DNA of 64,000 bases from Deltaproteobacteria bacterium RIFOXYD12_FULL_56_24 (lineage in GTDB: Bacteria; Desulfobacterota; Desulfobulbia; Desulfobulbales; Desulfurivibrionaceae), in NCBI GenBank assembly GCA_001799285.1, contig MGTD01000008.1:3699-67698 (forward strand), given 5' to 3'. Shown here one piece after another: positions 1-64,000 of the stretch. Below the pieces are notes generated by a model. That model saw nothing but the letters and a program-made list of their open reading frames with translations. It was not told the origin of the DNA and did not search any database. Made by a program: the position numbers and the translations under genes. How positions within the stretch are numbered: the first letter of the stretch is position 1; each line of letters begins with the position of its first letter.

Positions 1-131
1 ACGCCCTGGGTCATCATGGGGGCGGTAATCATGAAAATGATCAGCAGTACCAGCATGACGTCGACCAACGGGGTGACGTTGATATCCGAAACAAGTCGTT
101 TTTTACTGTTGCCGTCTTCGACCGGACCCAT
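1..131 (-). CDS. tolR: TolR/ExbD biopolymer transport protein (5' part, runs off window edge)
   Basis: Manual translation of minus strand from ATG at 131: [43 protein letters not shown], with the ExbD/TolR signature [18 protein letters not shown]; lies downstream of tolQ. Confidence 0.9.
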
Positions 132-158
132 GGCGAATTCCTGTAAATCGTAGTTTAT

Positions 159-283
159 AGCTGAGTTGAGCAGCTTGCCTGCCCAAACGAAACTTATGCC
201 CTTTGGGTGCAAAGCTGAGTTGAGCAGCTTGCCGGATTTTATGCCCTTCAGGGTGCAAACGAAACTTATACCCTCTGGGTGCA
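159..283 (+). repeat. Two tandem copies of repeat family A (159-211 short form, 213-283 long form)
   Basis: AGCTGAGTTGAGCAGCTTGCC...AAACGAAACTTAT(A/G)CCC-TNT-GGGTGCA; same unit at 5286, 14749, 16540 (minus) and 32199. Confidence 0.9.
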
Positions 284-379
284 AGAATAACTATACCTTG
301 AAAGGTCGTGAACGGCATATGAGTCGTCACAAAAGGACAATAAATATCAAGGTTGTTGGTAACAGCTCCGCAGTGCTTG

Positions 380-1084
380 TCAGCTCTGGCGGGAAATGAA
401 GTCCCGCTCCACGAGGTTGAGGAAGTCAACGGAAAAGCTGTGCATCCGGCTTTCGATCTCAGCCATCTGGTTGGAATAATAATTATAAAAAACTACGGCG
501 GGGATTGCCACGGCAAGGCCTGCCGCCGTAACGACCAGAGCCTCGGAAACACCGGGCGCCACAACGGCCAGCGAGGCTGAACCGCGCAGGCCGATCTCAT
601 GGAAAGAGGACATGATGCCCCAGACCGTGCCGAAAAGACCGATAAACGGAGCGGTGCTACCGGTGGTGGCCAGAAAGGAGAGTGACTTGGCGAGACGGGC
701 AGATTCGAGATTTTCCGCCTTGCGCAAAGCTCTTTTCAGAGGTTCCATGCCAGCAAGACGTGCTTCCAGGGTTTCATCTGTGGCACTGCGGGAAGTGGCG
801 GTGGTTTTGCCTAATTTCTGCAGCTCATGATAGCCGGTTCTGAAAATATTTGCCTCGGGACACATGGTCAGGTTATTGGCAAATCGGACGGCTTCCGAAA
901 GATTTTTGCTCTGCCAGAAGGTCTCAAGAAATTCCTCGCTTTCCAATCCTGCCTTCTTGAACAGGGAAAATTTTTGGAAAACAATGAACCACGAGTACAA
1001 AGAGAAGCAGAGCAACAGGATCATGACAAATTTGACTGTGAGTCCGGCGCCCAGAAACATTGAAATAATATTAAGCTCTCCCAC
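380..1084 (-). CDS. tolQ: TolQ/ExbB/MotA proton channel protein
   Basis: Motifs LATTGSTAPFIGLFGTVWGIM and APGVSEALVVTAAGLAVAIPAV; adjacent to tolR. Confidence 0.92.
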   Translation of the reverse strand: MGELNIISMFLGAGLTVKFVMILLLCFSLYSWFIVFQKFSLFKKAGLESEEFLETFWQSKNLSEAVRFANNLTMCPEANIFRTGYHELQKLGKTTATSRSATDETLEARLAGMEPLKRALRKAENLESARLAKSLSFLATTGSTAPFIGLFGTVWGIMSSFHEIGLRGSASLAVVAPGVSEALVVTAAGLAVAIPAVVFYNYYSNQMAEIESRMHSFSVDFLNLVERDFISRQS

Positions 1085-1150
1085 TTGCAGGCATCCTTTT
1101 TAAGGTTGAGTTACTTGAGACCTGAGAGGTTCTTGCAAAATGACCGATAT

Positions 1151-1228
1151 GTCATTCCCGAGTGCTTTTGTCGGGAATCCATCGTCAAACATTCAGGCTG
1201 TTATGGATTCCCGCCTGCGCGGGAATGA
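1151..1228. repeat. REP-like double hairpin of the ATTCCC-N-GGGAAT (dRS3-like) type
   Basis: GTCATTCCCG..CGGGAATCCA..TGGATTCCCGCCTGCGCGGGAATGA; the second hairpin is an exact ATTCCC-N8-GGGAAT. Confidence 0.7.
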
Positions 1229-1345
1229 AGGTTTTTGGGGGTTTATTCGTCATTTTGCAAAAGACTCCAGAAGCAATTAACATAAGATATAGATATCGTG
1301 AACCGTTCACCGGGGAGGTCACTAAAGTACCAAAACCACCGGACT

Positions 1346-1453
1346 GTAACCGTTCAGCAGTGCCGCAGATTTGGATAAGCGGACCGGCGCTGCGTACCTC
1401 GTGTACGTAAGCCGGGCCGATCGTCCGAAGATGTGGTGCTGCTGAACGGTTAC
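1346..1453. repeat. Miniature inverted-repeat element, family B
   Basis: 108 bp bounded by GTAACCGTTCAGCAG / CTGCTGAACGGTTAC; near-identical inverted copies at 8064 and 16357; the flank at about 1298-1345 also matches the flank at about 8172-8218. Confidence 0.9.
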
Positions 1454-1785
1454 TAGATATCGGTGGAGCAGTCGGGGCAGATCCTTATCAAAATAAGCGG
1501 GGGAGTGATACGTTGGCATCCCGGTGAATTGCTCCTTTGAATATCACCGCTACTTGTAATTTTTTTTGTGTATCTTGTCAATGGGAGTCATTTAATGACT
1601 GCGGGGTTTTTAAGGGGAAGATTATTGGGAAATCCGCAGATGACCGGCGTGAATATTTTTGACATCATCAGGCAAAAAAGGTATTGAATTTGGTAAATTT
1701 CATTGTCGGTACGGTGGCTGGCTGTTGTTGCCCAGCTTAAGTCAGGATCCCGGGTTGTCTCCGGATAGATTTTCAGGATAGGCCC

Positions 1786-3096
1786 ATGAGAGAAATTAAG
1801 ATTGGTTTGCTTGGTTTTGGTACCGTTGGCAGTGGTTTGGCGGAGGTTCTTTTGCAGCAGTCAGAGCGGTTGCGGCGAAAAACCGGCGTCTCCATCCGGT
1901 TGTGTTGCGTGGCGGATATCCGTATTGAGGCCTTGCCCCCGCAATTTAAGAATGTGGAGCTGGTCCGGGATGCGAACCTGATTTTTAAGGATCCGGAGAT
2001 CGATATCGTGGTCGAGCTGATCGGCGGCATTGAACCGGCCAAGACCTTTATTTTGAAGGCCATAGAACATGGCAAGCATGTGGTTACCGCCAACAAGGCT
2101 CTGATCTCCCAGCACGGCATGGAGATTTTTGCCGCCGCGGCCCGAAAAAATGTTGAAGTCGGCTTTGAGGCCAGTGTCGGCGGCGGCATCCCGGTGATCA
2201 AGGCCCTGAAAGAGGGGCTGGTTGCCAACAAGATTCTCTCGATCATGGGCATCATGAACGGGACGGCCAACTATATCCTTAACAAGATGACCGACGAGGG
2301 CATGGCTTTTGCCGAGGTGCTGAAGGAGGCCCAGGCAAAAGGCTATGCCGAGGCCGATCCCACCTATGATGTCGAGGGGATCGATACGGCGCACAAGCTG
2401 GTGATCCTGATGACCATGGCCTACGGCATGCAGATGAGCCTCGCCGATGTCAGTATCGAAGGCATCTCCCGGATTGAGCCGGTTGACATTGATTTTGCCA
2501 GGGAGTTCGGCTATCGCATCAAACTCCTGGCCATCAGCCGGAATCACGGCGAAACGGTGGAGGCCAGGGTGCATCCGACCATGATTCCGGAAAAGGATCT
2601 GCTGGCCAACATCGGCGGCGCCTTTAACGGGATCCAGTTTACCGGGGACATGGTGGGGGATATCCTGTTGTATGGTCAGGGGGCAGGTAAAATGCCGACC
2701 GGCAGCGCGGTTGCCGCGGATGTGGTTGATATTGCCCGGAACATCCTCTGCAACAGCGTCAACCGGGTTCCCTGTCTTTCCTATCTGCCGGAGGAGATCC
2801 GGCCGAGGGGGATTACCCCCATGGAGAGCTTGCGCGGCTGTTATTATTTCCGGATGACTGTTATGGATAACCCTGGCGTCCTCTCCGCCATTGCCGGGAT
2901 TCTGGCGCATCATAACATCAGCATCGAATCGGTTGTCCAGAAGGGTAGGCATAAACAAGGCACCGTCCCCCTGGTAATAATGACCCATGAGGCGGCGGAG
3001 GCCTCGGTGCGCAAGGCTCTGGCCGAGATTGACGCCTTGGATGTCTGCACCGACAAGACGGTTAAAATTCGCATCATGAAGCCCCATGCAGAATAG
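1786..3096 (+). CDS. hom: Homoserine dehydrogenase with C-terminal ACT domain
   Basis: GLLGFGTVG Rossmann motif, VVTANKAL, FEASVGGGIP, GIMNGTANYIL, AEADPTYDVEGIDTAHKL. Confidence 0.97.
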   Translation: MREIKIGLLGFGTVGSGLAEVLLQQSERLRRKTGVSIRLCCVADIRIEALPPQFKNVELVRDANLIFKDPEIDIVVELIGGIEPAKTFILKAIEHGKHVVTANKALISQHGMEIFAAAARKNVEVGFEASVGGGIPVIKALKEGLVANKILSIMGIMNGTANYILNKMTDEGMAFAEVLKEAQAKGYAEADPTYDVEGIDTAHKLVILMTMAYGMQMSLADVSIEGISRIEPVDIDFAREFGYRIKLLAISRNHGETVEARVHPTMIPEKDLLANIGGAFNGIQFTGDMVGDILLYGQGAGKMPTGSAVAADVVDIARNILCNSVNRVPCLSYLPEEIRPRGITPMESLRGCYYFRMTVMDNPGVLSAIAGILAHHNISIESVVQKGRHKQGTVPLVIMTHEAAEASVRKALAEIDALDVCTDKTVKIRIMKPHAE

Positions 3097-4309
3097 CGGC
3101 GGCAGAAAATACATTATCCTGGTCGGCGATGGCATGGGAGATCTGCCCATTGCTGAATTGGGCGGCAAAACCCCTCTGGCCTTTGCTCAGACCCCGGCAA
3201 TGGACAGGATTGCCCGAGATGGTGAGTTATGTCTGGTTCGCACCGTGCCTGAGGGGTTTTTGCCTGGCAGCGATGTGGCCAATCTCTCTCTGCTCGGTTA
3301 TCTCCCGCATGAGTGCTACAGCGGCCGTGCCCCCTTGGAGGCGGCCAGCCTTGGCGTTGCCCTGGCGCCCGGCCAGATTGCCTTTCGCTGCAACCTGGTC
3401 ACCCTGCGTTTTGCAGAAGATCGGGTATTCATGGAGGATTACAGCAGCGGGCATATCTCCAGCCAGGAGGCGCGAGTCCTGGTCGAGGGATTGGAAGAAG
3501 CCGCGGGAACCGACCGGCTGCGTTTTTACCCCGGAGTAAGCTATCGTCATCTTCTCGTCCACTCCGGCGAGGTCGGGCCGCTGGTCACCGTGCCGCCCCA
3601 TGATTATACCGGCAGAGAGGTGACGGAATTCTGGCAGCGGTATACCAGTATTCCCCACCTGCGGGAGGCCCTGGCAAAGGCCGTGGCTTTTCTGGCAGAC
3701 CATCCGGTAAATCAAGACCGGCAGGCAAGGCAGCGTAATCCCGCCAATGCCATCTGGCTCTGGGGCGAGGGCAAGGCCCCATCCATGCCGACCATCATGG
3801 CGCAGTTTGGCGTGGGTGGGGCCTTGATTTCCGCCGTTGATCTGCTCAAGGGCCTTGGCGTCTATGCAGGCCTTGAGATCATTGAGGTGGAGGGCGCCAC
3901 CGGCTATCTGGACACCAATTATGCAGGCAAGGCGACCGCCGCCCTTGAGGCCTTGAAAACAAAGGATCTGGTTTTCGTGCATGTTGAAGCGCCGGACGAA
4001 GCAGGGCACCAGGGCAGCCTGAAAGACAAGCTTCAGGCCATCGAGGATTTTGACGGCAAGATCGTCAAGCCGATTTTTGAGGCGCTGCTGGCCGGCGGTT
4101 ATGATTTCCGCCTGGCGGTGGCCATGGATCATTTTACCCCGCTTGCCACCAGAACACACAGCGCCGACCCGGTGCCGGTGGCTATTTTCGATTCCCGGGC
4201 AGTCCAGACGGGAAGCGGTCTGCCCTACGATGAGGCAAACGCCGTCATGGCCGGGGATCTGTTGCCGGATGGCCGGCAGTTTTTCAAGCGGGTTCTCGGG
4301 CGGGCATGA
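3086..4309 (+). CDS. apgM: Cofactor-independent phosphoglycerate mutase (ApgM family)
   Basis: GDGMGD, PGSDVANLSLLGY, HVEAPDEAGH and DHFTP metal-binding motifs; overlaps the end of hom. Confidence 0.9.
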   Translation: MQNSGGRKYIILVGDGMGDLPIAELGGKTPLAFAQTPAMDRIARDGELCLVRTVPEGFLPGSDVANLSLLGYLPHECYSGRAPLEAASLGVALAPGQIAFRCNLVTLRFAEDRVFMEDYSSGHISSQEARVLVEGLEEAAGTDRLRFYPGVSYRHLLVHSGEVGPLVTVPPHDYTGREVTEFWQRYTSIPHLREALAKAVAFLADHPVNQDRQARQRNPANAIWLWGEGKAPSMPTIMAQFGVGGALISAVDLLKGLGVYAGLEIIEVEGATGYLDTNYAGKATAALEALKTKDLVFVHVEAPDEAGHQGSLKDKLQAIEDFDGKIVKPIFEALLAGGYDFRLAVAMDHFTPLATRTHSADPVPVAIFDSRAVQTGSGLPYDEANAVMAGDLLPDGRQFFKRVLGRA

Positions 4310-4752
4310 AGGCGGACAAGTCCCTTGAAATGCAAGAACCGTTATATCGCCATCGCTGCCGGGTGATTTACGGCGATACCGATTCCGGCGGAGTCGTGTA
4401 TTATGCTAATTACCTGCGCTATTTTGAGGCAGCCCGCACTGAATTCATGCGGGCGCTGGCGCTCTCCTATAAAGAGATCGAGGAGCAGGGATTTATTTTG
4501 CCGGTGGTGGAATGTCATGTCCGCTATAAGGCTTCGGCTCGATATGACGATCTGTTGCTGATTGAAACCTGTCTTGTTGAAGTTAAATCCAGAACTTGTC
4601 GTTTCAATTACCGGATTATCAGGGAAAATGACGGCAAAATTCTGGTCCAGGGATACACCGCCCATGCGGTTGTGGATTTTGATGGCAGATTGACAAAATT
4701 TCCGGCAGTGGTCCTTGACGCCTTGCGGAATCAGTCGATGGATGTGTCTTAA
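4306..4752 (+). CDS. YbgC/FadM family acyl-CoA thioesterase
   Basis: RVIYGDTDSGGVVYYANYLRYFEAARTE hot-dog thioesterase motif; start may be the later Met. Confidence 0.9.
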   Translation: MKADKSLEMQEPLYRHRCRVIYGDTDSGGVVYYANYLRYFEAARTEFMRALALSYKEIEEQGFILPVVECHVRYKASARYDDLLLIETCLVEVKSRTCRFNYRIIRENDGKILVQGYTAHAVVDFDGRLTKFPAVVLDALRNQSMDVS

Positions 4753-4766
4753 TCCCTTTATTTTCC

Positions 4767-4794
4767 TTGACATTATCCCGAAAAAGATTAAAGT
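4767..4794 (+). promoter_or_regulatory. Probable sigma70 promoter for tRNA-Met
   Basis: TTGACA (4767-4772), 16 nt spacer, TAAAGT (4789-4794), 11 nt before the tRNA. Confidence 0.55.
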
Positions 4795-4805
4795 GCCAAA
4801 AGTGA

Positions 4806-4882
<77 letters not shown>

Positions 4883-4892
4883 TGTAAATGTT

Positions 4893-4926
4893 AAGGACTC
4901 GGCATCTCCGCCGAGTCCTTTTTTTT
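4893..4926 (+). terminator. Rho-independent terminator after tRNA
   Basis: AAGGACTCGGC-loop-GCCGAGTCCTT followed by a T run. Confidence 0.85.
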
Positions 4927-5003
4927 GGCGCAACGTCCGCGTGTAACTTTTACCCGGGTGTTGTTTCGTAAATTTTCTGGATGGTCAGCGATAAGGGGGG
5001 AAT

Positions 5004-5285
5004 ATGGCGGCAACCGTTGATGAGGTTACAATCAATTATGAAGAAGACGGAGTCGTGGTTGTCAAGGAAATCGAAAAGGTTATTTTGTCCAAAGGTGCCT
5101 GGGCTACCATTCTTTTCCGCTACCAGCAGTGGGATCCCAAGAAGAATGAATACAGCCCGGACAAATATTCCATCCGCCGTTACCGCAAGGTGAACGGGGA
5201 ATTCAGCCAGCAGTCCAAATTCAATATTTCCAGCCCGGATCAGGCGCAGAAAATTGTCGAGGCCTTGAGCGGTTGGCTGAAATAA
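5004..5285 (+). CDS. Small hypothetical protein (93 aa)
   Basis: Clean ORF with purine-rich RBS (AAGGGGGGA); no family assigned with certainty. Confidence 0.75.
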   Translation: MAATVDEVTINYEEDGVVVVKEIEKVILSKGAWATILFRYQQWDPKKNEYSPDKYSIRRYRKVNGEFSQQSKFNISSPDQAQKIVEALSGWLK

Positions 5286-5356
5286 AGCTGAGTTGAGCAG
5301 CTTGCCGGATTTTATACCCTTCAGGGTGCAAACGAAACTTATACCCGGAGGGAGCA
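5286..5356 (+). repeat. Repeat family A, long form
   Basis: Near-identical to 213-283; starts immediately after the stop codon at 5285. Confidence 0.88.
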
Positions 5357-5582
5357 AAGAGGCGCCCCATATTTTGCATGTTTTTCATTATGGCTGGTGC
5401 TTTTTGTGGGCAGAAGCTATAATTTTTTTGATCCTTTTGATGTTCGACGCACAGACGGGTTGAAAATATGAATTTTGTGATTACCGCGCAACGCATCGAA
5501 CGTTGAGGCCGGCAATGGCCATTCACCGGGCGTGACAGGCCATGCCCTTCTTTAAAAAGTTGCTGAGTCATTAGGTCAAGGG

Positions 5583-6704
5583 ATGATTATTCCCCCTGCA
5601 AATGCCCCCAGACAAAAACGTATTTCTTTCGCGGTCCTGCTGCTTTTCATCCTCCTTGGCTGGTGGGTTTTTTTCGCTTACCAGCCCCCTGTTCCCGCTC
5701 CGGAAGTTGTTCCCATCCCGGTAACGGCGCGGGGAGACCTCGCAGCCGATGAACAAAGCACCATCGCTCTTTTCCGTTCTGCTTCGCCGGCGGTTGTCTA
5801 TATCACCAACATCGAGGTCCGGCGGAATATCTTCAGCCTCAATATCCATGAGATTCCCCAAGGCACAGGTTCCGGTTTTATCTGGGACAAGCAGGGCAGG
5901 GTGGTGACCAACTATCATGTCATCGAATCTGCCAGCCGGGTCGAGGTTACCCTGGCAGATCGTTCAACTTGGCAAGCCACTTTGGTGGGTGTTGCTCCGG
6001 ACAAGGATCTGGCGGTGTTGCAGATCTCCGCCCCCGCGGAGAAACTCGCCCCGCTTCCTTTGGGTGAATCCCATAACTTGCAGGTGGGTCAGAAGGTTTT
6101 CGCCATCGGTAATCCCTTCGGACTTGATCAGACCCTTACCTCCGGCATTGTCAGCGCCTTGGGCCGGGAGATTCAATCGGCAACCGGCAGAACCATCCAG
6201 GGGGTTGTTCAGACTGATGCCGCCATCAACCCTGGTAACTCTGGGGGGCCACTCCTTGACAGCGCCGGACGTCTTATCGGGGTGAATACCGCTATTTATA
6301 GCCCCTCCGGCGGCAGTGCCGGTATCGGTTTTGCCGTACCGGTGGACGATGTGGCCAAGGTGATTCCGGAAATTATCCAGCATGGGCGGCTGATTCGCCC
6401 CGGTCTTGGTATTGCCGTGGCCGATGAGCAGATTGCCCGCCGGGTAGGGGTGACAGGGGTATTGATCATTAACATCCAACCGGGCAGCTCTGCCGAGGCC
6501 GCGGGACTGCGTGGAACTCGCCGAATTCGCGGAGAAATAGTCTTCGGGGATATTATCCTGGCTGTCGACGATCGCAAGGTTTCTTCCTACGACGACTTGC
6601 GTAATGCCATGGATCAATATAAAGTCGGGGATAAGGTTACCCTGACCATTGAGCGGGAAGGCCGGCAGATGCAACTGCGAGTGGTACTGGAAGAGGTGGG
6701 ATAG
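5583..6704 (+). CDS. HtrA/DegP-family serine protease (N-terminal TM, trypsin-like, PDZ)
   Basis: GTGSGFIWD..VVTNYHV, QTDAAINPGNSGGPL catalytic motif, C-terminal PDZ. Confidence 0.95.
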   Translation: MIIPPANAPRQKRISFAVLLLFILLGWWVFFAYQPPVPAPEVVPIPVTARGDLAADEQSTIALFRSASPAVVYITNIEVRRNIFSLNIHEIPQGTGSGFIWDKQGRVVTNYHVIESASRVEVTLADRSTWQATLVGVAPDKDLAVLQISAPAEKLAPLPLGESHNLQVGQKVFAIGNPFGLDQTLTSGIVSALGREIQSATGRTIQGVVQTDAAINPGNSGGPLLDSAGRLIGVNTAIYSPSGGSAGIGFAVPVDDVAKVIPEIIQHGRLIRPGLGIAVADEQIARRVGVTGVLIINIQPGSSAEAAGLRGTRRIRGEIVFGDIILAVDDRKVSSYDDLRNAMDQYKVGDKVTLTIEREGRQMQLRVVLEEVG

Positions 6705-6708
6705 CTTT

Positions 6709-8064
6709 GTGACCTGGTGGACCCGCGCCCTTAAGAGTCTAATTTCCATAGACGAGCAGCGACTGGATCTGTTTCGGGTTTTTCCCGGAATAAGAAGGTT
6801 TCTGGCTGCCCGGCAGCACTATGCCTATTTGCGGACAGCCGGTGATATCCTCTTTGCTCTGGTGGTTATTTCAGGACTCTTCGGACCAGGCGAGGCGCGC
6901 AGCAATGTCGCGGTTTTTCTCTCGTGGGGCTTGATCTGGCCAAGCATTGTCTTGAGCTGGTTTTTTGTGGGGCGGATGTGGTGCGGGATTTGTCCGTTTC
7001 CAGGGCTTGGCGTCTTCCTGCAACGCCGGGGGATAACCTTTTCTCTGAGTGTGCCTAAAATCCTGCAAAAATACGGGGTATATGCCTCGGTTATCCTGCT
7101 GGCACTTATCATCTGGACCGAGGTTGTTGCCGGACTTGACCGTTCGCCGGTAGGCACCTCATTTTTTGTCCTGGCCATTGTTTTCGGCGCGGCCGTGCTC
7201 TCGATTTTTTTTCACGGCCAGGCCTGGTGCAGGCATCTCTGTCCTTTGGGCCGCATCAGCGGCGCGGCTGCAACCCTCTCCATTACTGAATTTCGGCCGG
7301 ATCACGAAAAATGCCGGGGCTGCGAAACCTTTGCCTGCAAAAAAGGGCTGGAAGACAAACGAGGTTGTCCTGTTTATCTTGGCGCCTATAGTGTCCAGAA
7401 TAACCTGCATTGTCTGGTCTGCGGCCACTGTCTGCCTCTGTGCGATCGAGACTCTCCGCAACTGCTCCTGCGCAACCCTTATTCGGAACTGATCCGCAAC
7501 AAGGGCCGCTACATTACCTGCTCATATATCGTGCCGTTTCTCATAGGCTCTCAGCTTGCCCGTTTTTTGCGGAAAAAGGAGATTTACGCTCAGGTTGTCG
7601 ACTTCTCCGGCTGGTCGGATGCGGTTCTCTTCAGTCTGCTGCTGTTGCTTTGTTTTGCGGCAAGCCTGACTATTATACGTTTCGGCACCCGTCTGTTTGG
7701 CATCAGCGAAGATCCCTTGTTTGGCAAGTTTTCGCCAATGGTCCCCATTCTGATCCCCATGGCCTTCACTGGAGAGCTGGTGTACCGGATGGGATATTTT
7801 GCCGCCGGGGTTGGCGATTTCATTCCCACCTTCGGGCGTCAGACTGGCATGACCTTTCTGGAAAAACTCTTCTTCACCATTCCGGATTTTCCGGTGCAGA
7901 TCCTCTCGGCATTCTTCATGCTTAACGGCGCCATTGCCGGGTGTTACATTCTCTGGCAGTTCTGTCTTACTGATTTCGAGGGGCGGATCCGTTTCAGGAA
8001 TTTTCTCGGGATTAACCTGTTGATTGTCGCCCTGCTCTGTTCCTATCTGACGGTGATTTTTTAA
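6709..8064 (+). CDS. 4Fe-4S binding integral membrane protein (NapH/NosR-like)
   Basis: Multiple TM segments plus CGICP, CRHLCP, CRGCETFAC and CLVCGHCLPLC motifs; GTG at 6709 chosen to avoid overlap with htrA (ORF track starts at 6649). Confidence 0.8.
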   Translation: MTWWTRALKSLISIDEQRLDLFRVFPGIRRFLAARQHYAYLRTAGDILFALVVISGLFGPGEARSNVAVFLSWGLIWPSIVLSWFFVGRMWCGICPFPGLGVFLQRRGITFSLSVPKILQKYGVYASVILLALIIWTEVVAGLDRSPVGTSFFVLAIVFGAAVLSIFFHGQAWCRHLCPLGRISGAAATLSITEFRPDHEKCRGCETFACKKGLEDKRGCPVYLGAYSVQNNLHCLVCGHCLPLCDRDSPQLLLRNPYSELIRNKGRYITCSYIVPFLIGSQLARFLRKKEIYAQVVDFSGWSDAVLFSLLLLLCFAASLTIIRFGTRLFGISEDPLFGKFSPMVPILIPMAFTGELVYRMGYFAAGVGDFIPTFGRQTGMTFLEKLFFTIPDFPVQILSAFFMLNGAIAGCYILWQFCLTDFEGRIRFRNFLGINLLIVALLCSYLTVIF

Positions 8065-8171
8065 TAACCGTTCAGCAGCACCACATCTTCGGACGATCGG
8101 CCCGGCTTACGTACACGAGGTACGCAGCGCCGATCCGCTTGTCCAAAACTGCGGCACTGCTGAACGGTTAC
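8064..8171. repeat. Miniature inverted-repeat element, family B
   Basis: Inverted copy of 1346-1453, abutting the stop codon of the FeS membrane gene. Confidence 0.9.
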
Positions 8172-8325
8172 AGTTCGGCGGTTATTGGTGATTTGGTGAC
8201 CGCCCCGGTGAACGGTTAAGTTTTTTAAGAGCCGTTACCCTTTTTGCTGTTGCTGAACAGATGAATACCTCCAGCCTTGCAGATATATCTTGGTCAGTCC
8301 CATCGGCAAGAGCAAGATTATTTGC

Positions 8326-9375
8326 TTATCGGCTTTGCTGGGACTGGGTAAGGAAGGAGAGGCGCCTGCGCTTGGCAAGCTCTCGCATGTCGGTGTCCCG
8401 ATCTGATTCATCAATGATCTCTCTGCCCACTATTTCTTCAATGATATCCTCAAGGCTGATAACGCCGGTAACCGAGCCGTATTCATCAACCACCACAAAA
8501 AGATGTTTATGGTGGTCAAAAAATTCGAGCATGACCGCGGTCAGCCTTCCTGTCTCCGGGACAAAATGCACCGGCTGCATGAATTCCCGCAAGGTTTTTT
8601 CCCCGGCCCCCTGGGTTCCCCAGTTGAAGATATCCTTGCGCAGGATAATGCCGACCACCTCGTCCGTATTTTTTTCATAAACCGGAATCCGGCTGTGCAT
8701 ATTGAGCATCTCGTTGGCCTGCATTGCCTGGGCTACGGTCAGGTTGGCATCGAGCATGAAAGTAACGGTAAGCGGGGTCATGATCTGACGAACGGTTTTG
8801 TCCTTCAGATCAAGAATGTTGGTGATAACCCGCCGTTCCTGGAGGCTTATCTCTCCTGATTTATGGCTTTGTCTGGCCAGGGCCTGGATTTCCTGGGCCG
8901 AGACCAGAAGAGCGTCGTCCTTGGCTGGGAGAAGCCGGGTGATGGCCTGGATGATCAGAATGAAGGGGCTAAGCAGCTTTACCATCCAGTGAAGGGGATA
9001 GGCAATCCAGACGGCCAGTGGTTTACAGTAGGAAACACCCAGGGTTTTGGGGAGTATTTCTGAAAAGAGGAGGATGGCAATGGTGAAGAGGATGGAAAAC
9101 CAGACCATGCTGTCGGTGCCGAACACCACGGCGGCCGCAGCTCCGGAGAGGGTGGCGCCTGCCGTGTTGGCAATGGTGTTCAGGGTGAGAATGGCGGTGA
9201 TCGGCCGGTGGATATCCTTTTTCATCCCCATGAGGATTCGCCCGATCCGTTTGTGTCTCTGTCCGGTGATTTCGATATGACTCACCTGCAAGGAGTAGAG
9301 CGCTGCCTCGCAGATACTGCAGAGCGCGGAGATTATTATGGCAAAGCTTACGGTCAGACATAATTGCAGGATCAA
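8326..9375 (-). CDS. CNNM/DUF21-CBS (hemolysin/CorB-like) membrane protein
   Basis: CSICEAALYS, ILTLNTIAN, FSEILPK, CBS pair HSRIPVY and VVVDEYGSVTGVISLEDIIEEIVG. Confidence 0.92.
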   Translation of the reverse strand: MILQLCLTVSFAIIISALCSICEAALYSLQVSHIEITGQRHKRIGRILMGMKKDIHRPITAILTLNTIANTAGATLSGAAAAVVFGTDSMVWFSILFTIAILLFSEILPKTLGVSYCKPLAVWIAYPLHWMVKLLSPFILIIQAITRLLPAKDDALLVSAQEIQALARQSHKSGEISLQERRVITNILDLKDKTVRQIMTPLTVTFMLDANLTVAQAMQANEMLNMHSRIPVYEKNTDEVVGIILRKDIFNWGTQGAGEKTLREFMQPVHFVPETGRLTAVMLEFFDHHKHLFVVVDEYGSVTGVISLEDIIEEIVGREIIDESDRDTDMRELAKRRRLSFLTQSQQSR

Positions 9376-9602
9376 GGGGATCTCCAGCTTTTCTGTGAGG
9401 ACTCTGAGGGGTTGAAAACCAGGCTGCGATATCAGTCTGGAATCTAATGCAATTATTAGATTTTTTCATGCAATTATCGTTGCGGAAAGTTTTCGCTGTA
9501 TTATAAGAATTCCTTTCTGGTTATGGTGCATTCACCATGGATCGTGCCGGAAGTCGATGGCCAAGGCAATTTATTATCTCATGGCAGCTCATGAAATCAA
9601 AG

Positions 9603-9711
9603 GTAAGCAATCAAAGGGCACCACATCTTGCGGCGATCGGTCCGGCTCACGTACAAAAGTACGCATCGCCGTCCCGCTTGCCGCAACCAGCGGCACCCTG
9701 TGACCGCTTAT
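9603..9711. repeat. Miniature inverted-repeat element, family C
   Basis: GTAAGC..AGGGCACCACATCTTGCGGCGATCGG..GCGGCACCCTGTGACCGCTTA; copies at 16609, 28810 and 47824. Confidence 0.88.
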
Positions 9712-9814
9712 TCCGTGGTTATTTGACCTTTGTGGGTTAACCCCGTGATCGGTTACAATCAAAGAGTTGCAAGATTACCCAGTCCCGGACTGGATATTCA
9801 AAAGGACTAAATAC

Positions 9815-11305
9815 ATGTTGAAGTTCAGTAAGATTGGCCCCAAAAACTATGCCGGCGATCTTCTCGTCTATCTGGTGCGTCAGCCAGGCAAGGGTTCCCC
9901 CCGCAGTGCCTGTGGGACGGTCGATGAAATTATCCGGAGGGTGCATGCGCTTGGGGATTTTTCCGGGAAAGAGGGCGAGCACCTGCTTTTTTATCCGGAA
10001 AAAGGAAGGCATGGCCTTCCGGACGTCGAGCGGATAATGGTTGTCGGCTTGGGGCAAGAAGAGTTGAGCCGAGAGTTGTTTCGCAAGGCTGGCGGAAGCA
10101 TCGCCTCTCTGGCCATGAAAAGCAAGGCCCAGGAGCTGTTGCTTGTTTTGCCGGACCTTGTCTGTGATATGGCGGAGATGGTTGAGGGGTTGTCGGAAGG
10201 TCTGGTGCTGGGGGCCTATCGGTTCAGGAGATATAAAAGCAAGAAAGATCCGGAGGGTTCGGGGGAGATGTTGCAGCAGGCTGCGCTGTATGCTGCGGAC
10301 AGCAGGGGGGTAGGCAAGGCGCTCCTGCTTGGGGAAATCGCGGCCCAGGCCGCCTGCCTGGCCCGCGACATGGCAAATGAGCCGGCCAGCCACTGGACAC
10401 CGGCCCATTTTTCCGAATACGCCAGGCATTTGGCCGCCATTCACGGGATGAGATGCACGATTCTGGATCAGGCCCGGATGCAGAAACTGGGGATGGGCGG
10501 GATTATCGGGGTCAATCAGGGCTCGGCCCAGCCGCCGGAAATGATCATTCTCGAGTATGCAGTAAAGCCAAGCGCGCCTACCCTGCTGCTGGTCGGCAAG
10601 GGGCTTACCTTCGATTCCGGCGGGATTTCGCTTAAACCCAGCGCCGGGATGGAAGAGATGAAGTACGATATGTGCGGAGGAGCGGCGGTCCTTTGCGCCA
10701 TGCAGGCGGTTGCCCAGGCGAAGCTCAAGAGGTTGAACCTGGTGGCGATTGTGCCGGCCACCGAGAATCTGCCCGGCCCGGCCGCCCTGAAACCTGGGGA
10801 TGTAATCATCCAGTATGGCGGCAAAACCGTGGAGGTGGTCAACACCGATGCCGAGGGCCGTCTTATTCTGGCCGATGCCCTGGCCTACGGCATCAAAAAA
10901 TACAAGCCGGACATGGTGATTGACGTTGCCACTCTGACCGGCGCCGTCATAATAGGCCTTGGCCATCACCGCACCGGCCTGTTGGCCAATGATGATGAGT
11001 TATGCGCCCGACTGCTCGCTGCCGGGGAACGCAGTGGCGAACCGCTGTGGCGGCTGCCTCTGGACCAGGAGTATAGCAAACAGCTCAGGTCCGAGATCGC
11101 CGATCTCAAGAATGTCGGAAAAAAAGACGGCGGCGCCATTACCGCGGCCGCCTTTCTCAAGGAATTTGTCGGGGAAACCCCCTGGGCTCATCTGGATATT
11201 GCCGGCACCGCCTGGGACTTTACCGAAAAGTCCTATATTCCCAAGGGTCCGTCCGGAATAGCGGTGCGCACCCTGTTTAATTTTGTCCGCAACTGGAAAG
11301 GATAG
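9815..11305 (+). CDS. pepA: Leucyl aminopeptidase (M17)
   Basis: VGKGLTFDSGG, MKYDMCGGAAV, NTDAEGRLILAD, DVATLTGA; ATG at 9815 preferred over 9767. Confidence 0.95.
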   Translation: MLKFSKIGPKNYAGDLLVYLVRQPGKGSPRSACGTVDEIIRRVHALGDFSGKEGEHLLFYPEKGRHGLPDVERIMVVGLGQEELSRELFRKAGGSIASLAMKSKAQELLLVLPDLVCDMAEMVEGLSEGLVLGAYRFRRYKSKKDPEGSGEMLQQAALYAADSRGVGKALLLGEIAAQAACLARDMANEPASHWTPAHFSEYARHLAAIHGMRCTILDQARMQKLGMGGIIGVNQGSAQPPEMIILEYAVKPSAPTLLLVGKGLTFDSGGISLKPSAGMEEMKYDMCGGAAVLCAMQAVAQAKLKRLNLVAIVPATENLPGPAALKPGDVIIQYGGKTVEVVNTDAEGRLILADALAYGIKKYKPDMVIDVATLTGAVIIGLGHHRTGLLANDDELCARLLAAGERSGEPLWRLPLDQEYSKQLRSEIADLKNVGKKDGGAITAAAFLKEFVGETPWAHLDIAGTAWDFTEKSYIPKGPSGIAVRTLFNFVRNWKG

Positions 11306-11349
11306 GGGCAGACGGGAGGTTAGGGTAAGAGTTTAGCTCCCTGGCGCTG

Positions 11350-13242
11350 CTACCGATTCTGCCCGCACAAAGCCAGAGCCTCGACGATAATCGCCGGGGC
11401 ATCGATATTTCCCTTATGGCGAAGCTGGGCCTGGGTGCCGTGTTCCATGAATTTATCCGGTAAGCCAAGTATTTTCGTCTGCACCCCCCAGAGATTTTTT
11501 TTGGCAAACAGTTCAAGTACCGCGCTGCCAAAGCCGCCTTTTTTCACGTTATCCTCAATGGTTATCACCTTGCCGGTCCGCCTGGCCCATTCGCAGATCA
11601 GCTCTTCATCCAGAGGCCTTATAAAACGCGGGTTGATCACCGCCGCCTCCATCCCGAGTTTTTTCAAGCCGGTTGCCGCCTCCAGGGCGGCAGCAACCCT
11701 GTTGCCGATGGGCAGCAAAAGAATATCCTCGCCTTCCCGCAGCAGCTCGCCTTTCCCAAGAGGGAGGCGTTGCCGCACCTCGTCCAGGAAAACGCCTTCC
11801 CCGTTTCCCCTCGGATAGCGGACTGCCGCAGGGCCTGGGTGGAGAATGGCCGTGTGGAGCATGTGCCGCAGTTCATTTTCATCCTTGGGGGCCATGATCA
11901 CCAGATTGGGGATGAAGCGCAGAAAAGAAAGATCGAATACCCCGTGGTGGGTAGGGCCATCGTCTCCGACCAGGCCGCCCCGGTCAATGGCCAGGGTAAC
12001 GGGCAGATTGGGCAAGCAGACATCATGGATGATCTGGTCAAGTGCCCGCTGGAAGAAGGTGGAGTAAATGGCCACCACCGGCAGCAATCCTTCCGTAGCC
12101 ATGCCTGCCGCAAAGGTGATGGCATGCTGTTCGGCAATCCCCACATCAAAAAAACGCTCCGGGAACCGTTGGGAAAAATTGCTCAGGCCGGTGCCCGCCG
12201 GCATGGCCGCGGTGATGGCAACCACGCGCGGGTCCTGTGCCGCGATCTCGACCAGGGTCTCGCCAAAAATTTTGGTGTAACTGGGCGGGGCAGGTGGCGA
12301 GGGGAGGGGGTGGCCGGTTTCGATGCAAAATGGGCCGACCCCGTGAAAATCGCCCGGGTTTTTTTCCGCCGGTTCGTAGCCCTTGCCCTTGGTGGTCAGG
12401 ACATGGATGAGGGTGGGGCCGGTGCTGAAATCGCGGACATTGCTCAGGGCCTCGATGAGGTTTTCCAGGTTATGGCCGGGGATGGGGCCGATGTATTCAA
12501 ATTTGAGGGCCTCAAATAACATGCCGGGGGTGAAGAAGCCCTTGAAGCTCTCCTCGCTTTTCTTGAGGACGGAAAGGATGTTTTCCCCCACATTGGAAAA
12601 GGACTTGAGAAAATGTTCCATCTCCTTCTTGACCCTTACCGCGGTTTTGCTGGTCAGTTTTCTGCTTAAAAAGCTGGAAAGCGCCCCCACATTGGGGGAG
12701 ATGGACATCTCATTGTCGTTGAGGATGACAATGAGATTTTTGTGGAGATGGCCGGCTTGATTGAGGGCCTCAAAGGCCATGCCCCCGGTCATGGAGCCAT
12801 CGCCGATCACGGCTATGCTTTTGTGTCGGTCGCCTTTCAGTTCCTTGCCCGTGGCAATGCCCAGACTGGCCGAGATCGAGGTGCTGCTGTGGCCGGTATC
12901 AAAAGAGTCGAAGGGGCTTTCCTCCCTTTTGGGGAAACCGCTGATTCCCTGGTACTGGCGCAGGGTGTGGAACTTCTCCCTGCGGCCGGTGAGCAGTTTG
13001 TGGGCATAACTCTGATGGCCCACATCCCAGACCAGCTTGTCTTCCGGGGTGTCAAAAACATAGTGGATAGCTAGGGTGAGTTCTACCACCCCCAGGCAGG
13101 GAGCCAGGTGCCCGCCGGTTTTGGAAACGGTCTGGATGATGGTCGCTCTGATTTCCGCGGCCAGCGTCCCGAGTTGTTCCACGGAAAGCTTTTTCAGATC
13201 GGTAGGCGAATTGATGCAGTCCAGTAAAGGGGTATGGCTCAT
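11350..13242 (-). CDS. dxs: 1-deoxy-D-xylulose-5-phosphate synthase
   Basis: [57 protein letters not shown]. Confidence 0.98.
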
Positions 13243-13272
13243 TGTGGCCTTTTCCTCCGGGGTTATACCCGG

Positions 13273-14166
13273 TTAGTTGTTCCGTTCGTAAATATAGCGG
13301 GCAAGGGCGCGGAGCGGCTCGGCCTGGGCGTCAAAAATCTCCAGGGCGGCTATGGCCGCCTCGACGGCCTCATGGGCCATGACCTTTGTCTTCGTTACGC
13401 CGAAGAAGGCCGGATAAGTGGCCTTGTGCCGCTGGGCGTCGGCTCCGGCAGTCTTGCCGAGATTCTCCGTGGTTCCTTCCACATCCAGCAGGTCGTCGAT
13501 TATCTGGAAGGCCAGGCCGATCTGCACCCCGTATCGGCTCAGGGCGGCAAACTGCTCTTCGCTCGCCTGGCCGAAAATCGCCCCAGCCTGTACGGAGACG
13601 GTGATAAGGGCGCCGGTTTTGCAGCCATGGATCAGCCTCAGATGCGCAAAATCGATGGCCTGGCCTTCGGCGGCAAGGTCCAGGGACTGGCCGCCGACCA
13701 TGCCTTTGGGGCCGATAGCCTGAGCAATGAGGTTGATCAGCCGGAGCTGGTCGGCCGGCGGGATGGCCTGCCGGGCCTCGGGATGGCTCAGCAGCTCAAA
13801 GGCGAAGCTGAGCAGCCCGTCTCCGGCCAGAATGGCCTCGGCTTCTCCGAAAACCACATGGCAGGTTGGCTTACCGCGGCGCAGGTCGTCATCATCCATG
13901 GCCGGCAGATCGTCATGAATCAGGGAATAGGTGTGGATGCATTCCAGGGCACAGGCAACGGGCAACAGATGTTCAGTCGGGGCGTGCAAAGCCTTTGCCG
14001 CAGCCAGGGCCAGGATGGGCCGGATTCTCTTGCCTCCGGCGAACAGACTGTAGCGCATCGCCTTGATATGGTTGGCCAGAGCCCCCCCCTCTTCTGGCAG
14101 CATATAGCGCGCCAGGGCCTGTTCGACAACCAGGCATTGTTCGTTCAGGTATTTTTTAAAGTCCAT
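13273..14166 (-). CDS. ispA: Farnesyl/geranyl diphosphate synthase
   Basis: GGKRIRP, HTYSLIHDDLPAMDDDDLRRGKPT, FQIIDDLLD; conserved xseB-ispA-dxs order. Confidence 0.96.
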   Translation of the reverse strand: MDFKKYLNEQCLVVEQALARYMLPEEGGALANHIKAMRYSLFAGGKRIRPILALAAAKALHAPTEHLLPVACALECIHTYSLIHDDLPAMDDDDLRRGKPTCHVVFGEAEAILAGDGLLSFAFELLSHPEARQAIPPADQLRLINLIAQAIGPKGMVGGQSLDLAAEGQAIDFAHLRLIHGCKTGALITVSVQAGAIFGQASEEQFAALSRYGVQIGLAFQIIDDLLDVEGTTENLGKTAGADAQRHKATYPAFFGVTKTKVMAHEAVEAAIAALEIFDAQAEPLRALARYIYERNN

Positions 14167-14204
14167 GGCTGGGAAATTTCCGGTGCTCGCAAGAGTGACA
14201 GAGG

Positions 14205-14453
14205 TCAGGTGTAGTCTTCATCTGGGGCCGCGTCAGGAACGATAAAGGGAACGCTGGTAAGCTTGCCGTCTTTTTTTAGGAGGAGATCAACTTTTTGCTG
14301 TGCCTCTTCAAGTTTGTGGTTGCACAGCTCGGCCAGTTTGATTCCCTCGTCAAATTTTTTCAGGGATTTTTCCAGGCTCAGGTCGCCGTTTTCCAGCTCT
14401 CTGGTGATCTGCTCCAGCGACTCCAGGGCTTCTTCAAAAGATTTTTTGGACAT
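14205..14453 (-). CDS. xseB: Exodeoxyribonuclease VII small subunit
   Basis: [33 protein letters not shown]; upstream of ispA. Confidence 0.95.
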
Positions 14454-14626
14454 GATTTCTCCCGAGGTTCCTTAAGAAATGAATGGCCCTCGTCTGTCGG
14501 CAAGTAAGAATGAATTATTTAAAATAAATGAAGTTGCGCTTCCGGGCAATGTCTTTCCAAAAAAACATGCGTATGGTAGTTTGTCGGACATTGTGCAATC
14601 ATCTTTGCGTGCTTAAAATTTTTTTT

Positions 14627-14833
14627 GTAACTATCCAGCTCAAGGCCGGAAACGAACAAAAACAACCCAAACCGTAACTATTCAGCAGTGCCGTAGCTGC
14701 TAGGCAGAAGCCTGCGATGTGTGCTTGCGCCCATGAGAAGGCTGATATAGCTGAGTTGAGCAGCTTGCCTGCTCAAACGAAACTTATACCCTCTGGGTGC
14801 AACAACGCAGATGCGGTGCTGCTGGATAGTTAC
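14627..14833. repeat. Composite miniature element (D + B-type module) with a nested family A unit at about 14748-14801
   Basis: Perfect 13 bp terminal inverted repeats GTAACTATCCAGC / GCTGGATAGTTAC; inverted copy lacking the A unit at 53999-54151. Confidence 0.88.
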
Positions 14834-14852
14834 TTTTTTTTAAAAAAACTTC

Positions 14853-15767
14853 ATGCCATACTCTCTGCACGAACTTATTCTAAAATTCAGCCGCTGGCTT
14901 TCCGTGGAAAAGGGCTATTCCCTCAAGACCGTTGAGAGTTATGGTCGGGATCTTGCCGAATTTGCTTCGTTTGTCGGGGCTGCTCAAGATGTCCGTCAGC
15001 TCGAGGCCCGTGCCCTCCGCTCCTTCGTTTATGCCTTGAACGGCAAAAATAAGAGCAGCTCCGTGGCCAGGAAGCTTTCCGCCCTCCGCACTTTTTTTCG
15101 GCATCTTCTCCGCGAAGGGGTCATAGCCCATGACCCGCTCGCCTCCATTGCCACGCCGAAACAGGAAAAGCACATGCCGGTTTTCCTTACGGTGGACGAG
15201 GTTTTTACCCTGCTGGAAATGCCGGGCAGCGAGGATGCCTTTGCCTTCCGGGATCGGGCGATTCTCGAGATCCTTTATTCAACGGGCCTGCGGGTTGCCG
15301 AGCTTGCGGCCCTTGACCTGGAGCGCCTTGATGCGGAAGAAGGGATGCTCCGGGTTACCGGCAAGGGCAACCGGGAACGGCTGGTGCCGGTGGGCCGACC
15401 GGCCCTGGAAGCCTTGAGCCAATATTTGCCCCAGCGGACCATACTGATCCGCGAACGAATCGCCCGCGGGGATGCGCCGGAAAACAAGGCGGTTTTTCTC
15501 AACCACCGGGGGCTGCGGCTCACTACCCGCAGCATTGAACGGCTGGTGAAACTCTATGCCCTGCGGGCCGGAATCGCTGCCCGGGTTACACCCCATGCCC
15601 TGCGCCATTCCTTTGCCACTCATCTTCTGGAAATGGGGGCGGATCTGCGGATGGTTCAGGAACTGCTGGGGCATGTAAGTCTGTCAACCACCCAGCGCTA
15701 TACCCATCTGAACATGGATCATTTAAACGAGGTCTACGATCGGGCTCATCCGAAGGCGAGAATATAG
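14853..15767 (+). CDS. xerC: Tyrosine recombinase XerC
   Basis: RDRAILEILYSTGLRVAEL, GKGNRER, PHALRHSFATHLL, LLGHVSLSTTQRY. Confidence 0.9.
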   Translation: MPYSLHELILKFSRWLSVEKGYSLKTVESYGRDLAEFASFVGAAQDVRQLEARALRSFVYALNGKNKSSSVARKLSALRTFFRHLLREGVIAHDPLASIATPKQEKHMPVFLTVDEVFTLLEMPGSEDAFAFRDRAILEILYSTGLRVAELAALDLERLDAEEGMLRVTGKGNRERLVPVGRPALEALSQYLPQRTILIRERIARGDAPENKAVFLNHRGLRLTTRSIERLVKLYALRAGIAARVTPHALRHSFATHLLEMGADLRMVQELLGHVSLSTTQRYTHLNMDHLNEVYDRAHPKARI

Positions 15768-15830
15768 CCTGAGCCGGTTTATTTTTCAGCTATCTGTTGA
15801 TAGCTGCCATAATTTATCAACGAGGCCAGC

Positions 15831-16349
15831 ATGCTTGAACACGATTTGAAATACTGCCCGAAGTGCCTGGACGAGTACCGGCAGGATATGGAGACCTGCG
15901 CGGCCTGCGCTTTGCCCCTCATCCTGGGCTCGGAACTGGCGGCCATGGAAAAGAACAAAAGCGGTTCTCGCCGGAAGCGGAAAGGAGCCCTGACCCCGGA
16001 TGACCAGCTGGTTGTCATCTCCCAGGCATCCTTGGCCGAGCTTAAGCATCTTAAGGCCTTGCTGGAGGCTGAACAGCTCGGCGTCATGATCAGCAAGGAC
16101 GGCCAGGGTTGCGCCAGTGGCGGCTGCGCGCCCAAGTTTCAACTTCTGGTGCGGCAGGAAGAGATTCAGGATGCCCTGCAGGTGCTTGCCGAGGAGCATC
16201 GCCGGGCTTGTGCCCTGGCCGAACATGACACAGCTCATGCCGAGGCGGTTTTTAATCCGGAGGCCGAAGAGGCAGTCTGTCCGGCCTGCGGCTTTGCCTT
16301 TGCCACCACCGCCACTACCTGCCCGGACTGTGGGCTGTGTTTCGGCTGA
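15831..16349 (+). CDS. Hypothetical protein with N- and C-terminal CxxC zinc-ribbon pairs
   Basis: CPKC..CAAC at the N-terminus, CPAC..CPDC at the C-terminus, central CASGGC; follows xerC. Confidence 0.75.
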   Translation: MLEHDLKYCPKCLDEYRQDMETCAACALPLILGSELAAMEKNKSGSRRKRKGALTPDDQLVVISQASLAELKHLKALLEAEQLGVMISKDGQGCASGGCAPKFQLLVRQEEIQDALQVLAEEHRRACALAEHDTAHAEAVFNPEAEEAVCPACGFAFATTATTCPDCGLCFG

Positions 16350-16356
16350 GGTTTTG

Positions 16357-16464
16357 GTAACCGTTCAGCAGCACCGCATCTTCGGACGATCGGCCCAGCT
16401 TGCGTACAAGAGGTACGCAGCGCCGGTCCGCTTGTCCAAATCTGCGGCACTGCTGAACGGTTAC
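16357..16464. repeat. Miniature inverted-repeat element, family B
   Basis: GTAACCGTTCAGCAG..CTGCTGAACGGTTAC, 108 bp. Confidence 0.9.
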
Positions 16465-16539
16465 AGGTTTCGCCCCAAAGTTTTGAGGCGCTTGCAAGCT
16501 CGGGCCAGGGCTGGTAATCTGCTGGCCGGGCTTTGCAAT

Positions 16540-16608
16540 CACCCTTCGGGTATAAGTTTCGTTTTGCATCTAAAGGGCATAAAATCCGACAAGCTGCTCA
16601 ACTCAGCT
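16540..16608 (-). repeat. Repeat family A, long form, inverted
   Basis: Reverse complement of 213-283. Confidence 0.85.
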
Positions 16609-16717
16609 AAAAGCGGCCACAGGGTGCCGCAGGTTGCGGCAAGCGGTCCGGCGATGCGTACTTTTGTACGTGAGCCGGACCGATCGTCGCAAGATGTGGT
16701 GCCCTGTGATCGCTTAC
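16609..16717. repeat. Miniature inverted-repeat element, family C
   Basis: Inverted copy of 9603-9711, directly abutting the A unit. Confidence 0.88.
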
Positions 16718-16742
16718 ATCTCATCTTTTCCGGGGGGCAAGC

Positions 16743-18314
16743 ATGGCGCGGGAACAGTGGGGCAGCAGAATCGGGGTGATCATGGCGGTGGCGGGCAGCG
16801 CCATCGGCCTGGGCAATTTCCTGCGCTTTCCGGGGCAGGTTGCCCAGCACGGCGGCGGCGCTTTCATGATTCCCTATTTCATCTCGCTCCTCCTCCTCGG
16901 CCTGCCGCTGATCTGGATTGAGTGGACCATCGGCCGCTTCGGCGGGATCTTCGGCCACAGTACCGCGCCGGGGATGTTTCATTCCATGTGGGAGAAGAAT
17001 CGCTTTATCAAGTATTTCGGGGTGATCGGCATCTTCGGCCCGATTGTCATATCCCTCTACTACATCTATATCGAATCCTGGCTGCTGGCCTACAGCTTCT
17101 TCGCCCTGGCCGGCAGCTACGAAGCCTGCACCACCAGCGAGTTGATGCTCTCCTTTCTCAAAGGCTACCAAGGGCTTGAGCAGAACCAGTTTTTTTCAAG
17201 CCTGTGGCCCGCCTACACTTTTTTCTTGATTACCTTTGCTCTTAATGGACTGGTGCTTTATTTCGGTGTGCAGCGGGGGATCGAGCGGGTCTGTAAATAC
17301 GGGGTGCCGCTTCTGCTGATTCTGGCGGTGATTCTGGTGGTCCGGGTTTTTCTTCTCGGCGCCCCCGACCCGGCCCAGCCGGAGAACTCGGTGCTGGGCG
17401 GGTTGGGCTTCATGTGGAACCCGGACTGGTCGGCGCTGACCAGAGGCAAGGTCTGGCTGGCTGCGGCGGGGCAGGTCTTCTTCACCTTGAGCTGCGGGAT
17501 CGGGGTGATTCTCACCTATGCCAGCTATCTCGGTAAAAACGACGATGTCGCGCTCTCCGGTCTTACAGCGGCTTCGGCCAACGAATTTGCCGAGGTGGTC
17601 CTCGGTGGCAGCCTGGTAATCCCGGCGGCTTTTGCCTTTTTGGGGGCGAGCGCGGTAACGGTCGTCGCCCAATCCGGGGTTTTTAATCTTGGCTTCGTCA
17701 CCATGCCCCTGGTACTCCAGAAGATCGCCCACGGCAATTTCTTCGGCTTCATCTGGTTTTTTCTCCTCTTCATCGCCGGGGTGACCTCATCGATCTCCCT
17801 GGCGCAGCCGGCCATCGCCTTTCTCGAGGACGAATTCAATCTGGCCCGCAGGCAGGCAGTGCTGCGGCTGATGGCCGTCATTTTTTTCTTCTCTCAGCCG
17901 GCCATCTTTTTCCTTGGCCGGGGGGTGGTGGACGAAATGGACTTCTGGGGCGGCTCCTTTTTTCTGGTTGTTTTTGCCACCGTGGAAACCATCCTTTTCG
18001 GCTGGGTCTTTGGCATGGACCGGGCCTGGACGGAGCTTCACCGAGGCTCGGACATTATCATCCCCCGCTTCTACCGCTGGATCATTAAGTACGTTACCCC
18101 GCTTTTCCTCCTGCTCATTCTGGGGGTCTGGCTGTTTCAGGACTGGTTGCCGGTGCTCTTCTGCGAGGGGGTTTCCGAGGAAAATCTGCCCTATATCATC
18201 GGCACCCGGCTGATGCTGTTTTCCCTTTTAGGCTCGCTGGCCCTGATGGTCCGGCAGAGCTGGAAGCGGCGGGAGATTAAGCTGTTGGAAAACGGAGGCA
18301 CCAATGACGATTAA
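16743..18314 (+). CDS. Sodium-dependent transporter, NSS/SNF family
   Basis: REQWGSRIGVIMAVAGSAIGLGNFLRFP, GGGAFMIPY, WLAAAGQVFFTLS. Confidence 0.95.
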   Translation: MAREQWGSRIGVIMAVAGSAIGLGNFLRFPGQVAQHGGGAFMIPYFISLLLLGLPLIWIEWTIGRFGGIFGHSTAPGMFHSMWEKNRFIKYFGVIGIFGPIVISLYYIYIESWLLAYSFFALAGSYEACTTSELMLSFLKGYQGLEQNQFFSSLWPAYTFFLITFALNGLVLYFGVQRGIERVCKYGVPLLLILAVILVVRVFLLGAPDPAQPENSVLGGLGFMWNPDWSALTRGKVWLAAAGQVFFTLSCGIGVILTYASYLGKNDDVALSGLTAASANEFAEVVLGGSLVIPAAFAFLGASAVTVVAQSGVFNLGFVTMPLVLQKIAHGNFFGFIWFFLLFIAGVTSSISLAQPAIAFLEDEFNLARRQAVLRLMAVIFFFSQPAIFFLGRGVVDEMDFWGGSFFLVVFATVETILFGWVFGMDRAWTELHRGSDIIIPRFYRWIIKYVTPLFLLLILGVWLFQDWLPVLFCEGVSEENLPYIIGTRLMLFSLLGSLALMVRQSWKRREIKLLENGGTNDD

Positions 18315-18396
18315 CGGCTGGATCTTCATGGGCATAAGCTGGGCGGCGATTATCGGCCTTTTTGTTTTCTGTCTGCGGCGCACCATTAAGCACTAG
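18304..18396 (+). CDS. Small hydrophobic ORF, probable NSS transporter small subunit (MetS-like)
   Basis: MTINGWIFMGISWAAIIGLFVFCLRRTIKH* (30 aa), GGAGG RBS, overlaps the transporter stop; below the ORF-track size cut-off. Confidence 0.7.
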   Translation: MTINGWIFMGISWAAIIGLFVFCLRRTIKH

Positions 18397-18659
18397 CTGT
18401 GGAGCGTATCACGGTGTAAGCCTCATCAGGTTTTAGATTAGTCTGGAGCCTGCAGTAACCGAAAGAAGGCCACCAGATATTTTTTCTCCTGTTCGTTCAG
18501 TTTCAACTTCAACACGAGTCTCGGGCGGGAAATCGGGCCGCGCCTAAAAAATCCGCCATAAAATGCACCTGGCTGTCGCGTTCGAAGGCGTTGTGCGCGC
18601 CAAGTCGCGGTCAGACTTTAGATGGTTCCGTTCGCGGCGCGTCCCATTTGACCGCAATG

Positions 18660-19010
18660 TCAGGCAGTGCCATACTTGCGATTAAAATCATGTTCGCTCA
18701 TGATCAGCAAAAGAATGCCTTCGATAATACCAAGAATGGAGGGAATAGCTGTCCAACAGAACAACAAATAGACGATGCCCCAGCCAATGCGACCAAGATA
18801 GAATTTATGGATGCCAAAACCGCCCAGAAATAAGGCAAACAGGGCTGCGGCCAATTTGCTTTTACCATTTGGCGCCACTGCGGCAAAGTTGTTCGGTGGT
18901 GCGAACTGCCGCACCCCGCACTTGGGACATATTTCCGCCCGTGCTTTGATGATCGCGCCGCACTCGGAGCAAAATTTCTCATCGGCGGTTTTGTGCATGG
19001 CTTCAGTCAT
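18660..19010 (-). CDS. Zinc-ribbon + TM2 domain membrane protein
   Basis: ATG at 19010 (RBS GGAGCAGG): CSECG..CPKCG, then KSKLAAALFALFLGGFGIHKFYLG TM2 motif. Confidence 0.85.
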   Translation of the reverse strand: MTEAMHKTADEKFCSECGAIIKARAEICPKCGVRQFAPPNNFAAVAPNGKSKLAAALFALFLGGFGIHKFYLGRIGWGIVYLLFCWTAIPSILGIIEGILLLIMSEHDFNRKYGTA

Positions 19011-19206
19011 ATCCTGCTCCCTGGAAAATGGATGACAAGTTATTGCGCAGCAACTCTGAATATCCAGGTGTTGTCCTTCGTACTGGAGGCAAGAGGCCGA
19101 GAACGAAGGTGCGCCGAAGAGGGCTGTTGTGGTGTTTCGACTGGTGGCCAGGCATGTCGGCTTCAAAATTATTTGAAGGTGTCCTTACCCAAGGGGTAGG
19201 CCGGGG

Positions 19207-19851
19207 TCAGTTCGGGATCGAGGTCCGCCAGCCGTGCGATGATGGACGGATGCCAGCCATGCTGTGGTAGTGGCTCATAACCTGACGAACGTACTGCTGG
19301 GTTTCGGGGATGGCCGGGATGCCGCGTTCCGCCTCGACCCGATTCGGGCCGGCATTGTAGGCGGCAAGGGCCAGGGAGATGTTTCCGCCGAAGCGGATGA
19401 GCATCTGCCGCAGGTAGCTGGTCCCGCCGAAGATGTTTTCTCTCGGGTCAAAGGGGTTCATTACCCGGAGATCGCTGGCAGTGCCGGGCATGAGCTGCAT
19501 CAGCCCCTTGGCCCCCTTTTCGGAGATGGCCATGGGGTTGAAGTTTGATTCGGCCTTGATCACTGCCTTGATCAGGTGGGGGTTCACGTTGTAGCGCAGG
19601 GCCGCTTTGTGGATATGATCCTCGTAAACCTTCGGATCGACCGGTGTGCCACGCTGTGCGCCATAGCGGGCAAAGCGCGGTTTGTTGCCGAGCCCGCGGA
19701 CCACAACTTTGTACTGTAATTTCGGGTCGTTTGGGGTGTTGGTGAAGTGCAGGGTGCCTTCCGCATCCACGTACGAGTAGATGTCGGCCCGGCTCTCGAC
19801 CGGGATCGCCAGGGTAAGCAGCAGTATCAACAATGGCAAGATTTTTTTCAT
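19207..19851 (-). CDS. Lytic transglycosylase (SLT) with N-terminal DUF4124-like segment
   Basis: Signal peptide, DIYSYVDAEGTLHFTN, AVIKAESNFNP, GAKGLMQLMP, ALAAYNAGP. Confidence 0.93.
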   Translation of the reverse strand: MKKILPLLILLLTLAIPVESRADIYSYVDAEGTLHFTNTPNDPKLQYKVVVRGLGNKPRFARYGAQRGTPVDPKVYEDHIHKAALRYNVNPHLIKAVIKAESNFNPMAISEKGAKGLMQLMPGTASDLRVMNPFDPRENIFGGTSYLRQMLIRFGGNISLALAAYNAGPNRVEAERGIPAIPETQQYVRQVMSHYHSMAGIRPSSHGWRTSIPN

Positions 19852-20091
19852 GGCTTGATCTTCATGTGAGTTTAGCGATTTTATACCACAAAGAACGGGC
19901 AGGCAGCAAACTGTTTGTTTGTCCGAATGCGAGAGAATGTCAGGGGCGCACCATGGTTTTCCCGGCCAGTTCGGCCATTGCTGTTATGATTCCTGCATAG
20001 GCCTCGGTCGGTAGGCCAGGGCCGTCTTCGCCACATGGACATTGTAAAGTCCTCCTCCCCGGTTACCTTTTTTTGCTTCCCAATCGTCGTT

Positions 20092-20125
20092 TTGCCAAAC
20101 TGGCAAACTTGTGCCAAGTTGGCAA
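20092..20125. promoter_or_regulatory. Tandem palindromic sites TTGCCA-N3-TGGCAA (candidate enhancer-binding-protein UAS)
   Basis: TTGCCAAACTGGCAA (20092-20106) and GTGCCAAGTTGGCAA (20111-20125), 19 bp apart, upstream of a sigma54 promoter. Confidence 0.6.
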
Positions 20126-20177
20126 AGCAAAACAAAAAGGTTCGGAATATCTGGCTGATTTTACGTAAAACGAAGAC

Positions 20178-20193
20178 TGGCTTGGGTTTTGCA
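20178..20193 (+). promoter_or_regulatory. Sigma54 -24/-12 promoter of the decaheme cytochrome gene
   Basis: TGGCTTGGGTTTTGCA with exact GG-N10-GC spacing. Confidence 0.7.
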
Positions 20194-20317
20194 TAAGACC
20201 GGATGAGTTTGCTCCACGTCAGGCACCTGAAACAGGATCCAGCGTTGGCGCCACTTTTTTACCAGAACCGAAGTAGGCAAAACCTCATCACCAACTCAAA
20301 CCAGAAGGGAGACAAAG

Positions 20318-22639
20318 ATGAACAAACTGAAATTATTGCTTTTGATTGTTATGTTAGCTCTGGGGGCCGGCCTTTACGGCTGCTCCTCCGGTAATGATGG
20401 CGCGGCTGGCGCAGCTGGCGCGGCTGGCGTGGATGGCGCAGATGGCGCAGATGGCGCAGATGGCGCAGATGGTGCCGATGGCGCGGATGGCGCGGATGGT
20501 CCAGCTGGTCCAGCTGGTGCCGATGGCGCGGATGGCGCTGGTCTTGCTCCGGTAGCTGCCAAGCCATTAACGATCAGCAATCTGGTTCTCGGCGCTAATG
20601 CCGATGGGTTCATCACCGCCACCTTTACCGCTGCCAGCGGTACCACCGCGGTCACCGGCATGACCGATTCGGTCACCTCCATCGCTTTCGCCGGCCTTAT
20701 GCCGGCAACCGATGTCGCTTCTAACGAGTGGACCTATTGGGGCTCCGCTACCGATGCCTTGGTTGAAAGCGCCACCCCTGGCACCTACACCTTGACCTCC
20801 AACAAAAAAGTGGCTGACGCCCCGGCTAATACCACCACCCAGCGGGCGCTGATTCAGTTCAACAACGGGGCGGCTTACGAAAGGGCCAATGCCGTCTATA
20901 CTTTTGTCACCACCAATCTGGCGGTCCAAGTCGCTTCGGGCAAAGAAGTGGTGAACGACGCATCCTGTAAAGAGTGTCACGGCTACGGGGTGACCATTCA
21001 CGCCTTTGGCCGCAACGATACCAAGGCCTGCGTGGTCTGCCACAGCCCAAACTACAACTCCACCATCGCCGACCACGAAGCGGACATGGTCACCATGGTT
21101 CACCAGATTCACAGCGGTAAGGCTGCGACCTTTGGCAACCTGCATTGGGGTGGTCATGGCGATGGCTGGGGTATCGTAGGTGCCGGGGACAACCTCGGCT
21201 TGGATCCGGTCGCCACCCTCGTCTACCCAATGCGCGATAACATGCTCAACTGCGACAAGTGTCATAACACCGTGGCTCAGGCCACCAACTGGAAAACCAA
21301 GCCGACCATGGCTGCCTGTGATTCCTGCCATACCACGATCAAATTCGATGGTTCGGCCTTTACCGGGATCAACGGTGGCGCGGGTTCGCCACACGGCGTC
21401 GCTGACAACACCCTTTGTACATTTTGCCATTCTTCTGTTGGAGCCGTGGGATCGGCAACCGACATAGTTACCGTGCATACCCCGGCCGCCAATCGCAACG
21501 CCAGCCGGCGTACGGTTGTGACCACGATTACCGGCGTTACCGTAGATGTTGACGGCGGCGTTACGGTTGCTTTTGGCGTCACGGAAGGCGGCGCAGCCAA
21601 GACCGATCTTACTGCCGCATCCTTTACCCTGGCCAAACTGGTTCCCGCTACCACCGGTACCTCCAGCTATTGGGAAAGTTACCTGATGAAGATGCGGACC
21701 AGAACCGCCAACCACCCGGTGATGCAAGCGCAGCCTGAATCACAGAGCGATGGCACCTTGACTAACCTTGGGGCTGGCAACTATACTTACAAATTCGGCT
21801 TGAAGAATGGTGATGTTCTCGGTGACATCAGAACCATCACCAAAGTCGGCACCAGGATGGGCGCTGATTATCCAGCTAACCAAGCATACAATAGCACTAA
21901 CCTGCCGACCATGCTCTATACGGTCGCTTATGAACCTAATCTGACCCATCGGGTAACCGTCAGTATTACTAACGCCGACACCACGAAAGACAATATAAAA
22001 GAGGCGTCTTACGACTTTGTCCCGGGTGGCGGCACTGCCCAAACCCGCAACATCGTCAGTTGGGATACCGCTTGCGTTAAATGCCACGGTGGCAGCAAGC
22101 TTCACTCCGGTTACTCCCTCGAACGGTGTAGCGGTTGCCATACTAGAAACACCTTTGATCCGTACAGCAGCACCACCGCTCCGGCACTGACCACCGCTAG
22201 TGCTGCCTTGCCGGGCTCGCAGTCGGTCGAGATCGGCACCATTGTCCACAAGATCCACATGGGCCGTTTCCTGCCGAGCGTTCAGGAAGGTGGCGAGTAT
22301 GTGATCAACGGCGGGCATGATTACAGCAAGGCCCAGTATCCGGCCGGCCTGCCGGCGTTTAATCCGGCCACCAACACCACGGTTCCGGCGGCCCGGACCA
22401 CGTATGGTCGCCCGGCTGATTGTAAATTCTGCCATGATGAGAGTAATGCGGCGATGACCGAGTCCGCCAACTGGAAAACGGCCGGACGCGCCTGTGGCAG
22501 TTGCCATGACGGTGCAATGGCCACGGCCCACATTGAATCCAATACCATCGGCTCAGGCAGCTTCGCCGCCTGCGGCCTGTGCCATGCACCCGGCGCCCTG
22601 GCTCCGGTTGAAGAGGCGCATTATGGCGCTCAGCCTTAA
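20318..22639 (+). CDS. OmcA/MtrC-family decaheme c-type cytochrome lipoprotein
   Basis: Lipobox LYGC; ten CxxCH motifs in two groups of five separated by a beta-rich domain; N-terminal Gly-X-Y repeat. Confidence 0.88.
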   Translation: MNKLKLLLLIVMLALGAGLYGCSSGNDGAAGAAGAAGVDGADGADGADGADGADGADGADGPAGPAGADGADGAGLAPVAAKPLTISNLVLGANADGFITATFTAASGTTAVTGMTDSVTSIAFAGLMPATDVASNEWTYWGSATDALVESATPGTYTLTSNKKVADAPANTTTQRALIQFNNGAAYERANAVYTFVTTNLAVQVASGKEVVNDASCKECHGYGVTIHAFGRNDTKACVVCHSPNYNSTIADHEADMVTMVHQIHSGKAATFGNLHWGGHGDGWGIVGAGDNLGLDPVATLVYPMRDNMLNCDKCHNTVAQATNWKTKPTMAACDSCHTTIKFDGSAFTGINGGAGSPHGVADNTLCTFCHSSVGAVGSATDIVTVHTPAANRNASRRTVVTTITGVTVDVDGGVTVAFGVTEGGAAKTDLTAASFTLAKLVPATTGTSSYWESYLMKMRTRTANHPVMQAQPESQSDGTLTNLGAGNYTYKFGLKNGDVLGDIRTITKVGTRMGADYPANQAYNSTNLPTMLYTVAYEPNLTHRVTVSITNADTTKDNIKEASYDFVPGGGTAQTRNIVSWDTACVKCHGGSKLHSGYSLERCSGCHTRNTFDPYSSTTAPALTTASAALPGSQSVEIGTIVHKIHMGRFLPSVQEGGEYVINGGHDYSKAQYPAGLPAFNPATNTTVPAARTTYGRPADCKFCHDESNAAMTESANWKTAGRACGSCHDGAMATAHIESNTIGSGSFAACGLCHAPGALAPVEEAHYGAQP

Positions 22640-22698
22640 ATTGTAACTTAACTCCACCCCGCCCCTTGCTCTCAAGGCGAGGGGCGGGCAAACTTTAT

Positions 22699-22734
22699 AA
22701 AAAAAATCCCCGATGAAAATCGGGGATTTTTTTT
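22699..22734. terminator. Bidirectional intrinsic terminator after the cytochrome gene
   Basis: A8-ATCCCCGAT-loop-ATCGGGGAT-T8; a second GC hairpin lies just upstream at about 22657-22688. Confidence 0.85.
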
Positions 22735-22947
22735 GCCTTTTGCCCGGACTTGTCATTTTGACAATAGTTTTGTCTGCTCGAGCAAACCATAGCTGAGGCT
22801 CAAGAAAATATGCGCCTAATTCTAGATGCTATAAGCGTTCAGCTCAAAACTTAATCAAGTAAACACGTTAAGCAGAAAGATGACCGCAGAAAGCTGACCG
22901 CGTTCATCTGGAAAGAGAGTTTCCGGATGAACACTATTTAGGTACTC

Positions 22948-22963
22948 TGGCATGCTATTTGCG
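22948..22963 (+). promoter_or_regulatory. Sigma54 -24/-12 promoter-like site with no downstream + strand ORF
   Basis: TGGCATGCTATTTGCG, close match to TGGCAC-N5-TTGC. Confidence 0.55.
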
Positions 22964-23080
22964 AAAGATGGTGATGTCTGGCGGCGCACGGGATTAAAAC
23001 CATCCCGCATATTCTAGACAACGGCCTGTCCGTCAACGCTTTTCTCCCTTAGCGATGATGAACAGGTCGTTCTTTTTGGG

Positions 23081-24427
23081 CTACAAACCCCACTTATCGA
23101 TTTTACGATAGAGAGTACGCAGGCCGATGCCCAGCATCTTGGCGGCAGCAACCTTATTCATTCTGGTTTGCTGAAGGGCGGCGGCGATTAACTGTTTTTC
23201 GTTGCGGGCCAAAATACCGTCGGACGTTTCGGAAGGGCAATCCTCGGATGGTGCCGATAAACGACGGAGGTGCTCCGGGATGTCCTCAAGAGCCAGTTGC
23301 GGGCGCACCGCGGAAACCACCATACACTCAAGACAGCTCATCAACTCTCGGACATTGCCCGGCCAGGGATGGCACTCGAGAAAGTCCCGGGCGGTCCGAT
23401 TCAGGCCGGTGATGGGTCGATTGTGAATCTCGCTGTAATGGTTGAGAAAATGATCCACTAAAAGCGGGATATCCTCCTGCCGCTGGCGCAGAGCCGGGGT
23501 CTTGATCCTGACCACGCAGAGACGGTAGAAAAGATCCTCGCGGAACCCTCCCTTGGTCACCATTTCCTCAAGGTTCTGATTGGTGGCGGAAAGCAGGCGA
23601 ATGTCAACCTTAAGGGTTTTGGTGCCACCCACCCGCTCAAAGGTTTTTTCCTGTAGAAAACGGAGCAAACTTGCTTGGGCGGTGGCGGGCAGATCCCCTA
23701 TTTCATCAAGAAAGAGGGTGCCGCCGTCAGCTAATTCAAACCTTCCCTTCTTGGCGGTCACCGCCCCGGTGAAAGCCCCCCGTTCATGACCGAAAAGTTC
23801 CGATTCCAGGAGGTTGTCCACAAAGGCGGCGCAGTTAATCTTGATAAAAGGTCCGGACGCCCGCGAACTGTTAAAATGAATGTAGTTGGCGATCAGCTCT
23901 TTGCCGGTGCCTGACTCCCCCTCAATCAGCACAGTGGTAGAGGTATCGGCGATCCGTGCCAGTTGACCGACAATCTTTTGCATAATCGGAGAATCACCGA
24001 TCATGCGGGTGGGGGAGTAGCGCTCATGGAGCTTATTGCGCAACAGGATATTTTCCTGCCGCAGACGTCTGGTTTCCAGGGCTTTTTCCAGCAGCAGCAG
24101 CAGCCGATCCAGATTCACCGGCTTGGTCACGTAATCGTAGGCCCCCATTTTCATCGCCGCCACTGCCGATTCCACCGTACCATGCCCGGTGATCATCACC
24201 ACCATGGGCGGCTCCGCCATTTTACCGGTTTCCTCCAACATCTTAAGGCCATTCATTCCCGGCATCATCAAGTCGGCAAGGATGATATCGATCTCGCCTC
24301 CCTCAACGATCTGTAAGGCTTCCCGTCCGTCGGCCGCTGTCTGACATTGGTAATGTTCTGCCAGGAAACGGGCCAGGGTTTCCCGACTCAGTTTGTCATC
24401 ATCAACGATCAGGATATGTTTTAGCAT
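23081..24427 (-). CDS. Sigma54-dependent response regulator (NtrC family)
   Basis: Receiver domain, GESGTGKE Walker A, GAFTGA loop, FREDLFYRL, WPGNVREL, C-terminal Fis HTH. Confidence 0.96.
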   Translation of the reverse strand: MLKHILIVDDDKLSRETLARFLAEHYQCQTAADGREALQIVEGGEIDIILADLMMPGMNGLKMLEETGKMAEPPMVVMITGHGTVESAVAAMKMGAYDYVTKPVNLDRLLLLLEKALETRRLRQENILLRNKLHERYSPTRMIGDSPIMQKIVGQLARIADTSTTVLIEGESGTGKELIANYIHFNSSRASGPFIKINCAAFVDNLLESELFGHERGAFTGAVTAKKGRFELADGGTLFLDEIGDLPATAQASLLRFLQEKTFERVGGTKTLKVDIRLLSATNQNLEEMVTKGGFREDLFYRLCVVRIKTPALRQRQEDIPLLVDHFLNHYSEIHNRPITGLNRTARDFLECHPWPGNVRELMSCLECMVVSAVRPQLALEDIPEHLRRLSAPSEDCPSETSDGILARNEKQLIAAALQQTRMNKVAAAKMLGIGLRTLYRKIDKWGL

Positions 24428-24487
24428 GGGTTTCGTCGTGTAGTGGGTTTTGCCGCTGGCATCAAAACGGGAGCCCGACGGGGCTGC

Positions 24488-26035
24488 TTAACTGATTGGC
24501 AGACTAATTTCAAAGATGGTGCCTTCCTGCTCCTTGCTGCGACAACTGATCCGGCCGCCGTGATCCTCGGCTATTTTCTGGACGATGGCCAGCCCAAATC
24601 CCATTCCCAAAGGTTTGCGACTGAAGAACGGCTCAAAAATACGGGGCAGGTCGGCTGGGGCAATCCCGCTGCCGGTATCGGCTACCGCCAGGATTATTTC
24701 ATGCCCTTGGCGGAAAGTGCTAAATTTCAACTCACCGCCGGCGGGAGTGGCGGCAAAGGCGTTCATTCCCAGATTAATCAGGGCCTGAATCAGTTTGTTT
24801 TCATCGAGCATGATCGGCGGCAACTCCGGCGCCAGATCGCTGGTAATCCTGATGTCCGATTTTTCCGCCCGTTGCCCCAGAAGTTCGACCACCCCGGCGA
24901 CAACCTGATTGATCTCCTTGCTCTCCAGTTTGGGTTTGGCGAAACGGGCGTAGTTGACGAAATCGTCCAAAATTTCGCTGATCCGGCTAATCTCGCCGCC
25001 CAGCAGGCTGATGAGTTCGTCCAAGGGGTCCGGCCCTTGCCCCGCCGGACATTCTGCTCGGAGTTTGTTCTTTTCCCGCTTGAGCAATTGTAAATTAAGC
25101 GACAAGGCATTAAGCGGGGTTTTGATCTCGTGATTTACACTGGTGGCGATCTGCCCCATAGTGGCCAAACGCTCCAGCCGCAGTAGTTCGTGTTGAGCGT
25201 TTTCCAACTCGCCGGTTCTTTCCCGTACTTTTTCCTCCAACTCCCGGTTGAAATCCTGGAGGCGGCTTTCCTTTTCCTGGATTTGACTCGCCATTTGGTT
25301 GAAAGAGCGATAAAGCAGCCCGATTTCCGTGCGGGAATCGATCGACATACGGATAGCAAGATCACCGGCGGCCAATTGCCTGGTGGCGACAGTCAAGTTT
25401 TTAATCGGGCTGACCACCTTGCGCGAATAAACCTTATAGAGCAGAAAGAACATCAGCAACCCGAATATTGCAAAAAATACATACAGAATCGCAATAATCC
25501 GCATCCGCAAATCTGATTTTTTAATCTTGCGGGCAATGATTTCAAAATGCAGCCGGTTGATCTCCCCGGTAAACCCTTCCAGCATGTGGACATATTTATC
25601 CAGATGGACCAACTGACTCGTGCTGAATTCTCCGGAGATGACCGCCGCATGAATTTTCATGATTTCATGCAGCTGCTTGTCGATCTGCCGCAACAACCTA
25701 ATTTCCTCTTGGGCCTCGGGGTAGGATGAGTTTTTTTCGTAATTGATATAGTTATGAATCTTGGGATTAATTATCTCGTAGAGTTCAATCACCCGCCAGC
25801 TGTATTCCGCCTTAGGCTGGAGAATGAACATCTGAAGGGCAAAGATCAACTTGTTGGTCTTGCCTTGAATCTGATTTACCAGGCTGATATTACGACTCTC
25901 GGTCTCGATCAGATGAATCTTGGCCAGCATGGCTTTGGCCATGAAGAGTGATAGCCCGCCGATCACTAAAACTACCACCAGTACCGTAATTGCGGCAAGA
26001 CGGGTGTATGAATCAATGCTTTTATTAATATTCAT
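24488..26035 (-). CDS. Membrane sensor histidine kinase (2 TM, HAMP, HisKA, HATPase)
   Basis: H-box SVNHEIKTPLNAL, N/G boxes; start moved to 26035 because the ORF-track N-terminus runs through a repeat. Confidence 0.9.
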   Translation of the reverse strand: MNINKSIDSYTRLAAITVLVVVLVIGGLSLFMAKAMLAKIHLIETESRNISLVNQIQGKTNKLIFALQMFILQPKAEYSWRVIELYEIINPKIHNYINYEKNSSYPEAQEEIRLLRQIDKQLHEIMKIHAAVISGEFSTSQLVHLDKYVHMLEGFTGEINRLHFEIIARKIKKSDLRMRIIAILYVFFAIFGLLMFFLLYKVYSRKVVSPIKNLTVATRQLAAGDLAIRMSIDSRTEIGLLYRSFNQMASQIQEKESRLQDFNRELEEKVRERTGELENAQHELLRLERLATMGQIATSVNHEIKTPLNALSLNLQLLKREKNKLRAECPAGQGPDPLDELISLLGGEISRISEILDDFVNYARFAKPKLESKEINQVVAGVVELLGQRAEKSDIRITSDLAPELPPIMLDENKLIQALINLGMNAFAATPAGGELKFSTFRQGHEIILAVADTGSGIAPADLPRIFEPFFSRKPLGMGFGLAIVQKIAEDHGGRISCRSKEQEGTIFEISLPIS

Positions 26036-26117
26036 AGAATTTGAATTACGGAAATCGCCCCTGTATGTCCTGGCAAAAACACCTGGCGCAAAAGCCATCC
26101 CGTTTGAAAAATCATGC

Positions 26118-26155
26118 CTATCCAGCTCAAGGCCGGAAACGAATAAAAACAACCC
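26118..26155 (+). repeat. Truncated copy of repeat module D
   Basis: CTATCCAGCTCAAGGCCGGAAACGAATAAAAACAACCC matches 14631-14668 and the inverse at 54110-54147. Confidence 0.8.
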
Positions 26156-26440
26156 TTAAACCATCGAACCATTGTCTTGTAGCTACGGCAGAGCGGTTTG
26201 TCAATCCATAATAAATCCCCCCATAACTCCGATAAATAGGCTGTTTTAAACAGGTGGCATATTCCGCTGTAAGCTGGCCAGTTATTTTTTTGCCGTGCAG
26301 GCGGAAAACGGTAATCGCTTACCAGTGGCCTTTTTTGTTTGGGATTAACAGATATGCTTGTCAGCGGGCAACAGGATATAGTATTGAGTAGAGATGGTTC
26401 TTCCTGCACCTAACAACCTTTGAAGGGTAGCCTCGCAGCC

Positions 26441-28657
26441 ATGGCAGTAGCAGACAATAAATCCAATTTGCGTTCCACGGTAAAAGATCAATCCGGGGCC
26501 GGAAAGATCAAGATAGGCGAACTCCTGCGCAAGGCCGGGCAGATCAGCAGCTACCAGCTTGATGAGGCCCTGGCCGCCCAGAAAAAATCCGGCGGCCGCC
26601 TGAGCAGTATTCTCCTGCGCTTTGGGCATATTGAAGAATCCACCATTCTCAATTTTTTAACTCGCCTGCACAACTATCAATCCGTTGTTATCAGCAGGGA
26701 ACCGCCTAAGCCGGAGGTCTTGACGCTTCTGCCCTACGAAATCGCCAAGAAATATCTGGCTTTTCCGTTAAGGCAAATCGGCAAATCCCTCCAGGTGGCC
26801 ATGGCCGAACCCACGGATACCGGGGCGGTGGAAAGCTTGCAGGCTGCGGTCAAAATGCCGTTGACCGTCTGTGTCGCCACGGAAAAAGATATCGTTGACG
26901 CATATAAGACCTATTACAAGATCAGCGAGGAGGAGCATCAGTCTTTTTTTACCTCGGTGGGCGCGGATGACAAGGACGAGGAGCCTGTCACCCAGATCGA
27001 CGATTTCGGCACCCTGGCCTCCGAGGCGGCCGATGGCATGGAGATTGCCTCGCTGGAAGACGAGGGCGGGGCTGATCAGTATTCCGCTTCGGACGCACCC
27101 ATCATCAAGCTGGTCAACGGTATCCTGGTCAAGGCGGTCAACGACGGGGTGAGCGATATCCACATCGAGCCCTATGAGAAAACCCTTCAGGTGCGCTACC
27201 GCATGGATGGCTCCCTGTACAAGTCCATGAACCTGCCCCTTTCCATCAAGAATGCCCTGAATTCCAGAATAAAGATCATGTCCCAGCTCGATATCACCGA
27301 GCGGAGGATACCCCAGGACGGCCGGATCCGGATCAAGTTGGGGCGGAACCGGGCCGTGGATTTCCGGGTTTCCACCCTGCCCACCCTGTTCGGGGAGAGT
27401 ATCGTTCTTCGTATCCTTGACAAGGGCAGTCTTAATGTCGATCTCACCAAACTCGGTTTTGAGAAGGAAACCTTTGCCACCCTTAAGCGCTGCATCGACC
27501 GGCCCCAGGGATTGCTGCTCGTTACCGGCCCCACGGGCAGCGGCAAGACGGTAACCCTCTATTCGGTGCTCAACTCGCTCAACAGCGAAGACACCAAGAT
27601 CCTCACCGCCGAAGATCCGGTGGAGTTCAACTTTAAGGGGATCAACCAGGTCAATGTCAAAAAAGAAGTGGGCATGACCTTTCCCGCAGCGCTCAAGGCC
27701 TTTCTCCGGCAAGATCCCGACATCATCATGGTCGGCGAGATCCGGGATATGGAAACCGCCGAGATTGCCATCAAGGCGGCCATGACTGGGCATCTTGTTC
27801 TCAGTACCCTCCACACTAATGATTGTCCCGCCACCATCGGCCGCCTGGTTGATATTGGTATTCCGCCCTTTATGCTGGCCTCGGCCGTTACCATGGTTCT
27901 TTCCCAGCGGTTGGCGAGAAAGCTTTGTGTTCATTGCAGGGAGGAGGTTCCTCAACCGCCCAAGGAAGAGCTGATTGCCCTGGGTTTTACCGAGGAGGAT
28001 TTTGAAAAAGGTTTTGTTATCTATGGTCCCAAGGGCTGCCAGAAATGCAACGGCGGCGGTTATAAGGGACGAGTAGGTCTTTTTGAGCTGATGGAGATCA
28101 CCGATGAGGTGGCCAAGGCGATCAGCGCCGAAGTGCCAGAGGATCAACTGCGCAAGATCGCGGTGCAGGAAGGAATGATCCCCCTGCGGCGGGCCGGGGT
28201 GAAAAAGGTTATCGAAGGCGCCACCAGCATAGAAGAGATTTTGCGGCGTACCGTGATCACCGAAGAGAGTTTGCCCGCCTATCTGGTCCATCCGGATATC
28301 GAGGATTACGAGGATGGGGATTTCATCATTCGCCAGAACAATAACGACACCGATTTTTTCAAACTGGTCATCGGTGCCGTATCCGTAGTGAAGGATGGTA
28401 AAAAGATCGCCGAGATTACCGAGCCGGGCGAGTATTTCGGCGAGATGAGCGCCATTTCCGGCGAGCCCCGTTCCGCCTCCATCACCTCCAAAGGACGATC
28501 CAGGGTGAAACGTTTTCCCGGCGACAAGCTCCAGGAGGTTATTCAAAAATATCCCGATGTGGCCGGCCATCTTTTTAAAACCGTAGTCAACCGGTTGACC
28601 CAGGCCAACAATATTATTGTTAAACTGGCAAACGATCGGGCAAGAAAACAGGAATAA
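26441..28657 (+). CDS. pilB: Type IV pilus assembly ATPase PilB with C-terminal cNMP-binding domain
   Basis: KIGELL N-terminal (MshEN-like) motif, SDIHIEP, GPTGSGKT, TAEDPVE, LRQDPDIIMVGEIRD, tetracysteine motif; tail FGEMSAISGEPRSAS. Confidence 0.92.
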   Translation: MAVADNKSNLRSTVKDQSGAGKIKIGELLRKAGQISSYQLDEALAAQKKSGGRLSSILLRFGHIEESTILNFLTRLHNYQSVVISREPPKPEVLTLLPYEIAKKYLAFPLRQIGKSLQVAMAEPTDTGAVESLQAAVKMPLTVCVATEKDIVDAYKTYYKISEEEHQSFFTSVGADDKDEEPVTQIDDFGTLASEAADGMEIASLEDEGGADQYSASDAPIIKLVNGILVKAVNDGVSDIHIEPYEKTLQVRYRMDGSLYKSMNLPLSIKNALNSRIKIMSQLDITERRIPQDGRIRIKLGRNRAVDFRVSTLPTLFGESIVLRILDKGSLNVDLTKLGFEKETFATLKRCIDRPQGLLLVTGPTGSGKTVTLYSVLNSLNSEDTKILTAEDPVEFNFKGINQVNVKKEVGMTFPAALKAFLRQDPDIIMVGEIRDMETAEIAIKAAMTGHLVLSTLHTNDCPATIGRLVDIGIPPFMLASAVTMVLSQRLARKLCVHCREEVPQPPKEELIALGFTEEDFEKGFVIYGPKGCQKCNGGGYKGRVGLFELMEITDEVAKAISAEVPEDQLRKIAVQEGMIPLRRAGVKKVIEGATSIEEILRRTVITEESLPAYLVHPDIEDYEDGDFIIRQNNNDTDFFKLVIGAVSVVKDGKKIAEITEPGEYFGEMSAISGEPRSASITSKGRSRVKRFPGDKLQEVIQKYPDVAGHLFKTVVNRLTQANNIIVKLANDRARKQE

Positions 28658-28809
28658 TAAGGCGATAGCTTTCTTTCTCGTCATCTTTACTGCAATTGTA
28701 TTTTCCCCTCATTTTTTTCTGCTATTTTCCTCCGAAAAATGTATAGTGCAGGGCTTTTTGCAAGTATATCTACCTATTGAAATATCGTGTCGAATTGGGT
28801 AGTTTTGTT

Positions 28810-28917
28810 GTAAACGGTCACAGGTTACCACATCTTGCGGCGATCGGTCCGGCTCACGTACAAAAGTACGCATCGCCAGCCCGCTTGCCGCAACCTGCGG
28901 CACCCTGTGACCGTTTG
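28810..28917. repeat. Miniature inverted-repeat element, family C
   Basis: Near-identical to 9603-9711; homology extends about 40 bp further (GGTTATTTGACCTTTGTGGG). Confidence 0.88.
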
Positions 28918-29111
28918 TTCCCCTGGTTATTTGACCTTTGTGGGCTTACCCGTGATTGATTACGTTTTGTTAGCTCTGATCCTCTTCCTGCTTTGGCGGG
29001 GACATCCTCCGAGGGGGGGTGCGTCAGAAAGAAGAGGCGGCAGGTCTTTTTTTTCCCGTGGTACGCACATCAACTAGAACTCTATAACTTTTTGATATAA
29101 GGAGAAAATGA

Positions 29112-29999
29112 ATGAGTGCCAAGATTATCAGCGGGACGGAAGTTGCCAAAGCCATCCGGGAAGAATTGCAGGCCGAGGTCGCCGTGCTTAAGGAGAAACA
29201 TGATATTGTCCCTGGCCTGGTGACGATCCTGGTGGGTGAAGATCCGGCCTCTCAATCTTACGTGAGCGCCAAAAACAAGACTGCCCATGCGCTCGGCATC
29301 CATTCCGAGCAGGTAACCTTGCCAGCCGACACCAGCGAGCAGGATCTTCTGTCCATTGTCGAGAAATTTAACAAGGACAAGAATATCCACGGCATTCTCG
29401 TGCAGCTGCCCCTGCCCAAGCATATTAATGAAACCAATGTGTTATATGCCATTGATCCGGCCAAGGACGTGGATGGATTTCATCCGGTGAATGTGGGCAA
29501 GATGGTGGTGGGCGAGGAGTGCTTTCTGCCCTGCACGCCCCACGGCATCCTCGAGCTGCTGATTCGCAGCGGGGTGGAAACCAGCGGCGCAGAGGTGGTG
29601 GTCATCGGACGCAGTAATATTGTCGGCAAGCCCATCGCCAACCTGATGCTTCAGAAGCGTAAAGGCGGCAACGCCACGGTTACCCTGTGCCATACCCGGA
29701 CCAAGGACATGGCCGCCCATTGCAAGCGTGCTGATATTATCATCGCCGCGGTCGGGGTGCCGAAGATGGTGACCGCCGACATGGTGAAGGACGGGGTGGT
29801 GATAATCGATGTCGGGGTGAACCGGATTGGTAAGACCGCGGACGGCAAGGCCATTCTTGCCGGGGATGTGGATTTTGATGCGGTAAAGGAAAAAGCCTCG
29901 TATATTACCCCTGTTCCGGGGGGGGTCGGGCCGATGACCATCACCATGCTTATGAAAAATACCGTACAGGCAGCCAGGCAGACCGCGAGCCTGAAATAG
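29112..29999 (+). CDS. folD: Methylene-THF dehydrogenase/cyclohydrolase
   Basis: GILVQLPLP, KDVDGFHP, PCTPHG, IGRSNIVGKP, TPVPGGVGPMT. Confidence 0.97.
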   Translation: MSAKIISGTEVAKAIREELQAEVAVLKEKHDIVPGLVTILVGEDPASQSYVSAKNKTAHALGIHSEQVTLPADTSEQDLLSIVEKFNKDKNIHGILVQLPLPKHINETNVLYAIDPAKDVDGFHPVNVGKMVVGEECFLPCTPHGILELLIRSGVETSGAEVVVIGRSNIVGKPIANLMLQKRKGGNATVTLCHTRTKDMAAHCKRADIIIAAVGVPKMVTADMVKDGVVIIDVGVNRIGKTADGKAILAGDVDFDAVKEKASYITPVPGGVGPMTITMLMKNTVQAARQTASLK

Positions 30000-30016
30000 A
30001 CTAAAACAATCCCACG

Positions 30017-30148
30017 GTAACTGTTCAGCAGTGCCGCAGATGCGTGTGTCAATTGTCGGCAGCAGTGCCGACCAAGAGGTCTGCGAAGTGTGCTATTGCA
30101 CATGAGCAGGCCGATGACAAAGCAGATGTGGTGCTGCTGAACAGTTAC
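30017..30148. repeat. Family B variant with different interior (132 bp)
   Basis: GTAACTGTTCAGCAGTGCCGCAGAT..ATGTGGTGCTGCTGAACAGTTAC. Confidence 0.8.
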
Positions 30149-30178
30149 ATAGCGAACCCAAGATGCTGAGGACATACG

Positions 30179-32176
30179 ATGGCGATCAAACGAAATGGAT
30201 GTGAAGGATGCGCGGATATCACCTGCGTTTCTACGCAACAGATTATCTCCCATGATGTGGCCAAAAACGTCAGGACTGCCTATGACCGTGTAAAGGCGCG
30301 GGGGATGTCGGCATGTTTGTTCGGTTCCGGCGGAACCTGTTGCCGTAACTGCAACATGGGGCCGTGCCAGATCATCGACGGGGTGGAAGATATGGTTGGC
30401 GTTTGCGGCGCCACCGCCGATACTGTGGCGGCCAGGAATTTTGCCCGTACCGTGGCCGGCGGTTCAGCCGCGCACACCGATCATGCCCGGGAGATGGTAA
30501 AGGGCTTCATCGGTGCAGCCAAAGGTGAGGGGCCGCATCAGATCAAAGACGTGGCCAAGCTCAAAAAGCTGGCCGAGGTTTATGATATTGTTACCGAAGG
30601 CAGGGAGGTAAAGGACATCGCCTTGGAGTTGGGGGAAAAGGCCCTGGCCGAATTCGGCAAGCAGGACGATGCGCCTCTTTCCATGCTGAAACGGGCTACG
30701 CCCAAGCGGCAGGCTCTCTGGAACAAACTCGGCATCGCGCCCCGCGGCATTGACCGCGAGGTGGTTGAAATGATGCATCGCACCCATATGGGCGTTGATC
30801 AGGAATATCACAACATTATGCTCCAGGCCTCCCGCACCGCCTTGTCCGACGGCTGGGGGGCCTCGATGCTCTCCACCGAGCTGACCGACATCATGTTCGG
30901 CACTCCGGTGCCCCGTCGCGCCATCGTTGATATTGGGGTGCTGAAGGCCGACCAGGTCAATATCACCGTGCATGGCCATGAACCTTTGCTGGCCGAGGCT
31001 TTGTGCCTTGCGGCCCAGGAACCGGAAATGCTGGAGCTGGCCAAAAAGAACGGGGCCAAGGGGATCAACTTGGCCGGCGTCTGCTGCACCGGCAACGAGA
31101 TTCTCATGCGCCGCGGGATTCCGGTGGCCGGAGGTTTCGTCCAGCAGGAGATGGTTCTGGCCACCGGCGCGGTAGAGGCGATGGTGGTTGATGTCCAGTG
31201 CGTCATGCAGTCCGTGGCCGAGGTGGCCAAGAATTTTCACACCGACATCATTACCACCAACTATCGGGCCAAGATGCCCGGCGGTATTCATATCCAGTTT
31301 GAGGAGCACGAAGCGCTTGAGTCAGCCAGAAAAATTCTGACCCACGCCATCAAGAACTTCAAGAAGCGCGGCAAGTGCTTTATCCCTCAGGAAACCAAGA
31401 TGGATGTGGTAGTGGGTTTCAGTCACGAAACCATCAATACCATGTTGGGCGGACGATTCCGCGCCAGCTACCGGCCGCTGAACGATAACATCATCAATGG
31501 CAGGATCCGCGGAGTGGCTGCCATTGTCGGCTGCGACAACTTCAAGCTGGCGGATGACACCCATGAAATCATCGTCAGGGAGTTGCTGAAAAACAACATC
31601 CTCGTTCTGGCCACCGGTTGTGCTGCAACCTCCCTCGGCAAGGCCGGCCTGGTCAATCCCGAAGCGGCCCGTTTCTGCGGCGACTCCTTGCGGGAGGTCT
31701 GCGAGACTGTGGGAATGCCGCCGGTTCTGCACATGGGTTCCTGTGTAGACAACTCACGGATTCTTATTGCCGCCACCGAGATGGTGCGGCAGGGCGGCTT
31801 GGGAGACGATATCTCCGACTTGCCCGCCATCGGCACCGCCCCCTTGTGGATGAGTGAAAAGGCCGTGGCCATCGGCCAATATTTTGTGGCCAGCGGCGCT
31901 CAGGTGGTGTTTCAGAATCTAGCCACCTCCGGGGCCAAGAATTTCACCAAGTATCTTACCGAAGGGTTGACGAGCGAGGTTGGCGCCCATTGGAATATTG
32001 CCTCGGAACCTTTGGAGATCGCCAGGATCATGATCGAAAAGATCGAGGAAAAACGTGATGCCCTGGGGATCAACAAGAAGAAAGAGCGTGTTCTTTTTGA
32101 CATGAACATGCGGCGCGACCTTGGCGGCGGCGGTCTGACGGACGTTGGTTGCCATGGCCCGGGTGTCGTCTCTTAA
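30179..32176 (+). CDS. cooS: Anaerobic Ni-CO dehydrogenase catalytic subunit
   Basis: CCRNCNMGPC B-cluster, HGHEP, GVCCTGNE, VDVQC, GCDN, TGCA, HMGSCVDNSR, WMSEKA. Confidence 0.97.
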   Translation: MAIKRNGCEGCADITCVSTQQIISHDVAKNVRTAYDRVKARGMSACLFGSGGTCCRNCNMGPCQIIDGVEDMVGVCGATADTVAARNFARTVAGGSAAHTDHAREMVKGFIGAAKGEGPHQIKDVAKLKKLAEVYDIVTEGREVKDIALELGEKALAEFGKQDDAPLSMLKRATPKRQALWNKLGIAPRGIDREVVEMMHRTHMGVDQEYHNIMLQASRTALSDGWGASMLSTELTDIMFGTPVPRRAIVDIGVLKADQVNITVHGHEPLLAEALCLAAQEPEMLELAKKNGAKGINLAGVCCTGNEILMRRGIPVAGGFVQQEMVLATGAVEAMVVDVQCVMQSVAEVAKNFHTDIITTNYRAKMPGGIHIQFEEHEALESARKILTHAIKNFKKRGKCFIPQETKMDVVVGFSHETINTMLGGRFRASYRPLNDNIINGRIRGVAAIVGCDNFKLADDTHEIIVRELLKNNILVLATGCAATSLGKAGLVNPEAARFCGDSLREVCETVGMPPVLHMGSCVDNSRILIAATEMVRQGGLGDDISDLPAIGTAPLWMSEKAVAIGQYFVASGAQVVFQNLATSGAKNFTKYLTEGLTSEVGAHWNIASEPLEIARIMIEKIEEKRDALGINKKKERVLFDMNMRRDLGGGGLTDVGCHGPGVVS

Positions 32177-32198
32177 TATTTTTTTGAAGCAAGAATAA

Positions 32199-32250
32199 AG
32201 CTGAGTTGAGCAGCTTGCCTGCTCAAACGAAACTTATACCCTTTGGGTGA
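32199..32250 (+). repeat. Repeat family A, short form
   Basis: AGCTGAGTTGAGCAGCTTGCCTGCTCAAACGAAACTTATACCCTTTGGGTG between cooS and metF-acsD. Confidence 0.88.
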
Positions 32251-32265
32251 AAAGGATCATAACCG

Positions 32266-34911
32266 ATGAAATCGGGAAGCCGTTTAGAACGCATTTTAAC
32301 ATCAGGAGTGTTCGCCGTCACCGGCGAGCTGGGGCCGCCCAAGAACGGCAATGCCGAACTGGTGCGGGAAAAAGCCCGGCTGCTTAAAGGGAGTGTTGAC
32401 GCGGTCAACATCACCGACTGCCAGACCGCCATCGTCCGCATGTCCAGCATCAGCGCAGGCCTTTTGACCCTGGCCGAGGGGGTGGAACCGGTCATTCAGA
32501 TGACCTGCCGCGACCGCAACCGGATCGGGATGCAGAGCGATATCCTGGGCGCTGCCGCCCTGGGGCTCAAAAACCTGCTCTGCCTTACCGGCGACCATCA
32601 GAAGTTCGGCAATCATCCCGGCTCAAAAGGCGTCTTTGACATGGACTCCATCCAGCTGCTTGGCATGGTGAAGTCCATGCGGGATGAAAAGATATTTCAG
32701 TCCGGCGAGGTGATCAAGTCGCACGAGCCCCGGTTATTTCTCGGCGCTGCGGCAAACCCGTTTGCCGGGCCGTCCGAGCAGTTCCGGGCCGCGCGGCTGG
32801 CAAAAAAGGTCGCCAACGGCGCTGATTTCGTCCAGACCCAAATCATCTACAATGTGGAACGATTCGCTCGTTTCATGCAGGCGGTCCGCGATCTCGGTCT
32901 CCATAAAAAAGTCCACATCCTGGCCGGCGTTACCCCGCCAAGATCCTTGGGTATGGCCCGTTACATGCAGAGTTCCGTGCCGGGCATGGATGTCACCGAT
33001 GAGGTGATCAAGCGGATGCAGGGGGCCAAGGACAAGGAAGACGAGGGGATCAACATCTGTGTTGATATCATCCGCCAGGTTCGGGAGATGGAAGGGGTGG
33101 CCGGGGTTCATATCATGGCCATTGAATGGGAGAGCGCTGTGCCGGAGATTGTCAGCCGGGCAGGGCTCGCCAGCCGCCCGGTCTTTGCCGATGAGCCTTT
33201 TGCCCTTGTGCCTTCGGCGGTAACGCCGGCTGCGCCAATTGAGGTTCGGACCACGGTGGCCGGGGTTGAGGAAAGTGATGCTCTCTTGGCGGCAGCCAAG
33301 ATTGAGGCAGAGAAGATTATCGCCGCGGCCAGGGCCGAGGCTGCTCAGTTCCGTGCGTCAGCCGCGACTGGCGGCAGCGGAGCCGGAGCGGTTGCTCAGG
33401 CAATGATTGAAACAGACGAAGCAGGAGAGGATGCGATGAACGAAAAAGAACGGCAAATGGCGCTTGACTCGGTACGGCTTGGTCTTGATGCGCTGAAAAA
33501 GGCCTACGGCTTGTCGGACGATCAATTTGATGCCCTGGTGAAATTTGCCGGGGCCGAGGCTATCCTTAAGCGCGAACCGGTACTCGCCGCGCCTGCTTCT
33601 TCAGCACCCACTCCGGTTGCCCCTGCGCCGATGGCTCCAGCGCCGGTCCATGACGAGAGTGTAGCCAAGAAGGCGGCCGAGGAGAAGGCAGCGGCAGAGG
33701 CCAAAAAGGCGGAAGCTGCCAAGAAAGCAGCCGAGGAGAAGGCGGCGGCAGAAGCCAAGCAGGCGGAGGCGGCGAAAAAAGCTGCCGAGGCAGCGGCCGC
33801 CGATGAGGCGAAGAAGGCGGAAGCCGCCAAGAAAGCCGCCGAGGAGAAGGCGGAGGCAGAGGTCAAAAAAGCCGCCGCTCCTGCACCGAAAAAAGCCAGC
33901 CCGGCCACTGCTGCGGTTGGCGCGGCTGAGCTCACCCTGGAAAAAACGGTTTTGCGCGAACGGGCCGCCAAGGTCCCCGAAGCTTCCTACAAGCAGGCAT
34001 ATACCGGCGCCATCCGCCAGACCGTTTTAGGCGACGCAGCGAGCGGCATCAAGGTGGGCGGGGCAAATACCCTGTCGTTTCATCTCTTTGAAGGCGCCAT
34101 GCCCAACCGGCCCCAGATAGCCTTTGATGTTCTTGATGTCAAACCAGACGAATGGCCCGACACCCTGGCCCGTCATTATCAGGATGTTCTGGATAATCCC
34201 CTGGCCTGGGCGCAAAAATGCGTCAAGGAATATGGGGCGGACGCCATCTGTCTCTCCATGGTCAGCACCGACCCCAACGGCTTGAACCGGCCGGCTGGGG
34301 AGGCGGCCAAGGCTGCGGCCGAGGTGGTCAAAAACATTGAGGTGCCGGTCATTGTCTGGGGTTGCGGCAACGGCGAAAAGGATACGGAGACCCTGCGGGA
34401 GATCACCTCGCTGATCGGCGACAAGAAGGTCTGCCTGGCGCCGCTTTCCGACAGCAACTACCGGGCCATCGGCGCCACGGCCATGGCCTTCCAGTATCCA
34501 ATGGTCGCCGCCTCGCCCATTGACGTGAATCTGGCCAAACAACTCAATATCCTGCTGGAGAATCTCGGAGTCTCCCTGGATTCCGTGTTGATCGATCCCT
34601 CCATCGGCGCCCTTGGCTACGGCATCGAATACACCTACTCCGTCATGGAACGTATTCGCCTTGCCGCGCTGACCCAGAAAGACGAGAAGCTCCAGGTGCC
34701 TTTTATCTGCAACCTGGGACGTGAGGTCTGGAAGGCCAAGGAATGTCGCTTGCCCACCGACGAGATGATCGGTGATCAGGAGACCCGCGGCATTCTCATG
34801 GAGGCGATTACCGCTTCCATCATGCTGATGGCGGGCGGCGAACTGATGATCATGCGGCATCCGCGGGCGGTTGCTCTCACCAAGTCGCTGATCACCGGGC
34901 TTATGGGCTGA
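32266..34911 (+). CDS. metF-acsD: Methylene-THF reductase (MetF) fused to corrinoid Fe-S protein small subunit (AcsD) through an Ala/Lys/Glu-rich linker
   Basis: N-terminal VTGELGPPK, QMTCRDRNR, NLLCLTGDH, GADFVQTQ; C-terminal IDPSIGALGYGIEY, ICNLGREVWK, MRHP. Confidence 0.88.
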   Translation: MKSGSRLERILTSGVFAVTGELGPPKNGNAELVREKARLLKGSVDAVNITDCQTAIVRMSSISAGLLTLAEGVEPVIQMTCRDRNRIGMQSDILGAAALGLKNLLCLTGDHQKFGNHPGSKGVFDMDSIQLLGMVKSMRDEKIFQSGEVIKSHEPRLFLGAAANPFAGPSEQFRAARLAKKVANGADFVQTQIIYNVERFARFMQAVRDLGLHKKVHILAGVTPPRSLGMARYMQSSVPGMDVTDEVIKRMQGAKDKEDEGINICVDIIRQVREMEGVAGVHIMAIEWESAVPEIVSRAGLASRPVFADEPFALVPSAVTPAAPIEVRTTVAGVEESDALLAAAKIEAEKIIAAARAEAAQFRASAATGGSGAGAVAQAMIETDEAGEDAMNEKERQMALDSVRLGLDALKKAYGLSDDQFDALVKFAGAEAILKREPVLAAPASSAPTPVAPAPMAPAPVHDESVAKKAAEEKAAAEAKKAEAAKKAAEEKAAAEAKQAEAAKKAAEAAAADEAKKAEAAKKAAEEKAEAEVKKAAAPAPKKASPATAAVGAAELTLEKTVLRERAAKVPEASYKQAYTGAIRQTVLGDAASGIKVGGANTLSFHLFEGAMPNRPQIAFDVLDVKPDEWPDTLARHYQDVLDNPLAWAQKCVKEYGADAICLSMVSTDPNGLNRPAGEAAKAAAEVVKNIEVPVIVWGCGNGEKDTETLREITSLIGDKKVCLAPLSDSNYRAIGATAMAFQYPMVAASPIDVNLAKQLNILLENLGVSLDSVLIDPSIGALGYGIEYTYSVMERIRLAALTQKDEKLQVPFICNLGREVWKAKECRLPTDEMIGDQETRGILMEAITASIMLMAGGELMIMRHPRAVALTKSLITGLMG

Positions 34912-34980
34912 GTTCTGAAATTGTGCACTTACCGATCGTAGCGCTGAAAAGCGTAACGGATTAAAGAGGAGAAAAACAAA

Positions 34981-37185
34981 ATGTCTAAGATCATCTGTTC
35001 AGCCGCCATTCGTGGGGCTCACAAGATTGTGGATATGGCGGAGGCCAAATTCGAAGAGGCCCTCAAGAAGTACGGCCCCGAACAGGAGGTTGGTTTTCCC
35101 AACACCGCCTACTTTTTGCCGATTATTTACAGCATGCTGGGTGCCAAGGTGCAGAATCTCGGCGACATGAAGGATATTTTCCGGGAATGCCGCACCCTTT
35201 TACCGCAAGAGGTGAGCAACAACACCTGGCTGCCGTACCTCGCCCCGGCCTTGGATGCGGGCATGGCCACCTTTTTTGCCGAGGAGATGTACGAGGCCAT
35301 CCGCTATCTCGAGACCCCGGATTTTTATACCAAGACCGAAGATCCGCTGGAGAACAACATCTGGCTGGGCGCTGCCGACGACGTAATCTTCCGTAAGCGC
35401 GGCGTTGAGTTCGTGGACGGCACGGCACCCGGTTTTGCCGCCATCATGGGCACTCCGGACGACAATGAGGTTGCCTCACGGATCGCCCTTGAGCTCCAGG
35501 AGAAGAATCTCTACATCTTCATGCACGACCAGAGTAACGGCAAGAACATGGCCGAACGGTTGATGGAAAACAAGGTGCAGGTCGGCTGGAACACCAGGCT
35601 GGTGCCCTTTGGCAAGAGTTACACCTCGGCGGTCTTCGCAATCGGCTTTGCCTGCCGGGTGGCCATGGCTTTCGGCGGCATCAAGCCCGGCGACTACCGG
35701 GGCAACCTGATCTACAATAAAGACCGGACCTTTGCCTTTATCATGGCCTTTGGACCGGTTTCCGACGAGTGGTACGCCAATGCGGCCGGCGCCATCAACT
35801 GGGGATTTCCCACCATCTCCGACTATGATATTCCCCAGGTGCTACCCACCGGGATCTGCACCTACGAACACGTGGTCAGCCAGGTGCCCCACGCGGAGAT
35901 CGTCCAGAAGGCCATTGAGGTGCGAGGCCTCAAGGTCAACGTCACCAAGATCGACATCCCCATGTCCTTCGGCCCGGCCTTTGAGGGCGAGCGGATTCGC
36001 AAGGACGACCTCTTCATGGAATGCGGCGGCGGCCGGACTTCCGCGGTGGAGGTGCTGATTTCCAAGGAGATGTCTGAGGTGGAGGACGGCAAGGTTACCA
36101 TCGAAGGCCCGGATATCAAGGACATCGAGCAGGGCAAAAATCTGCCTATCGCCATTCTGGTTGAGGTTGCCGGGCGCGGGATGCAGTCGGACTTCGAACC
36201 GATCCTCGAGCGCCAGTTCCATCACCTGATGAACTACATCCAGGGCATCATGCACATGGGCCAGCGGAACATCATGTGGATCCGCATCGGCAAGGCTGCG
36301 GTGGAAAAGGGCTTTTCCTTCACCCATCTCGGCAAGGTGCTGCACGGCAAGCTGCATCAGGAGTTCGGCGCCATTGTCGACAAAATCCAGGTCAAGATTT
36401 ACACCGAACTGGACAAGGTGGAAGAGGTCCAGGAGTTGGCCCGCAAGGTGTACGCGGAGCGCGATGAGCGTCTTGGTTCCATGACCGACGAGACCGAGGA
36501 GATTTTCTACTCCTGTACCCTGTGTCAATCTTTTGCTCCGAGCCATGTCTGCGTAATCACCCCGGAGCGGATCGGCATGTGCGGCGCTTATAACTGGCTG
36601 GACGGCAAGGCCTCCTTTCAGATTAACCCCACCGGTCCCAATCAGCCGATCCAGAAGGGTGATTGCCTGGATGAGAAACTCGGCATCTTCAAGGGAATCA
36701 ACGATTTTGTCGAGCAGACTTCCCGCGGGGCTGTGCCCGAACTTGCCCTCTATTCCCTGATGAACAGCCCGATGACCGCCTGCGGCTGTTTCGAGGCCAT
36801 TGCCGCCATGCTCCCCCAATGCAACGGGATCATGGTGGTCAACCGTGACTTCAGCGGCATGACCCCTTCCGGGATGAAGTTCACCACCTTGGCCGGCATG
36901 GCGGGCGGCGGCGCCCAGACCCCTGGTTTTATCGGGGTTTCCAAGCATTTTATGACCAGTCCCAAGCTGTTTGTCGCCGAGGGTGGGCTCAAGCGGATGG
37001 TCTGGCTTCCCAAGATGATGAAGGAAGAGATCAAGGACAAGCTCATGCAGCGCTGCAAGGAAATAGGCATGCCGGAGTTTTACGACATGATCGCCACAGA
37101 GGAGAACGGCACCACGGAAGAGGAAATCCTCGCCTTCATGAAAAAGGTCGGTCATCCGGCTCTGGAAATGGAATCCGTTGTTTAA
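34981..37185 (+). CDS. acsB: Acetyl-CoA synthase subunit
   Basis: GFPNTAYFLP, CTLCQSFAPSHVC, CGAYNW, PMTACGCFE A-cluster ligands. Confidence 0.97.
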   Translation: MSKIICSAAIRGAHKIVDMAEAKFEEALKKYGPEQEVGFPNTAYFLPIIYSMLGAKVQNLGDMKDIFRECRTLLPQEVSNNTWLPYLAPALDAGMATFFAEEMYEAIRYLETPDFYTKTEDPLENNIWLGAADDVIFRKRGVEFVDGTAPGFAAIMGTPDDNEVASRIALELQEKNLYIFMHDQSNGKNMAERLMENKVQVGWNTRLVPFGKSYTSAVFAIGFACRVAMAFGGIKPGDYRGNLIYNKDRTFAFIMAFGPVSDEWYANAAGAINWGFPTISDYDIPQVLPTGICTYEHVVSQVPHAEIVQKAIEVRGLKVNVTKIDIPMSFGPAFEGERIRKDDLFMECGGGRTSAVEVLISKEMSEVEDGKVTIEGPDIKDIEQGKNLPIAILVEVAGRGMQSDFEPILERQFHHLMNYIQGIMHMGQRNIMWIRIGKAAVEKGFSFTHLGKVLHGKLHQEFGAIVDKIQVKIYTELDKVEEVQELARKVYAERDERLGSMTDETEEIFYSCTLCQSFAPSHVCVITPERIGMCGAYNWLDGKASFQINPTGPNQPIQKGDCLDEKLGIFKGINDFVEQTSRGAVPELALYSLMNSPMTACGCFEAIAAMLPQCNGIMVVNRDFSGMTPSGMKFTTLAGMAGGGAQTPGFIGVSKHFMTSPKLFVAEGGLKRMVWLPKMMKEEIKDKLMQRCKEIGMPEFYDMIATEENGTTEEEILAFMKKVGHPALEMESVV

Positions 37186-37297
37186 TTTTCAGATATAAGC
37201 TGTCGGCTTTAAGCTGTCAGCGATACGATTCATGATTAATATTTAAGCTTAAGGCTTATAGCTTAGAGCTTGCCCCTTATACTGGAGGAACAGACAG

Positions 37298-38653
37298 ATG
37301 GCTTTAACAGGTATTCAAATCCTCAAAATGCTCCCCAAGAAAAACTGTGGGGAGTGCGGTATTCCGACCTGTCTCGCCTTTGCCATGAAGGTGGCGGCCG
37401 GGCAGATGGAAATTGGCGAATGCCCGTATGTGAGCGATGAGGTCAAGGAGCAGATCGGTGAGGCTTCCGCCCCTCCGATCCGGACTGTTAAAATCGGCAC
37501 CGGGGACAGCGCCTATACCACCGGCGGCGAAACCTGTCTCTTTCGCCATGAAAAGCGTTTCGAGAACCCCACCGGCATAGCGGTGCTGGTTACCACGGAG
37601 ATGAACGAGGCCGAGGTCGAGGGGAGGATCAGCCGGTTCAAGAGCCTCCGTTACGAGCGGGTCGGCGTTCTGCTCAAGGCCGACCTGATCGCGGTCAAGG
37701 ACAGCAAGGGCGATGCTGCCGCCTTTACCGCCCTGACCAGGATGGTACTGGATGGCGCCCCCGATGCCGGACTCATCCTGATGAGCGACAATCCCGATAA
37801 CCTCAAGGCAGGTGCTGCCGCCTGCGGGGAACGCAAGCCGCTCCTTTATGCCGCCACCGCTGCCAATGCTGAGGCCATGGCTGCTGTGGCCAAGGAGACC
37901 GGCTGCCCACTGGTTGCCAAGGGTGTAAACCTTGACGAGACCGTGGCGATTTCCGAGAAACTGCTGGCCGCCGGGCTCAAGGATTTGATGCTCGACAGCG
38001 GCGCCCGCACCATTCGGGCCGCCATGGAAGACAGCGTGGTGGGCCGGCGTTCCGCCATCCGGGCCAAATTCAAGCCTCTGGGTTTTCCGACCATCACCTT
38101 TCCCTGTGAGATCTCCACTGATCCGCTGATGGAGGCCATGGTCGCCTCGGTGCTTATTGCCAAATACGCCGGGATCATCGTTCTCTCCGACCTTCAGGGC
38201 GATATCCTCTTCCCACTGTTGCTGGAGCGGCTCAATCTCTTCACCGATCCGCAGCGGCCCATGGTGGTTCAGGAAGACGTCTACAACATCAACGGCCCAA
38301 CCGAAGATTCCCCGGTGCTGATCACCTGTAATTTCTCCCTTACCTACTTCATCGTCTCGGGCGAGATTGAGGGGAGTAAGGTGCCTTCCTGGCTGCTGAT
38401 TAAGGATACGGAAGGGCTTTCGGTTCTAACTGCCTGGGCGGCCGGCAAGTTCGGCGCGGACATGATCGCGGCGTTCATGAAGAAGTCCGGAATCGAGAGC
38501 AAGGTCAAGCATCGGGAGCTCATTATCCCCGGTTACTTGGCCTCCATGAAGGGCGAGCTTGAGGAAGAGCTGGCCGGCTGGACCATTACCATCGGTCCCC
38601 GCGAAGCCGGACATCTTCCTGCCTTTTTGAAGGAATGGAAGCCAGCGGCATGA
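37298..38653 (+). CDS. acsC: Corrinoid Fe-S protein large subunit
   Basis: LPKKNCGECGIPTCLAFA FeS motif, ITCNFSLTYF, GLSVLTAWAAGKF. Confidence 0.97.
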   Translation: MALTGIQILKMLPKKNCGECGIPTCLAFAMKVAAGQMEIGECPYVSDEVKEQIGEASAPPIRTVKIGTGDSAYTTGGETCLFRHEKRFENPTGIAVLVTTEMNEAEVEGRISRFKSLRYERVGVLLKADLIAVKDSKGDAAAFTALTRMVLDGAPDAGLILMSDNPDNLKAGAAACGERKPLLYAATAANAEAMAAVAKETGCPLVAKGVNLDETVAISEKLLAAGLKDLMLDSGARTIRAAMEDSVVGRRSAIRAKFKPLGFPTITFPCEISTDPLMEAMVASVLIAKYAGIIVLSDLQGDILFPLLLERLNLFTDPQRPMVVQEDVYNINGPTEDSPVLITCNFSLTYFIVSGEIEGSKVPSWLLIKDTEGLSVLTAWAAGKFGADMIAAFMKKSGIESKVKHRELIIPGYLASMKGELEEELAGWTITIGPREAGHLPAFLKEWKPAA

Positions 38654-38793
38654 TCCCGAGTATTGGATGCTGAGTGCTTCGCAGTGGGATTATAGCTCAT
38701 ATAGGTCCTATAAGACTTATAAATCCTAAATGATCTGTTTTGCCCGACTGTAACGCCCTGTTGCAGGGGCAATTATCACCATTAGGTTTTCTG

Positions 38794-41700
38794 ATGATAA
38801 ACATCGAGATCAACGGCTTGCAGATAGCCGCCGAAGAAGGGATCACCATCCTGGAGGCGGCAAAGCGAGCGGATATCCATATCCCGACCCTGTGCTATGT
38901 GAACAAGGGTACCTCGGACATCCCGTGTGAGCTCTGCGTGGTCAGCGTGGAAGGGCTGGAAAAGCCGGTGCGCTCTTGTGTAACCACGATCTGTGAAGGG
39001 ATGCGGATCAGCACCGAATCCAAGGAACTGCAGGCCAAGCGCACCGAGCGGTTGACCATTCTGATGGAGACCCATTTCGGCGATTGCAAGGCGCCCTGCA
39101 ACCTTACCTGTCCAGGGCAGATCAATGTGCAGGGCTACATTGCCCATGTGGCCAAGGGCCAGTACGAAGAGGCTCTGCGGTTGGTAATGGAGCGCAACCC
39201 TTTTCCCTTTTCCGTGGGGAGAGTGTGCCCCAGGTTCTGCGAGACCAGGTGCCGCCGGATTCTCGTGGATGAACCGGTGTCCATCAACCATCTCAAGCGC
39301 TTTGTCGCTGACTGGTGCATGGCCCACAAGATCGACCTGCGTATTCCCCGCGACCCGGCCACCGGCAAAAAGATCGCCGTTATCGGCGGTGGTCCTTCCG
39401 GCCTGACCGGTGCCTATTATCTTGCTCGCAAGGGCCATGATGTCACGGTGTTCGAGTCCTCGCCCAAACTCGGCGGCATGTTGCGCTACGGCATCCCCAA
39501 CTACAAGATTCCCCAGGACGTGCTTGATTACGAGATCAACACCATTTTGCGCATGGGGATCAATGTCCGCTTGAGCCAGAAGTGGGGCGAAGATTTCACC
39601 CTGCAATCCCTCAAGAATCAAGGCTACGAGGCCATCCTCATCGCCACCGGCACCCCGGTGGACGAGAGCCTGGATGTGCCGGGTTGCGCCCTGCCCAAGG
39701 TGATCCCGGCCACCAAGTTTTTGCGGGACATGTCCGAGGGTAAAGGCGGCAGCTACGGCAGCTCCGCGGTGGTTTTCGGCGGCAACAATATCGCCATGGA
39801 GGTTGCCCGCTCCTTGTTGCGTAAGGAGGTCAGCCAGGTAACGATCATTTATCCCCGGGCCCAGTCCGAGATGCCGGCCAACCAGCGCAATATCCGGGTG
39901 GCCGAGAAAGAAGGCGTCCAGTTTCTCCTCATGGCCTCGCCGGTGAATTTCCGGGATACCAATCACGGCATCGATGTGCAATTGATCCGCACCAAACTCG
40001 GAGAGCCGGACGAGAAAGGCATCCGCTACCCCGAAGCGATCCCCGGCTCCACGGTGAATATCCAGGCTGATACCGTCATTGTCGCGCAAGGCTTGAGCGC
40101 CTGTCGCGACAAGTTCGAGGGCGACCAACTGGAGGCTAGCCTGGAGCTGACTCCTAAATGCAACATTAAGGCCAATCCCAGAACGTCTCTGACCAACCAT
40201 CCCGGAATCTATGCGGCCGGGGATGTGACCAGCGGTCCCCGCACGGTGATTCAGGCCGTGGTCGCGGCCCGGCGGGCGGCGGAAAATATTCATGCCCAGG
40301 TCATGGGCCTTACCAACAAGACCGTGGCCGAAAGCCGCTTCAACTTCAGCCGGGGAAAGAGTTTTGATGATGTGGATCTGCGGAATTTTGAGGGGATCAA
40401 CATCAAGCTGCGGGAAAAGATGCCCACCAGACAGCCGCAGATCGCCACCCAGGATTTCGGCGAGATCAAGCTCGGCTTTTCGGAGCAAATGGCCATCACC
40501 GAGGCCAAACGTTGCCTGTCCTGCGGCTGTCGGGCCTTTGACCGTTGTGAACTGAAAAAACAGGCCATGGACTTCGGCCTGGATCCAAGCCGGACCGGGA
40601 TGGCGGCCAAGCCGACCTACATGGAAAAAATCAAGCATCCCATGATTCTGGTGGATCTGAACAAGTGCATCTATTGCAAGCGCTGTCAGAACAGCTGCGA
40701 ATATGATGCCCTGGAAATCAGCGCCGACGAGGTCGATGCCAAGGGCCGCCCCCTGGGGCTGCGTTTTCGCTTTAATGAAAAGTGCGTCAACTGCGGAGCC
40801 TGCGTGGATAATTGCTCTACCGGGGCGCTGAACAAGAAAGACGCCCTGGTGCCGGTGGTCAACGAACCCATCCGCGAGGTTCCCTCCACCTGCCCATACT
40901 GCGGGGCCGGCTGCCAGATCATCCTCAGGGTGAAGGGCAATACCCTGATGGAAGTCACCTCGGATCCGGATCTGGCGCCCAATTACGGGGCACTCTGCGT
41001 CAAGGGGCGGTTCGGGCATAATTTTGTCCAGCACAAGGATCGTTTAACCAAGCCCTTGATTCGCCTGGGCTCCCAATTGGTGGAGACAAGCTGGGAAGAG
41101 GCCCTGAATGTGGTGGCCAAGGGATTCTTCGATATCAAGGCCATGTACGGTCCTGATGCCATTTCCGGTTTCAGCTGTGCCCGGGCCAGCAACGAAGAAA
41201 ACTATCTGATGCAAAAATTCATGCGGACAGCGATCGGAACGAATAATATCGATCACTGCGCCCGACTCTGACACGCTCCCACGGTGGCCAGTCTGGCCCT
41301 CACCTTCGGCAGCGGCGCAATGACCAACTCCATTGCAGATACGAAAAAAACCGATCTCTTCTTCATGGTCGGCAGCAACCCGGACACCAGCCATCCGACC
41401 ATCGGCCTGCGCATTCATCAGGCCCTGGACCGGGGGGCGAAACTGATTGTGGTGGATCCCCGCCGGACCAGATTGGCCGAGCGGGCCGATCTCTGGCTGC
41501 GGATTCAGCCGGGGACCGATGTCGCCTTTTTAAACGGGATGATGCAGGTCATTATCGAGGAAGATCTCTGGGACAAGAAATTTGTCGAGGAGCGGACCGA
41601 GGATTTTGACGAGCTTGTCCGGCTGGTCAGGAAATACACCCCGGAGATGGTGGAGAAGATCACCGGCATTAACGAAGTCCAGCTGCGCCAGGCTGCCCGG

Positions 41701-42915
41701 ATGTATGCGGCGGAAGGGCGGCACGCTGCTTTCTGGGGCATGGGCATCACCCACTACGTCACCGGCACGGACCGGGTGAAATCCATCGCCGGCCTGACCA
41801 TGCTTTGCGGCAAGATCGGCAAGGAAGGCACCGGCTGCAATCCTCTCCGTGGCCAGAACAACGTGCAGGGCGCCTGTGACATGGGCGCCCTGTTCAATAC
41901 CCTTCCTGGCTACGGCGGCCTGGAAAACGATGAGCTCTTTGACCGGTATGAAAAGCTCTGGGGCATAAAACTGCCCCGGCGTCCCGGTAAACCGGCCACC
42001 GAGGTCTGGGATAATGTCTTCAAAGGTAATATCCGCGGTCTCTATATCTTTGGCGAAGATCCGGCCGTGGCTGATGCCAATATCGCCCATGTCCAGTCGG
42101 CCCTGGAAAAGGTCGATTTTCTGGTGGTTCAGGATATTTTCCTGACCGATACCGCGAAGATGGCCGACGTGGTATTGCCTGCCGCCTGCTACGCGGAAAA
42201 AGACGGCACCTTCACCTGCACCGAGCGGAGGGTCCAGCGGATTCGCAAGGCGGTTGAACCGCCGGGCGAGGCCAAGCCGGACTGGCAGATCATCTCCCAG
42301 CTTTCCCAGCGGATGGGCTATCCCATGCATTATAATTCCGCTTCGGAAATCTTTGACGAGATCTGCCAGCTACTGCCGCAGTACAAAGGGTTGTCCTATG
42401 AGCGGCTGGAAAAAGTCGGCCTGCAGTGGCCGGTGCCGGACCAGGATCATCCCGGCACTGAGATTTTGCATGTTGACACCTTCAGCCGGGGCAAGGGGCT
42501 GTTCATTCCGGAGGATTATTTCCCCCCGGTGGAATTGCCCGATGAGGATTATCCGCTGCTTTTCACCACCGGCCGCGATCTTGCCCGGTATAATTTCAGC
42601 AGCATGACCGGCAAGACCCCGGAGATCGACGAGGTCAGCCCGGAGTGTTTTGCCGAGGTGCATCCGCGTGATGCCGAGCGGTTGGGACTCAAGGAAAAAA
42701 ACTGGGTGCGGCTTACCTCGCGGCGCGGTTCGGTGCAGATGCGAGCCACCATCACCGACCGGACCCAGGAGGGCACCATCTTCAGCACCTATAATCATTT
42801 GCAGGCGCTGGTAAACATGCTTACCCTGGATGCACTGGATCGTCTTTCCCGGACTCCGGAGTACAAGCTGTGCGCCATCAAGGTTGCAGTTCTGGGAGAT
42901 GAGCTGCCGGAGTGA
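38794..42915 (+). CDS. fdhA: Selenocysteine formate dehydrogenase alpha subunit fused to N-terminal 2Fe-2S, GltD-like FAD/NAD(P) and 4Fe-4S domains (Sec at 41269-41271)
   Basis: ORFs 38740-41271 and 41284-42915 are in frame across TGA: NIDHCARL-U-HAPTVASLA, the Mo/W ligand position; GRVCPRFCE, GGGPSG, CPYCGAGC; no Tat signal. Confidence 0.9.
41283..41304 (+). promoter_or_regulatory. SECIS-like hairpin of fdhA
   Basis: GGTGGCCAGTCTGGCCCTCACC beginning 11 nt after the UGA. Confidence 0.75.
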
Positions 42916-42943
42916 TTTATATTTATAGGTGATATGTGGAAAT

Positions 42944-42973
42944 GTTGGGGTTCGCGGACTCACCCCAACCTAC
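42944..42973 (-). repeat. GTAG-type REP hairpin
   Basis: Minus strand GTAG-GTTGGGGT-GAGTCCGCGA-ACCCCAAC. Confidence 0.7.
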
Positions 42974-43024
42974 GCGATAAAGTTCAAACAACTGAGTAGT
43001 TACTTAATTTAATTGGAGTTTACG

Positions 43025-46000
43025 ATGGGACAAGCAGCAGATAAAAAATCAGGGACGGTCATGGTCGTCGGCGGCGGGATCGCCGGGGTCCAGGCGGCCC
43101 TTGATTTAACCGAGCTTGGCTACTATGTCTATCTGGTGGAAAAATCCGCGGCCATTGGCGGGGCCATGGCGCAGCTGGATAAAACCTTTCCTACCAATGA
43201 CTGTTCGCTTTGAATACTCGCGCCTAAGCTGGTAGAGGCCGGTCGGTCTCCCAATATCGAAATTTTAAGCAACGCCGATTTTCTTTCCCTCGAGGGAAAG
43301 CCGGGGAAGTTTACCGCCAAACTGCGGCTGCGCCCCCGTTATATCGATACGGACAAGTGTACGGCCTGCGGGCTGTGTACCAAATATTGCCCCAAGCATC
43401 TGGTGGATCCTTACAATGAGGGCTTGGCGGTTACCAGGCCGATCCACATCGACTATGCCCAGGCGGTGCCGGCCACCTATTATATCGATCCGGAGGCGTG
43501 CCTGTATCTCAAGCATGGCACCTGCCAGATCTGCGTCAGCTCCTGCCAGAGCAAGGCCATTGATTTCAGTCAGAAGGCGGAGGAAAAGGAGATCCGGATC
43601 GGTGCGGTGATCATGGCCCCGGGTTTTGGCCGCATTCCCGATGCAACCCTGGCCAAGTACAGTTATGGTCAGCATCCCGATGTGATGACCAGCCTGGAGT
43701 TCGAGCGGTTGCTCTGCGCCTCCGGCCCCTTCGAGGGCGAGGTCAAATGCCTCTCCGACCGAAGGCATCCCAAACGGATCGCCTTTATCCAGTGCGTTGG
43801 CTCTAGGGATCTGGGCTGTAACAACGGCTACTGCTCTTCGGTCTGCTGCATGTATTCCATCAAGGAGGCCATGGTTGCAAAGGAGCATGACCCCGAAGTG
43901 GAGATCACCATTTACTACATTGACATGCGGACCCAGGGCAAAGGCTTCGATGCGGCCCAGCAAAAGGCCGAGTCCATGGGAATCAAATTTGTCCGGGCTC
44001 GGGTGGCGGATGTCATGCCCTGGGAGAATAATCTGAAGCTCACCTACTCCACCCTGGACGGGATGCACCGCTTTGAACCCTACGATATTGTTGTGCTTTC
44101 CGTGGGCCTTGACGCCCCGGCCGATGCCAAAAATCTAGGCGAGATCGCCGGTTTTGCCCTGAATAACTACGATTTCTGCAAGACCGAGACCTTTGCCCCG
44201 CTGCTTACCAGCAGGCCGGGGGTTTATGTGGCCGGCGCCTTCCAGGGCCCCAAGGATATCCCGGAAAGCGTCACCCAGTCCAGCGCCGCCGCAGGTTTAG
44301 CAGCCGGACTGATCGCCAAGGATCGCGGCAAGGCTCTGGTGCACAAAACCTATCCGAAAGAACAGAAAACCGGCAAGGATGAAGAAGTCCGCATCGGGGT
44401 TTTTGTCTGCCATTGCGGGATCAACATCGGCAGCGTGGTCGATGTGCCGGCGGTGGAGCAGTACACCGAAGGCATGGAAGGTGTCGTCTACCATGCCCAG
44501 AGCATGTACAGCTGCTCCCAGGATGCCCAGGAGGTGCTCAAGGCCAAAATCAAGGAACACAATCTCAACCGGGTGGTCATTGCCGCTTGTTCTCCGAGAA
44601 CCCACGAGCCGCTCTTCCAGGAAACCCTGAAGGATGCGGGCCTGAATCGCTGTCTTTTTGAGATGGTCAATATCCGCGACCACTGCTCCTGGGTCCATGC
44701 CAACGAGCCTGCGGCCGCGACGGAAAAATCCAAGGATCTGGTGCGGATGGGCGTGGCCAAGGCTCGTCATATTCAGCCCCTTCCCGAACAGACCGTGCCG
44801 GTTACCGCCAAGGCCCTGGTCTTAGGCGGCGGAGTGGCAGGGCTGACCGCGGCCCTGACCCTTGCCGAGCAGGGCTTTCAGACCACGGTGGTGGAAAAAG
44901 AGGGTACCCTGGGCGGCCATCTCCAGCATCTTTCCTACACCCTGCAGGGCGACACGGTGAGCACGGTGTTGGGCGAACTGATTGACACCGTGAAAAAGAA
45001 TAAAAAGATCGAGCTGTTGACCAACACCGAACTGAGCCAGGTCAGCGGCTTTGTCGGCAACTTCAGCTCGGTGCTCACCACCAGCAAAGGTAAGAAGACC
45101 ACGGAGACCACTCTCGACCACGGGGTGATTATCATCGCCACCGGCGGCCGAGAGTATCGGCCCGAGGTGGTGCTGGACAACCCGATCAAGTATTCCGAGG
45201 CTATCGTTACCCAGCGCGAGCTGGAGCAGCGTCTGGCGGGCAAGGGCAAGAATCCGGCGCCCAAATCGGTGGTCATGGTGCAGTGCGCCGGTTCCCGTGG
45301 AGATGATCTCAACTACTGCAGCAAGGTCTGCTGCAATCATGCGGTGAAAAACGCCCTCAAGATCAAGGCCCTCGATCCGAGCGCCCAGGTGGTGGTGCTC
45401 TACCGCGACATGCGCACCTACGGCTTTGCCGAGGATGCTTACCGTCAGGCCAGGGAAAAAGGGGTGGTCTTCATCCCCTACACCATGGACAACAAACCGA
45501 AATTCAAGGGCAGCGGCAAGAAGACCAGCGTCACCTTTTTCGATCCGATCCTGCGCGACGAGGTCACCATGACCCCGGAGGTGCTGGCCCTGAGTGTCGG
45601 CATCGTGGCCGAAGGAACCGAAGAGTTGAGCAAGCTCTTGAAGATCCCGGTTAACGAAGACAAGTTCTTCCTTGAGGCCCACGTCAAGCTGCGCCCGGTG
45701 GAACTGCCGGTGAGCGGGGTTTATGTCTGCGGTCTGGCCCATTCGCCCAAGCCGGTGGAGGAGATTATCGTCCAGGCGCAGGCGGCGGCGGCCAAGGCAG
45801 CCATCCCGCTGAGCAAGGGCTTTGTTTCGGTGGAGCCCACCATCTCTTGCGTGGACAAGGAGGCCTGTATCGGCTGCGGCCTGTGCGAGTCGCTTTGCCC
45901 CTATCAGTCCATCCGGATCATCAAGGACGAAAACGGCAAGCGCAAGGCCGAGACCATCACCGCCTCCTGCAAGGGATGCGGTATCTGCGCTTCGCATTGC

Positions 46001-46078
46001 CCGGTCTTCGCCATTTCCATGGGCGGCTACACCGACGAACAGATCAACGCGCAAATCACCGCCTTTGGTGCAAAATAG
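43025..46078 (+). CDS. hdrA: Large HdrA-family flavoprotein with selenocysteine (Sec at 43211-43213)
   Basis: [16 protein letters not shown] replaces the Cys of the usual DCxxCI motif; reading frame continues open to 46078; two GGGxAG FAD motifs, QCVGSRD, VCHCG, ferredoxin motifs. Confidence 0.9.
43235..43250 (+). promoter_or_regulatory. SECIS-like hairpin of hdrA
   Basis: GAGGCC-GGTC-GGTCTC, 21 nt after the UGA. Confidence 0.55.
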
Positions 46079-46088
46079 AGGAGCAGTT

Positions 46089-46721
46089 ATGAGTCAGAAC
46101 GATTTCAACCCGAAGATCCTGGGTTTTCTCTGCAACTGGTGCTGCTATGCCGCAGCGGACAGTGCCGGGGTTTCCCGCTACCAGTATCCGCCGAATTTGC
46201 GGACCATCCGGGTGATGTGCACCGGGCGTCTCGATCCGGCTTTTGTCCTGCGGGGTTTTGCCGAAGGTGCCGACGGCATCTTCTCCGGTGGCTGACAACT
46301 CGGTGAATGCCATTACCAGGTTGGTAATTACGACGCGATGGGTGTGAGTGCATTGGTGAAAAAGGTTCTGGCCGAAGTCGGGATCAAGCCGGAGCGGTTT
46401 GGTCTGCAATGGGCCTCGGCGGCGGAGGCGCCGCGCTTTGTCAAATTGATCACCGATTTTACCATCAAGACCAGGGAGCTTGGCCCCATAGGCCAGGCGG
46501 AAGGGTTGAGCCCCGAAGAGCTGAAGATCCGGATTGACAAGGCCCTGGCCCTGGTTAGCGACCGCAAGCTGCGGATTGCCCTGGGTAACGCCACCAAGAC
46601 CATCCGCAAGGAGGCGAATTTTACCCAGGAATTCATCACCTCGGTGATCGAGGACAAGCTGGGCAAGGCCATCACTGCCGGATTGGCTGGCGGCGGGGCG
46701 GAGGCGGCTGGCAAGAAGTAA
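46089..46721 (+). CDS. mvhD: MvhD/FlpD 2Fe-2S subunit with selenocysteine (Sec at 46293-46295)
   Basis: PKILGFLCNWCCY, RVMCTGR, GADGIFSGG-U-QLGECHY; in frame with 46338-46721. Confidence 0.9.
46312..46328 (+). promoter_or_regulatory. SECIS-like hairpin of mvhD
   Basis: ATTACCA-GGT-TGGTAAT, 16 nt after the UGA. Confidence 0.6.
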
Positions 46722-46753
46722 CCAGCTGTAAAAAAATACGGGTAAGTTGTTTC

Positions 46754-46802
46754 AACGGGAGGCGCGGACAGTTATTTGCGCCTCCCGTTTTTTTTTTTTT
46801 TG
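46754..46802. terminator. Intrinsic terminator between convergent operons
   Basis: AACGGGAGGCGC-loop-GCGCCTCCCGTT plus long T run. Confidence 0.9.
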
Positions 46803-46893
46803 ATTACTGCGCCGGAATCCCGGCTATATCCGGGCTAGCCTTCTCAGATCCTGCAAGGTATTGCAGCGCCCGGTCTCAGCCAGACGGGGATCT

Positions 46894-47739
46894 TCATTCC
46901 GCCAGTTCCATGATCTTAAGTTGTCGCAGTTCGGTCAGGCTGAAAACCGGACCGTCCACGCAGGCCAGCTTACCGTCCATGTGACAGTGGCGGCAGATGC
47001 CCACCCCGCATTTCATGTGGCGCTCCATGGTAGTGAGCACCTGCTCGTCGCCAAAGCCCATGTCCGCCAGCTTGCCGAGCACCGCGCGAAACATCAGGGG
47101 CGGGCCGCAGACCAGGGCGGTGCTGCGGCTCGGCTCTTGCGGCAAGCCGTCCATCAGGGAAGTGACCAGCCCCACTGCGCCCTCCCATCCCGGTCCGGCC
47201 GCATCCACGGTGAGGCGGCAGTCCACCCCAAGTTGTCGCCACTGGCCAAGATCGGACTGAAAGGCGATGTCCGAGGGAGTGCGGCTGCCGTAGAGTACGG
47301 TGAGGGCGCCGAATTGCTCCCGCTGATCCAGGCAGGCGTTGATCACCGCCCGCAAGGGGGCCAGGCCGATGCCGCCGGCCACGAACAAAAGATCCCGTCC
47401 TTGCAGCTGTTGCATGGGAAATGGCCGCCCGTAAGGGCCGCGCAGGCCGATGGTGTCGCCGACCCGCAGCCGGTGCATGGCAAGGGTAAGCCTTCCTGCC
47501 CGCCGGACGCTGAGGTGGATGGTCCCCGGCCGGGTCGGCGTTGAGGAGATAGAGATGGGCGCCTCGCCGCAATGGGGCATGGAGACCAGCATGAACTGGC
47601 CGGGCTGGTAGCGGAAGGTCTCATTGAACAGGGGGGCGCAGAAGGTGAGGACAAAGGTGGAGATCTGGGAGTTCTCGATTTCGATCTGCTCCACCCTGGC
47701 TTGTCGGGGCAGGTAGATATCGGTAATGGTCCGCGGCAT
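46894..47739 (-). CDS. FAD/NAD(P)-binding subunit (AsrB/HydG/FlxA-like)
   Basis: PGQFMLV, GEAPISISS, RGPYG, VAGGIGLAPL, VCGPP, MKCGVGICRHC..CVDGPVF. Confidence 0.9.
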   Translation of the reverse strand: MPRTITDIYLPRQARVEQIEIENSQISTFVLTFCAPLFNETFRYQPGQFMLVSMPHCGEAPISISSTPTRPGTIHLSVRRAGRLTLAMHRLRVGDTIGLRGPYGRPFPMQQLQGRDLLFVAGGIGLAPLRAVINACLDQREQFGALTVLYGSRTPSDIAFQSDLGQWRQLGVDCRLTVDAAGPGWEGAVGLVTSLMDGLPQEPSRSTALVCGPPLMFRAVLGKLADMGFGDEQVLTTMERHMKCGVGICRHCHMDGKLACVDGPVFSLTELRQLKIMELAE

Positions 47740-47823
47740 AGTTTCTTTCCGGTTGAGTTGAGGGTGTTCGCTCCAGGGTAACTGATAGCGAGGTGGATCC
47801 CCGAAGGTAAAATGACTTCGGAA

Positions 47824-47933
47824 TTAAGCGGCCACAGGGTGCCGCAGGTTGCGGCAAGCGGGACGGCGATGCGTACATCAGGTACGTGAGCCGGCACGAT
47901 CGCCGCAAGATGTGGTGCCCTGTGACCGCTTAC
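47824..47933. repeat. Miniature inverted-repeat element, family C
   Basis: TAAGCGGCCACAGGG..CCCTGTGACCGCTTAC; its end provides the TAA stop of the AsrA-like gene. Confidence 0.88.
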
Positions 47934-48994
47934 GCTACAGGCTGTCCTTGGCAGGCGCGTTCCACGAAACGGACGATATCGGTGCCGCCGAAGCAGATCC
48001 CCACGCAACGACCGCAGCCCACGCAGCTCGGGCGGCCGGTTAGCCGCACGTCGTCGCGGAGTTTGTGCTCGAAGCGCTGGCGAATGGCACCGGTTTTAGT
48101 CTGCACCGGGTTGTGGCCACCGGCCATGGCGGTAAAACCGGCAAAGGTGCAGGCGTCCCAGTTTCGCAGCCGTTGGCCGCTTACGGCGTCACGTTGCTGG
48201 TCATAGATGGTGAAACAGGTGCAGGTGGGGCAGACGTAGGCGCAGCCGCCGCAGTCCTGGCAGCGCATGGAGAGATCTTCCCAGATCTGTTCCGGCACCG
48301 TGCCCGCCTCAAGCCGCCGGATGGCTTGATCCACATGCACCTGGCGACTGAAACGGCCGCGCGCCTCCAAAAAAGCCTGGTAGCGGGCGGCCCGGTCCTT
48401 GTTGTCGGCCGGGGAAAAAAAGCCCTGCCAGCGTTTGATCAGGGCATGGCCCGGCGCCCGACCGGTCTCCACCAGGAAGCGGTCACCCAGATCGGTGAGC
48501 TGCAGGTCGCTGCCCATCTCGATAAAGGGGCCGGAACCGGTGGCGTTGCAGAAGCAATTTGGGGAGGGAAAGTTGCAGTTGATTCCGATCAGCACCGAGC
48601 CATGGCGGCGGCGGAGGTAGAAGGGGTCCCGCTGCCGGCGAGAGAAAACCACATCCATGTAGAGAACCGAGGAGAGATCGCAGGGATGGACCCCGAAGTA
48701 GACCGTGGGCGGGATGGTTGCCTGGGTCGGGCGGAATTCGTAGCCCTCCGGGGTGATGGCATAGGTGGAAAGCTGCTCCTGCTGGGGCAAAAAAAACTGC
48801 TTGAGCGAGTTTTGCGGCGGCTCGGTCAGCTCGATCTCCACAGCGTCCAAGTCGTCGATCACCGTAAACAGCACATCTCCGTGGCGGTTGCGCACCGGCG
48901 CCACCAGGCGGTATTCCTTGATAAGCTTGCGCAGGAAACCCTTCAAGTGGTCCTTTTTGAGCAGGTGGCTGTCGGTGGTGTCGGCAGGAGGCAT
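47930..48994 (-). CDS. 4Fe-4S dicluster subunit (AsrA/HydB/FlxB-like)
   Basis: GVHPCD, CFC, CQDCGGCAYVCPTCTCF, WDAC, CVGCGRCVGIC. Confidence 0.88.
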   Translation of the reverse strand: MPPADTTDSHLLKKDHLKGFLRKLIKEYRLVAPVRNRHGDVLFTVIDDLDAVEIELTEPPQNSLKQFFLPQQEQLSTYAITPEGYEFRPTQATIPPTVYFGVHPCDLSSVLYMDVVFSRRQRDPFYLRRRHGSVLIGINCNFPSPNCFCNATGSGPFIEMGSDLQLTDLGDRFLVETGRAPGHALIKRWQGFFSPADNKDRAARYQAFLEARGRFSRQVHVDQAIRRLEAGTVPEQIWEDLSMRCQDCGGCAYVCPTCTCFTIYDQQRDAVSGQRLRNWDACTFAGFTAMAGGHNPVQTKTGAIRQRFEHKLRDDVRLTGRPSCVGCGRCVGICFGGTDIVRFVERACQGQPVA

Positions 48995-49007
48995 GACTTT
49001 TCCTTTT

Positions 49008-51047
49008 TTACGCGGCTGTCATTTTTTCCACCCGCACCGCGCAAACCTTGTACTCGGGACAGCCGGAGCCGGTGTCAAAGGCGTTGTTGGTGATCAGGTT
49101 GATGGGCGCTTCGTGGAAGTGGAAGGTGGTGTAGACCATGCCCTGGTCTACCTGCTCGGTGATCTCGGTGGCCAGACTGATCTCGCCCCGCCGGGAAACA
49201 AGCCGCACCGTCTCGCCCCGGCGAAGGCCAAGGGCCATGGCGTCCGCCGGGTTGATCTGGAGCAGGGCCTGGCCGCTTTCCCTGCTCAACCGCTCGCTTT
49301 TGCGGGTCATGGTGCCGGTATGATACTGATGATAGATCCGGCCGGTCATCAACAATAACGGATAATCCAGATCGGGCAGCTCGCCGGGCTCGATGTGGCT
49401 GGTCGGCATAAAGTAGCCCTTCCCCCGGGTGAAGTAGTACTTGTGCAGAAAGGGGGTGCCCGGATGGTCGCGGTCCCAGCAGGGCCACTGCAAGCCCCAG
49501 CCCCGGTCCAGCCGGTCATGGTAGATGCCGCCGTAGATGGGGGCGAGCAGGGCGATCTCCTCCATGATCTCGGCGCTGGAGTCGTAATCCATGGCATAAC
49601 CCAGACGGTTGGCCAAGGCGATGATGATTTCGCTGTCGGCGCGGCACTGACCAGGCGGCGCTACCGCCCGGCGCACCATCTGTACCCTGCGTTCCGTGTT
49701 GGTGAAGCTGCCGCTTTTTTCGGCAAAACAAGCGGCTGGGAAGACCACCTGGGCAAGCTGCGCCGTTTCGGTGAGAAAGATATCGCTCACCGCCAGAAAA
49801 TCCAGGCCTCGCAGGGTTTCTTCCACCTTGGTCAGGGTGGGGTCGCTGAGCATGGGATTCTCGCCCATGATGTACATGCCGCGGATCGCTCCCTGGCCGC
49901 CGCCGTGGGTCATCTCCACCAGATTCAGGCCGCGGGCCGCCGGTAACCTCGTCCCCCAGGCCAGTTCGAATTTTTCCCGGAAATCCTCGTTATGCACCGG
50001 CTGGTAACTTGGCAGCATGTTGGGCAGCGCCCCCATGTCGCAGGCACCTTGCACGTTGTTCTGGCCCCGAAGCGGATCGACCCCGGTATCCTTCTTTTCG
50101 ATGTGGCCGGCCAGCATGGCCAGGTTGGCGATAGTCTGCACATTCTCGGTGCCGCAGACGTGCTGGGTAACGCCCAGGCAGTAACAGATCACCGCCTTGC
50201 GGGCCCGGCCATAGAGCAGGGCTGCCTGGCTGATCAGGGCCAGCGGCACGCCGGTGAGAGCGGCGGTTTTGGCAAGGTCCAGGCGGTGGAGCATGTCGCG
50301 CAGCGCCAGAAAGTTTTCGGTGCGCATCTCGATGAACAGTTCATCGGCCAGCCCCTCGTCCAGGAGTACCCGCATCATGGCATTGAGCAGGAGGATGTCG
50401 GTACCGGGGCGCAGGGCCAGATGGAGATGGCTGCACTCAGCCAGTCGGGTGCGGCGCGGGTCGATGACGATCAGTCGGGCGCCGCGGTCCACCGCGCCAA
50501 GCATCCGGCGGGCCACCTGGGGGTGAGCCTCGGTGGTGTTGGAGCCGGAGACCAGAATCACCTCGGCGTTTTCGATCTCGTTGATGGAGTTGGTCATGGC
50601 CCCGCTGCCGAAGGAGGTGGCAAGACCTGCCACCGTAGGAGCGTGTCAGAGTCGGGCGCAGTGGTCCACGTTGTTGGTGGCAAGCGCGGTGCGGGCAAAC
50701 TTTTGCAGGAGGTAGTTTTCCTCGTTGGTACACTTGGCCGAGGCCAGCACGCCGATGGCTTGGCCGCCCGAGCTGTCGCGGATGCGACCCAGCTGCTCTG
50801 CGGTAAAATCGAGGGCCTCCTCCCAGGTGGCCGGGGTGAGAAGGCCGCCTTTGCGGATGAGCGGGGTGGTGAGCCGATCAGGATGGTTGATGGATTCGTG
50901 GATGTGCCAGCCCTTGACACATAGATTGTCCCGGGAGACCGGGTGGTGCCGGCTGGCCTGGCTGCCGCAAACTTTACCCTCCTCCACCTGCAGGTAGAGA
51001 CCGCAGCCACAACCGCAGTAAACACAGGTGGTCAGCACATCATGCAT
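49008..51047 (-). CDS. fdhA: Second selenocysteine formate dehydrogenase alpha subunit, FdhF-like (Sec at 50646-50648)
   Basis: ORFs 50646-51050 and 49008-50633 in frame: NVDHCARL-U-HAPTVAGLA; CVYCGCGC..C FeS motif, LRGQNNVQGACDMG; no Tat signal. Confidence 0.92.
50616..50634 (-). promoter_or_regulatory. SECIS-like hairpin of the second fdhA
   Basis: Minus strand GGTGGCA-GGTC-TTGCCACC, 11 nt after the UGA. Confidence 0.8.
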
Positions 51048-51087
51048 CACCGTTTCTCCTGATCAAGCAAGGTACAAGCTTACGGAG

Positions 51088-51588
51088 TTATTGCTGCCCG
51101 TGGTTGTCATCGCTGCGACGCCGGCGAAAAGGCAGATGCGGGGCATGCACCCCTTCGCGCAGCATGAAGAAGCTGGTTTCAAGAAGCTCGACTCCGGTCA
51201 ACACTCCGACCGTGAGTACGGCCAGCACCACGCCGCCATGTTCATAGCCCAGACCGATGGCCGAGCCGATGGCCGCCAGCATCCAGATCACCGCCGCCGA
51301 AGTTACTCCCTGCACCAGACCCTCCTTGGCCATGATGACCCCCGCGCCGAGAAAGCCGATGCCGGTGACCACCTGGCCCACCACCCGACTGGGATCAGCG
51401 CCCGTGCCCTCGGTGATCAGGGCGCCAAGGGCGACAAAAACCTCGGTGCCGAGGCAGATCAGGATGCTGGTGCGGATGCCTGCCGGTTTGCCGCGCAGCT
51501 GGCGCTCAAGGCCGATGATCCCACCGCAGATAAGGGCAACGGCGATGCGCTGCCAGAAGATTGGGGTGTAAGGGTCGAACACTGGCAT
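51088..51588 (-). CDS. MgtC/SapB family membrane protein
   Basis: GGIIGLERQ..AGIRT, DPSRVVGQVVTGIGFLGAG, TSAAVIW. Confidence 0.93.
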   Translation of the reverse strand: MPVFDPYTPIFWQRIAVALICGGIIGLERQLRGKPAGIRTSILICLGTEVFVALGALITEGTGADPSRVVGQVVTGIGFLGAGVIMAKEGLVQGVTSAAVIWMLAAIGSAIGLGYEHGGVVLAVLTVGVLTGVELLETSFFMLREGVHAPHLPFRRRRSDDNHGQQ

Positions 51589-51733
51589 GGGCGGCTGTTC
51601 CTGTGTTATTCAGATAAAGTGTGCTGGTTGCGGCTCAGGCGACTTGATTCAGACTTTTGCCATATTCTTTCTCAGCCGGACGCTATTCTATTCGCCAATG
51701 GCGGAGGTGTCAATCGCTTCCCCTCTGCTGTAA

Positions 51734-53248
<1,515 letters not shown>

Positions 53249-53331
53249 TGAAACAGGAATACTCAACGATCCAAAACCAAGGTTAGCGCGGATTGATTAC
53301 GGATATGCCCGACTGGCGGAAGGGCTTGTTG

Positions 53332-53922
53332 CTAAAGCTGGCCGCAGTTTACGATCATCACTTTTTTCTTCGGCCGGCCGCTCTGCGTCCCCATCTCTTC
53401 AATTCTTTTTACCACCTCCAGGCCTTCAACCACTTTGCCGAAGACCACATGCTTGCCGTCGAGCCAGGGCGTTTGGGCGGTAGTGATGAAAAACTGGGAA
53501 CCGTTGGTGTTCGGCCCGGCATTGGCCATGGACAGGGTGCCCGGCCCCAGGTGCCGACGGAAGAAATTCTCATCGGCAAAGGTGCGGCCATAAATAGACT
53601 TGCCGCCGGTGCCGTCGCCGTTGGTAATATCGCCGCCCTGGAGCATGAACTGAGGAATAATGCGGTGGAAGATGCTTCCTTTGTACCCGAACCCCTTTTC
53701 GTGGGTGGCCAGCTGCCGAAAATTCTCCGCTGTTTTCGGCACCACATCGGCAAACAGCTCCATTACGATCCGGCCAGCCTTTTCATCGCCGATGACGATG
53801 TCAAAAAACACCTTGGGATTGGCCGCTATCGCCGGTTTTTCCTGAGCCGCCAAACTGCCGGCCAGAAACAGACCCAGCAACATCAAGCAGCCAATGAACA
53901 TTTTTTTTCCGTACTCCTTCAC
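53332..53922 (-). CDS. Cyclophilin-type peptidyl-prolyl isomerase with signal peptide
   Basis: [47 protein letters not shown]. Confidence 0.95.
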
Positions 53923-53998
53923 TTTTTTCTCCTTTAGTTCAAAAAACAGTTGTCGAATCTCTCATCCTTAATGAAAGCACTATGTTACACCTATCTGC

Positions 53999-54151
53999 GT
54001 AACTATCCAGCAGCACCGCATCTGCGTTGTTATCAGCCGGCTCATGGGCACCAGCACACGTCGCAGGCTTCTGCCTAGCAGCTCCGGCACTGCTGGATAG
54101 TTACGGTTTGGGTTGTTTTTGTTCGTTTCCGGCCTTGAGCTGGATAGTTAC
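53999..54151. repeat. Composite miniature element (B-type + D modules), without the A insert
   Basis: Same 13 bp TIRs as 14627-14833, opposite orientation. Confidence 0.88.
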
Positions 54152-54571
54152 CTATCTGCCGACGCCAATTTTTTCCTCTCGGATCTTGAGACACTTGCGG
54201 CTGAAGTCATCAAATTCTGCGCAGGTTTTCAGCACAAAAGCATTCTGGCCGGGATAAAAGGTGCATTTGCTCTGGTAGTCGCAGGTGTTGCCGAAAGAAT
54301 CCCAATGCTGGCACTCTTCGACACATTCCAGATCGCCATAACTGTGGATGGTTTTTTCAAAGAGACATTTTTTGGTAAAATCGTCCCAGTACTGGCACTC
54401 GCGCACAGCCATGGTCTGGCCGGATGCCCTGGCCTGCCCCCCTTCGCAGATCACCGTAAGATCCCGGTCACGGTAGACCTCTCCTTTTTTCAGTCGTACC
54501 TCTCTGGCCCCGCTGCTGACGGGAAGGGAAACAAGGAAAACAGCCAGGAGGAGGAACAGGCGCGGATTCAT
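54152..54571 (-). CDS. Secreted cysteine-rich hypothetical protein
   Basis: ATG at 54571 with AGGAG RBS; signal peptide; three CxxW/FDxFxxxC repeats. Confidence 0.75.
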   Translation of the reverse strand: MNPRLFLLLAVFLVSLPVSSGAREVRLKKGEVYRDRDLTVICEGGQARASGQTMAVRECQYWDDFTKKCLFEKTIHSYGDLECVEECQHWDSFGNTCDYQSKCTFYPGQNAFVLKTCAEFDDFSRKCLKIREEKIGVGR

Positions 54572-54660
54572 GGTCGTCTCCTTTTTACGAGCAGCACCGA
54601 AAACGGGACGCTCCCGTATTAATTGGTTCTCCCGGAGCTTAAATGGAAACAAGATTGCCC

Positions 54661-55059
54661 CTAGCTCTTGCCATAACGGCTTAGCACGTTCTTGACACTG
54701 TCCCGCAGCTTGTCCAGATTGATCGGCTTGAGTACATAGCCCTTGGCTCCGGCCCCGATGGCTTCGATTACCATCTGCTCCTGGCCGTGGGAAGTAACCA
54801 TGATAATCAGGGCATTAGACTGCAAGGCAAGAATCCGGCGAGTCGCGGCAATGCCATCCATATCCGGCATGGTAATATCCATAGTAATAAGATCGGGGAT
54901 GGAAAGGCCCTTATTGGTCATATATTCGATGGTCTCGACCGCTTCCAGGCCGGTTTTGCAGATTTTGCCGACCTCGTAGCCAAGCTGTTCAAGCATCGCC
55001 ACCAAACGTTTTGCGGTCAAGGCCGAATCGTCTACAACCATGATGTTAGGTTTGCTCAT
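54661..55059 (-). CDS. Single-domain CheY-like response regulator
   Basis: IMVVDDS, DLITMDITMPDMDG, MVTS, YVLKP. Confidence 0.93.
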   Translation of the reverse strand: MSKPNIMVVDDSALTAKRLVAMLEQLGYEVGKICKTGLEAVETIEYMTNKGLSIPDLITMDITMPDMDGIAATRRILALQSNALIIMVTSHGQEQMVIEAIGAGAKGYVLKPINLDKLRDSVKNVLSRYGKS

Positions 55060-55589
55060 TATAGTTTCTCCACATAATTGAGGTTCAGATCAAAGAGTTC
55101 CTTGGGGCCGATGAAATGAATACTCAACATGCCGCTGTCGGTGATAATATCCAACGTGTAAAATGTGGCCCCCTTGTTACGGGTAATATTTTTGGCCTCG
55201 TTGATGATAATGGGCGGGGAGATGGGGATGACCGTGCCCATGGAGGCCAGGTCAGCCATGGCGTTGCCGACAATGATATTGATCAGCTCGGCGACGGTTT
55301 CTTCCCGCATCATCTCCTGTTCATCTGCGGAGATCTCCAGCCCCTGGGTGCTGGCAACAAAAACCCGTTCCGTCAACTCCCGGTCAAAACTGAAGGCGAT
55401 TAACATGCGGATGTCTGCCTCCACCGAGAGAATCGAGGTCAGGTGCTGCAATTGCATGCGCTTGACATCCTGCATATGCGCCGTTGTGCCCCGGACCGTA
55501 ATTTCCAGCTCATCTTTCAGGTAGCCTACGGTCCGGTCGCCGATGGCCTGGACCAACCGGCTGTGTCTGTCATCATGAACATCGCTCAT
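55059..55589 (-). CDS. cheX: CheX-family phosphatase
   Basis: ETVAELINIIVGNA (ExxN motif), ISPPIII; stop overlaps the ATG of the CheY-like gene. Confidence 0.82.
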   Translation of the reverse strand: MSDVHDDRHSRLVQAIGDRTVGYLKDELEITVRGTTAHMQDVKRMQLQHLTSILSVEADIRMLIAFSFDRELTERVFVASTQGLEISADEQEMMREETVAELINIIVGNAMADLASMGTVIPISPPIIINEAKNITRNKGATFYTLDIITDSGMLSIHFIGPKELFDLNLNYVEKL

Positions 55590-55591
55590 TG

Positions 55592-57919
55592 TTATTTCTC
55601 CCTGGCCGTAATTTGCAATGATTCAAGGTAAGGAAGGATAAATCTGAACCGGGTTCCTTTCCCGAGGGTCGAGTCCACCTCAATTATGCCGCCCAACCTT
55701 TCCGTTTCCATGCGGACCGCCGCCAAACCTACGCCGCGGCCGGACAGCTCGCTTACTTCCTCCTTGGTGGAGAACTCATCTTCAAAGATCAGCAGGCGCA
55801 GCGCATCTTCGTCCAGAGCACCACCCTGTTCCGGGGTGAAAAGACCTGCGGCTACCCCTTTGCGGCGGATCGCCTCAAGATCAAGGCCGCGGCCGTCGTC
55901 GTTGATCTCGAGTATGATCCGGTCATCATCCATAAAAGTACGGCAGCTGAGGTGGCCTTCCTCCTCCTTGCTCTGCGCCAGCCGTTCCTCCGGGGTCTCA
56001 AGACCGTGATCCACTGCGTTGCGGAAGAGATGGATCAGCGACTTGGTAAAGGGGCTGTAAATCTCCGGGGCGACCCGCACCCCGTTGTCCTCCACCTCGA
56101 CCGGAGCCAGCTCCTTTTCCAGCCGCTCGGCCAGACGCACCGCCGTCTTGGCGTGTCCCGAAAGCAGGTCGCCGAAGGAGACATAGCGCAACCGCTTGAT
56201 GAGTTGCAGCATCTCCCTGGTCTCTTCGGAATCAAGGGACGGCCCCTTGGCCTGCAAGAGTCGGTCGGCCAAATGCTCCAGCATTTCGGTCTGCTCAGGC
56301 GTCAGGGAGAGATGGCCGCGCCGGGCAAAAAAGGCATCGCCCAGGGTCTCCTGAAGCACGGCCAGTTCCTGGGCCAGGGCCTGATCGGCCAGGGCCTGCT
56401 CATGTTCGAGCAGAGCCCGGTCCGGATGTTGTCTGGCCAGATCGCGGCGCAGCCGGTTGAGGGCGGATTCGTATTGATGGAGACGGCGCGGCAGGTGCAG
56501 GAATTCCAGCTGCCCGAAAAGCCCCTTGAAGGTGTGAACCTGGCGGTAAATCTCGGCCAGACCGGCGGCCAGTTCCTCGTCCGGGGCGGCCAGCAACCGG
56601 GGCAGGGTGTTTTTGCTGAAGTTCTGGTAATCGTCAAGAACCTCGAACAGATCTGCCGATTCGGTAGCCGCGGCCACGATGAAGCGCAGGCGGATCTGCT
56701 CTTCCGCCACCCGGGCCTCAAGGCGGCGCTGCTCGGTGATATCGGTGATGATCAGCATCAGCCTCCTGTCGCCCAGCAGGCGGTAGGCGATATCCAGATA
56801 ACGCTCGTTGAGATATAGCTCCTTGGGCATCAGCGAGAGGAGGATGTCGCGCTGAAATTCGTCAGCGGTTTGTACGATCAGCTGAATATTGGCGCCGAAA
56901 CGCTCCCGTTCCTCTTCATCTTCAGGAAAGAGCAGGGCGGCCACGGATTTGCCGGCCACCTCCCCATTAAAAAAGGTCAGGCATTCCCGACTGTATTCCG
57001 GCTCGACTTCCAGGTCCGGACCGAAGGAAAGAAAGCCCTGTCCCGAGTTGTTGAGCAGGCCGGAGAGGCGGTCGCTCTTGTCGGCAAGTTGGCGCCGGGT
57101 AATGAGAATGCGCCGGTACATGGTGGCGATGATAAAGGTGACCAGCAGCACCACCGTGCCATTGCCCAGCAAAATGTAGAGAAGTTGCCGGGTGCTTTCC
57201 CTGGTTCTCTGCAAGAATGCGGCTTTGTCGATGGTCACCCCCAAAACCCCGGCGGTCTCGCTGATCTGCCAGTAAGTATGGCAGACGGTGCATTTGCCTT
57301 CCACCGGGATGCGTTCGTAAAAATGGGCCACGCGGTCTTCCAGCACCTCGGCCCGGTTCCGGTCGTTAAAGCGGAGATTTTTATCCAAAACGAAATGGCA
57401 TTCGGCGCAGGATTTCCCCTGTACTTTTGCCAGATGAGCCTGCCCGGCAGCGGAATCGAAACGGCCGGCCAGGTGCCAGTCCCGGCGTAGGAACATCCCC
57501 CTGGTTTTTTCGTACAGGTCAAGGTTGGGGTTGATCAAGACGCCTTTTTCATCGTGGACAAAGGGCAGCCCCACCGTAACCGTGCCGGAACGGTAGTTCA
57601 TCAAGCCTTCGCGGGGATAAAGGGTGGTGGCGGTTACTCCTTCCAACTGGGCGGTGTTGTCCATCACCAGCTGAAAGGTCTTACGCTGGCCTTTCTCGAT
57701 GGAATCGCGGGTCTGGGAGACATAGCTGGTGAGGATGCCGCTGCCCTGCTCGCGGATGGTGCGATTCATCATCTGCTTCTGGTAGTAATGAAAGACCAGC
57801 CCTGCCACCACCGAAATCAGTAACAGGCAGGAGAAGGCGATCAAAAGAAAACGCGGCACCACCCGCTCGGGGTTGGGCTCCCGGTTGCCAGGTTTCGGTT
57901 TTTCCATTTCCGGCCTCAT
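55592..57919 (-). CDS. Membrane sensor kinase: periplasmic diheme domain, PAS-like, HPt, CheA-type HATPase (no CheW domain)
   Basis: TM1, CAECH and CTVCH, TM2, LNNSGQGFLSF, HPt YRQVHTFKG, HLFRNAVDHGLE, DDGRGLD, FSTKEEVSELSGRGVGL. Confidence 0.85.
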   Translation of the reverse strand: MRPEMEKPKPGNREPNPERVVPRFLLIAFSCLLLISVVAGLVFHYYQKQMMNRTIREQGSGILTSYVSQTRDSIEKGQRKTFQLVMDNTAQLEGVTATTLYPREGLMNYRSGTVTVGLPFVHDEKGVLINPNLDLYEKTRGMFLRRDWHLAGRFDSAAGQAHLAKVQGKSCAECHFVLDKNLRFNDRNRAEVLEDRVAHFYERIPVEGKCTVCHTYWQISETAGVLGVTIDKAAFLQRTRESTRQLLYILLGNGTVVLLVTFIIATMYRRILITRRQLADKSDRLSGLLNNSGQGFLSFGPDLEVEPEYSRECLTFFNGEVAGKSVAALLFPEDEEERERFGANIQLIVQTADEFQRDILLSLMPKELYLNERYLDIAYRLLGDRRLMLIITDITEQRRLEARVAEEQIRLRFIVAAATESADLFEVLDDYQNFSKNTLPRLLAAPDEELAAGLAEIYRQVHTFKGLFGQLEFLHLPRRLHQYESALNRLRRDLARQHPDRALLEHEQALADQALAQELAVLQETLGDAFFARRGHLSLTPEQTEMLEHLADRLLQAKGPSLDSEETREMLQLIKRLRYVSFGDLLSGHAKTAVRLAERLEKELAPVEVEDNGVRVAPEIYSPFTKSLIHLFRNAVDHGLETPEERLAQSKEEEGHLSCRTFMDDDRIILEINDDGRGLDLEAIRRKGVAAGLFTPEQGGALDEDALRLLIFEDEFSTKEEVSELSGRGVGLAAVRMETERLGGIIEVDSTLGKGTRFRFILPYLESLQITAREK

Positions 57920-58875
57920 TTTGCGGATCCTTTCGGCATGACCCCTGCCATGGCCTTGGCCTCAGCGTGGGTGTGGTAGAGCAGGGGACGGGGAAAAAGT
58001 TCGCTGGCGCAGCCGATACAGGGATGGCCGGCCCGGATGCAGTTGTTGGTGTTGCCGTTGTAGCCGAGGGCAATGCAATCGTTGTAGGTCACCGGTCCCT
58101 GACAGCCTAATTCCATCAGGCAACCCTCCTCGCCAATGCGCTGGGCGAAATCGCGGGCCTGAAAGGCGGCGTAGCGGGGGCAGCGCTCGTGGACCGAATG
58201 GGAGAAGAAGCGTCGCGGTCGCCGGGCGTCGTCCAGCTCCGGCAGCCTCTTGGTCTTGATGAAATAGAGCAGGGTGTAGACCAGATGGTCGGGGTGCATG
58301 GGGCAGGACGGCAGGTTGACCGAGGGGGTCTTGATGGCCCGCTGTTTGAGAAAATCATCCAGGGATTTGGCGCCCGTCAGGGTGCCGGCCATTGTCGCCA
58401 CGCCGCCCGAGACGGCGCAGGTGCCGGCGGCGATACAGAGCGAGGCTTTGGCGGCCAGCAGAGCTGCCCATTCGCTGATGGGCTTATGGGCCAGCATGCA
58501 GGCATGGGGCATGCCCACGGGGATGGCGCCCTCCATGACCAAAATGTACGGTTTGCCGGAAGCGGCCAGCTTGTTCAGGATCTGCGGAACCTGATCCCCG
58601 GAGGCCGAAGAGAGATCAGGATGGTACACCAACCGGGTGAAATAAGTAAGAAAGTCCAGAATGGTGATCTGCTCGACATTAAGCAGCGAGGTGGAGCAGC
58701 CGGAACAGGACGCCCCATGCAGCCAGATCAGGTTGGGTCGGGACCAGCCGGCAGCCGCGGGTTTGGCCTCGGCGGCCAGCAACTCGTCGAAGGAGATGAG
58801 CGGCGCGGCCCCGGCCGCAATCACCAACTGATAGATTCTTTGCAGAAATTTTCGTCGATCCAGGGTTATGGTCAT
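57916..58875 (-). CDS. [NiFe]-hydrogenase small subunit with Tat signal
   Basis: DRRKFL twin-arginine motif, CSGC, GTC, SCP, HERCP..CLMELGCQGP, NDC..NNC..HPCIGC. Confidence 0.92.
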   Translation of the reverse strand: MTITLDRRKFLQRIYQLVIAAGAAPLISFDELLAAEAKPAAAGWSRPNLIWLHGASCSGCSTSLLNVEQITILDFLTYFTRLVYHPDLSSASGDQVPQILNKLAASGKPYILVMEGAIPVGMPHACMLAHKPISEWAALLAAKASLCIAAGTCAVSGGVATMAGTLTGAKSLDDFLKQRAIKTPSVNLPSCPMHPDHLVYTLLYFIKTKRLPELDDARRPRRFFSHSVHERCPRYAAFQARDFAQRIGEEGCLMELGCQGPVTYNDCIALGYNGNTNNCIRAGHPCIGCASELFPRPLLYHTHAEAKAMAGVMPKGSAK

Positions 58876-58876
58876 T

Positions 58877-60430
58877 TTAATGCACCGAGCAAGCGATACA
58901 AGGATCGGTGGAGCGGACGATGCGGGCCAGTTCCAGTGGGTTGGCCGGATCAGCGATCCGGGTGCCGATCAGCATCTTTTCCACCGCTCCCGGCTGCCCG
59001 GAGGAATCGCGAGGGCCCATATTCCAGGTGGTGGGCATCACCATTTCATAGTTTTTGATCAAGCCCTTATTGTCGATTTCCACCCAGTGCCCGAGGGCGC
59101 CGCGCGAAGCTTCAGTGATTCCGATTCCCCGCACGTTTCTGGGCACTTCCTTTTCTATAAAACCGAGAACCCCCGGTCGGACCTGCTCAAGATGTTCCTT
59201 GAGCCGCCCGATCAACAATGTAACCGTAATATACCGGCTTAAATGGCGGCCCAGCACCGAATTGTAGTCTGTAAGTGCGATGCCGAGATCCCGATTGAGT
59301 CGGTCCACCAGCTTATTTAAGGCCGGATTGCGACCGGAGTGATAAGTGTTTACCACCCGGGCCGCCGCCCCGGTTTCCATGACCTTGCCCCCATAGCGGG
59401 GGGCGCGGCTCCAGCTGTATTTGCCGTCCGGTCGCTGTTCCTCTCGCTGGAACTGTTTCCAGTCGAGGGGCTCGAGCCGGCTTGCCCCCAAGGGTTTGAT
59501 CCCTGCCCCAGGCTTGTTTTGGTAGTAGCTGTAGGTGTGATCCTCGGTAATGGCATTGAGGTCGAGGGGTGAGCGTTTCCCCTCAATGGTCGCGCCGCCG
59601 GCAAAGAAATGGTTCTTGCCGGATGAGTCTGGGAAATAGGGAAACGAGAGAAAATTGCCGTAGCCGCGCCCTTCCTGGAAATAGCCTGGAAAACCCTTGC
59701 TCACCGCCAAAATGTCTTCCCGATAGCAGGTGTGGACAAATCGCTCGACCCGATTGAGCAAGGTGCGGTATTTGGCAAGATTGTCGATGGTCGGCCGGGT
59801 CGTGACCCCGCCGGCCTCAATGGCCACGGGGTGGGGCGATTTGCCTCCGAACAGGGCCACCATTTTGTGCAGGTCGGCCATTATGGCAAATGATTCCAGA
59901 TAATTGCGCACCGCCGATAGGTTGGCGGTTGTATCCTTGAGGAAATCTCCCTGATAACGGGGGAGAAAGGGGGCTGCGGGAAAAATCCGTTGGGAGCGGG
60001 TTTCGCTGCGCACCCAATCGCGCATCGTGGTTAAGCCGGGATCCGCACCCCGGTACTTCAGCACCGCGGTTACGTCGATGAAATCCAGGGCGCTCAACTG
60101 GTAAAAATGCAGCAGGCAATCCTGCACCTGATACGCGCCGACAATGAGGTTGCGAAGCAGTTGCCCGTTGGCATTGAGATGGATGCCCATGGCGTTTTCC
60201 AGGGCCAGGGCCGCCGCTTCCGCGTGGGCATACGGACATACCCCGCAGACCCGCTGGGTCAACTGCAAGGCGGTGCGGGGATCATAGCCGATAAGTGCCT
60301 TTTCGATGCCGCGAAAGAGCATGCCCGAAGTCCGGGCCGAGGCAACCACTCCGTTTTCGACCCGGGTTTCGAACTTGAGATGCCCTTCTACCCTGGTCAG
60401 GGGATCAATGGTTATTTTGGTTGTGGTCAT
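58877..60430 (-). CDS. [NiFe]-hydrogenase large subunit ending at the L2 histidine
   Basis: IDPLTRVEGH, L1 QRVCGVCPYAH, L2 DPCIACSVH followed directly by TAA. Confidence 0.95.
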   Translation of the reverse strand: MTTTKITIDPLTRVEGHLKFETRVENGVVASARTSGMLFRGIEKALIGYDPRTALQLTQRVCGVCPYAHAEAAALALENAMGIHLNANGQLLRNLIVGAYQVQDCLLHFYQLSALDFIDVTAVLKYRGADPGLTTMRDWVRSETRSQRIFPAAPFLPRYQGDFLKDTTANLSAVRNYLESFAIMADLHKMVALFGGKSPHPVAIEAGGVTTRPTIDNLAKYRTLLNRVERFVHTCYREDILAVSKGFPGYFQEGRGYGNFLSFPYFPDSSGKNHFFAGGATIEGKRSPLDLNAITEDHTYSYYQNKPGAGIKPLGASRLEPLDWKQFQREEQRPDGKYSWSRAPRYGGKVMETGAAARVVNTYHSGRNPALNKLVDRLNRDLGIALTDYNSVLGRHLSRYITVTLLIGRLKEHLEQVRPGVLGFIEKEVPRNVRGIGITEASRGALGHWVEIDNKGLIKNYEMVMPTTWNMGPRDSSGQPGAVEKMLIGTRIADPANPLELARIVRSTDPCIACSVH

Positions 60431-60476
60431 GGCGCGGCTTCTTGCTGAATTTTACCTGGTTGCTCCCACGTCCCGG

Positions 60477-61400
60477 TCAACACGGGATCTCCTCGCCTGC
60501 TTCCACCCGATTACGTCCTTTTCCCTTGGCCCGGTAAAGCGCATCGTCCGCCCGCCTGAGCAGGGCTTCCTCGTCGTCCGCAGGACGAAAGGCGGCAACC
60601 CCGAAACTGGCGGTTATCCGGCCTATAACCGGGAATCTGGCCTCTTCTACACAGGCGCGCAACTGTTCGGCCAGAAACATGCCCCCGTTTGCATCGGTTT
60701 CGGGACAGAGGAGCATAAATTCCTCTCCGCCCCAGCGCCCAACCACATCAGTGGCCCGGCTGTGCTGCCGCAGAAGGGCGGCGGTTGCCGCCAGCACCTC
60801 GTCGCCAGCCTGATGGCCATAGGTGTCGTTTACTGCCTTGAAATGATCAATATCCAGCATGACCAAGGCAAAAGCGGTACCGTTACGCCGGGATCTTGCC
60901 AATTCGTCGGCCAGCCGTTCGTCCAGTTTGTTGCGGTTGCCGAGCCCGGTAAGGCGATCGGTCACCGAGAGCAATTCCAGCTCGCGGCTCTTTAGAGCCA
61001 GCTGGGCATGGGCTTCGGCCAGGGAATTCTGAATCTGCTTTATGGACGAGATGTCCACCACCACGGAGTATTTAACGATCTTGCCATCCGACCAAAAGAT
61101 GACCTGCTCATGATGCTGATACCAGCACTCGTCCACGTCGTTGTAATGTTCGTGGACAATAACTTCGCCGGTTGGCTGCCCCTCACCGGTGATCAGGAGC
61201 TTGAGCTTGCAATGGGGACAGGGGCCCTCACCCTGGTGGAGCAACTCCCAGCAACGGGCATCGGTGTAATCGCCGGTAACGCCGTAGCGCTCGGCCATAA
61301 AGGGGTTGAGATAAACCAGACGATAGCTGGTCGCATCCACCGCGTAGATTCCGAAAGGTAAATTGTCGACAAGGACTAGGGGCAGTTGTGGCTGAATCAT
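60477..61400 (-). CDS. PAS-like + GGDEF diguanylate cyclase
   Basis: TDRLTGLGNR, MLDIDHFKAVNDTYGHQAGD, RWGGEEF, LYRAKGKGRNR. Confidence 0.93.
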   Translation of the reverse strand: MIQPQLPLVLVDNLPFGIYAVDATSYRLVYLNPFMAERYGVTGDYTDARCWELLHQGEGPCPHCKLKLLITGEGQPTGEVIVHEHYNDVDECWYQHHEQVIFWSDGKIVKYSVVVDISSIKQIQNSLAEAHAQLALKSRELELLSVTDRLTGLGNRNKLDERLADELARSRRNGTAFALVMLDIDHFKAVNDTYGHQAGDEVLAATAALLRQHSRATDVVGRWGGEEFMLLCPETDANGGMFLAEQLRACVEEARFPVIGRITASFGVAAFRPADDEEALLRRADDALYRAKGKGRNRVEAGEEIPC

Positions 61401-61638
61401 GGGCTGGTTTCCAGTGGCTCTTCGTCATGATTACGCTCCCGCCTATCACGCCGCGCCTCTCTTTTTGTTGCGTCGAAGTTCCGGTGAGGCACTACCCCCG
61501 GTGCATCATTGGGCAATAGTACCAGATTTTGGAGTGAAAGAAAGCAAGGTTTTAATCAGTCGAAAAATGAGGCAGACTTAGCTACCGGGCCAAGTCCTCA
61601 TTTTGCCTCCTCAAAGAACGTAATCTTCTGCCGCAACG

Positions 61639-61764
61639 CTACCGCAGGCGCGGCTGGTACATGCGGATCGGCAGCACCGAGGCGTAGCGTTTGAAATCCT
61701 GGTTCGTGGTGAAAATGGGCAGCTGGTGGCGATGCGCCACGAGATTGTATCCGGCAAGAACTGC
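61639..61764 (-). pseudogene. 3' remnant of a PIN-domain (VapC-like) gene
   Basis: Minus strand VAHRHQLPIFTTNQDFKRYASVLPIRMY resembles PIN C-termini (xxTxDxDF); in-frame stop at 61765-61767 upstream and no start codon. Confidence 0.5.
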
Positions 61765-62074
61765 TCAATGAAGGGGGAAATTTTATGGGCAGATTACTGG
61801 GTTGAAGTTCAAGCGGGGAAGGGTGGGGGGCAAAATTAATCATGGATGTCCTGAATGGCACTTTTCTAACAACTTTTTGCTTGTCAATCCCTATCCTGTT
61901 GTTTAAGCTGGGATCCTCGCTGTTCAGATGAATGCCACCAGGGGGAAAGGCATGCCGGGACCGAGTATCGCTAACAGCCGTCAACAATCAGGAAATCGCA
62001 AGCCGCTTCGGGAGATGATCCGCCTGGGAGCGGCTTTTTTTGTGCGTCGGTCTGATTGCGTCAGGTGAATTTAC

Positions 62075-62096
62075 GCATAGTACGCAACAACGTCCC
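62075..62096 (+). repeat. Left direct repeat of the Y1 transposase region
   Basis: GCATAGTACGCAACAACGTCCC, 19/22 identical to 63049-63070. Confidence 0.75.
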
Positions 62097-62107
62097 GGAG
62101 CCCCTAT

Positions 62108-63043
62108 ATGGTCCGGGGAATCAACCGGGCCGAGATCTTTTGCGATGACGACGATCGCCGCCGGTTCTTGAAAAGGCTCGGCGAATTGATCGTTGCCTCC
62201 AAGATTCAGGTGTTCGCCTTCGCCTTGATGACCAATCACCTCCACATCCTTTACAAAAGCGGAGAAGGCGGAATTTCCTCCGTGATGCGCAAGCTGCTGA
62301 CCTCGTATGCCATTTACTTCAACCGCCGTCATAATCGGAGCGGTCATTTGTTCGAGAACCGCTATAAATCAATCCTCTGCGAGGAAGAACGATATCTGCT
62401 CGAACTCGTGCGCTATATCCATCTCAACCCTGTCCGCGCCGGGCTGGCGGCGACCTTGGGTGAACTTGACAGCTATCCGTGGTGCGGCCATGCGGCGTTG
62501 ATGGGGAAGCACCCCATGGAGTGGATGAGTACCGAATACGTACTGGCCCATTTCGGGACCACCCTTGCCGCCGGTCGCAAGAAATACCGCGCTTTTGTGG
62601 CGGATGGATTGGAGCAGGGCAAGAGACCGGAGTTGACCGGGGGCGGATTGGTGCGCAGCCAGGGAGGCTGGTCGCAAGTGCTTGGGCTGCGGCAAAGTGG
62701 CGAGCAGGTGTGTTCGGATGAGCGGATTCTCGGCGGGGGCGATTTTGTCGAAGACTTGTTGCGGGAGGCGGAAGAGAGTGAACTGCGGCAACTGCGCATC
62801 AGGCGATCCGGCAAGACCATGGTCGAGATCATCGAGGAAGAATGCCGGAATCGGTCGGTGAGCGGCAAGGAACTTCGATCCGGCAGCCGACGCAGGGTGG
62901 TAAGCGAAGCGAGGGCGGCAATAGCGTTCCGCGCCATCGAGGAACTGGGTCTGGCAACGGCTGAAATCGCCCGGGCTCTCGGGGTGGCAACTTCCTCCAT
63001 CAGCCGGGCGATAACCAGAGGGGCTGGGTTGCGTCAAAGCTAA
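62108..63043 (+). mobile_element. Y1/HUH (IS200-like, RAYT-type) transposase with C-terminal HTH; N-terminus possibly truncated
   Basis: MVRGINRAEIF, FALMTNHLHIL (HUH), YFNRRHNRSGHLFENRY, YIHLNPVRAG. Confidence 0.85.
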
Positions 63044-63048
63044 CTTTT

Positions 63049-63070
63049 GCATACTATGCAACAATGTCCC
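63049..63070 (+). repeat. Right direct repeat of the Y1 transposase region
   Basis: GCATACTATGCAACAATGTCCC, 6 nt after the stop codon. Confidence 0.75.
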
Positions 63071-63264
63071 CCTCCGACAGCAGGGCAGAGCGAAAAAGCT
63101 GATTTTCTAGACCTGACCGTTCGCTGTTGCAAAACGGGTTTTTCTACAGACTCGTTGGCCGTTTGATAGCAAAAAAAGTGCACGGGGGGATAAAGATGGC
63201 GAATCAGTTAATGAGCACCCAGTTCCGGCGGATCACAAAAAGCCGTGCCCATGAAGGTCAGGCG

Positions 63265-63732
63265 ATGTGCGCTCGGATGATTATTTCTTTTTTGTTTTGT
63301 GCGCTGATCTCGCAGACCGGATGCGTATTCCTTCCGATCCCTACTCAAGAGCGGAAGGTGCTGGCTGGGAACCCGGTAACAGAGGATCAATTGATTTTCC
63401 TTGCCCCCAACGTTACAACGAAGAGTGAGGTCATGGTCCGCTTGGGCAGCCCGGACGTCATCTGGGAAGAAGCTCACCTGTTTGCATACAACTGGGAGAT
63501 GCGACAAGGCATTCTACTTTGGGCTGTCGGTGCCTATTATTCCGGCGCCGCAGGCATGTCGGACATTCCAAAGCATTACATGCTGCTCATTCAATTCGAT
63601 GACCAGGACCGGGTGCAGCGTTTCGAGAGAGCGGTTCGGCCCCCGTACAAGTCCTATGGAGATTTCCTCAAAGAATGGATTGGTGATTCTTATAAGAAGT
63701 CATCCGAAAGATTGAACCAAAGACAGGATTGA
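63265..63732 (+). CDS. Probable lipoprotein (SmpA/BamE-like core)
   Basis: Hydrophobic signal ending QTGC; TTKSEVMVRLGSPD and LLIQFDDQDRV patterns. Confidence 0.6.
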   Translation: MCARMIISFLFCALISQTGCVFLPIPTQERKVLAGNPVTEDQLIFLAPNVTTKSEVMVRLGSPDVIWEEAHLFAYNWEMRQGILLWAVGAYYSGAAGMSDIPKHYMLLIQFDDQDRVQRFERAVRPPYKSYGDFLKEWIGDSYKKSSERLNQRQD

Positions 63733-63738
63733 CCGCCG

Positions 63739-64000
63739 ATGAAACAACCTCTCAGGACACAAAGCCGAGAACGGGTTGCCGGGCAAAGAAGGGGTCTCGG
63801 CATCTTGAGACTCTTGATCGTCTGTGTATTCGTCAGCTATATTATCGGATGTGCCTCCACCGGTTTGCCGACTTTGAAGGAAAGAACAGCAGTCGGTGCT
63901 AGTGAGAAGGCAATCGTGCTGTTGAGGGTGGATTGTGTCGTAGAGAACCAACAGCCTTATGAAGCGTTCAAGCATTCCGTCATGGACGACAATATCAGTT
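63739..64000 (+). CDS. Probable lipoprotein (5' part, runs off window edge)
   Basis: Manual translation MKQPLRTQSRERVAGQRRGLGILRLLIVCVFVSYIIGCASTG.., lipobox IIGC, open to window end. Confidence 0.55.
   Translation, partial: MKQPLRTQSRERVAGQRRGLGILRLLIVCVFVSYIIGCASTGLPTLKERTAVGASEKAIVLLRVDCVVENQQPYEAFKHSVMDDNIS

Follow-up and report, generated by a model that had tools for sequence, protein, structure and literature searches.

A conserved putative internal translation start in the mthfr/acsD fusion gene of the Desulfobulbales

IF2-beta, ClpB-79 and CheA-S are among the known cases of in-frame internal initiation. In E. coli, initiation of this kind also releases the C-terminal portion of a multidomain protein as ArcB-C (Meydan et al., bioRxiv 10.1101/520783). 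The comparative criteria described for such sites are conserved starts and local synonymous constraint (bioRxiv 10.1101/520783).

The gene considered here concerns the Wood-Ljungdahl pathway and encodes a fusion of methylene-THF reductase (MTHFR, MetF) with the small subunit (AcsD) of the corrinoid iron-sulfur protein (CFeSP). This fusion has been in print since 2016 as the "mthfr/acsD" gene of Desulfurivibrio alkaliphilus (Melton et al., PMC5016858). The paper names the fusion only; the linker between the two domains, the conserved module within that linker and the internal start described below are absent from it. An orthologue, P0N66_RS08750, was detected in the proteome of Desulfurivibrio dismutans, in a table that gives one value per gene (PMC12142623), and our full-text literature search found no mention of an internal start of mthfr/acsD. 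The fusion is already known, and the internal start is the less known part. The gene is annotated as either "MetF" or "subunit delta", and the pathway is usually annotated gene by gene. The Desulfobulbales, the order in question, include cable bacteria and sulfur disproportionators.

The fused gene and its linker

We analyzed a stretch of 64,000 nt, referred to here as the window, in which mthfr/acsD lies within a Wood-Ljungdahl cluster. The order of this cluster is PilB/PulE-like ATPase, folD, acsA, mthfr/acsD, acsB, acsC, NAD-linked formate dehydrogenase and HdrA-like protein (Table 1). A search of the genome for a second acsD found none. Two more MTHFR homologues are present in the genome, a canonical metF and a 531-aa MTHFR ORF with a MetV-type domain (PF12225).

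Table 1. Positions in the window of the mthfr/acsD gene, its parts and the neighboring genes
Feature	Residues	Position	Strand	Basis or remark
folD		29112..29999	+	Pfam
CODH catalytic subunit acsA/cooS		30179..32176	+	Pfam Prismane
Whole mthfr/acsD ORF		32266..34911	+	881 aa plus stop
MTHFR (MetF) domain	1-305	32266..33180	+	Pfam PF02219
Linker 1; variable, Ala-rich	306-385	33181..33420	+	alignment A1, composition
Internal Shine-Dalgarno AGGAGAGG; core GGAGA		33423..33430	+	core invariant in orthologues
Internal in-frame ATG	M391	33436..33438	+	predicted start of 491-aa proteoform
Conserved helical module	391-438	33436..33579	+	conserved in alignments A1, A2
Pro/Ala-rich segment	439-462	33580..33651	+	composition 33% Ala, 29% Pro
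Ala/Glu/Lys-rich predicted long helix	463-540	33652..33885	+	TRF, composition, AF2
AcsD (CFeSP small subunit) TIM-barrel domain	about 570-881	33973..34908	+	NF003376, 4DJD_D
acsB (acetyl-CoA synthase)		34981..37185	+	Pfam
acsC (CFeSP large subunit)		37298..38653	+	Pfam CdhD plus FeS; expected partner of AcsD domain

The original prediction held that one frame joins a methylene-THF reductase to the CFeSP small subunit, and on this point Pfam, NCBIfam and solved structures agree. A single open frame runs from the ATG at 32266 to the TGA at 34909-34911, and its product has the layout MTHFR-linker-AcsD with a linker of about 265 aa. PF02219 matched residues 6-300 (1e-36; 127 bits against a cut-off of 24) over the whole of its profile (1-287 of 287), and matches of the MetF part to solved structures spanned residues 71-314 or 152-305. 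Residues E21 and D110 of the MetF domain were invariant in the orthologue alignment A1; we take them to resemble the Glu28 and Asp120 motifs of E. coli MetF. At the other end, the CdhD family PF03599 matched residues 587-845 (5e-42), and the AcsD domain scored 361.5 bits with NF003376, for which the cut-off is 280. The same domain matched residues 15-318 of the 323 in the Moorella CFeSP small subunit (4DJD chain D) at 2e-79.

The linker is composed of several distinct parts. The AF2 model of the whole protein, made from a 20-sequence alignment, had a mean pLDDT of 54 and was used for rough secondary structure only; at this low confidence it predicted a helix at about residues 335-367 of linker 1. 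The helical module that follows is also present in outgroup fusions that bear TPR repeats. Pfam searches at E values up to 10 gave it only noise-level TPR and HTH matches, and a search of the ESM Atlas gave no match. When the 68-aa module region was compared with 1.8 billion cluster representatives, seven matches were obtained, mostly to short fragments. Residues 463-540 consist of 47% Ala, 23% Lys and 21% Glu. This region is encoded by a 54-nt tandem repeat of 3.8 copies at 33664-33869, as detected with TRF, and AF2 predicted a long helix at residues 466-532. Residues 541-569 connect it to AcsD.

The internal start signal and its conservation

An in-frame ATG at 33436, preceded by AGGAGAGG at 33423-33430, had been pointed out in the original prediction, and we found both the coordinates and the reading to be correct. 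The ATG is 390 codons downstream of the annotated start, (33436-32266)/3, and corresponds to M391, from which the protein reads MNEKERQM. The GGAG of the internal Shine-Dalgarno (SD) sequence ends 8 nt upstream of this ATG. Its pairing with the anti-SD was calculated at -7.4 kcal/mol, compared with -5.9 kcal/mol at the annotated start, and the internal SD was the stronger of the two in 61 of 67 genes. The 50 nt at the internal ATG contained 39% A, as compared to 24% for the gene, and the local fold was weak (-6.5 kcal/mol versus a gene mean of -11.8). M391 sits in the middle of the linker, 179 residues ahead of the AcsD fold, so an internal product would carry an N-terminal extension of 179 aa. 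The position of the internal ATG differs from the AcsD domain boundary, the fold starting near residue 570.

To set a chance level, we considered the long ORFs of the window, where 8 of 358 internal in-frame ATGs (2.2%) have a GGAG 5-10 nt upstream. The motif in a single genome is not beyond chance, and its significance comes from conservation across genomes. For this analysis, 70 orthologous loci were used, with 67-100% protein identity and genes of 44-66% GC; 67 of them entered the codon and tree analyses. Homologues lacking the ribosome-binding site had been named in the original prediction, together with a single product, as an outcome that would count against it. Instead, GGAGA and ATG were present at the same distance in all 70 orthologues.

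Synonymous positions provided a second kind of evidence. The codon for Gly387 was GGA in 67 of 67 sequences, while GGA makes up 13.7% of the Gly codons in these genes, and this was the sole column free of synonymous variation among 44 conserved Gly columns. Synonymous entropy fell below 0.2 bits in only 3 of 395 conserved degenerate columns, one of which is Lys2, beside the annotated start. In a comparison of 7-column windows, the lowest synonymous entropy in the gene was found at 386-396, and the annotated start (2-14) ranked third. To allow for relatedness, we counted third-base parsimony changes on a tree of the 67 sequences with a total length of 14.3 substitutions per site. On this tree no change was counted at the third base of Gly387; among 137 conserved four-fold codons the median was 22 changes and the next lowest count was 6.

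The flanking codons showed similar preferences. Ala386 was encoded by GCA or GCG only, although GCC and GCT together account for 67% of Ala codons. Where residue 386 was replaced, the third base was still G in five of six cases, those with Leu, Val or Arg, and the base ahead of the Gly387 codon was a purine in 66 of 67 sequences, even where residue 386 differed. Downstream of the ATG, codons 393-395 strongly favored A-ending forms (GAA in 59 of 67, AAA or AGA in 61 of 67, and GAA in 57 of 67, respectively). Because conservation at A386, G387, E388 and M391 extends to the amino acids, constraint on the protein could account for some of the signal; the case for a role at the RNA level comes from the synonymous positions only. 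With regard to the published comparative criteria, we found an in-frame start with an SD at working distance, conservation of that start and locally raised synonymous conservation. Taken together, these features mark the internal site as a putative translation initiation region on which purifying selection acts at the RNA level.

Relatives outside the order and alternative readings

Two sets of relatives bear on the origin of the internal start. The first, group A, comprises fusions of 1004-1174 aa in which TPR repeats separate the module from AcsD. At the protein level these fusions retain the module, but they lack the Met. Five of the nine group A genomes have GGAGG or AGGAG and an ATG or GTG directly before the module, with residues that differ; in the other four, no clear SD and start were found at the module-start position.

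The second set, group B, is another family in the phylum; its genomes measure 1.5-1.8 Mb, and it contains both fused and unfused states. The original prediction had proposed checking relatives for a stop codon before the equivalent of 33436, and such a metF stop was found in the three unfused group B genomes (L099-L101). In these, metF encodes 307-337 aa and ends at its own stop, which is followed by a gap of 18-60 nt with an SD; the ATG after the gap opens a long-form acsD of 407-450 aa (MQNEKELL... or MSDEKML...). The order is metV-metF-long acsD, and two genes separated by a stop and a short gap stand where the Desulfobulbales have one frame. The MetF and AcsD of L100 share 55% and 54% identity with the corresponding ends of the 881-aa protein, and its stand-alone MetF, of 308 aa, ends at the same Arg-Pro as the MTHFR domain. 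In long AcsD of group B, as in the mthfr/acsD protein, an N-terminal helical segment is followed by a charged repeat linker. The four fused members of group B have kept GGAGG-N6-ATG at the position of the unfused acsD start. This pattern is the one expected if the two genes were fused by losing the metF stop while the downstream start was retained, and the internal site seems to derive from the start of what was formerly a gene of its own. When the module of the Desulfobulbales and the TPR group was compared with the N-terminal segment of group B long AcsD using hhalign, the probability was 3.6% and homology was not demonstrable; the argument for an ancestral start is thus one of position, not of sequence homology.

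The original prediction had also allowed that the fusion might be recent, arising by stop loss, and had named a sequencing error that hides a stop codon as grounds for rejecting it. If the single frame were an artefact or a very recent loss of the stop codon, metF and acsD would truly be separate genes. In line with this, gene callers have predicted in some MAGs AcsD-only proteins of 481-502 aa whose first residue is the M391 equivalent or lies shortly after it, and a few genomes have the gene split inside the repeat region. However, when 151 genomes of the order were searched in six frames, an uninterrupted orthologue, with a stop-free frame over the whole query, was recovered in 86 genomes from nearly all families, closed genomes among them; contig ends and the tandem repeat are the sites of most of the apparent splits. 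Metagenome contigs from four independent runs carried the ORF free of internal insertions and deletions, and three of these runs cover positions 33423-33438, with zero differences. These 86 genomes and four metagenome assemblies exclude an assembly or sequencing error as the origin of the single frame. A protein search returned about 800 proteins of 860-920 aa that carry both domains; their sources are Desulfurivibrionaceae, Desulfobulbaceae and related groups, among them Desulfurivibrio alkaliphilus and a Candidatus Electronema genome. The fusion is the standard form across the Desulfobulbales and occurs also in two other lineages of the phylum. Because uninterrupted orthologues are widespread, the metagenome contigs are free of indels and the fusion has been published for D. 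alkaliphilus, sequencing error and recent fusion are both excluded, and we consider this explanation refuted, with practically no probability left to it. Stop loss itself agrees with the unfused relatives, so that of the proposed recent stop loss only the recency has to be given up.

A different possibility is that the full-length fusion is the only product, and that GGAGA and the ATG are conserved because Ala-Gly-Glu...Met is required structurally where the module begins, in addition to an RNA-level role, for example in pausing translation so that the MetF barrel can fold ahead of the downstream part. The conservation of A386, G387, E388 and M391 as residues is consistent with this idea, as is the conservation of the module as protein in outgroups without the Met. 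Protein constraint, however, cannot explain the lack of synonymous change at GGA387 against a median of 22, and it likewise leaves unexplained the purine before GGAG where residue 386 has changed and the A-ending codons after the ATG. In addition, other lineages carry an SD and a start in this position although the residues differ, and in unfused genomes a genuine gene begins at the equivalent codon. We therefore consider it unlikely that the full-length protein is the only product. The short form could also be made mainly from a separate transcript, arising at an internal promoter in the linker-coding DNA, in which case the two forms could be independently regulated. Any transcript with a 5' end ahead of 33423 would be translated from the very same SD and ATG, which is why all the comparative results are compatible with this reading. 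Against it, a consensus scan, which is weak evidence of its kind, found no sigma-70-like site on the + strand between 32100 and 35050, and synonymous constraint is limited to about codons 386-396; on balance, an internal promoter seems quite improbable.

Two predicted products and comparison with known systems

The conserved SD and ATG, the synonymous constraint and the unfused relatives together suggest that the gene probably yields two proteins. We consider it most likely, with a probability of roughly 75% on this comparative evidence, that the mthfr/acsD mRNA is read from two starts to give the 881-aa fusion and a 491-aa linker-AcsD protein. The original prediction had proposed a fused MetF-AcsD together with a free AcsD. 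Its two products stand as likely, whereas its plain AcsD does not and is replaced by the extended 491-aa form.

In this two-start reading, ribosomes that start at 32266 would make the 881-aa MetF-linker-AcsD, and those that start at 33436 (M391) would make a 491-aa protein consisting of the helical module, the Pro/Ala stretch, the 78-aa Ala/Glu/Lys helix and AcsD. Since the genome has no other acsD, both proteoforms would be expected to assemble with AcsC into the corrinoid protein. In that case the long form would hold the reductase beside the methyl acceptor on a leash of about 265 residues, the short form would provide a corrinoid protein without reductase, and the relative use of the two starts would determine the share of corrinoid proteins with a tethered reductase. 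We infer these steps of pairing, leash and ratio from what MTHFR and CFeSP are known to do in the Wood-Ljungdahl pathway; by the same reasoning, tethering may keep methyl-THF production near the methyl acceptor. As regards tethering, the step that links MetF to the corrinoid protein requires the methyltransferase AcsE, and this enzyme is encoded elsewhere in the genome, with the best AcsE candidate on another contig.

It is tempting to go further and to view the 48-aa module as a docking or oligomerisation element, through which the proteoforms would co-assemble with AcsC, and perhaps with the methyltransferase, as a methyl-branch supercomplex in which start-codon use tunes the ratio of MetF to corrinoid protein. 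We offer this extension tentatively and think it rather doubtful; if true, such a supercomplex would represent a built-in stoichiometry control of CO2 fixation in sulfur disproportionators and cable bacteria. If two products are made, both forms belong in enzyme stoichiometry models, in proteome quantification and in heterologous reconstitution. In that event the gene would, moreover, offer a clear example from nature of a fusion that keeps the ribosome-binding site of the downstream gene in use over long evolution.

The closest described gene is mthfr/acsD of D. alkaliphilus AHT2 (PMC5016858, Fig. 3), which has the same two-domain architecture and 72-75% identity (P0079, L028). The clusters share the pulE-like ATPase, folD, acsA, mthfr/acsD, acsB, acsC and formate dehydrogenase. 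Residues 576-880 align end to end with solved CFeSP small subunits of 310-323 aa (2e-79 and 2e-77), and acsC adjoins in the cluster. These solved subunits are free-standing, whereas AcsD here has an N-terminal extension of 179 aa or 569 aa, depending on the form.

The internal start fits, as a predicted site, the established class of in-frame internal initiation that gives N-terminally truncated proteoforms. As with ArcB-C, an SD-like sequence and an AUG lie in frame within a longer ORF, synonymous sites are locally conserved and the predicted product is C-terminal. In contrast to ArcB-C, the evidence for mthfr/acsD is comparative only, and the site is invariant over the whole order. The part released also differs: in the ArcB-C type it is a signalling domain, whereas in mthfr/acsD it would be a subunit of a different enzyme complex.

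AcsD fusion architectures in Desulfobacterota

In a sister group, the fused protein was found to be encoded in a single frame in which MTHFR is followed by a coiled coil, the module (the conserved 48-aa helical segment of the linker), two TPR repeats, a further linker and AcsD. Tethers appear to have been attached repeatedly at the N-terminus of AcsD. In many other Desulfobacterota genomes, the AcsD match was held by open frames of 500-557 aa, and in yet others it was embedded in frames of approximately 1120-1150 aa. The two frames of the 500-557-aa class that were read (L112 and L113) began with the AcsD fold and continued for around 200-230 more residues at the C-terminus, for which no Pfam match was found in either frame.

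Features read in the window, its source genome and related genomes
Feature	Location	Strand	Basis or remarks
Sister-group fusions	Loci L086-L094; proteins P0217, P0224, P0233		Single 1004-1174-aa frame
Intergenic repeat, ~55 nt	Window 32195-32253; also ~155-215 and ~14745-14800		Repeat counts and contig depth
AcsE-like methyltransferase candidate	Contig C7, locus L002 1312-2202	-	Sub-cut-off NCBIfam matches
360-aa open frame	C11:75525-75875		CdhD profile match, C-terminal third only, 45 bits
AcsD-containing frame, 540 aa	L112 184-1803	-	
AcsD-containing frame, 549 aa	L113 1471-3117	+	
531-aa ORF, MTHFR domain and MetV-type domain (PF12225)	Contig C13, locus L075 1414-3009	+	Domain matches
Separate 233-aa frame, MetV-type domain	C13:104396-104680		~6 kb from the 531-aa ORF

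Related enzymes elsewhere in the source genome

The source genome contains three MTHFR homologues, counting the canonical metF on contig C26. Its sole AcsE-like methyltransferase candidate sits apart from the acs cluster and scored under the NCBIfam cut-offs (197 bits vs 259, and 184 bits vs 370). The 360-aa frame on contig C11 may encode another corrinoid-binding protein.

Contig ends and an intergenic repeat at metF-acsD

Contig ends from three separate metagenome runs (X2, X4 and X6) clustered within a few bases, at window positions ~33443-33447, immediately 3' of the internal ATG of metF-acsD. This cluster may mark a site of strain variation in the sampled communities.

The start codon of metF-acsD lies approximately 12 nt past the end of one copy of the ~55-nt intergenic repeat, the core hairpin of which is TTGAGCAG-cttgc-CTGCTCAA. 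With up to 2 mismatches allowed, 129 copies were counted across the 3.04-Mb genome, three of them in the window, as compared to 0 copies of the reversed control. In four metagenome runs, the summed contig depth across the repeat exceeded the depth of adjacent genes by a factor of ~30 up to several hundred, and many contigs extending out of it reached unrelated sequence. The repeat looks like a REP/MITE-type element.

What the first reader, a model, noticed from the sequence alone, without database searches (positions are those of the whole stretch)
55592..57919. Diheme periplasmic sensor fused to a CheA-like kinase core without CheW
Seen: two CxxCH motifs (CAECH, CTVCH) between two TM helices, then PAS-like, HPt (VHTFKG) and CheA-type HATPase (HLFRNAVDHG, SGRGVGL), ending without a CheW domain. 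No MCP or cheW gene is nearby. Established: CheA normally has an N-terminal HPt and receives input via CheW/MCP arrays. Inference: a receptor-kinase hybrid that reads heme redox state directly and feeds a CheX/CheY pair, collapsing a chemotaxis-like pathway into one membrane protein.
Basis: partly seen in the sequence, partly recalled or inferred. Interest (0 to 1): 0.72.

Follow-up and report, generated by a model that had tools for sequence, protein, structure and literature searches.

The report
Hydrogenase-coupled diheme sensor kinase (H2 sensor)
The diheme membrane kinase is real, but it is the third gene of a conserved cassette that starts with an exported [NiFe] hydrogenase, so it most likely reports hydrogen gas outside the cytoplasm to a CheY-type switch; the same heme domain sits on chemotaxis receptors next to the same hydrogenase in other phyla.

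Summary
The ORF at 55592-57919 (-) is real. It has two TM helices, a 200-residue periplasmic loop with two invariant CxxCH motifs, a PAS-like domain, a CheA-P1-like HPt (His462), a P3-like hairpin and a CheA-type P4 ATPase. It has no P5/CheW domain.

The kinase is translationally coupled to a [NiFe] hydrogenase: large subunit 58877-60430, ending at the DPCxxCxxH histidine with no maturation extension, and small subunit 57916-58875 with a twin-arginine signal. CheX and CheY follow.

This five-gene order holds in every related Desulfurivibrionaceae locus examined. A profile of the diheme domain found 54 representative protein clusters: 36 MCPs, a few kinases and three GGDEF proteins. Every locus found through the domain that had enough upstream DNA shows large subunit, small subunit, then the diheme protein. 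Named examples are Sulfurimonas, Thiocystis, Nautiliaceae and Desulfurispira; in SAR324 the gene is divergent.

Best reading: a periplasmic H2 sensor. The hydrogenase reduces the transducer's hemes, and here the output is a CheW-independent CheA-like core. Electron transfer and the cellular output are inferred, not shown.

No Pfam or NCBIfam model covers the domain, and ten literature searches found no description.

Verdict: observation confirmed, interpretation partly supported, new variant of known kinds, interest about 0.7.

The parts
58877..60430 (-). [NiFe] hydrogenase large subunit, 517 aa. It has the RVCGVC and DPCIACSVH Ni-binding motifs and ends at the final His, with no C-terminal maturation extension.
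   Evidence: Pfam NiFeSe_Hases 2.9e-133. The best PDB relatives are Group 1b/1a periplasmic enzymes (1yrq 4e-94), and the alignment runs to the mature C-terminus. All clade members end at ...CSVH*.
57916..58875 (-). [NiFe] hydrogenase small subunit, 319 aa. It has a twin-arginine signal (DRRKFLQ) and no C-terminal membrane anchor. An extra Cys sits at the position of the Pro next to the medial cluster.
   Evidence: Pfam Oxidored_q6 plus NiFe_hyd_SSU_C. Alignment to D. vulgaris Miyazaki 1h2a_S. An RR motif is present in all clade members. The stop overlaps the kinase start by 4 nt.
55592..57919 (-). Diheme sensor kinase, 775 aa (the finding).
57785..57853 (-). TM helix 1 (residues 23-45).
   Evidence: Hydropathy peak; helix in the model.
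57185..57784 (-). Periplasmic diheme sensor domain (residues 46-245): an alpha/beta PAS/Cache-like scaffold with an insert that carries the heme motifs.
   Evidence: No indels in 18 homologues. 54 representative clusters at E<1e-30. Secondary structure from the model. No Pfam, NCBIfam or PDB family match.
57395..57409 (-). CxxCH motif 1 (CAECH, residues 171-175).
   Evidence: Invariant in 54/54.
57278..57292 (-). CxxCH motif 2 (CTVCH, residues 210-214).
   Evidence: Invariant in 54/54.
57116..57184 (-). TM helix 2 (residues 246-268), followed by RRILITRRQ on the cytoplasmic side.
56735..57052 (-). Cytoplasmic PAS-like domain (residues 290-395) with the family-wide NNSGQGFLSF motif and a conserved Cys313.
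   Evidence: Model strands and helices. Conservation in 75 core relatives. Pfam PAS_4 only E 0.07.
56324..56659 (-). HPt / CheA-P1-like helical bundle. The phospho-acceptor is His462 (nt 56534-56536), with Lys465 and Glu484.
   Evidence: Pfam Hpt E 0.0018. PF01627 is precomputed on homologues P0033, P0034, P0036 and P0040. The three residues are invariant.
56123..56299 (-). P3-like helical hairpin (putative dimerisation element).
   Evidence: Foldseek aligns 235-247 columns to CheA P3P4 (4xiv, 1b3q). There is no Pfam H-kinase_dim hit.
55628..56098 (-). CheA-type P4 ATP-binding domain (N box HLFRNAVDHG, G1 DDGRG, G2 SGRGVGL).
55059..55589 (-). CheX-family CheY-P phosphatase, 176 aa.
   Evidence: Pfam CheX 2.3e-11. 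It follows the kinase in all kinase-type loci.
54661..55059 (-). CheY-like single-domain response regulator, 132 aa (DD, D61, T89, Y108, K111).
   Evidence: Pfam Response_reg 4e-27. The best NCBIfam hit is CheY_Halo at 2.8e-24, below its cut-off. Its start overlaps the CheX stop.
60477..61400 (-). PAS-GGDEF diguanylate cyclase. It is only loosely associated: upstream here and in L008, downstream in L003.
   Evidence: It was transcribed in groundwater metatranscriptomes in which the cassette was not detected.

Best explanation
The kinase is the signal-transducing subunit of a periplasmic hydrogen sensor.

Proposed mechanism:
1. The cassette's [NiFe] hydrogenase is exported by the Tat pathway. 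Its large subunit lacks the proteolytic maturation tail.
2. The hydrogenase oxidises H2 in the periplasm.
3. It passes electrons through its three Fe-S clusters to the two c-type hemes on the kinase's periplasmic domain.
4. The heme redox state, or the state of the docked hydrogenase, is relayed through TM2 and the cytoplasmic PAS-like domain to a CheA-like P1-P3-P4 core.
5. This changes autophosphorylation of His462 and phosphotransfer to the CheY-like regulator. CheX resets the regulator quickly.

In most other lineages the same hydrogenase/diheme module is attached to a methyl-accepting chemotaxis protein. The Desulfurivibrionaceae version replaces MCP + CheW + CheA with one direct sensor kinase.

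Shown here: the gene anatomy, motif conservation, topology logic and synteny across phyla.
Inferred: covalent heme attachment, hydrogenase-to-heme electron transfer, the sign of kinase control, and the cellular output (motility is most likely).
For: Cassette structure:
- Gene spacing is tight: large/small subunit 1 nt apart, small subunit/kinase 4-nt overlap, kinase/CheX 2 nt apart, CheX/CheY 1-nt overlap.
- The order large subunit, small subunit, kinase, CheX, CheY is conserved in D. alkaliphilus, D. dismutans, Thiovibrio frasassiensis and about 20 MAG loci, at 52-94% identity.

The diheme domain as a family:
- A profile search found 54 representative clusters at E<1e-30. Of these, 36 carry MCPsignal, 5 HATPase_c and 3 GGDEF, and both CxxCH motifs are invariant.
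- From the domain side, the large and small subunit genes lie immediately upstream in 18/18 genome loci and 16/16 metagenome loci with a full-length match.
- From the hydrogenase side, a transducer with the domain is adjacent in Sulfurimonas, Thiocystis, Desulfurispira and SAR324 (divergently oriented in SAR324).

The hydrogenase:
- Every large subunit in the clade stops at DPCxxCSVH, and every small subunit has an RR N-terminus.
- The cassette encodes no cytochrome b, no cytochrome c3 and no maturation protease. The diheme protein occupies the slot normally held by the electron acceptor.
- The closest solved relatives are the periplasmic Group 1a/1b hydrogenases, which by established knowledge donate electrons to c-type cytochromes.

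Independent parallel:
- The same kinase core is fused to a sensory-type [FeFe] hydrogenase domain plus CheX in P0063 and P0068; for P0068, the locus that was looked up, a response-regulator gene follows.
Against: - No experiment: heme attachment, complex formation and H2-dependent signalling are all untested.
- The large subunit keeps the standard Val/Leu gas-channel residues (CGVC, HFYQL) rather than the Ile/Phe of the characterised regulatory hydrogenases. It could therefore be an ordinary catalytic enzyme.
- Two hydrogenase loci of the clade lack an adjacent transducer: L007, and L053, which also lacks a small subunit.
- The model of the periplasmic domain has only moderate or low confidence, and no complex could be modelled.
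- No re-oxidation route for the hemes was identified.
- Small metatranscriptomes showed no reads on the cassette.
Confidence: 0.6

Rival explanations
1. Generic periplasmic redox or small-ligand sensor. The hemes equilibrate with the periplasmic cytochrome or sulfide/polysulfide redox pool, or bind NO, CO or O2. The neighbouring hydrogenase is merely co-expressed or is a regulated target.
For: Heme-c periplasmic sensor domains on MCPs and kinases are known to work this way (Geobacter GSU0582/GSU0935, listed; sCache_heme NO sensors, PMC12889525). Candidate distal ligands are not universally conserved: His162 in 45/54 and Met107 in 40/54. One heme could therefore be open to ligands.
Against: A general redox sensor would not be expected to keep strict large subunit, small subunit, domain synteny across Desulfobacterota, Campylobacterota, Chromatiales, Chrysiogenota and SAR324, whatever the output domain. 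The hydrogenase has sensor-like peculiarities (no extension, no acceptor gene). A CheY/MCP output cannot regulate hydrogenase transcription directly.
Confidence: 0.17
2. Respiratory uptake hydrogenase with a signalling membrane anchor. The enzyme is a normal energy-conserving Group 1 hydrogenase. The diheme two-TM protein is its anchor and electron exit, and the kinase or MCP part reports flux through it (energy taxis on H2 respiration).
For: By sequence the hydrogenase is closest to respiratory Group 1a/1b enzymes and keeps their gas-channel residues. Its Fe-S ligands are intact. The organism encodes a Wood-Ljungdahl pathway and could use H2.
Against: The two TM helices carry no conserved heme-b or quinone-site residues. 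The domain is attached to MCP, GGDEF and kinase outputs, which are low-copy signalling proteins. The cassette has no downstream electron carrier. Loss of the maturation extension is atypical for Group 1 respiratory enzymes.
Confidence: 0.15
3. Coincidental neighbourhood or non-functional relic. The kinase and hydrogenase are unrelated genes kept together by drift in one family.
For: Some loci look degraded: L041-L043 and L045 hold fragments only, and L053 holds a large subunit alone.
Against: All catalytic and cofactor motifs are invariant. The order is conserved at 40-60% protein identity across phyla, and the genes overlap.
Confidence: 0.03

Closest known systems
H2-sensing regulatory hydrogenase systems (HoxBC-HoxJ-HoxA of Cupriavidus necator; HupUV-HupT-HupR of Rhodobacter; HydDB [NiFe] Group 2b)
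   Same: A [NiFe] hydrogenase whose large subunit lacks the C-terminal maturation extension is encoded next to a histidine kinase and is thought to act as the H2-binding input of a phosphorelay (PMC6978683; PMC5037454).
   Different: Those sensors are cytoplasmic, have no Tat signal, belong to Group 2, have a narrowed gas channel and contact a soluble PAS kinase that controls transcription. Here the enzyme is Tat-exported and Group 1-like, with a standard channel and large-before-small gene order. It is coupled through a diheme c domain to a membrane CheA-like kinase or MCP with CheY-type output.
Heme-c periplasmic sensor domains of Geobacter MCPs GSU0582/GSU0935 (PDB 3b47, 3b42) and the sCache_heme (DUF3365/Tll0287) family
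   Same: A PAS/Cache-like extracytoplasmic domain between two TM helices that carries covalently bound c-heme and feeds MCP or kinase outputs. The idea that a cytochrome-derived fragment was inserted into a Cache scaffold (PMC12889525) fits the weak MtrC-like match of the CxxCH...CxxCH stretch.
   Different: Those domains hold one heme and are not tied to a hydrogenase. No significant sequence or fold match was found here: Foldseek E 0.3-0.6, Tll0287 E 0.37, no Pfam DUF3365 hit. This domain has two invariant CxxCH motifs and obligate hydrogenase synteny.
CheA (class II chemotaxis histidine kinase)
   Same: P1-type HPt with a His/Lys/Glu triad, a P3-like hairpin, a P4 ATP-binding domain with CheA-specific similarity, and CheY and CheX partners.
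   Different: No P2, no P5/CheW-like domain, its own transmembrane sensor and a PAS-like linker. No MCP or CheW gene lies in the 64 kb window. It belongs to a separate, widespread sensor-fused family in Desulfobacterota.
Sensory [FeFe] hydrogenases (HydDB Group C1 histidine-kinase-linked and C2 chemotactic, both putative)
   Same: A hydrogenase module wired to kinase or MCP outputs. Relatives P0063 and P0068 fuse an [FeFe] hydrogenase domain to the very same kinase core plus CheX (PMC5037454).
   Different: Those are cytoplasmic, use an H-cluster and are fused in cis. Here a separate periplasmic [NiFe] heterodimer would signal in trans through hemes.
Periplasmic Group 1a/1b [NiFe]/[NiFeSe] uptake hydrogenases of sulfate reducers, which donate to cytochrome c3
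   Same: These are the closest sequence relatives. They share the Tat signal, a soluble periplasmic heterodimer and a c-type cytochrome as acceptor. The extra Cys suggests a [4Fe-4S] medial cluster as in the [NiFeSe] enzymes.
   Different: Here the gene order is large subunit then small subunit, there is no C-terminal extension or protease, and the 'acceptor' is a signalling protein rather than a soluble tetraheme cytochrome.

Membership tests
CheA (chemotaxis kinase) | P1 HPt domain with phospho-acceptor His | tested here: met
   VHTFKG; His462, Lys465 and Glu484 invariant. Pfam Hpt E 0.0018 on the fragment, and PF01627 on homologues.
CheA (chemotaxis kinase) | P3 dimerisation domain (Pfam H-kinase_dim) | tested here: inconclusive
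   No Pfam hit. Foldseek aligns helices 541-599 plus P4 to CheA P3P4 (4xiv, 235 columns).
CheA (chemotaxis kinase) | P4 CheA-type ATP-binding domain | tested here: met
   NCBIfam CheA_Halo 2.7e-45 over 578-763. Foldseek to 1i58 and related entries, TM 0.85-0.93 on the target.
CheA (chemotaxis kinase) | P5 CheW-like domain coupling to MCP arrays | tested here: not met
   No PF01584 hit, and the protein ends 12 residues after P4. No CheW or MCPsignal in the window.
Regulatory H2-sensing hydrogenase (Group 2b, HoxBC/HupUV) | Large subunit without C-terminal extension | tested here: met
   Ends ...DPCIACSVH*, aligned to the mature end of 1yrq.
Regulatory H2-sensing hydrogenase (Group 2b, HoxBC/HupUV) | Cytoplasmic; small subunit without Tat signal | tested here: not met
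   DRRKFLQ plus a hydrophobic region at the N-terminus. An RR motif is present in all clade members.
Regulatory H2-sensing hydrogenase (Group 2b, HoxBC/HupUV) | Narrowed gas channel (Ile/Phe at the Val74/Leu122 positions; residue identities recalled from the literature) | tested here: not met
   CGVC and HFYQL align to Val74 and Leu122 of D. fructosovorans.
Regulatory H2-sensing hydrogenase (Group 2b, HoxBC/HupUV) | Sequence affiliation with Group 2 | tested here: not met
   Group 1b/1a structures score 310-320 bits against 183 bits for Group 2a Huc. The best NCBIfam hits are NiFeSe/Group 1 models. The HydDB classifier was not available.
Group 1 periplasmic uptake [NiFe] hydrogenase | Tat signal on the small subunit; intact Ni and Fe-S ligands | tested here: met
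Group 1 periplasmic uptake [NiFe] hydrogenase | C-terminal extension on the large subunit with a dedicated endopeptidase; dedicated cytochrome b or c3 acceptor | tested here: not met
   No extension. No protease, cytochrome b or c3 gene in the cassette in any locus.
sCache_heme / DUF3365 (Tll0287) heme sensor | Match to PF11845/Tll0287 with a single conserved CxxCH | tested here: not met
   No Pfam hit even at E 10. Profile against Tll0287 (5b82) gives E 0.37 over 33 residues. There are two CxxCH motifs.
Hydrogenase-linked diheme transducer domain (family delineated here) | About 200-residue periplasmic domain between two TM helices, with KGQ..FQ, the Y109/R145/W148 positions, two CxxCH motifs and W217, encoded next to an extension-less large subunit and a Tat small subunit | tested here: met
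Hydrogenase-linked diheme transducer domain (family delineated here) | Covalent binding of two hemes and reduction by the hydrogenase | not testable with these tools
   Needs heme staining, spectroscopy and H2-dependent reduction assays.

The most novel reading that the evidence does not exclude
The cassette represents a widespread and so far undescribed class of bacterial hydrogen receptor. A dedicated periplasmic [NiFe] hydrogenase serves as the ligand-binding subunit of chemoreceptors, kinases and diguanylate cyclases by reducing a conserved diheme domain. This would give Campylobacterota, purple sulfur bacteria, Desulfobulbales and others true H2 chemotaxis. The Desulfurivibrionaceae form is a CheW-free, one-protein receptor-kinase.
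Probability: 0.5. Interest if true: 0.85.

Novelty: new variant of a known kind. Interest (0 to 1): 0.72.

Why it matters
The H2 sensors characterised so far are cytoplasmic regulatory hydrogenases that control transcription. The searches here turned up directed movement toward H2 shown only in a methanogen (PMC3817446) and suspected in a sulfate reducer (PMC12004927), and I found no molecular receptor described for bacteria.

A periplasmic hydrogenase wired through hemes to MCPs or to a CheA-like kinase would supply that receptor. It would also show enzyme turnover used as a chemoreceptor input. And it would explain an 'extra' Group 1-like hydrogenase of the kind genome papers have annotated as a second uptake enzyme.

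The system is directly testable. Desulfurivibrio alkaliphilus, D. dismutans, Thiovibrio frasassiensis and Desulfurispira natronophila are named strains that carry the cassette; the Sulfurimonas locus seen here is from a MAG.

The kinase variant also documents a CheA-type core working without CheW or arrays.

Tried and rejected
- Foldseek of a separate model of the periplasmic domain: the model was poor (pLDDT 64.7) and no match reached E<0.001. Only weak hints to WalK-type extracellular PAS domains and GSU0582/0935, so the fold assignment stays tentative.
- HydDB Group 2b/2c membership: could not be run. Similarity and the Tat signal argue for Group 1, but the PAS-GGDEF neighbour in 3 loci leaves open that part of this clade was binned as 'DGC-linked 2c'.
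- Promoter and terminator scan of 53000-62500: nothing above shuffled expectation.
- Metatranscriptomes from a groundwater study whose DNA runs hold most of this locus: contigs only on the GGDEF gene, none on the cassette, which is uninformative for co-transcription.
It was repeated with the narrower A6.
- The genome-collection scan used patterns that were too specific and returned mostly close relatives.
- Look-up of P0078: not on record.
- CheC/CheX active-site motif as I recalled it (D/S-x3-E-x2-N-x22-P): it did not match exactly, so I claim only the Pfam CheX hit.
- Ten literature searches: no paper describes a hydrogenase/heme-transducer system. PMC12727194 merely tabulates MCP genes near [NiFe] large-subunit genes.
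Full report
**Observation**

The ORF at 55592-57919 on the minus strand is a clean 775-codon reading frame. It holds CAECH at residues 171-175 and CTVCH at residues 210-214. These motifs lie between the only two strongly hydrophobic segments, residues 23-45 and 246-268. The C-terminal two thirds is an ATP-dependent kinase and must be cytoplasmic. The 200-residue loop with both heme motifs is therefore periplasmic, and arginine-rich flanks (RRILITRRQ after TM2) agree with this topology.

The motifs are not chance. Both are invariant in 18 full-length homologues down to 52% identity, and the N-terminal 253 residues align without a single indel.

Pfam recognises only HATPase_c (2e-17). The best NCBIfam hit is CheA, restricted to the P4 region (2.7e-45). 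A weak Hpt hit (E 0.0018) covers VHTFKG.

In an alignment of 75 relatives of the cytoplasmic core, His462, Lys465 and Glu484 are invariant. Their spacing matches the CheA P1 His48/Lys51/Glu70 triad as I recall it. The N, G1 and G2 boxes are also invariant.

An AlphaFold model (mean pLDDT 78.5) shows these elements in order:
- TM1 continuing into a long helix
- an alpha/beta periplasmic domain
- TM2
- a PAS-like alpha/beta domain (residues 294-393)
- a helical HPt region
- a helical hairpin
- the ATPase domain

Foldseek aligns the hairpin plus ATPase to Thermotoga and E. coli CheA P3P4 and P4 structures (E down to 6e-16; TM up to 0.93 on the target). The chain ends 12 residues after P4, so there is no CheW/P5 domain. 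tblastn finds no MCP signalling domain and no CheW-type domain in the 64 kb window.

The kinase start codon overlaps by 4 nt the stop of a 319-aa [NiFe] hydrogenase small subunit (57916-58875). That gene lies 1 nt after a 517-aa large subunit (58877-60430). CheX (55059-55589) and a CheY-like regulator (54661-55059) follow the kinase with a 2-nt gap and a 1-nt overlap.

The small subunit begins MTITLDRRKFLQ followed by a hydrophobic stretch, a twin-arginine export signal. It has no C-terminal membrane anchor. It keeps the His/Cys ligands seen in the Desulfovibrio vulgaris Miyazaki enzyme. It also has an extra Cys where [NiFeSe] enzymes have the fourth ligand of a [4Fe-4S] medial cluster (the ligand mapping is from my knowledge).

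The large subunit has both Ni-binding motifs but terminates exactly at the histidine of DPCIACSVH. It thus lacks the extension that a maturation protease removes in standard enzymes.

By sequence the enzyme is closest to periplasmic Group 1b/1a hydrogenases (about 310-320 bits). It is far from Group 2a Huc (183 bits). It keeps the ordinary Val/Leu gas-channel residues.

**Conservation of the cassette**

The order large subunit, small subunit, diheme kinase, CheX, CheY recurs in:
- Desulfurivibrio alkaliphilus (61% kinase identity)
- D. dismutans
- Thiovibrio frasassiensis
- a 53%-identical metagenomic relative
- about twenty Desulfurivibrionaceae MAG loci

There was no exception wherever the contig reached far enough. 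A PAS-GGDEF gene is adjacent in only three loci. A small secreted Cys-rich protein is adjacent in several.

**The diheme domain is a family of its own**

A profile of the periplasmic domain, searched against 1.84 billion representative proteins, found 54 clusters at E<1e-30. Among those representatives:
- 36 carry an MCP signalling domain and 33 carry HAMP
- 5 carry HATPase_c (three with HisKA, two with Hpt)
- 3 carry GGDEF and 3 carry a receiver domain

All six Cys/His residues of the two CxxCH motifs are present in 54 of 54. Phe82, Tyr109 and Arg145 are also invariant. His162 (45/54) and Met107 (40/54) are the best candidates for distal ligands.

No Pfam or NCBIfam model covers the domain. 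The DUF3365/Tll0287 idea fails: there is no hit, and the profile E-value is 0.37. The CxxCH...CxxCH stretch weakly resembles a diheme piece of MtrC (E 0.01). The scaffold has a PAS/Cache-like order of secondary structure. However, a separate model of the domain was poor and gave no significant structural match.

**The domain and the hydrogenase travel together**

Starting from the hydrogenase: large subunits of 515-517 aa at 60-65% identity are widespread.
- In Sulfurimonas, Thiocystis violacea and Desulfurispira natronophila, the large and small subunit genes are followed directly by an MCP whose N-terminal domain is homologous to ours, including both CxxCH motifs.
- In a SAR324 genome a 736-aa protein with the domain is encoded divergently next to the large subunit.
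- Two loci lacked an adjacent transducer (L007, L053).

Starting from the domain:
- 18 of 18 genome loci, including a Nautiliaceae MAG, have the large and small subunit genes immediately upstream.
- So do 16 of 16 metagenome loci with a full-length match.
- Four further metagenome loci look like degraded remnants.

All large subunits of the clade end at ...CSVH*, and all small subunits carry an RR N-terminus.

**The kinase core is also a family**

The PAS-like/HPt/P3/P4 core without CheW is common in Desulfobacterota. It is fused to solute-binding, PAS, 7TMR and beta-propeller sensors.

Two relatives, P0063 and P0068, combine ferredoxin-like and [FeFe] hydrogenase domains, this same core and CheX in one polypeptide. 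A response-regulator gene follows P0068, the one whose locus was looked up. This links the core to hydrogen sensing a second, independent time.

**Mechanism**

The most economical reading is a periplasmic H2 sensor. The exported hydrogenase oxidises H2 and reduces the two hemes of the transducer. The signal then crosses the membrane to an MCP in most lineages, or to this CheA-like core here, and is passed to CheY with CheX as the reset.

Shown here: anatomy, conservation, topology logic and synteny.
Inferred: covalent heme, electron transfer, the sign of control, the heme re-oxidation route and the output. Motility is favoured because 36 of 54 representatives are MCPs and the partner here is CheY-like with CheX.

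Rivals:
- A generic redox or ligand sensor whose hydrogenase neighbour is incidental. This is disfavoured by the cross-phylum synteny.
- A respiratory hydrogenase with a signalling anchor. This is disfavoured by the lack of any quinone or heme-b features and by the variety of signalling outputs.
- Chance linkage.

**Comparison with known systems**

It works like the HoxBC-HoxJ and HupUV-HupT H2 sensors, in that an extension-less [NiFe] hydrogenase feeds a kinase. It fails their membership tests on localisation, group affiliation and gas channel.

It resembles Geobacter heme-c MCP sensors and sCache_heme domains in principle, but shows no detectable homology to them and has two hemes.

It is CheA-like in P1, P3 and P4 but is not a CheA, because it has no P5 or P2 and carries its own sensor.

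HydDB lists HK-linked (2b) and putative DGC-linked (2c) [NiFe] sensors and putative kinase- or MCP-linked [FeFe] sensors (PMC5037454). I could not run its classifier, so some overlap with 2c cannot be excluded.

Ten full-text searches found no description of a hydrogenase/heme-transducer module. One 2025 neighbourhood survey only tabulates MCP genes near [NiFe] large subunits (PMC12727194). A Nautilia genome paper called a hydrogenase it likened to enzymes of Desulfobulbales-type deltaproteobacteria (Desulfotalea, MLMS-1) a second uptake enzyme; I did not test whether it belongs to this clade (PMC2628731).

**Verdict**

I rate it a new variant of known kinds, with interest about 0.7.

The window comes from a groundwater Desulfurivibrionaceae genome. 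It also encodes a Wood-Ljungdahl cluster and a selenocysteine formate dehydrogenase.

Noticed in passing
window 38740-42915 (+): A formate-dehydrogenase-like molybdopterin enzyme fused to Fer2/GltD-like NAD(P)-binding domains is split by an in-frame TGA at 41269-41271, within IDHCARL*HAPTV. This is the classic selenocysteine site, so it is one Sec-containing gene rather than two ORFs.
   Followed up: partly
window 29112-38653 (+): Wood-Ljungdahl gene cluster: FolD, a CODH (Prismane family), an MTHFR-CdhD fusion, the ACS/CODH beta subunit, and the corrinoid protein CdhD.
   Followed up: partly
window 20318-22639 (+): A 773-aa MtrC/MtrF-like multiheme outer-surface cytochrome with a collagen-like triple-helix repeat at its N-terminus.
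   Followed up: no
window 54152-54574 (-): A 140-aa secreted Cys-rich protein with repeated C-x-[YHE]-[WF]-D-[DS]-F-x3-C units and no Pfam or NCBIfam match. It recurs within about 1 kb of the cassette in at least L008, L013, L014 and L016, and upstream in L018 and L020.
   Followed up: partly
window 60477-61400 (-): The PAS-GGDEF gene upstream of the hydrogenase is covered by identical contigs in two groundwater metatranscriptome runs, while the cassette has none. It is probably a separate transcription unit.
   Followed up: partly
window 62108-63043 (+): An IS200/Y1-type transposase-like ORF with a DnaA-C-like HTH lies just upstream of the locus.
   Followed up: no
window 56735-57052 (-) and alignment A2: The cytoplasmic PAS-like domain carries a motif (NNSGQGFLSF) and a Cys (Cys313) that are conserved in 90% or more of 75 kinase-core relatives regardless of their sensor domain. 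This hints at a cofactor or a second input site.
   Followed up: no
L050 5001-8375 (P0068); also P0063: One polypeptide combines Fer4, an [FeFe] hydrogenase large-subunit domain, the same kinase core and CheX, and is followed by a response regulator.
   Followed up: partly
L041-L043, L045: These metagenome loci have only about 20-130 residues of the large subunit directly abutting a truncated diheme domain. They look like deletion remnants of the cassette.
   Followed up: no
L005 4736-6725; L007 380-6798: In Sulfurimonas and one other locus the sensor-type hydrogenase is preceded by hyp genes and a HypX-like formyltransferase/enoyl-CoA-hydratase fusion. In L053 (Rhodoferax) the large subunit stands alone without a small subunit.
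   Followed up: no
window 23081-26152 (-): A HAMP-HisKA sensor kinase and a sigma-54-dependent response regulator pair, unrelated to the cassette.
   Followed up: no

Follow-up and report, generated by a model that had tools for sequence, protein, structure and literature searches.

Results

On the minus strand of the window, by which we mean the whole stretch of 64,000 nucleotides analysed, the genes for a [NiFe] hydrogenase large subunit, its small subunit, a membrane kinase, a CheX-like protein and a CheY-like receiver follow one another as a chain in which neighbours either overlap or are separated by at most 2 nt (Table 1). The large subunit is full-length by its match to PF00374, and the two hydrogenase proteins together carry the hallmarks of a [NiFe] heterodimer: the L1 and L2 cysteine pairs, the FeS ligands of the small subunit and the domains PF00374, PF01058 and PF14720. 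The features of the large subunit are read directly off the sequence, so chance is not at issue for them.

Table 1. Features of the hydrogenase locus and its surroundings, in window positions
Feature	Position	Strand	Evidence or remark
[NiFe] hydrogenase large subunit, 517 aa, without C-terminal extension	58877..60430	-	PF00374, E 2.9e-133
L2 motif DPCIACSVH, final nine codons	58880..58906	-	direct reading; stop TAA at 58877-58879
L1 motif RVCGVCPYAH, aa 60-69, two Ni-binding Cys	60224..60253	-	direct reading
EASRG, aa 440-444, contains the conserved active-site arginine	59099..59113	-	direct reading
[NiFe] hydrogenase small subunit, 319 aa, without C-terminal membrane anchor	57916..58875	-	PF01058 + PF14720
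Predicted Tat signal peptide, aa 1-37	58765..58875	-	aligns to the D. vulgaris Miyazaki signal peptide (precursor 1h2a_S)
Medial-cluster ligands NNCIRAGHPCIGC	58009..58047	-	Cys replaces the standard Pro (alignment to 1h2a_S/1h2r_S)
Membrane sensor kinase, 775 aa	55592..57919	-	HATPase_c; two TM segments; two CXXCH
TM1 of kinase	57794-57850	-	
Periplasmic sensor domain, aa 43-245 (~200 aa)	57185..57793	-	between TM1 and TM2
First haem-c attachment motif CAECH, aa 171-175	57395..57409	-	
Second haem-c attachment motif CTVCH, aa 210-214	57278..57292	-	followed by invariant T and W
TM2 of kinase	57128-57184	-	
HTFKG, aa 462-466, candidate phospho-accepting His of an Hpt domain	56522..56536	-	weak Hpt match, E 0.012
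CheA-type ATP-binding domain, aa 627-764	55628..56041	-	CheA P3-P4 match
CheX-like CheY-P phosphatase, 176 aa	55059..55589	-	PF13690, E 2.3e-11
Stand-alone CheY-like receiver, 132 aa	54661..55059	-	PF00072, E 4.1e-27
Small secreted Cys-rich protein, probably 139 aa from MNPRLFLLL	54152..54652	-	no Pfam match
PAS-GGDEF diguanylate cyclase, 46 nt upstream	60477..61400	-	PF00990, E 2.9e-45

In the large subunit, the L2 motif runs straight into the TAA codon (58877-58906, minus strand), leaving zero residues beyond the final histidine where a cleavable tail would stand, and the segment around the active-site arginine reads EASRG in place of EAPRG. Both observations, together with the group-1-like L1 motif and the large-then-small gene order, had been made in an earlier sequence-only reading of this DNA and are borne out here. 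Judged by bit scores against PDB sequences, the protein is group-1-like and its closest solved relatives are the periplasmic enzymes of groups 1b and 1a: the best match is 1yrq_H (group 1b, 319 bits), followed by groups 1a (313), 1c (288), 1e (286), 1d (260) and 2a (183), while the regulatory HoxC of group 2b reaches 218 bits at 30% identity. In the alignment with HoxC, the gas-channel positions of the large subunit read CGVC and HFYQL against CGIC and HFYLF in the sensor; the isoleucine of CGIC and the phenylalanine of HFYxF are, we take it, the residues that narrow the gas channel of the Ralstonia protein. A search of the window and of 54 related loci turned up no gene for a HoxM/HyaD-type endopeptidase, not even next to full hyp sets, and we infer that the large subunit matures independently of a protease.

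The small subunit passes the TIGR00391 cutoff (188.6 bits against 179.5) and matches 1h2a_S with 185 bits; its ATG (58873-58875) lies 1 nt past the large-subunit stop, and the two genes are thus tightly coupled. Its N terminus has the parts of a Tat signal, DRRKFLQ (58840-58857), a hydrophobic stretch and LLAAEA, which is evidence at the level of motifs; all 22 small subunits inspected retain the Tat motif along with the region that follows. HoxB aligns only from residue 35 of the small subunit onwards, and the C terminus of the latter is short. Besides the proximal CSGC and the distal HERC ligands, the cysteine that replaces proline predicts a [4Fe-4S] medial cluster; it is kept in the 12 small subunits read from genome loci, and four more-divergent metagenome copies gave no match to the pattern.

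The kinase gene starts within the small-subunit gene, overlapping its stop by 4 nt. Having its own transmembrane sensor, the kinase differs from a CheA that relies on separate chemoreceptors. Its periplasmic domain, with two CXXCH motifs that are predicted to bind haem covalently, matches no Pfam family above threshold; the haem region gives sub-threshold profile matches only, and all of these are to class III/c7 multihaem cytochromes. An AlphaFold model of the domain is of medium confidence (mean pLDDT 68, pTM 0.60, haem regions below 50) and has weak PAS/Cache-like similarity, with WalK, Tlp3, DctB and GSU0935 as the top Foldseek matches, none at E <= 0.001. Conservation of the motifs is strong: the C..CH of the first is invariant in 10 diverse transducers and in five further ones checked, an alignment spanning Desulfobacterota, Gamma- and Betaproteobacteria, Campylobacterota, SAR324 and Chrysiogenota keeps both CXXCH and 22 further columns without exception, and the second is the sole haem motif kept in a single-haem clade. 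On the cytoplasmic side, the P3-P4 core matches Thermotoga maritima CheA (4xiv_A) with 106 bits, and an Hpt domain is listed for the Desulfurivibrio dismutans orthologue (locus L021). The protein ends 11 residues past the ATPase domain, lacking a CheW-like P5 domain, and the operon contains no CheW gene.

Behind the kinase, CheX is kept in every Desulfurivibrionaceae locus whose contig extends that far; the best NCBIfam match of the receiver, CheY_Halo, falls under its cutoff. The gene for the Cys-rich protein, conserved in Desulfurivibrionaceae at positions that vary relative to the operon, is possibly the last operon gene. The membership of the PAS-GGDEF gene in the hydrogenase system is doubtful, as only the closest relatives, L001/L025 and L029, have an orthologue (82-89% identity) in the position directly upstream. 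The operon in the window has no gene for a cytochrome b, HybA/Isp or a soluble cytochrome c3, and a scan for promoters and terminators gave counts not above those of shuffled sequence. The window also has Wood-Ljungdahl and formate dehydrogenase genes.

Homologues and phylogeny

The unusual traits of the large subunit belong not to a single gene but to a tight, widespread clade. The chain ends exactly at the histidine in 118 of the 120 best homologues, the L1 motif reads RVCGVCPYAH in 89 and the arginine segment is EA[TS]RG in all 120 (EATRG in 85, EASRG in 35); 14 further metagenome copies repeat the tail-less end and the motif pattern, and the large-then-small order recurs at related loci. 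The closest homologues, whose ends and gene order the sequence-only reading had proposed to check, do not amount to an already defined subgroup in which the tail-less end goes with an established function in respiration. The nearest relatives outside the family are 43-44% identical, and the tail-bearing ones among them have tails of 14-16 residues and mostly EAPRG. The family is a discrete cluster, scoring 1086 bits inside against 421 bits for the next relative, and was monophyletic in 100 of 100 replicates of bootstrapped neighbour-joining.

When the trees are rooted with HoxC, the family clusters with group-1-like sequences. Relative to group 2b, the tail-less end is convergent. The convergence claimed in the sequence-only reading holds to that extent; within group 1, the trees disagree on the sister group, which is either a tail-bearing lineage or another tail-less lineage that is linked to chemoreceptors, with neighbour-joining support split 36-44% versus about 28%. 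The closest tail-bearing relative lies in a gene cluster of the order cytochrome c3, small subunit, large subunit, cytochrome c3; this outgroup and the sub-threshold c3/c7 matches of the sensor domain fit a scenario in which a tethered haem domain replaced a soluble c3 partner. A plasmid collection held no family member (best hit 35% identity), and in a search for transcript evidence the sequence was present only in DNA runs, from groundwater, soil, landfill and hydrocarbon samples.

Synteny of hydrogenase and transducer

The hydrogenase and the two-haem domain were found together from both directions. Starting from the hydrogenase, 21 of 23 genome loci have the domain directly behind the large and small genes, mostly as part of a methyl-accepting chemotaxis protein. 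For the reverse direction, protein-database searches gave just 1 short protein with the haem domain as a single sequence and 4 with its profile, and metagenome DNA was scanned instead: the haem domain alone led to 30 loci, and the hydrogenase is immediately upstream in 26; three of the remainder have no upstream DNA and one is rearranged, which makes 26 of 27 informative loci. The output modules are all of signalling type, being HAMP with MCPsignal, Hpt with a CheA-type ATPase, or GGDEF (P0272). The large-then-small order accompanies the transducer also in a second, more distant tail-less clade, and L056 is a single-haem version of the arrangement, possibly sister to the family. Overall, hydrogenase and haem transducer are conserved together in at least six phylum-level groups.

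Two exceptions stand out: in Sulfurospirillum sp. 1612, the hydrogenase genes come after a molybdopterin oxidoreductase operon and lack a transducer, and in Rhodoferax the large subunit stands by itself. Where hyp sets are adjacent, they include HypX and no respiratory subunits; in the gene lists of related loci, a signalling transducer stands in the place of respiratory partner genes.

Discussion

The locus resembles several known systems without matching any of them. With the group 2b sensors (HoxBC-HoxJ-HoxA of Ralstonia/Cupriavidus and HupUV-HupT-HupR of Rhodobacter), the hydrogenase shares a large subunit terminating at the L2 histidine, the lack of a proline before the active-site arginine (EAARG in HoxC), a fourth medial-cluster cysteine predicting wiring by [4Fe-4S] clusters throughout, and an operon that includes a histidine kinase. 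However, at 30% its identity to 2b is lower than that to group 1; the 2b genes are ordered small-then-large; HoxB lacks the Tat signal that our small subunit has, group 2 enzymes being described as cytosolic; and the long C-terminal extension with which the 2b small subunit docks to its PAS kinase is missing from ours. The partner and output differ as well: a soluble PAS kinase and a sigma-54 activator in 2b, against a membrane protein with predicted periplasmic haems and a CheA-type core in the window and a CheY-like receiver or a chemoreceptor as output in the family. Identity, Tat signal, partner type and the channel residues (Ile/Phe in 2b, Val/Leu here) together rule out membership in 2b. 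Group 2c, putative sensors linked to diguanylate cyclases, came into consideration through the PAS-GGDEF gene 46 nt upstream, and the transducer P0272 likewise ends in GGDEF. That neighbour is not conserved, and the L2 motif reads STDPCIACSVH rather than the SFDxCLVCTVH consensus of 2c (PMC4853749), which excludes this class too; the family fits neither 2b nor 2c.

The periplasmic [NiFe] and [NiFeSe] enzymes of groups 1b and 1a, Desulfovibrio HynAB and HysAB with cytochrome c3, give the top matches for both subunits. They share with the window enzyme, as predicted for the latter, a Tat signal, a soluble, anchor-less form and a c-type haem acceptor, and [NiFeSe] enzymes likewise have a [4Fe-4S] medial cluster. 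They differ in having a cleavable tail of 14-16 residues, EAPRG and small-then-large order, and their acceptor is a free cytochrome serving respiration, not a domain of a signalling protein. For the sensor domain, the nearest likenesses are the periplasmic haem-c domains of the Geobacter chemoreceptors GSU0582 and GSU0935 and the cyanobacterial Tll0287, at fold and profile matches that fall short of significance (Foldseek E 0.03-0.1; HMM E 0.73); each of them has one haem against the two motifs in our kinase, and we know of no case where they are paired with a hydrogenase. The same idea of an H2 taxis sensor has a candidate in an unrelated enzyme superfamily, the [FeFe] hydrogenases of group C2, which HydDB lists as 'chemotactic (putative)' and which are genetically tied to a methyl-accepting chemotaxis protein; none of the 29 [NiFe] classes of that scheme is a chemotactic counterpart (PMC5037454).

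We suspect that the locus is a periplasmic H2-sensing module, derived from group 1 and signalling through a haem relay, the front end of which is not an energy enzyme; given the motifs and gene neighbourhoods, we consider this the probable reading. Once the Hyp machinery has inserted the cofactor, the large subunit, being tail-less, would join the small subunit with no proteolytic step; the heterodimer would then leave the cytoplasm on the Tat signal of the small subunit. Soluble and anchor-less, it would oxidise H2 in the periplasm and pass the electrons through three predicted [4Fe-4S] clusters to the two putative c-type haems of the kinase sensor domain. The redox state of the haems may set the conformation of the second transmembrane helix and, through it, the activity of the cytoplasmic Hpt/CheA-type kinase, which would phosphorylate the stand-alone CheY-like receiver, with CheX resetting the latter. 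Since most other carriers have this haem domain on a HAMP-MCP chemoreceptor, the general output would be behavioural, a taxis in H2 gradients, and not transcriptional.

The strongest challenge comes from the idea that the enzyme is a soluble periplasmic uptake hydrogenase feeding a cytochrome c pool, with the transducer eavesdropping on the electron flow or on the periplasmic redox state, a form of energy taxis. Desulfovibrio Hyn and Hys conserve energy in this manner, via the periplasmic cytochrome c pool, and our nearest relatives are c3-linked periplasmic enzymes; the Val/Leu of the gas channel match ordinary catalytic enzymes, so the enzyme may also have rapid turnover; the Sulfurospirillum copy lacks a transducer and is joined to a molybdopterin oxidoreductase operon; and the Wood-Ljungdahl and formate dehydrogenase genes make H2 a plausible growth substrate. 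Against this, none of the other loci has a gene for a cytochrome b, HybA, Isp or soluble cytochrome partner next to it, a transducer is there in almost every case by either direction of search, and carriers with hyp sets have HypX but no respiratory subunits. We therefore think it unlikely that uptake is the explanation, and the two roles are in any case compatible and not mutually exclusive.

Alternatively, the haems of the transducer could sense O2, NO, sulfide or redox potential, the hydrogenase pair being co-expressed cargo. Haem-c periplasmic chemoreceptor domains do exist without a hydrogenase, as in the weak fold matches GSU0582 and GSU0935, but the hydrogenase directly upstream in nearly all informative haem-domain loci and the retention of both proteins together over such phylogenetic breadth make this quite improbable. 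A chemoreceptor or CheA-like kinase does not regulate the transcription of neighbouring genes, and the co-location is best explained by physical partnership. Least probable, to our minds hardly credible, is the literal form of the sequence-only reading, in which a catalytic group 1 enzyme reached protease-free maturation on its own and has no sensory role. Its account of the protein itself largely survives, with the similarity to group 1, the HoxC-like histidine end and the lack of an endopeptidase gene nearby; what is doubtful is the purely catalytic role, which ignores the conserved two-haem signalling partner and leaves without reason a large-then-small order that travels with the transducer even in the second tail-less clade.

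More broadly, the loci may represent an undescribed functional class of [NiFe] hydrogenases, Tat-exported, tail-less, encoded large-then-small and wired by c-type haems to chemoreceptors or, in Desulfurivibrionaceae, to a receptor-fused CheA-like kinase, and may underlie H2 chemotaxis across at least six phylum-level groups; we put this forward tentatively, as a proposal somewhat more open to doubt than the sensor function of the locus and leaning slightly to the doubtful side. In our search of the open-access literature, we came across no account of a [NiFe] hydrogenase that is coupled with a chemoreceptor or a haem transducer. The C-terminal cleavage checkpoint is thought to gate the assembly of group 1 enzymes, and we know of no precedent for Tat export of a large subunit lacking it; the family, if the reading is right, would provide such a case, and the single-haem sister version would show that the design is old.

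To our knowledge, the established H2-sensing hydrogenases are all cytoplasmic and regulate gene expression (2b), next to candidates in 2c and [FeFe] group C, and no receptor for H2 taxis is known. The behaviour itself has been shown in a methanogen (PMC3817446) and is suspected in a sulfate reducer (PMC12004927). A periplasmic hydrogenase reporting to a chemoreceptor via haems would, if true, supply the receptor and be an example of enzyme-coupled redox chemosensing. The idea of H2 taxis is directly testable, since cultured carriers exist: Sedimenticola selenatireducens DSM 17993, Desulfurispira natronophila, Thiocystis violacea, Desulfurivibrio dismutans and Sulfurimonas species. Related to this, family members returned by one search are annotated as 'Ni,Fe-hydrogenase I large subunit' or 'nickel-dependent hydrogenase large subunit', and with such labels, surveys of H2 metabolism would probably count these genes as uptake capacity.

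Results

The large subunit and its family. The end of the large-subunit gene was found as the sequence-only reading had described it: the protein closes with RSTDPCIACSVH and TAA follows directly at 58877-58879, with zero residues between the L2 His and the stop, and the large subunit precedes the small one. A single base separates this stop from the small-subunit ATG. The L1 motif and the EASRG segment that it had named were likewise present in the translated gene (table), and the hydrogenase is encoded with Cys, not Sec.

Genes and motifs of the hydrogenase operon in the window
Feature	Position	Strand	Remark
[NiFe] hydrogenase large subunit, 517 aa	58877-60430	-	PF00374, E 2.9e-133
L1 motif RVCGVCPYAH	aa 60-69 of large subunit	-	sequence reading
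EASRG, segment of conserved active-site arginine	aa 440-444 of large subunit	-	sequence reading
[NiFe] hydrogenase small subunit, 319 aa	ATG at 58873-58875	-	best match D. vulgaris Miyazaki precursor
Membrane kinase, 775 aa	55592-57919	-	4-nt overlap with small-subunit gene
CheX	55059-55589	-	2-nt gap after kinase gene
CheY-like receiver, 132 aa	54661-55059	-	1-nt overlap with CheX gene

Searching 5.8 billion proteins yielded 2248 matches at E <= 1e-20. The best 120 of these are 58-93% identical to the window protein and nearly all 500-542 aa long; 118 of them stop exactly at the His, 89 carry RVCGVCPYAH, and the arginine segment reads EATRG in 85 and EASRG in 35, with no other version. The tail-less end, L1 and EA[TS]RG are thus traits of a clade rather than oddities of a single gene. 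Among the named sources are Desulfurivibrionaceae, Desulfurivibrio dismutans, Thiocystis violacea, Sulfurimonas, Sulfurospirillum, Rhodoferax, SAR324 and Desulfurispira natronophila. Clustering at 50% identity reduces all family members in a protein library to one representative (1086 bits), and the protein that ranks after it reaches 421 bits with 43% identity; tail-bearing relatives outside the family have tails of 14-16 residues and mostly EAPRG. A subclade of about 50% identity (metagenome loci L047, L048, L049, L050, L051) has an extra Cys in L1, R[TA]CGCCPYAH, and its small subunits read CDGC, not CSGC, at the proximal cluster; a related metagenome fragment, L053, is without the L1 region.

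Among solved structures, the large subunit scores highest against the periplasmic group 1b enzyme of D. fructosovorans (319 bits) and the [NiFeSe] 1a enzyme (313), followed by Hyd-2 (288), A. vinosum (286), Hyd-1 (260) and Huc of group 2a (183); HoxC of Cupriavidus necator, from plasmid pHG1, gives 218 bits at 30% identity. On these scores the protein comes out closest to group 1. The nearest NCBIfam model, NF033181, gives 523 bits, under its cutoff of 600. The group 2c L2 consensus, SFDxCLVCTVH (PMC4853749), is not matched by the STDPCIACSVH of this gene.

Small subunit and maturation. The alignment to the D. vulgaris Miyazaki precursor spans the signal peptide, with RRKFLQ opposite RRDFLK, and the 22 small subunits inspected all keep [ST]RRxx[LI]K, then hydrophobic residues and LLAA[DE], the most divergent copies with minor variation. 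A hydrophobic C-terminal anchor was looked for in the small subunit and is absent. The distal-cluster His-Cys ligands are retained, and a Cys occupies the position of the Pro that standard enzymes have beside the [3Fe-4S] cluster; from the reported mutagenesis of this Pro in D. fructosovorans, a medial [4Fe-4S] cluster is predicted.

Within the 64-kb window, there are no hyp genes, no endopeptidase and no second hydrogenase. Complete hyp sets including a homologue of HypX, the factor for aerobic CO-ligand synthesis, adjoin the cluster in a gammaproteobacterial locus (L010, 1972-9631) and in Sulfurimonas (L018, 1142-9844), and in L037 and L040 partial sets run up to the end of the contig. None of these four sets contains a HoxM/HyaD-type protease, which together with the zero-residue tail supports a maturation that we infer to be protease-independent.

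The transducer and its sensor domain. The C-terminus of the kinase matches the CheA dimerisation/ATP-binding core (4xiv_A, 106 bits), and its middle region contains HTFKG with a weak Hpt signal, Hpt being annotated in the D. dismutans orthologue. At the N-terminus, transmembrane helices 24-42 and 246-264 flank a periplasmic loop of about 200 aa with two CXXCH motifs, CAECH (171) and CTVCH (210). Ten diverse sensor domains are 32-61% identical to this one and share 28 invariant columns, among them those of the two CXXCH motifs and of the T and W that come after CTVCH; a His (162) and a Met (107), both almost invariant, are candidate distal haem ligands.

A Pfam search with the domain found no family at threshold, the haem region giving sub-threshold matches only, to cytochrome c7, class III c3 and MtrC-type families; a profile run against PDB sequences gave non-significant matches only, to Desulfovibrio high-molecular-weight cytochrome c, c3 and Tll0287. 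An AlphaFold model from five sequences (pLDDT 68, pTM 0.60) has a long helix followed by a sheet, with poorly defined haem regions. Foldseek returned nothing for it at E <= 0.001. Its weak matches belong without exception to extracytoplasmic sensor domains of the PAS/Cache type (WalK, Tlp3, DctB, KinD, and the haem-c domains GSU0935 and GSU0582), and we lean tentatively towards a PAS/Cache-like fold.

A Cys-rich small protein at 54152-54652 (-), with a signal-peptide-like start, MNPRLFLLLAVFLVSLPVSSGA, and without a Pfam family, is conserved near the operon in Desulfurivibrionaceae. Its position varies: in L001 it comes directly downstream, in L002, L003 and L005 it is separated from the operon by about 0.7-0.9 kb on the downstream side, and in L006 and L016 it lies upstream.

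Conservation of the module. The large-then-small order that had been noted in the window holds throughout 23 genome loci wherever both genes are present, and in 21 of the 23 the next gene carries the TM/two-CXXCH/TM module, the gene being divergent in SAR324. The output varies. Desulfurivibrionaceae loci have Hpt-CheA-like, CheX and CheY proteins; HAMP and MCPsignal domains are found in Sedimenticola selenatireducens, a gammaproteobacterium, a Rhodocyclaceae MAG, Sulfurimonas, Thiocystis violacea, Desulfurispira natronophila and one more genome; and a third type is a 423-aa JGI protein (P0272) that fuses the haem sensor domain to a GGDEF diguanylate cyclase. There are two exceptions: Rhodoferax has the large subunit alone, and Sulfurospirillum sp. 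1612 (CP140614.1, 6433-12485) is without the haem transducer, its hydrogenase pair lying directly after genes for a molybdopterin oxidoreductase, a 4Fe-4S subunit and a TorD-like chaperone.

A scan of metagenome contigs in which the sensor domain was the only query retrieved 30 loci, 26 of which have the small subunit directly upstream, together with the large subunit if the contig extends that far; three of the other four are without upstream DNA and one is a rearranged fragment. All large subunits in the retrieved loci are tail-less with EA[TS]RG, the RR motif is present in the small subunits read, and both CXXCH motifs in the transducers checked. Within the reach of the data, the haem domain is thus obligately paired with the hydrogenase. 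Several copies look broken: a single ORF combines pieces of a large subunit and of a sensor (L054, 5353-6336), a kinase is in two pieces (L009, 9154-11567), and small and large subunits are split (L033, 160-1087; L044, 778-3288). Misassembly or gene decay may account for them.

Evolution of the family. In a neighbour-joining tree rooted on HoxC, the family falls among group-1-like sequences and is monophyletic in 100 of 100 bootstrap replicates. Its sister group is a second tail-less lineage in 36-44% of replicates and P0121, with or without P0123, in about 28%. P0121 (Spirochaetota) is the closest tail-bearing relative, with the cluster order cytochrome c3, small, large, cytochrome c3; cytochrome c3 flanking a small-large pair is the classic periplasmic arrangement. 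In the second tail-less lineage, P0137 (485 aa, L1 RVCGVCHEVH; locus L056, ENA contig NODE_3_length_492956, 7001-11009) is followed by a small subunit with a Tat RR motif and an MCP, whose shorter periplasmic domain has one CXXCH aligned to the family's second motif; P0144 is small-then-large and without a transducer. Given the L056 arrangement, the combination of tail loss with inverted gene order and coupling to a haem-bearing chemoreceptor may be older than the family. The proposed convergence on a sensor-type maturation stands relative to group 2b; within group 1, tail loss may have arisen once or more than once.

Discussion

The feature is larger than the one first described: the sequence-only reading was right to call the enzyme group-1-like and missed the conserved periplasmic hydrogenase-haem-transducer module around it. 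On comparative sequence grounds, the module is best read as an H2-sensing hydrogenase with a proposed sensory role. A soluble, Tat-exported hydrogenase would oxidise H2 and reduce both transducer haems, whose redox state would then govern kinase or chemoreceptor signalling; in the window the pathway would be self-contained, from the receptor-fused CheA-like kinase to the CheY-like receiver, which CheX would reset.

The main rival is a respiratory enzyme that reduces a c-type cytochrome, with a transducer that merely monitors electron flow. Aligned to HoxC, the window enzyme has gas-channel residues Val/Leu, the catalytic type, whereas the Ralstonia sensor has Ile/Phe, and this counts against the sensor model. 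The two loci without the transducer are also weak points for it; the Sulfurospirillum pair is possibly a sensor-type enzyme recruited into respiration. The obligate pairing of haem domain and hydrogenase stands on the side of sensing, and sensory and respiratory roles could exist side by side. No transcripts matching the system were found.

HydDB lists 29 [NiFe] classes, with 2b (kinase-linked) and 2c (cyclase-linked) as the sensory ones, and its "chemotactic" class holds [FeFe] enzymes only (PMC5037454). In the open-access literature searched, no [NiFe] hydrogenase is described as coupled to a chemoreceptor or to a haem transducer; H2 taxis is documented there solely for Methanococcus (PMC3817446) and suspected in a sulfate reducer (PMC12004927). 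Since the search covered open access only, we give roughly even chances that the module is so far undescribed.

Other Features of the Window

An IS200-like Y1 transposase of the REP-associated type (PF01797) lies at 62108-63043 (+), just upstream of the GGDEF-hydrogenase region. The sole HoxA/HoxJ-like matches in the window, a sigma-54 response regulator and HAMP-HisKA kinase pair at 23081-26152 (-), are generic NtrC-family matches without a link to the hydrogenase. A 773-aa MtrC/MtrF-like multihaem cytochrome at 20318-22639 (+) (PF22113, E 1e-33) carries N-terminal collagen triple-helix repeats (PF01391, E 4.5e-7), an unusual combination. Two formate-dehydrogenase-type molybdopterin genes, at 38740-42915 (+) and 49008-~51000 (-), are each broken into separate ORFs by an in-frame TGA within HCARL*HAPTV (41269-41271 (+) and 50646-50648 (-)), most likely a selenocysteine codon in both. 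A Wood-Ljungdahl cluster at 29112-38653 (+) encodes FolD, CODH (Prismane family), an 881-aa MTHFR-CdhD fusion, acetyl-CoA synthase and a CdhD-like subunit; a life on H2 or formate with CO2 is plausible for the organism.
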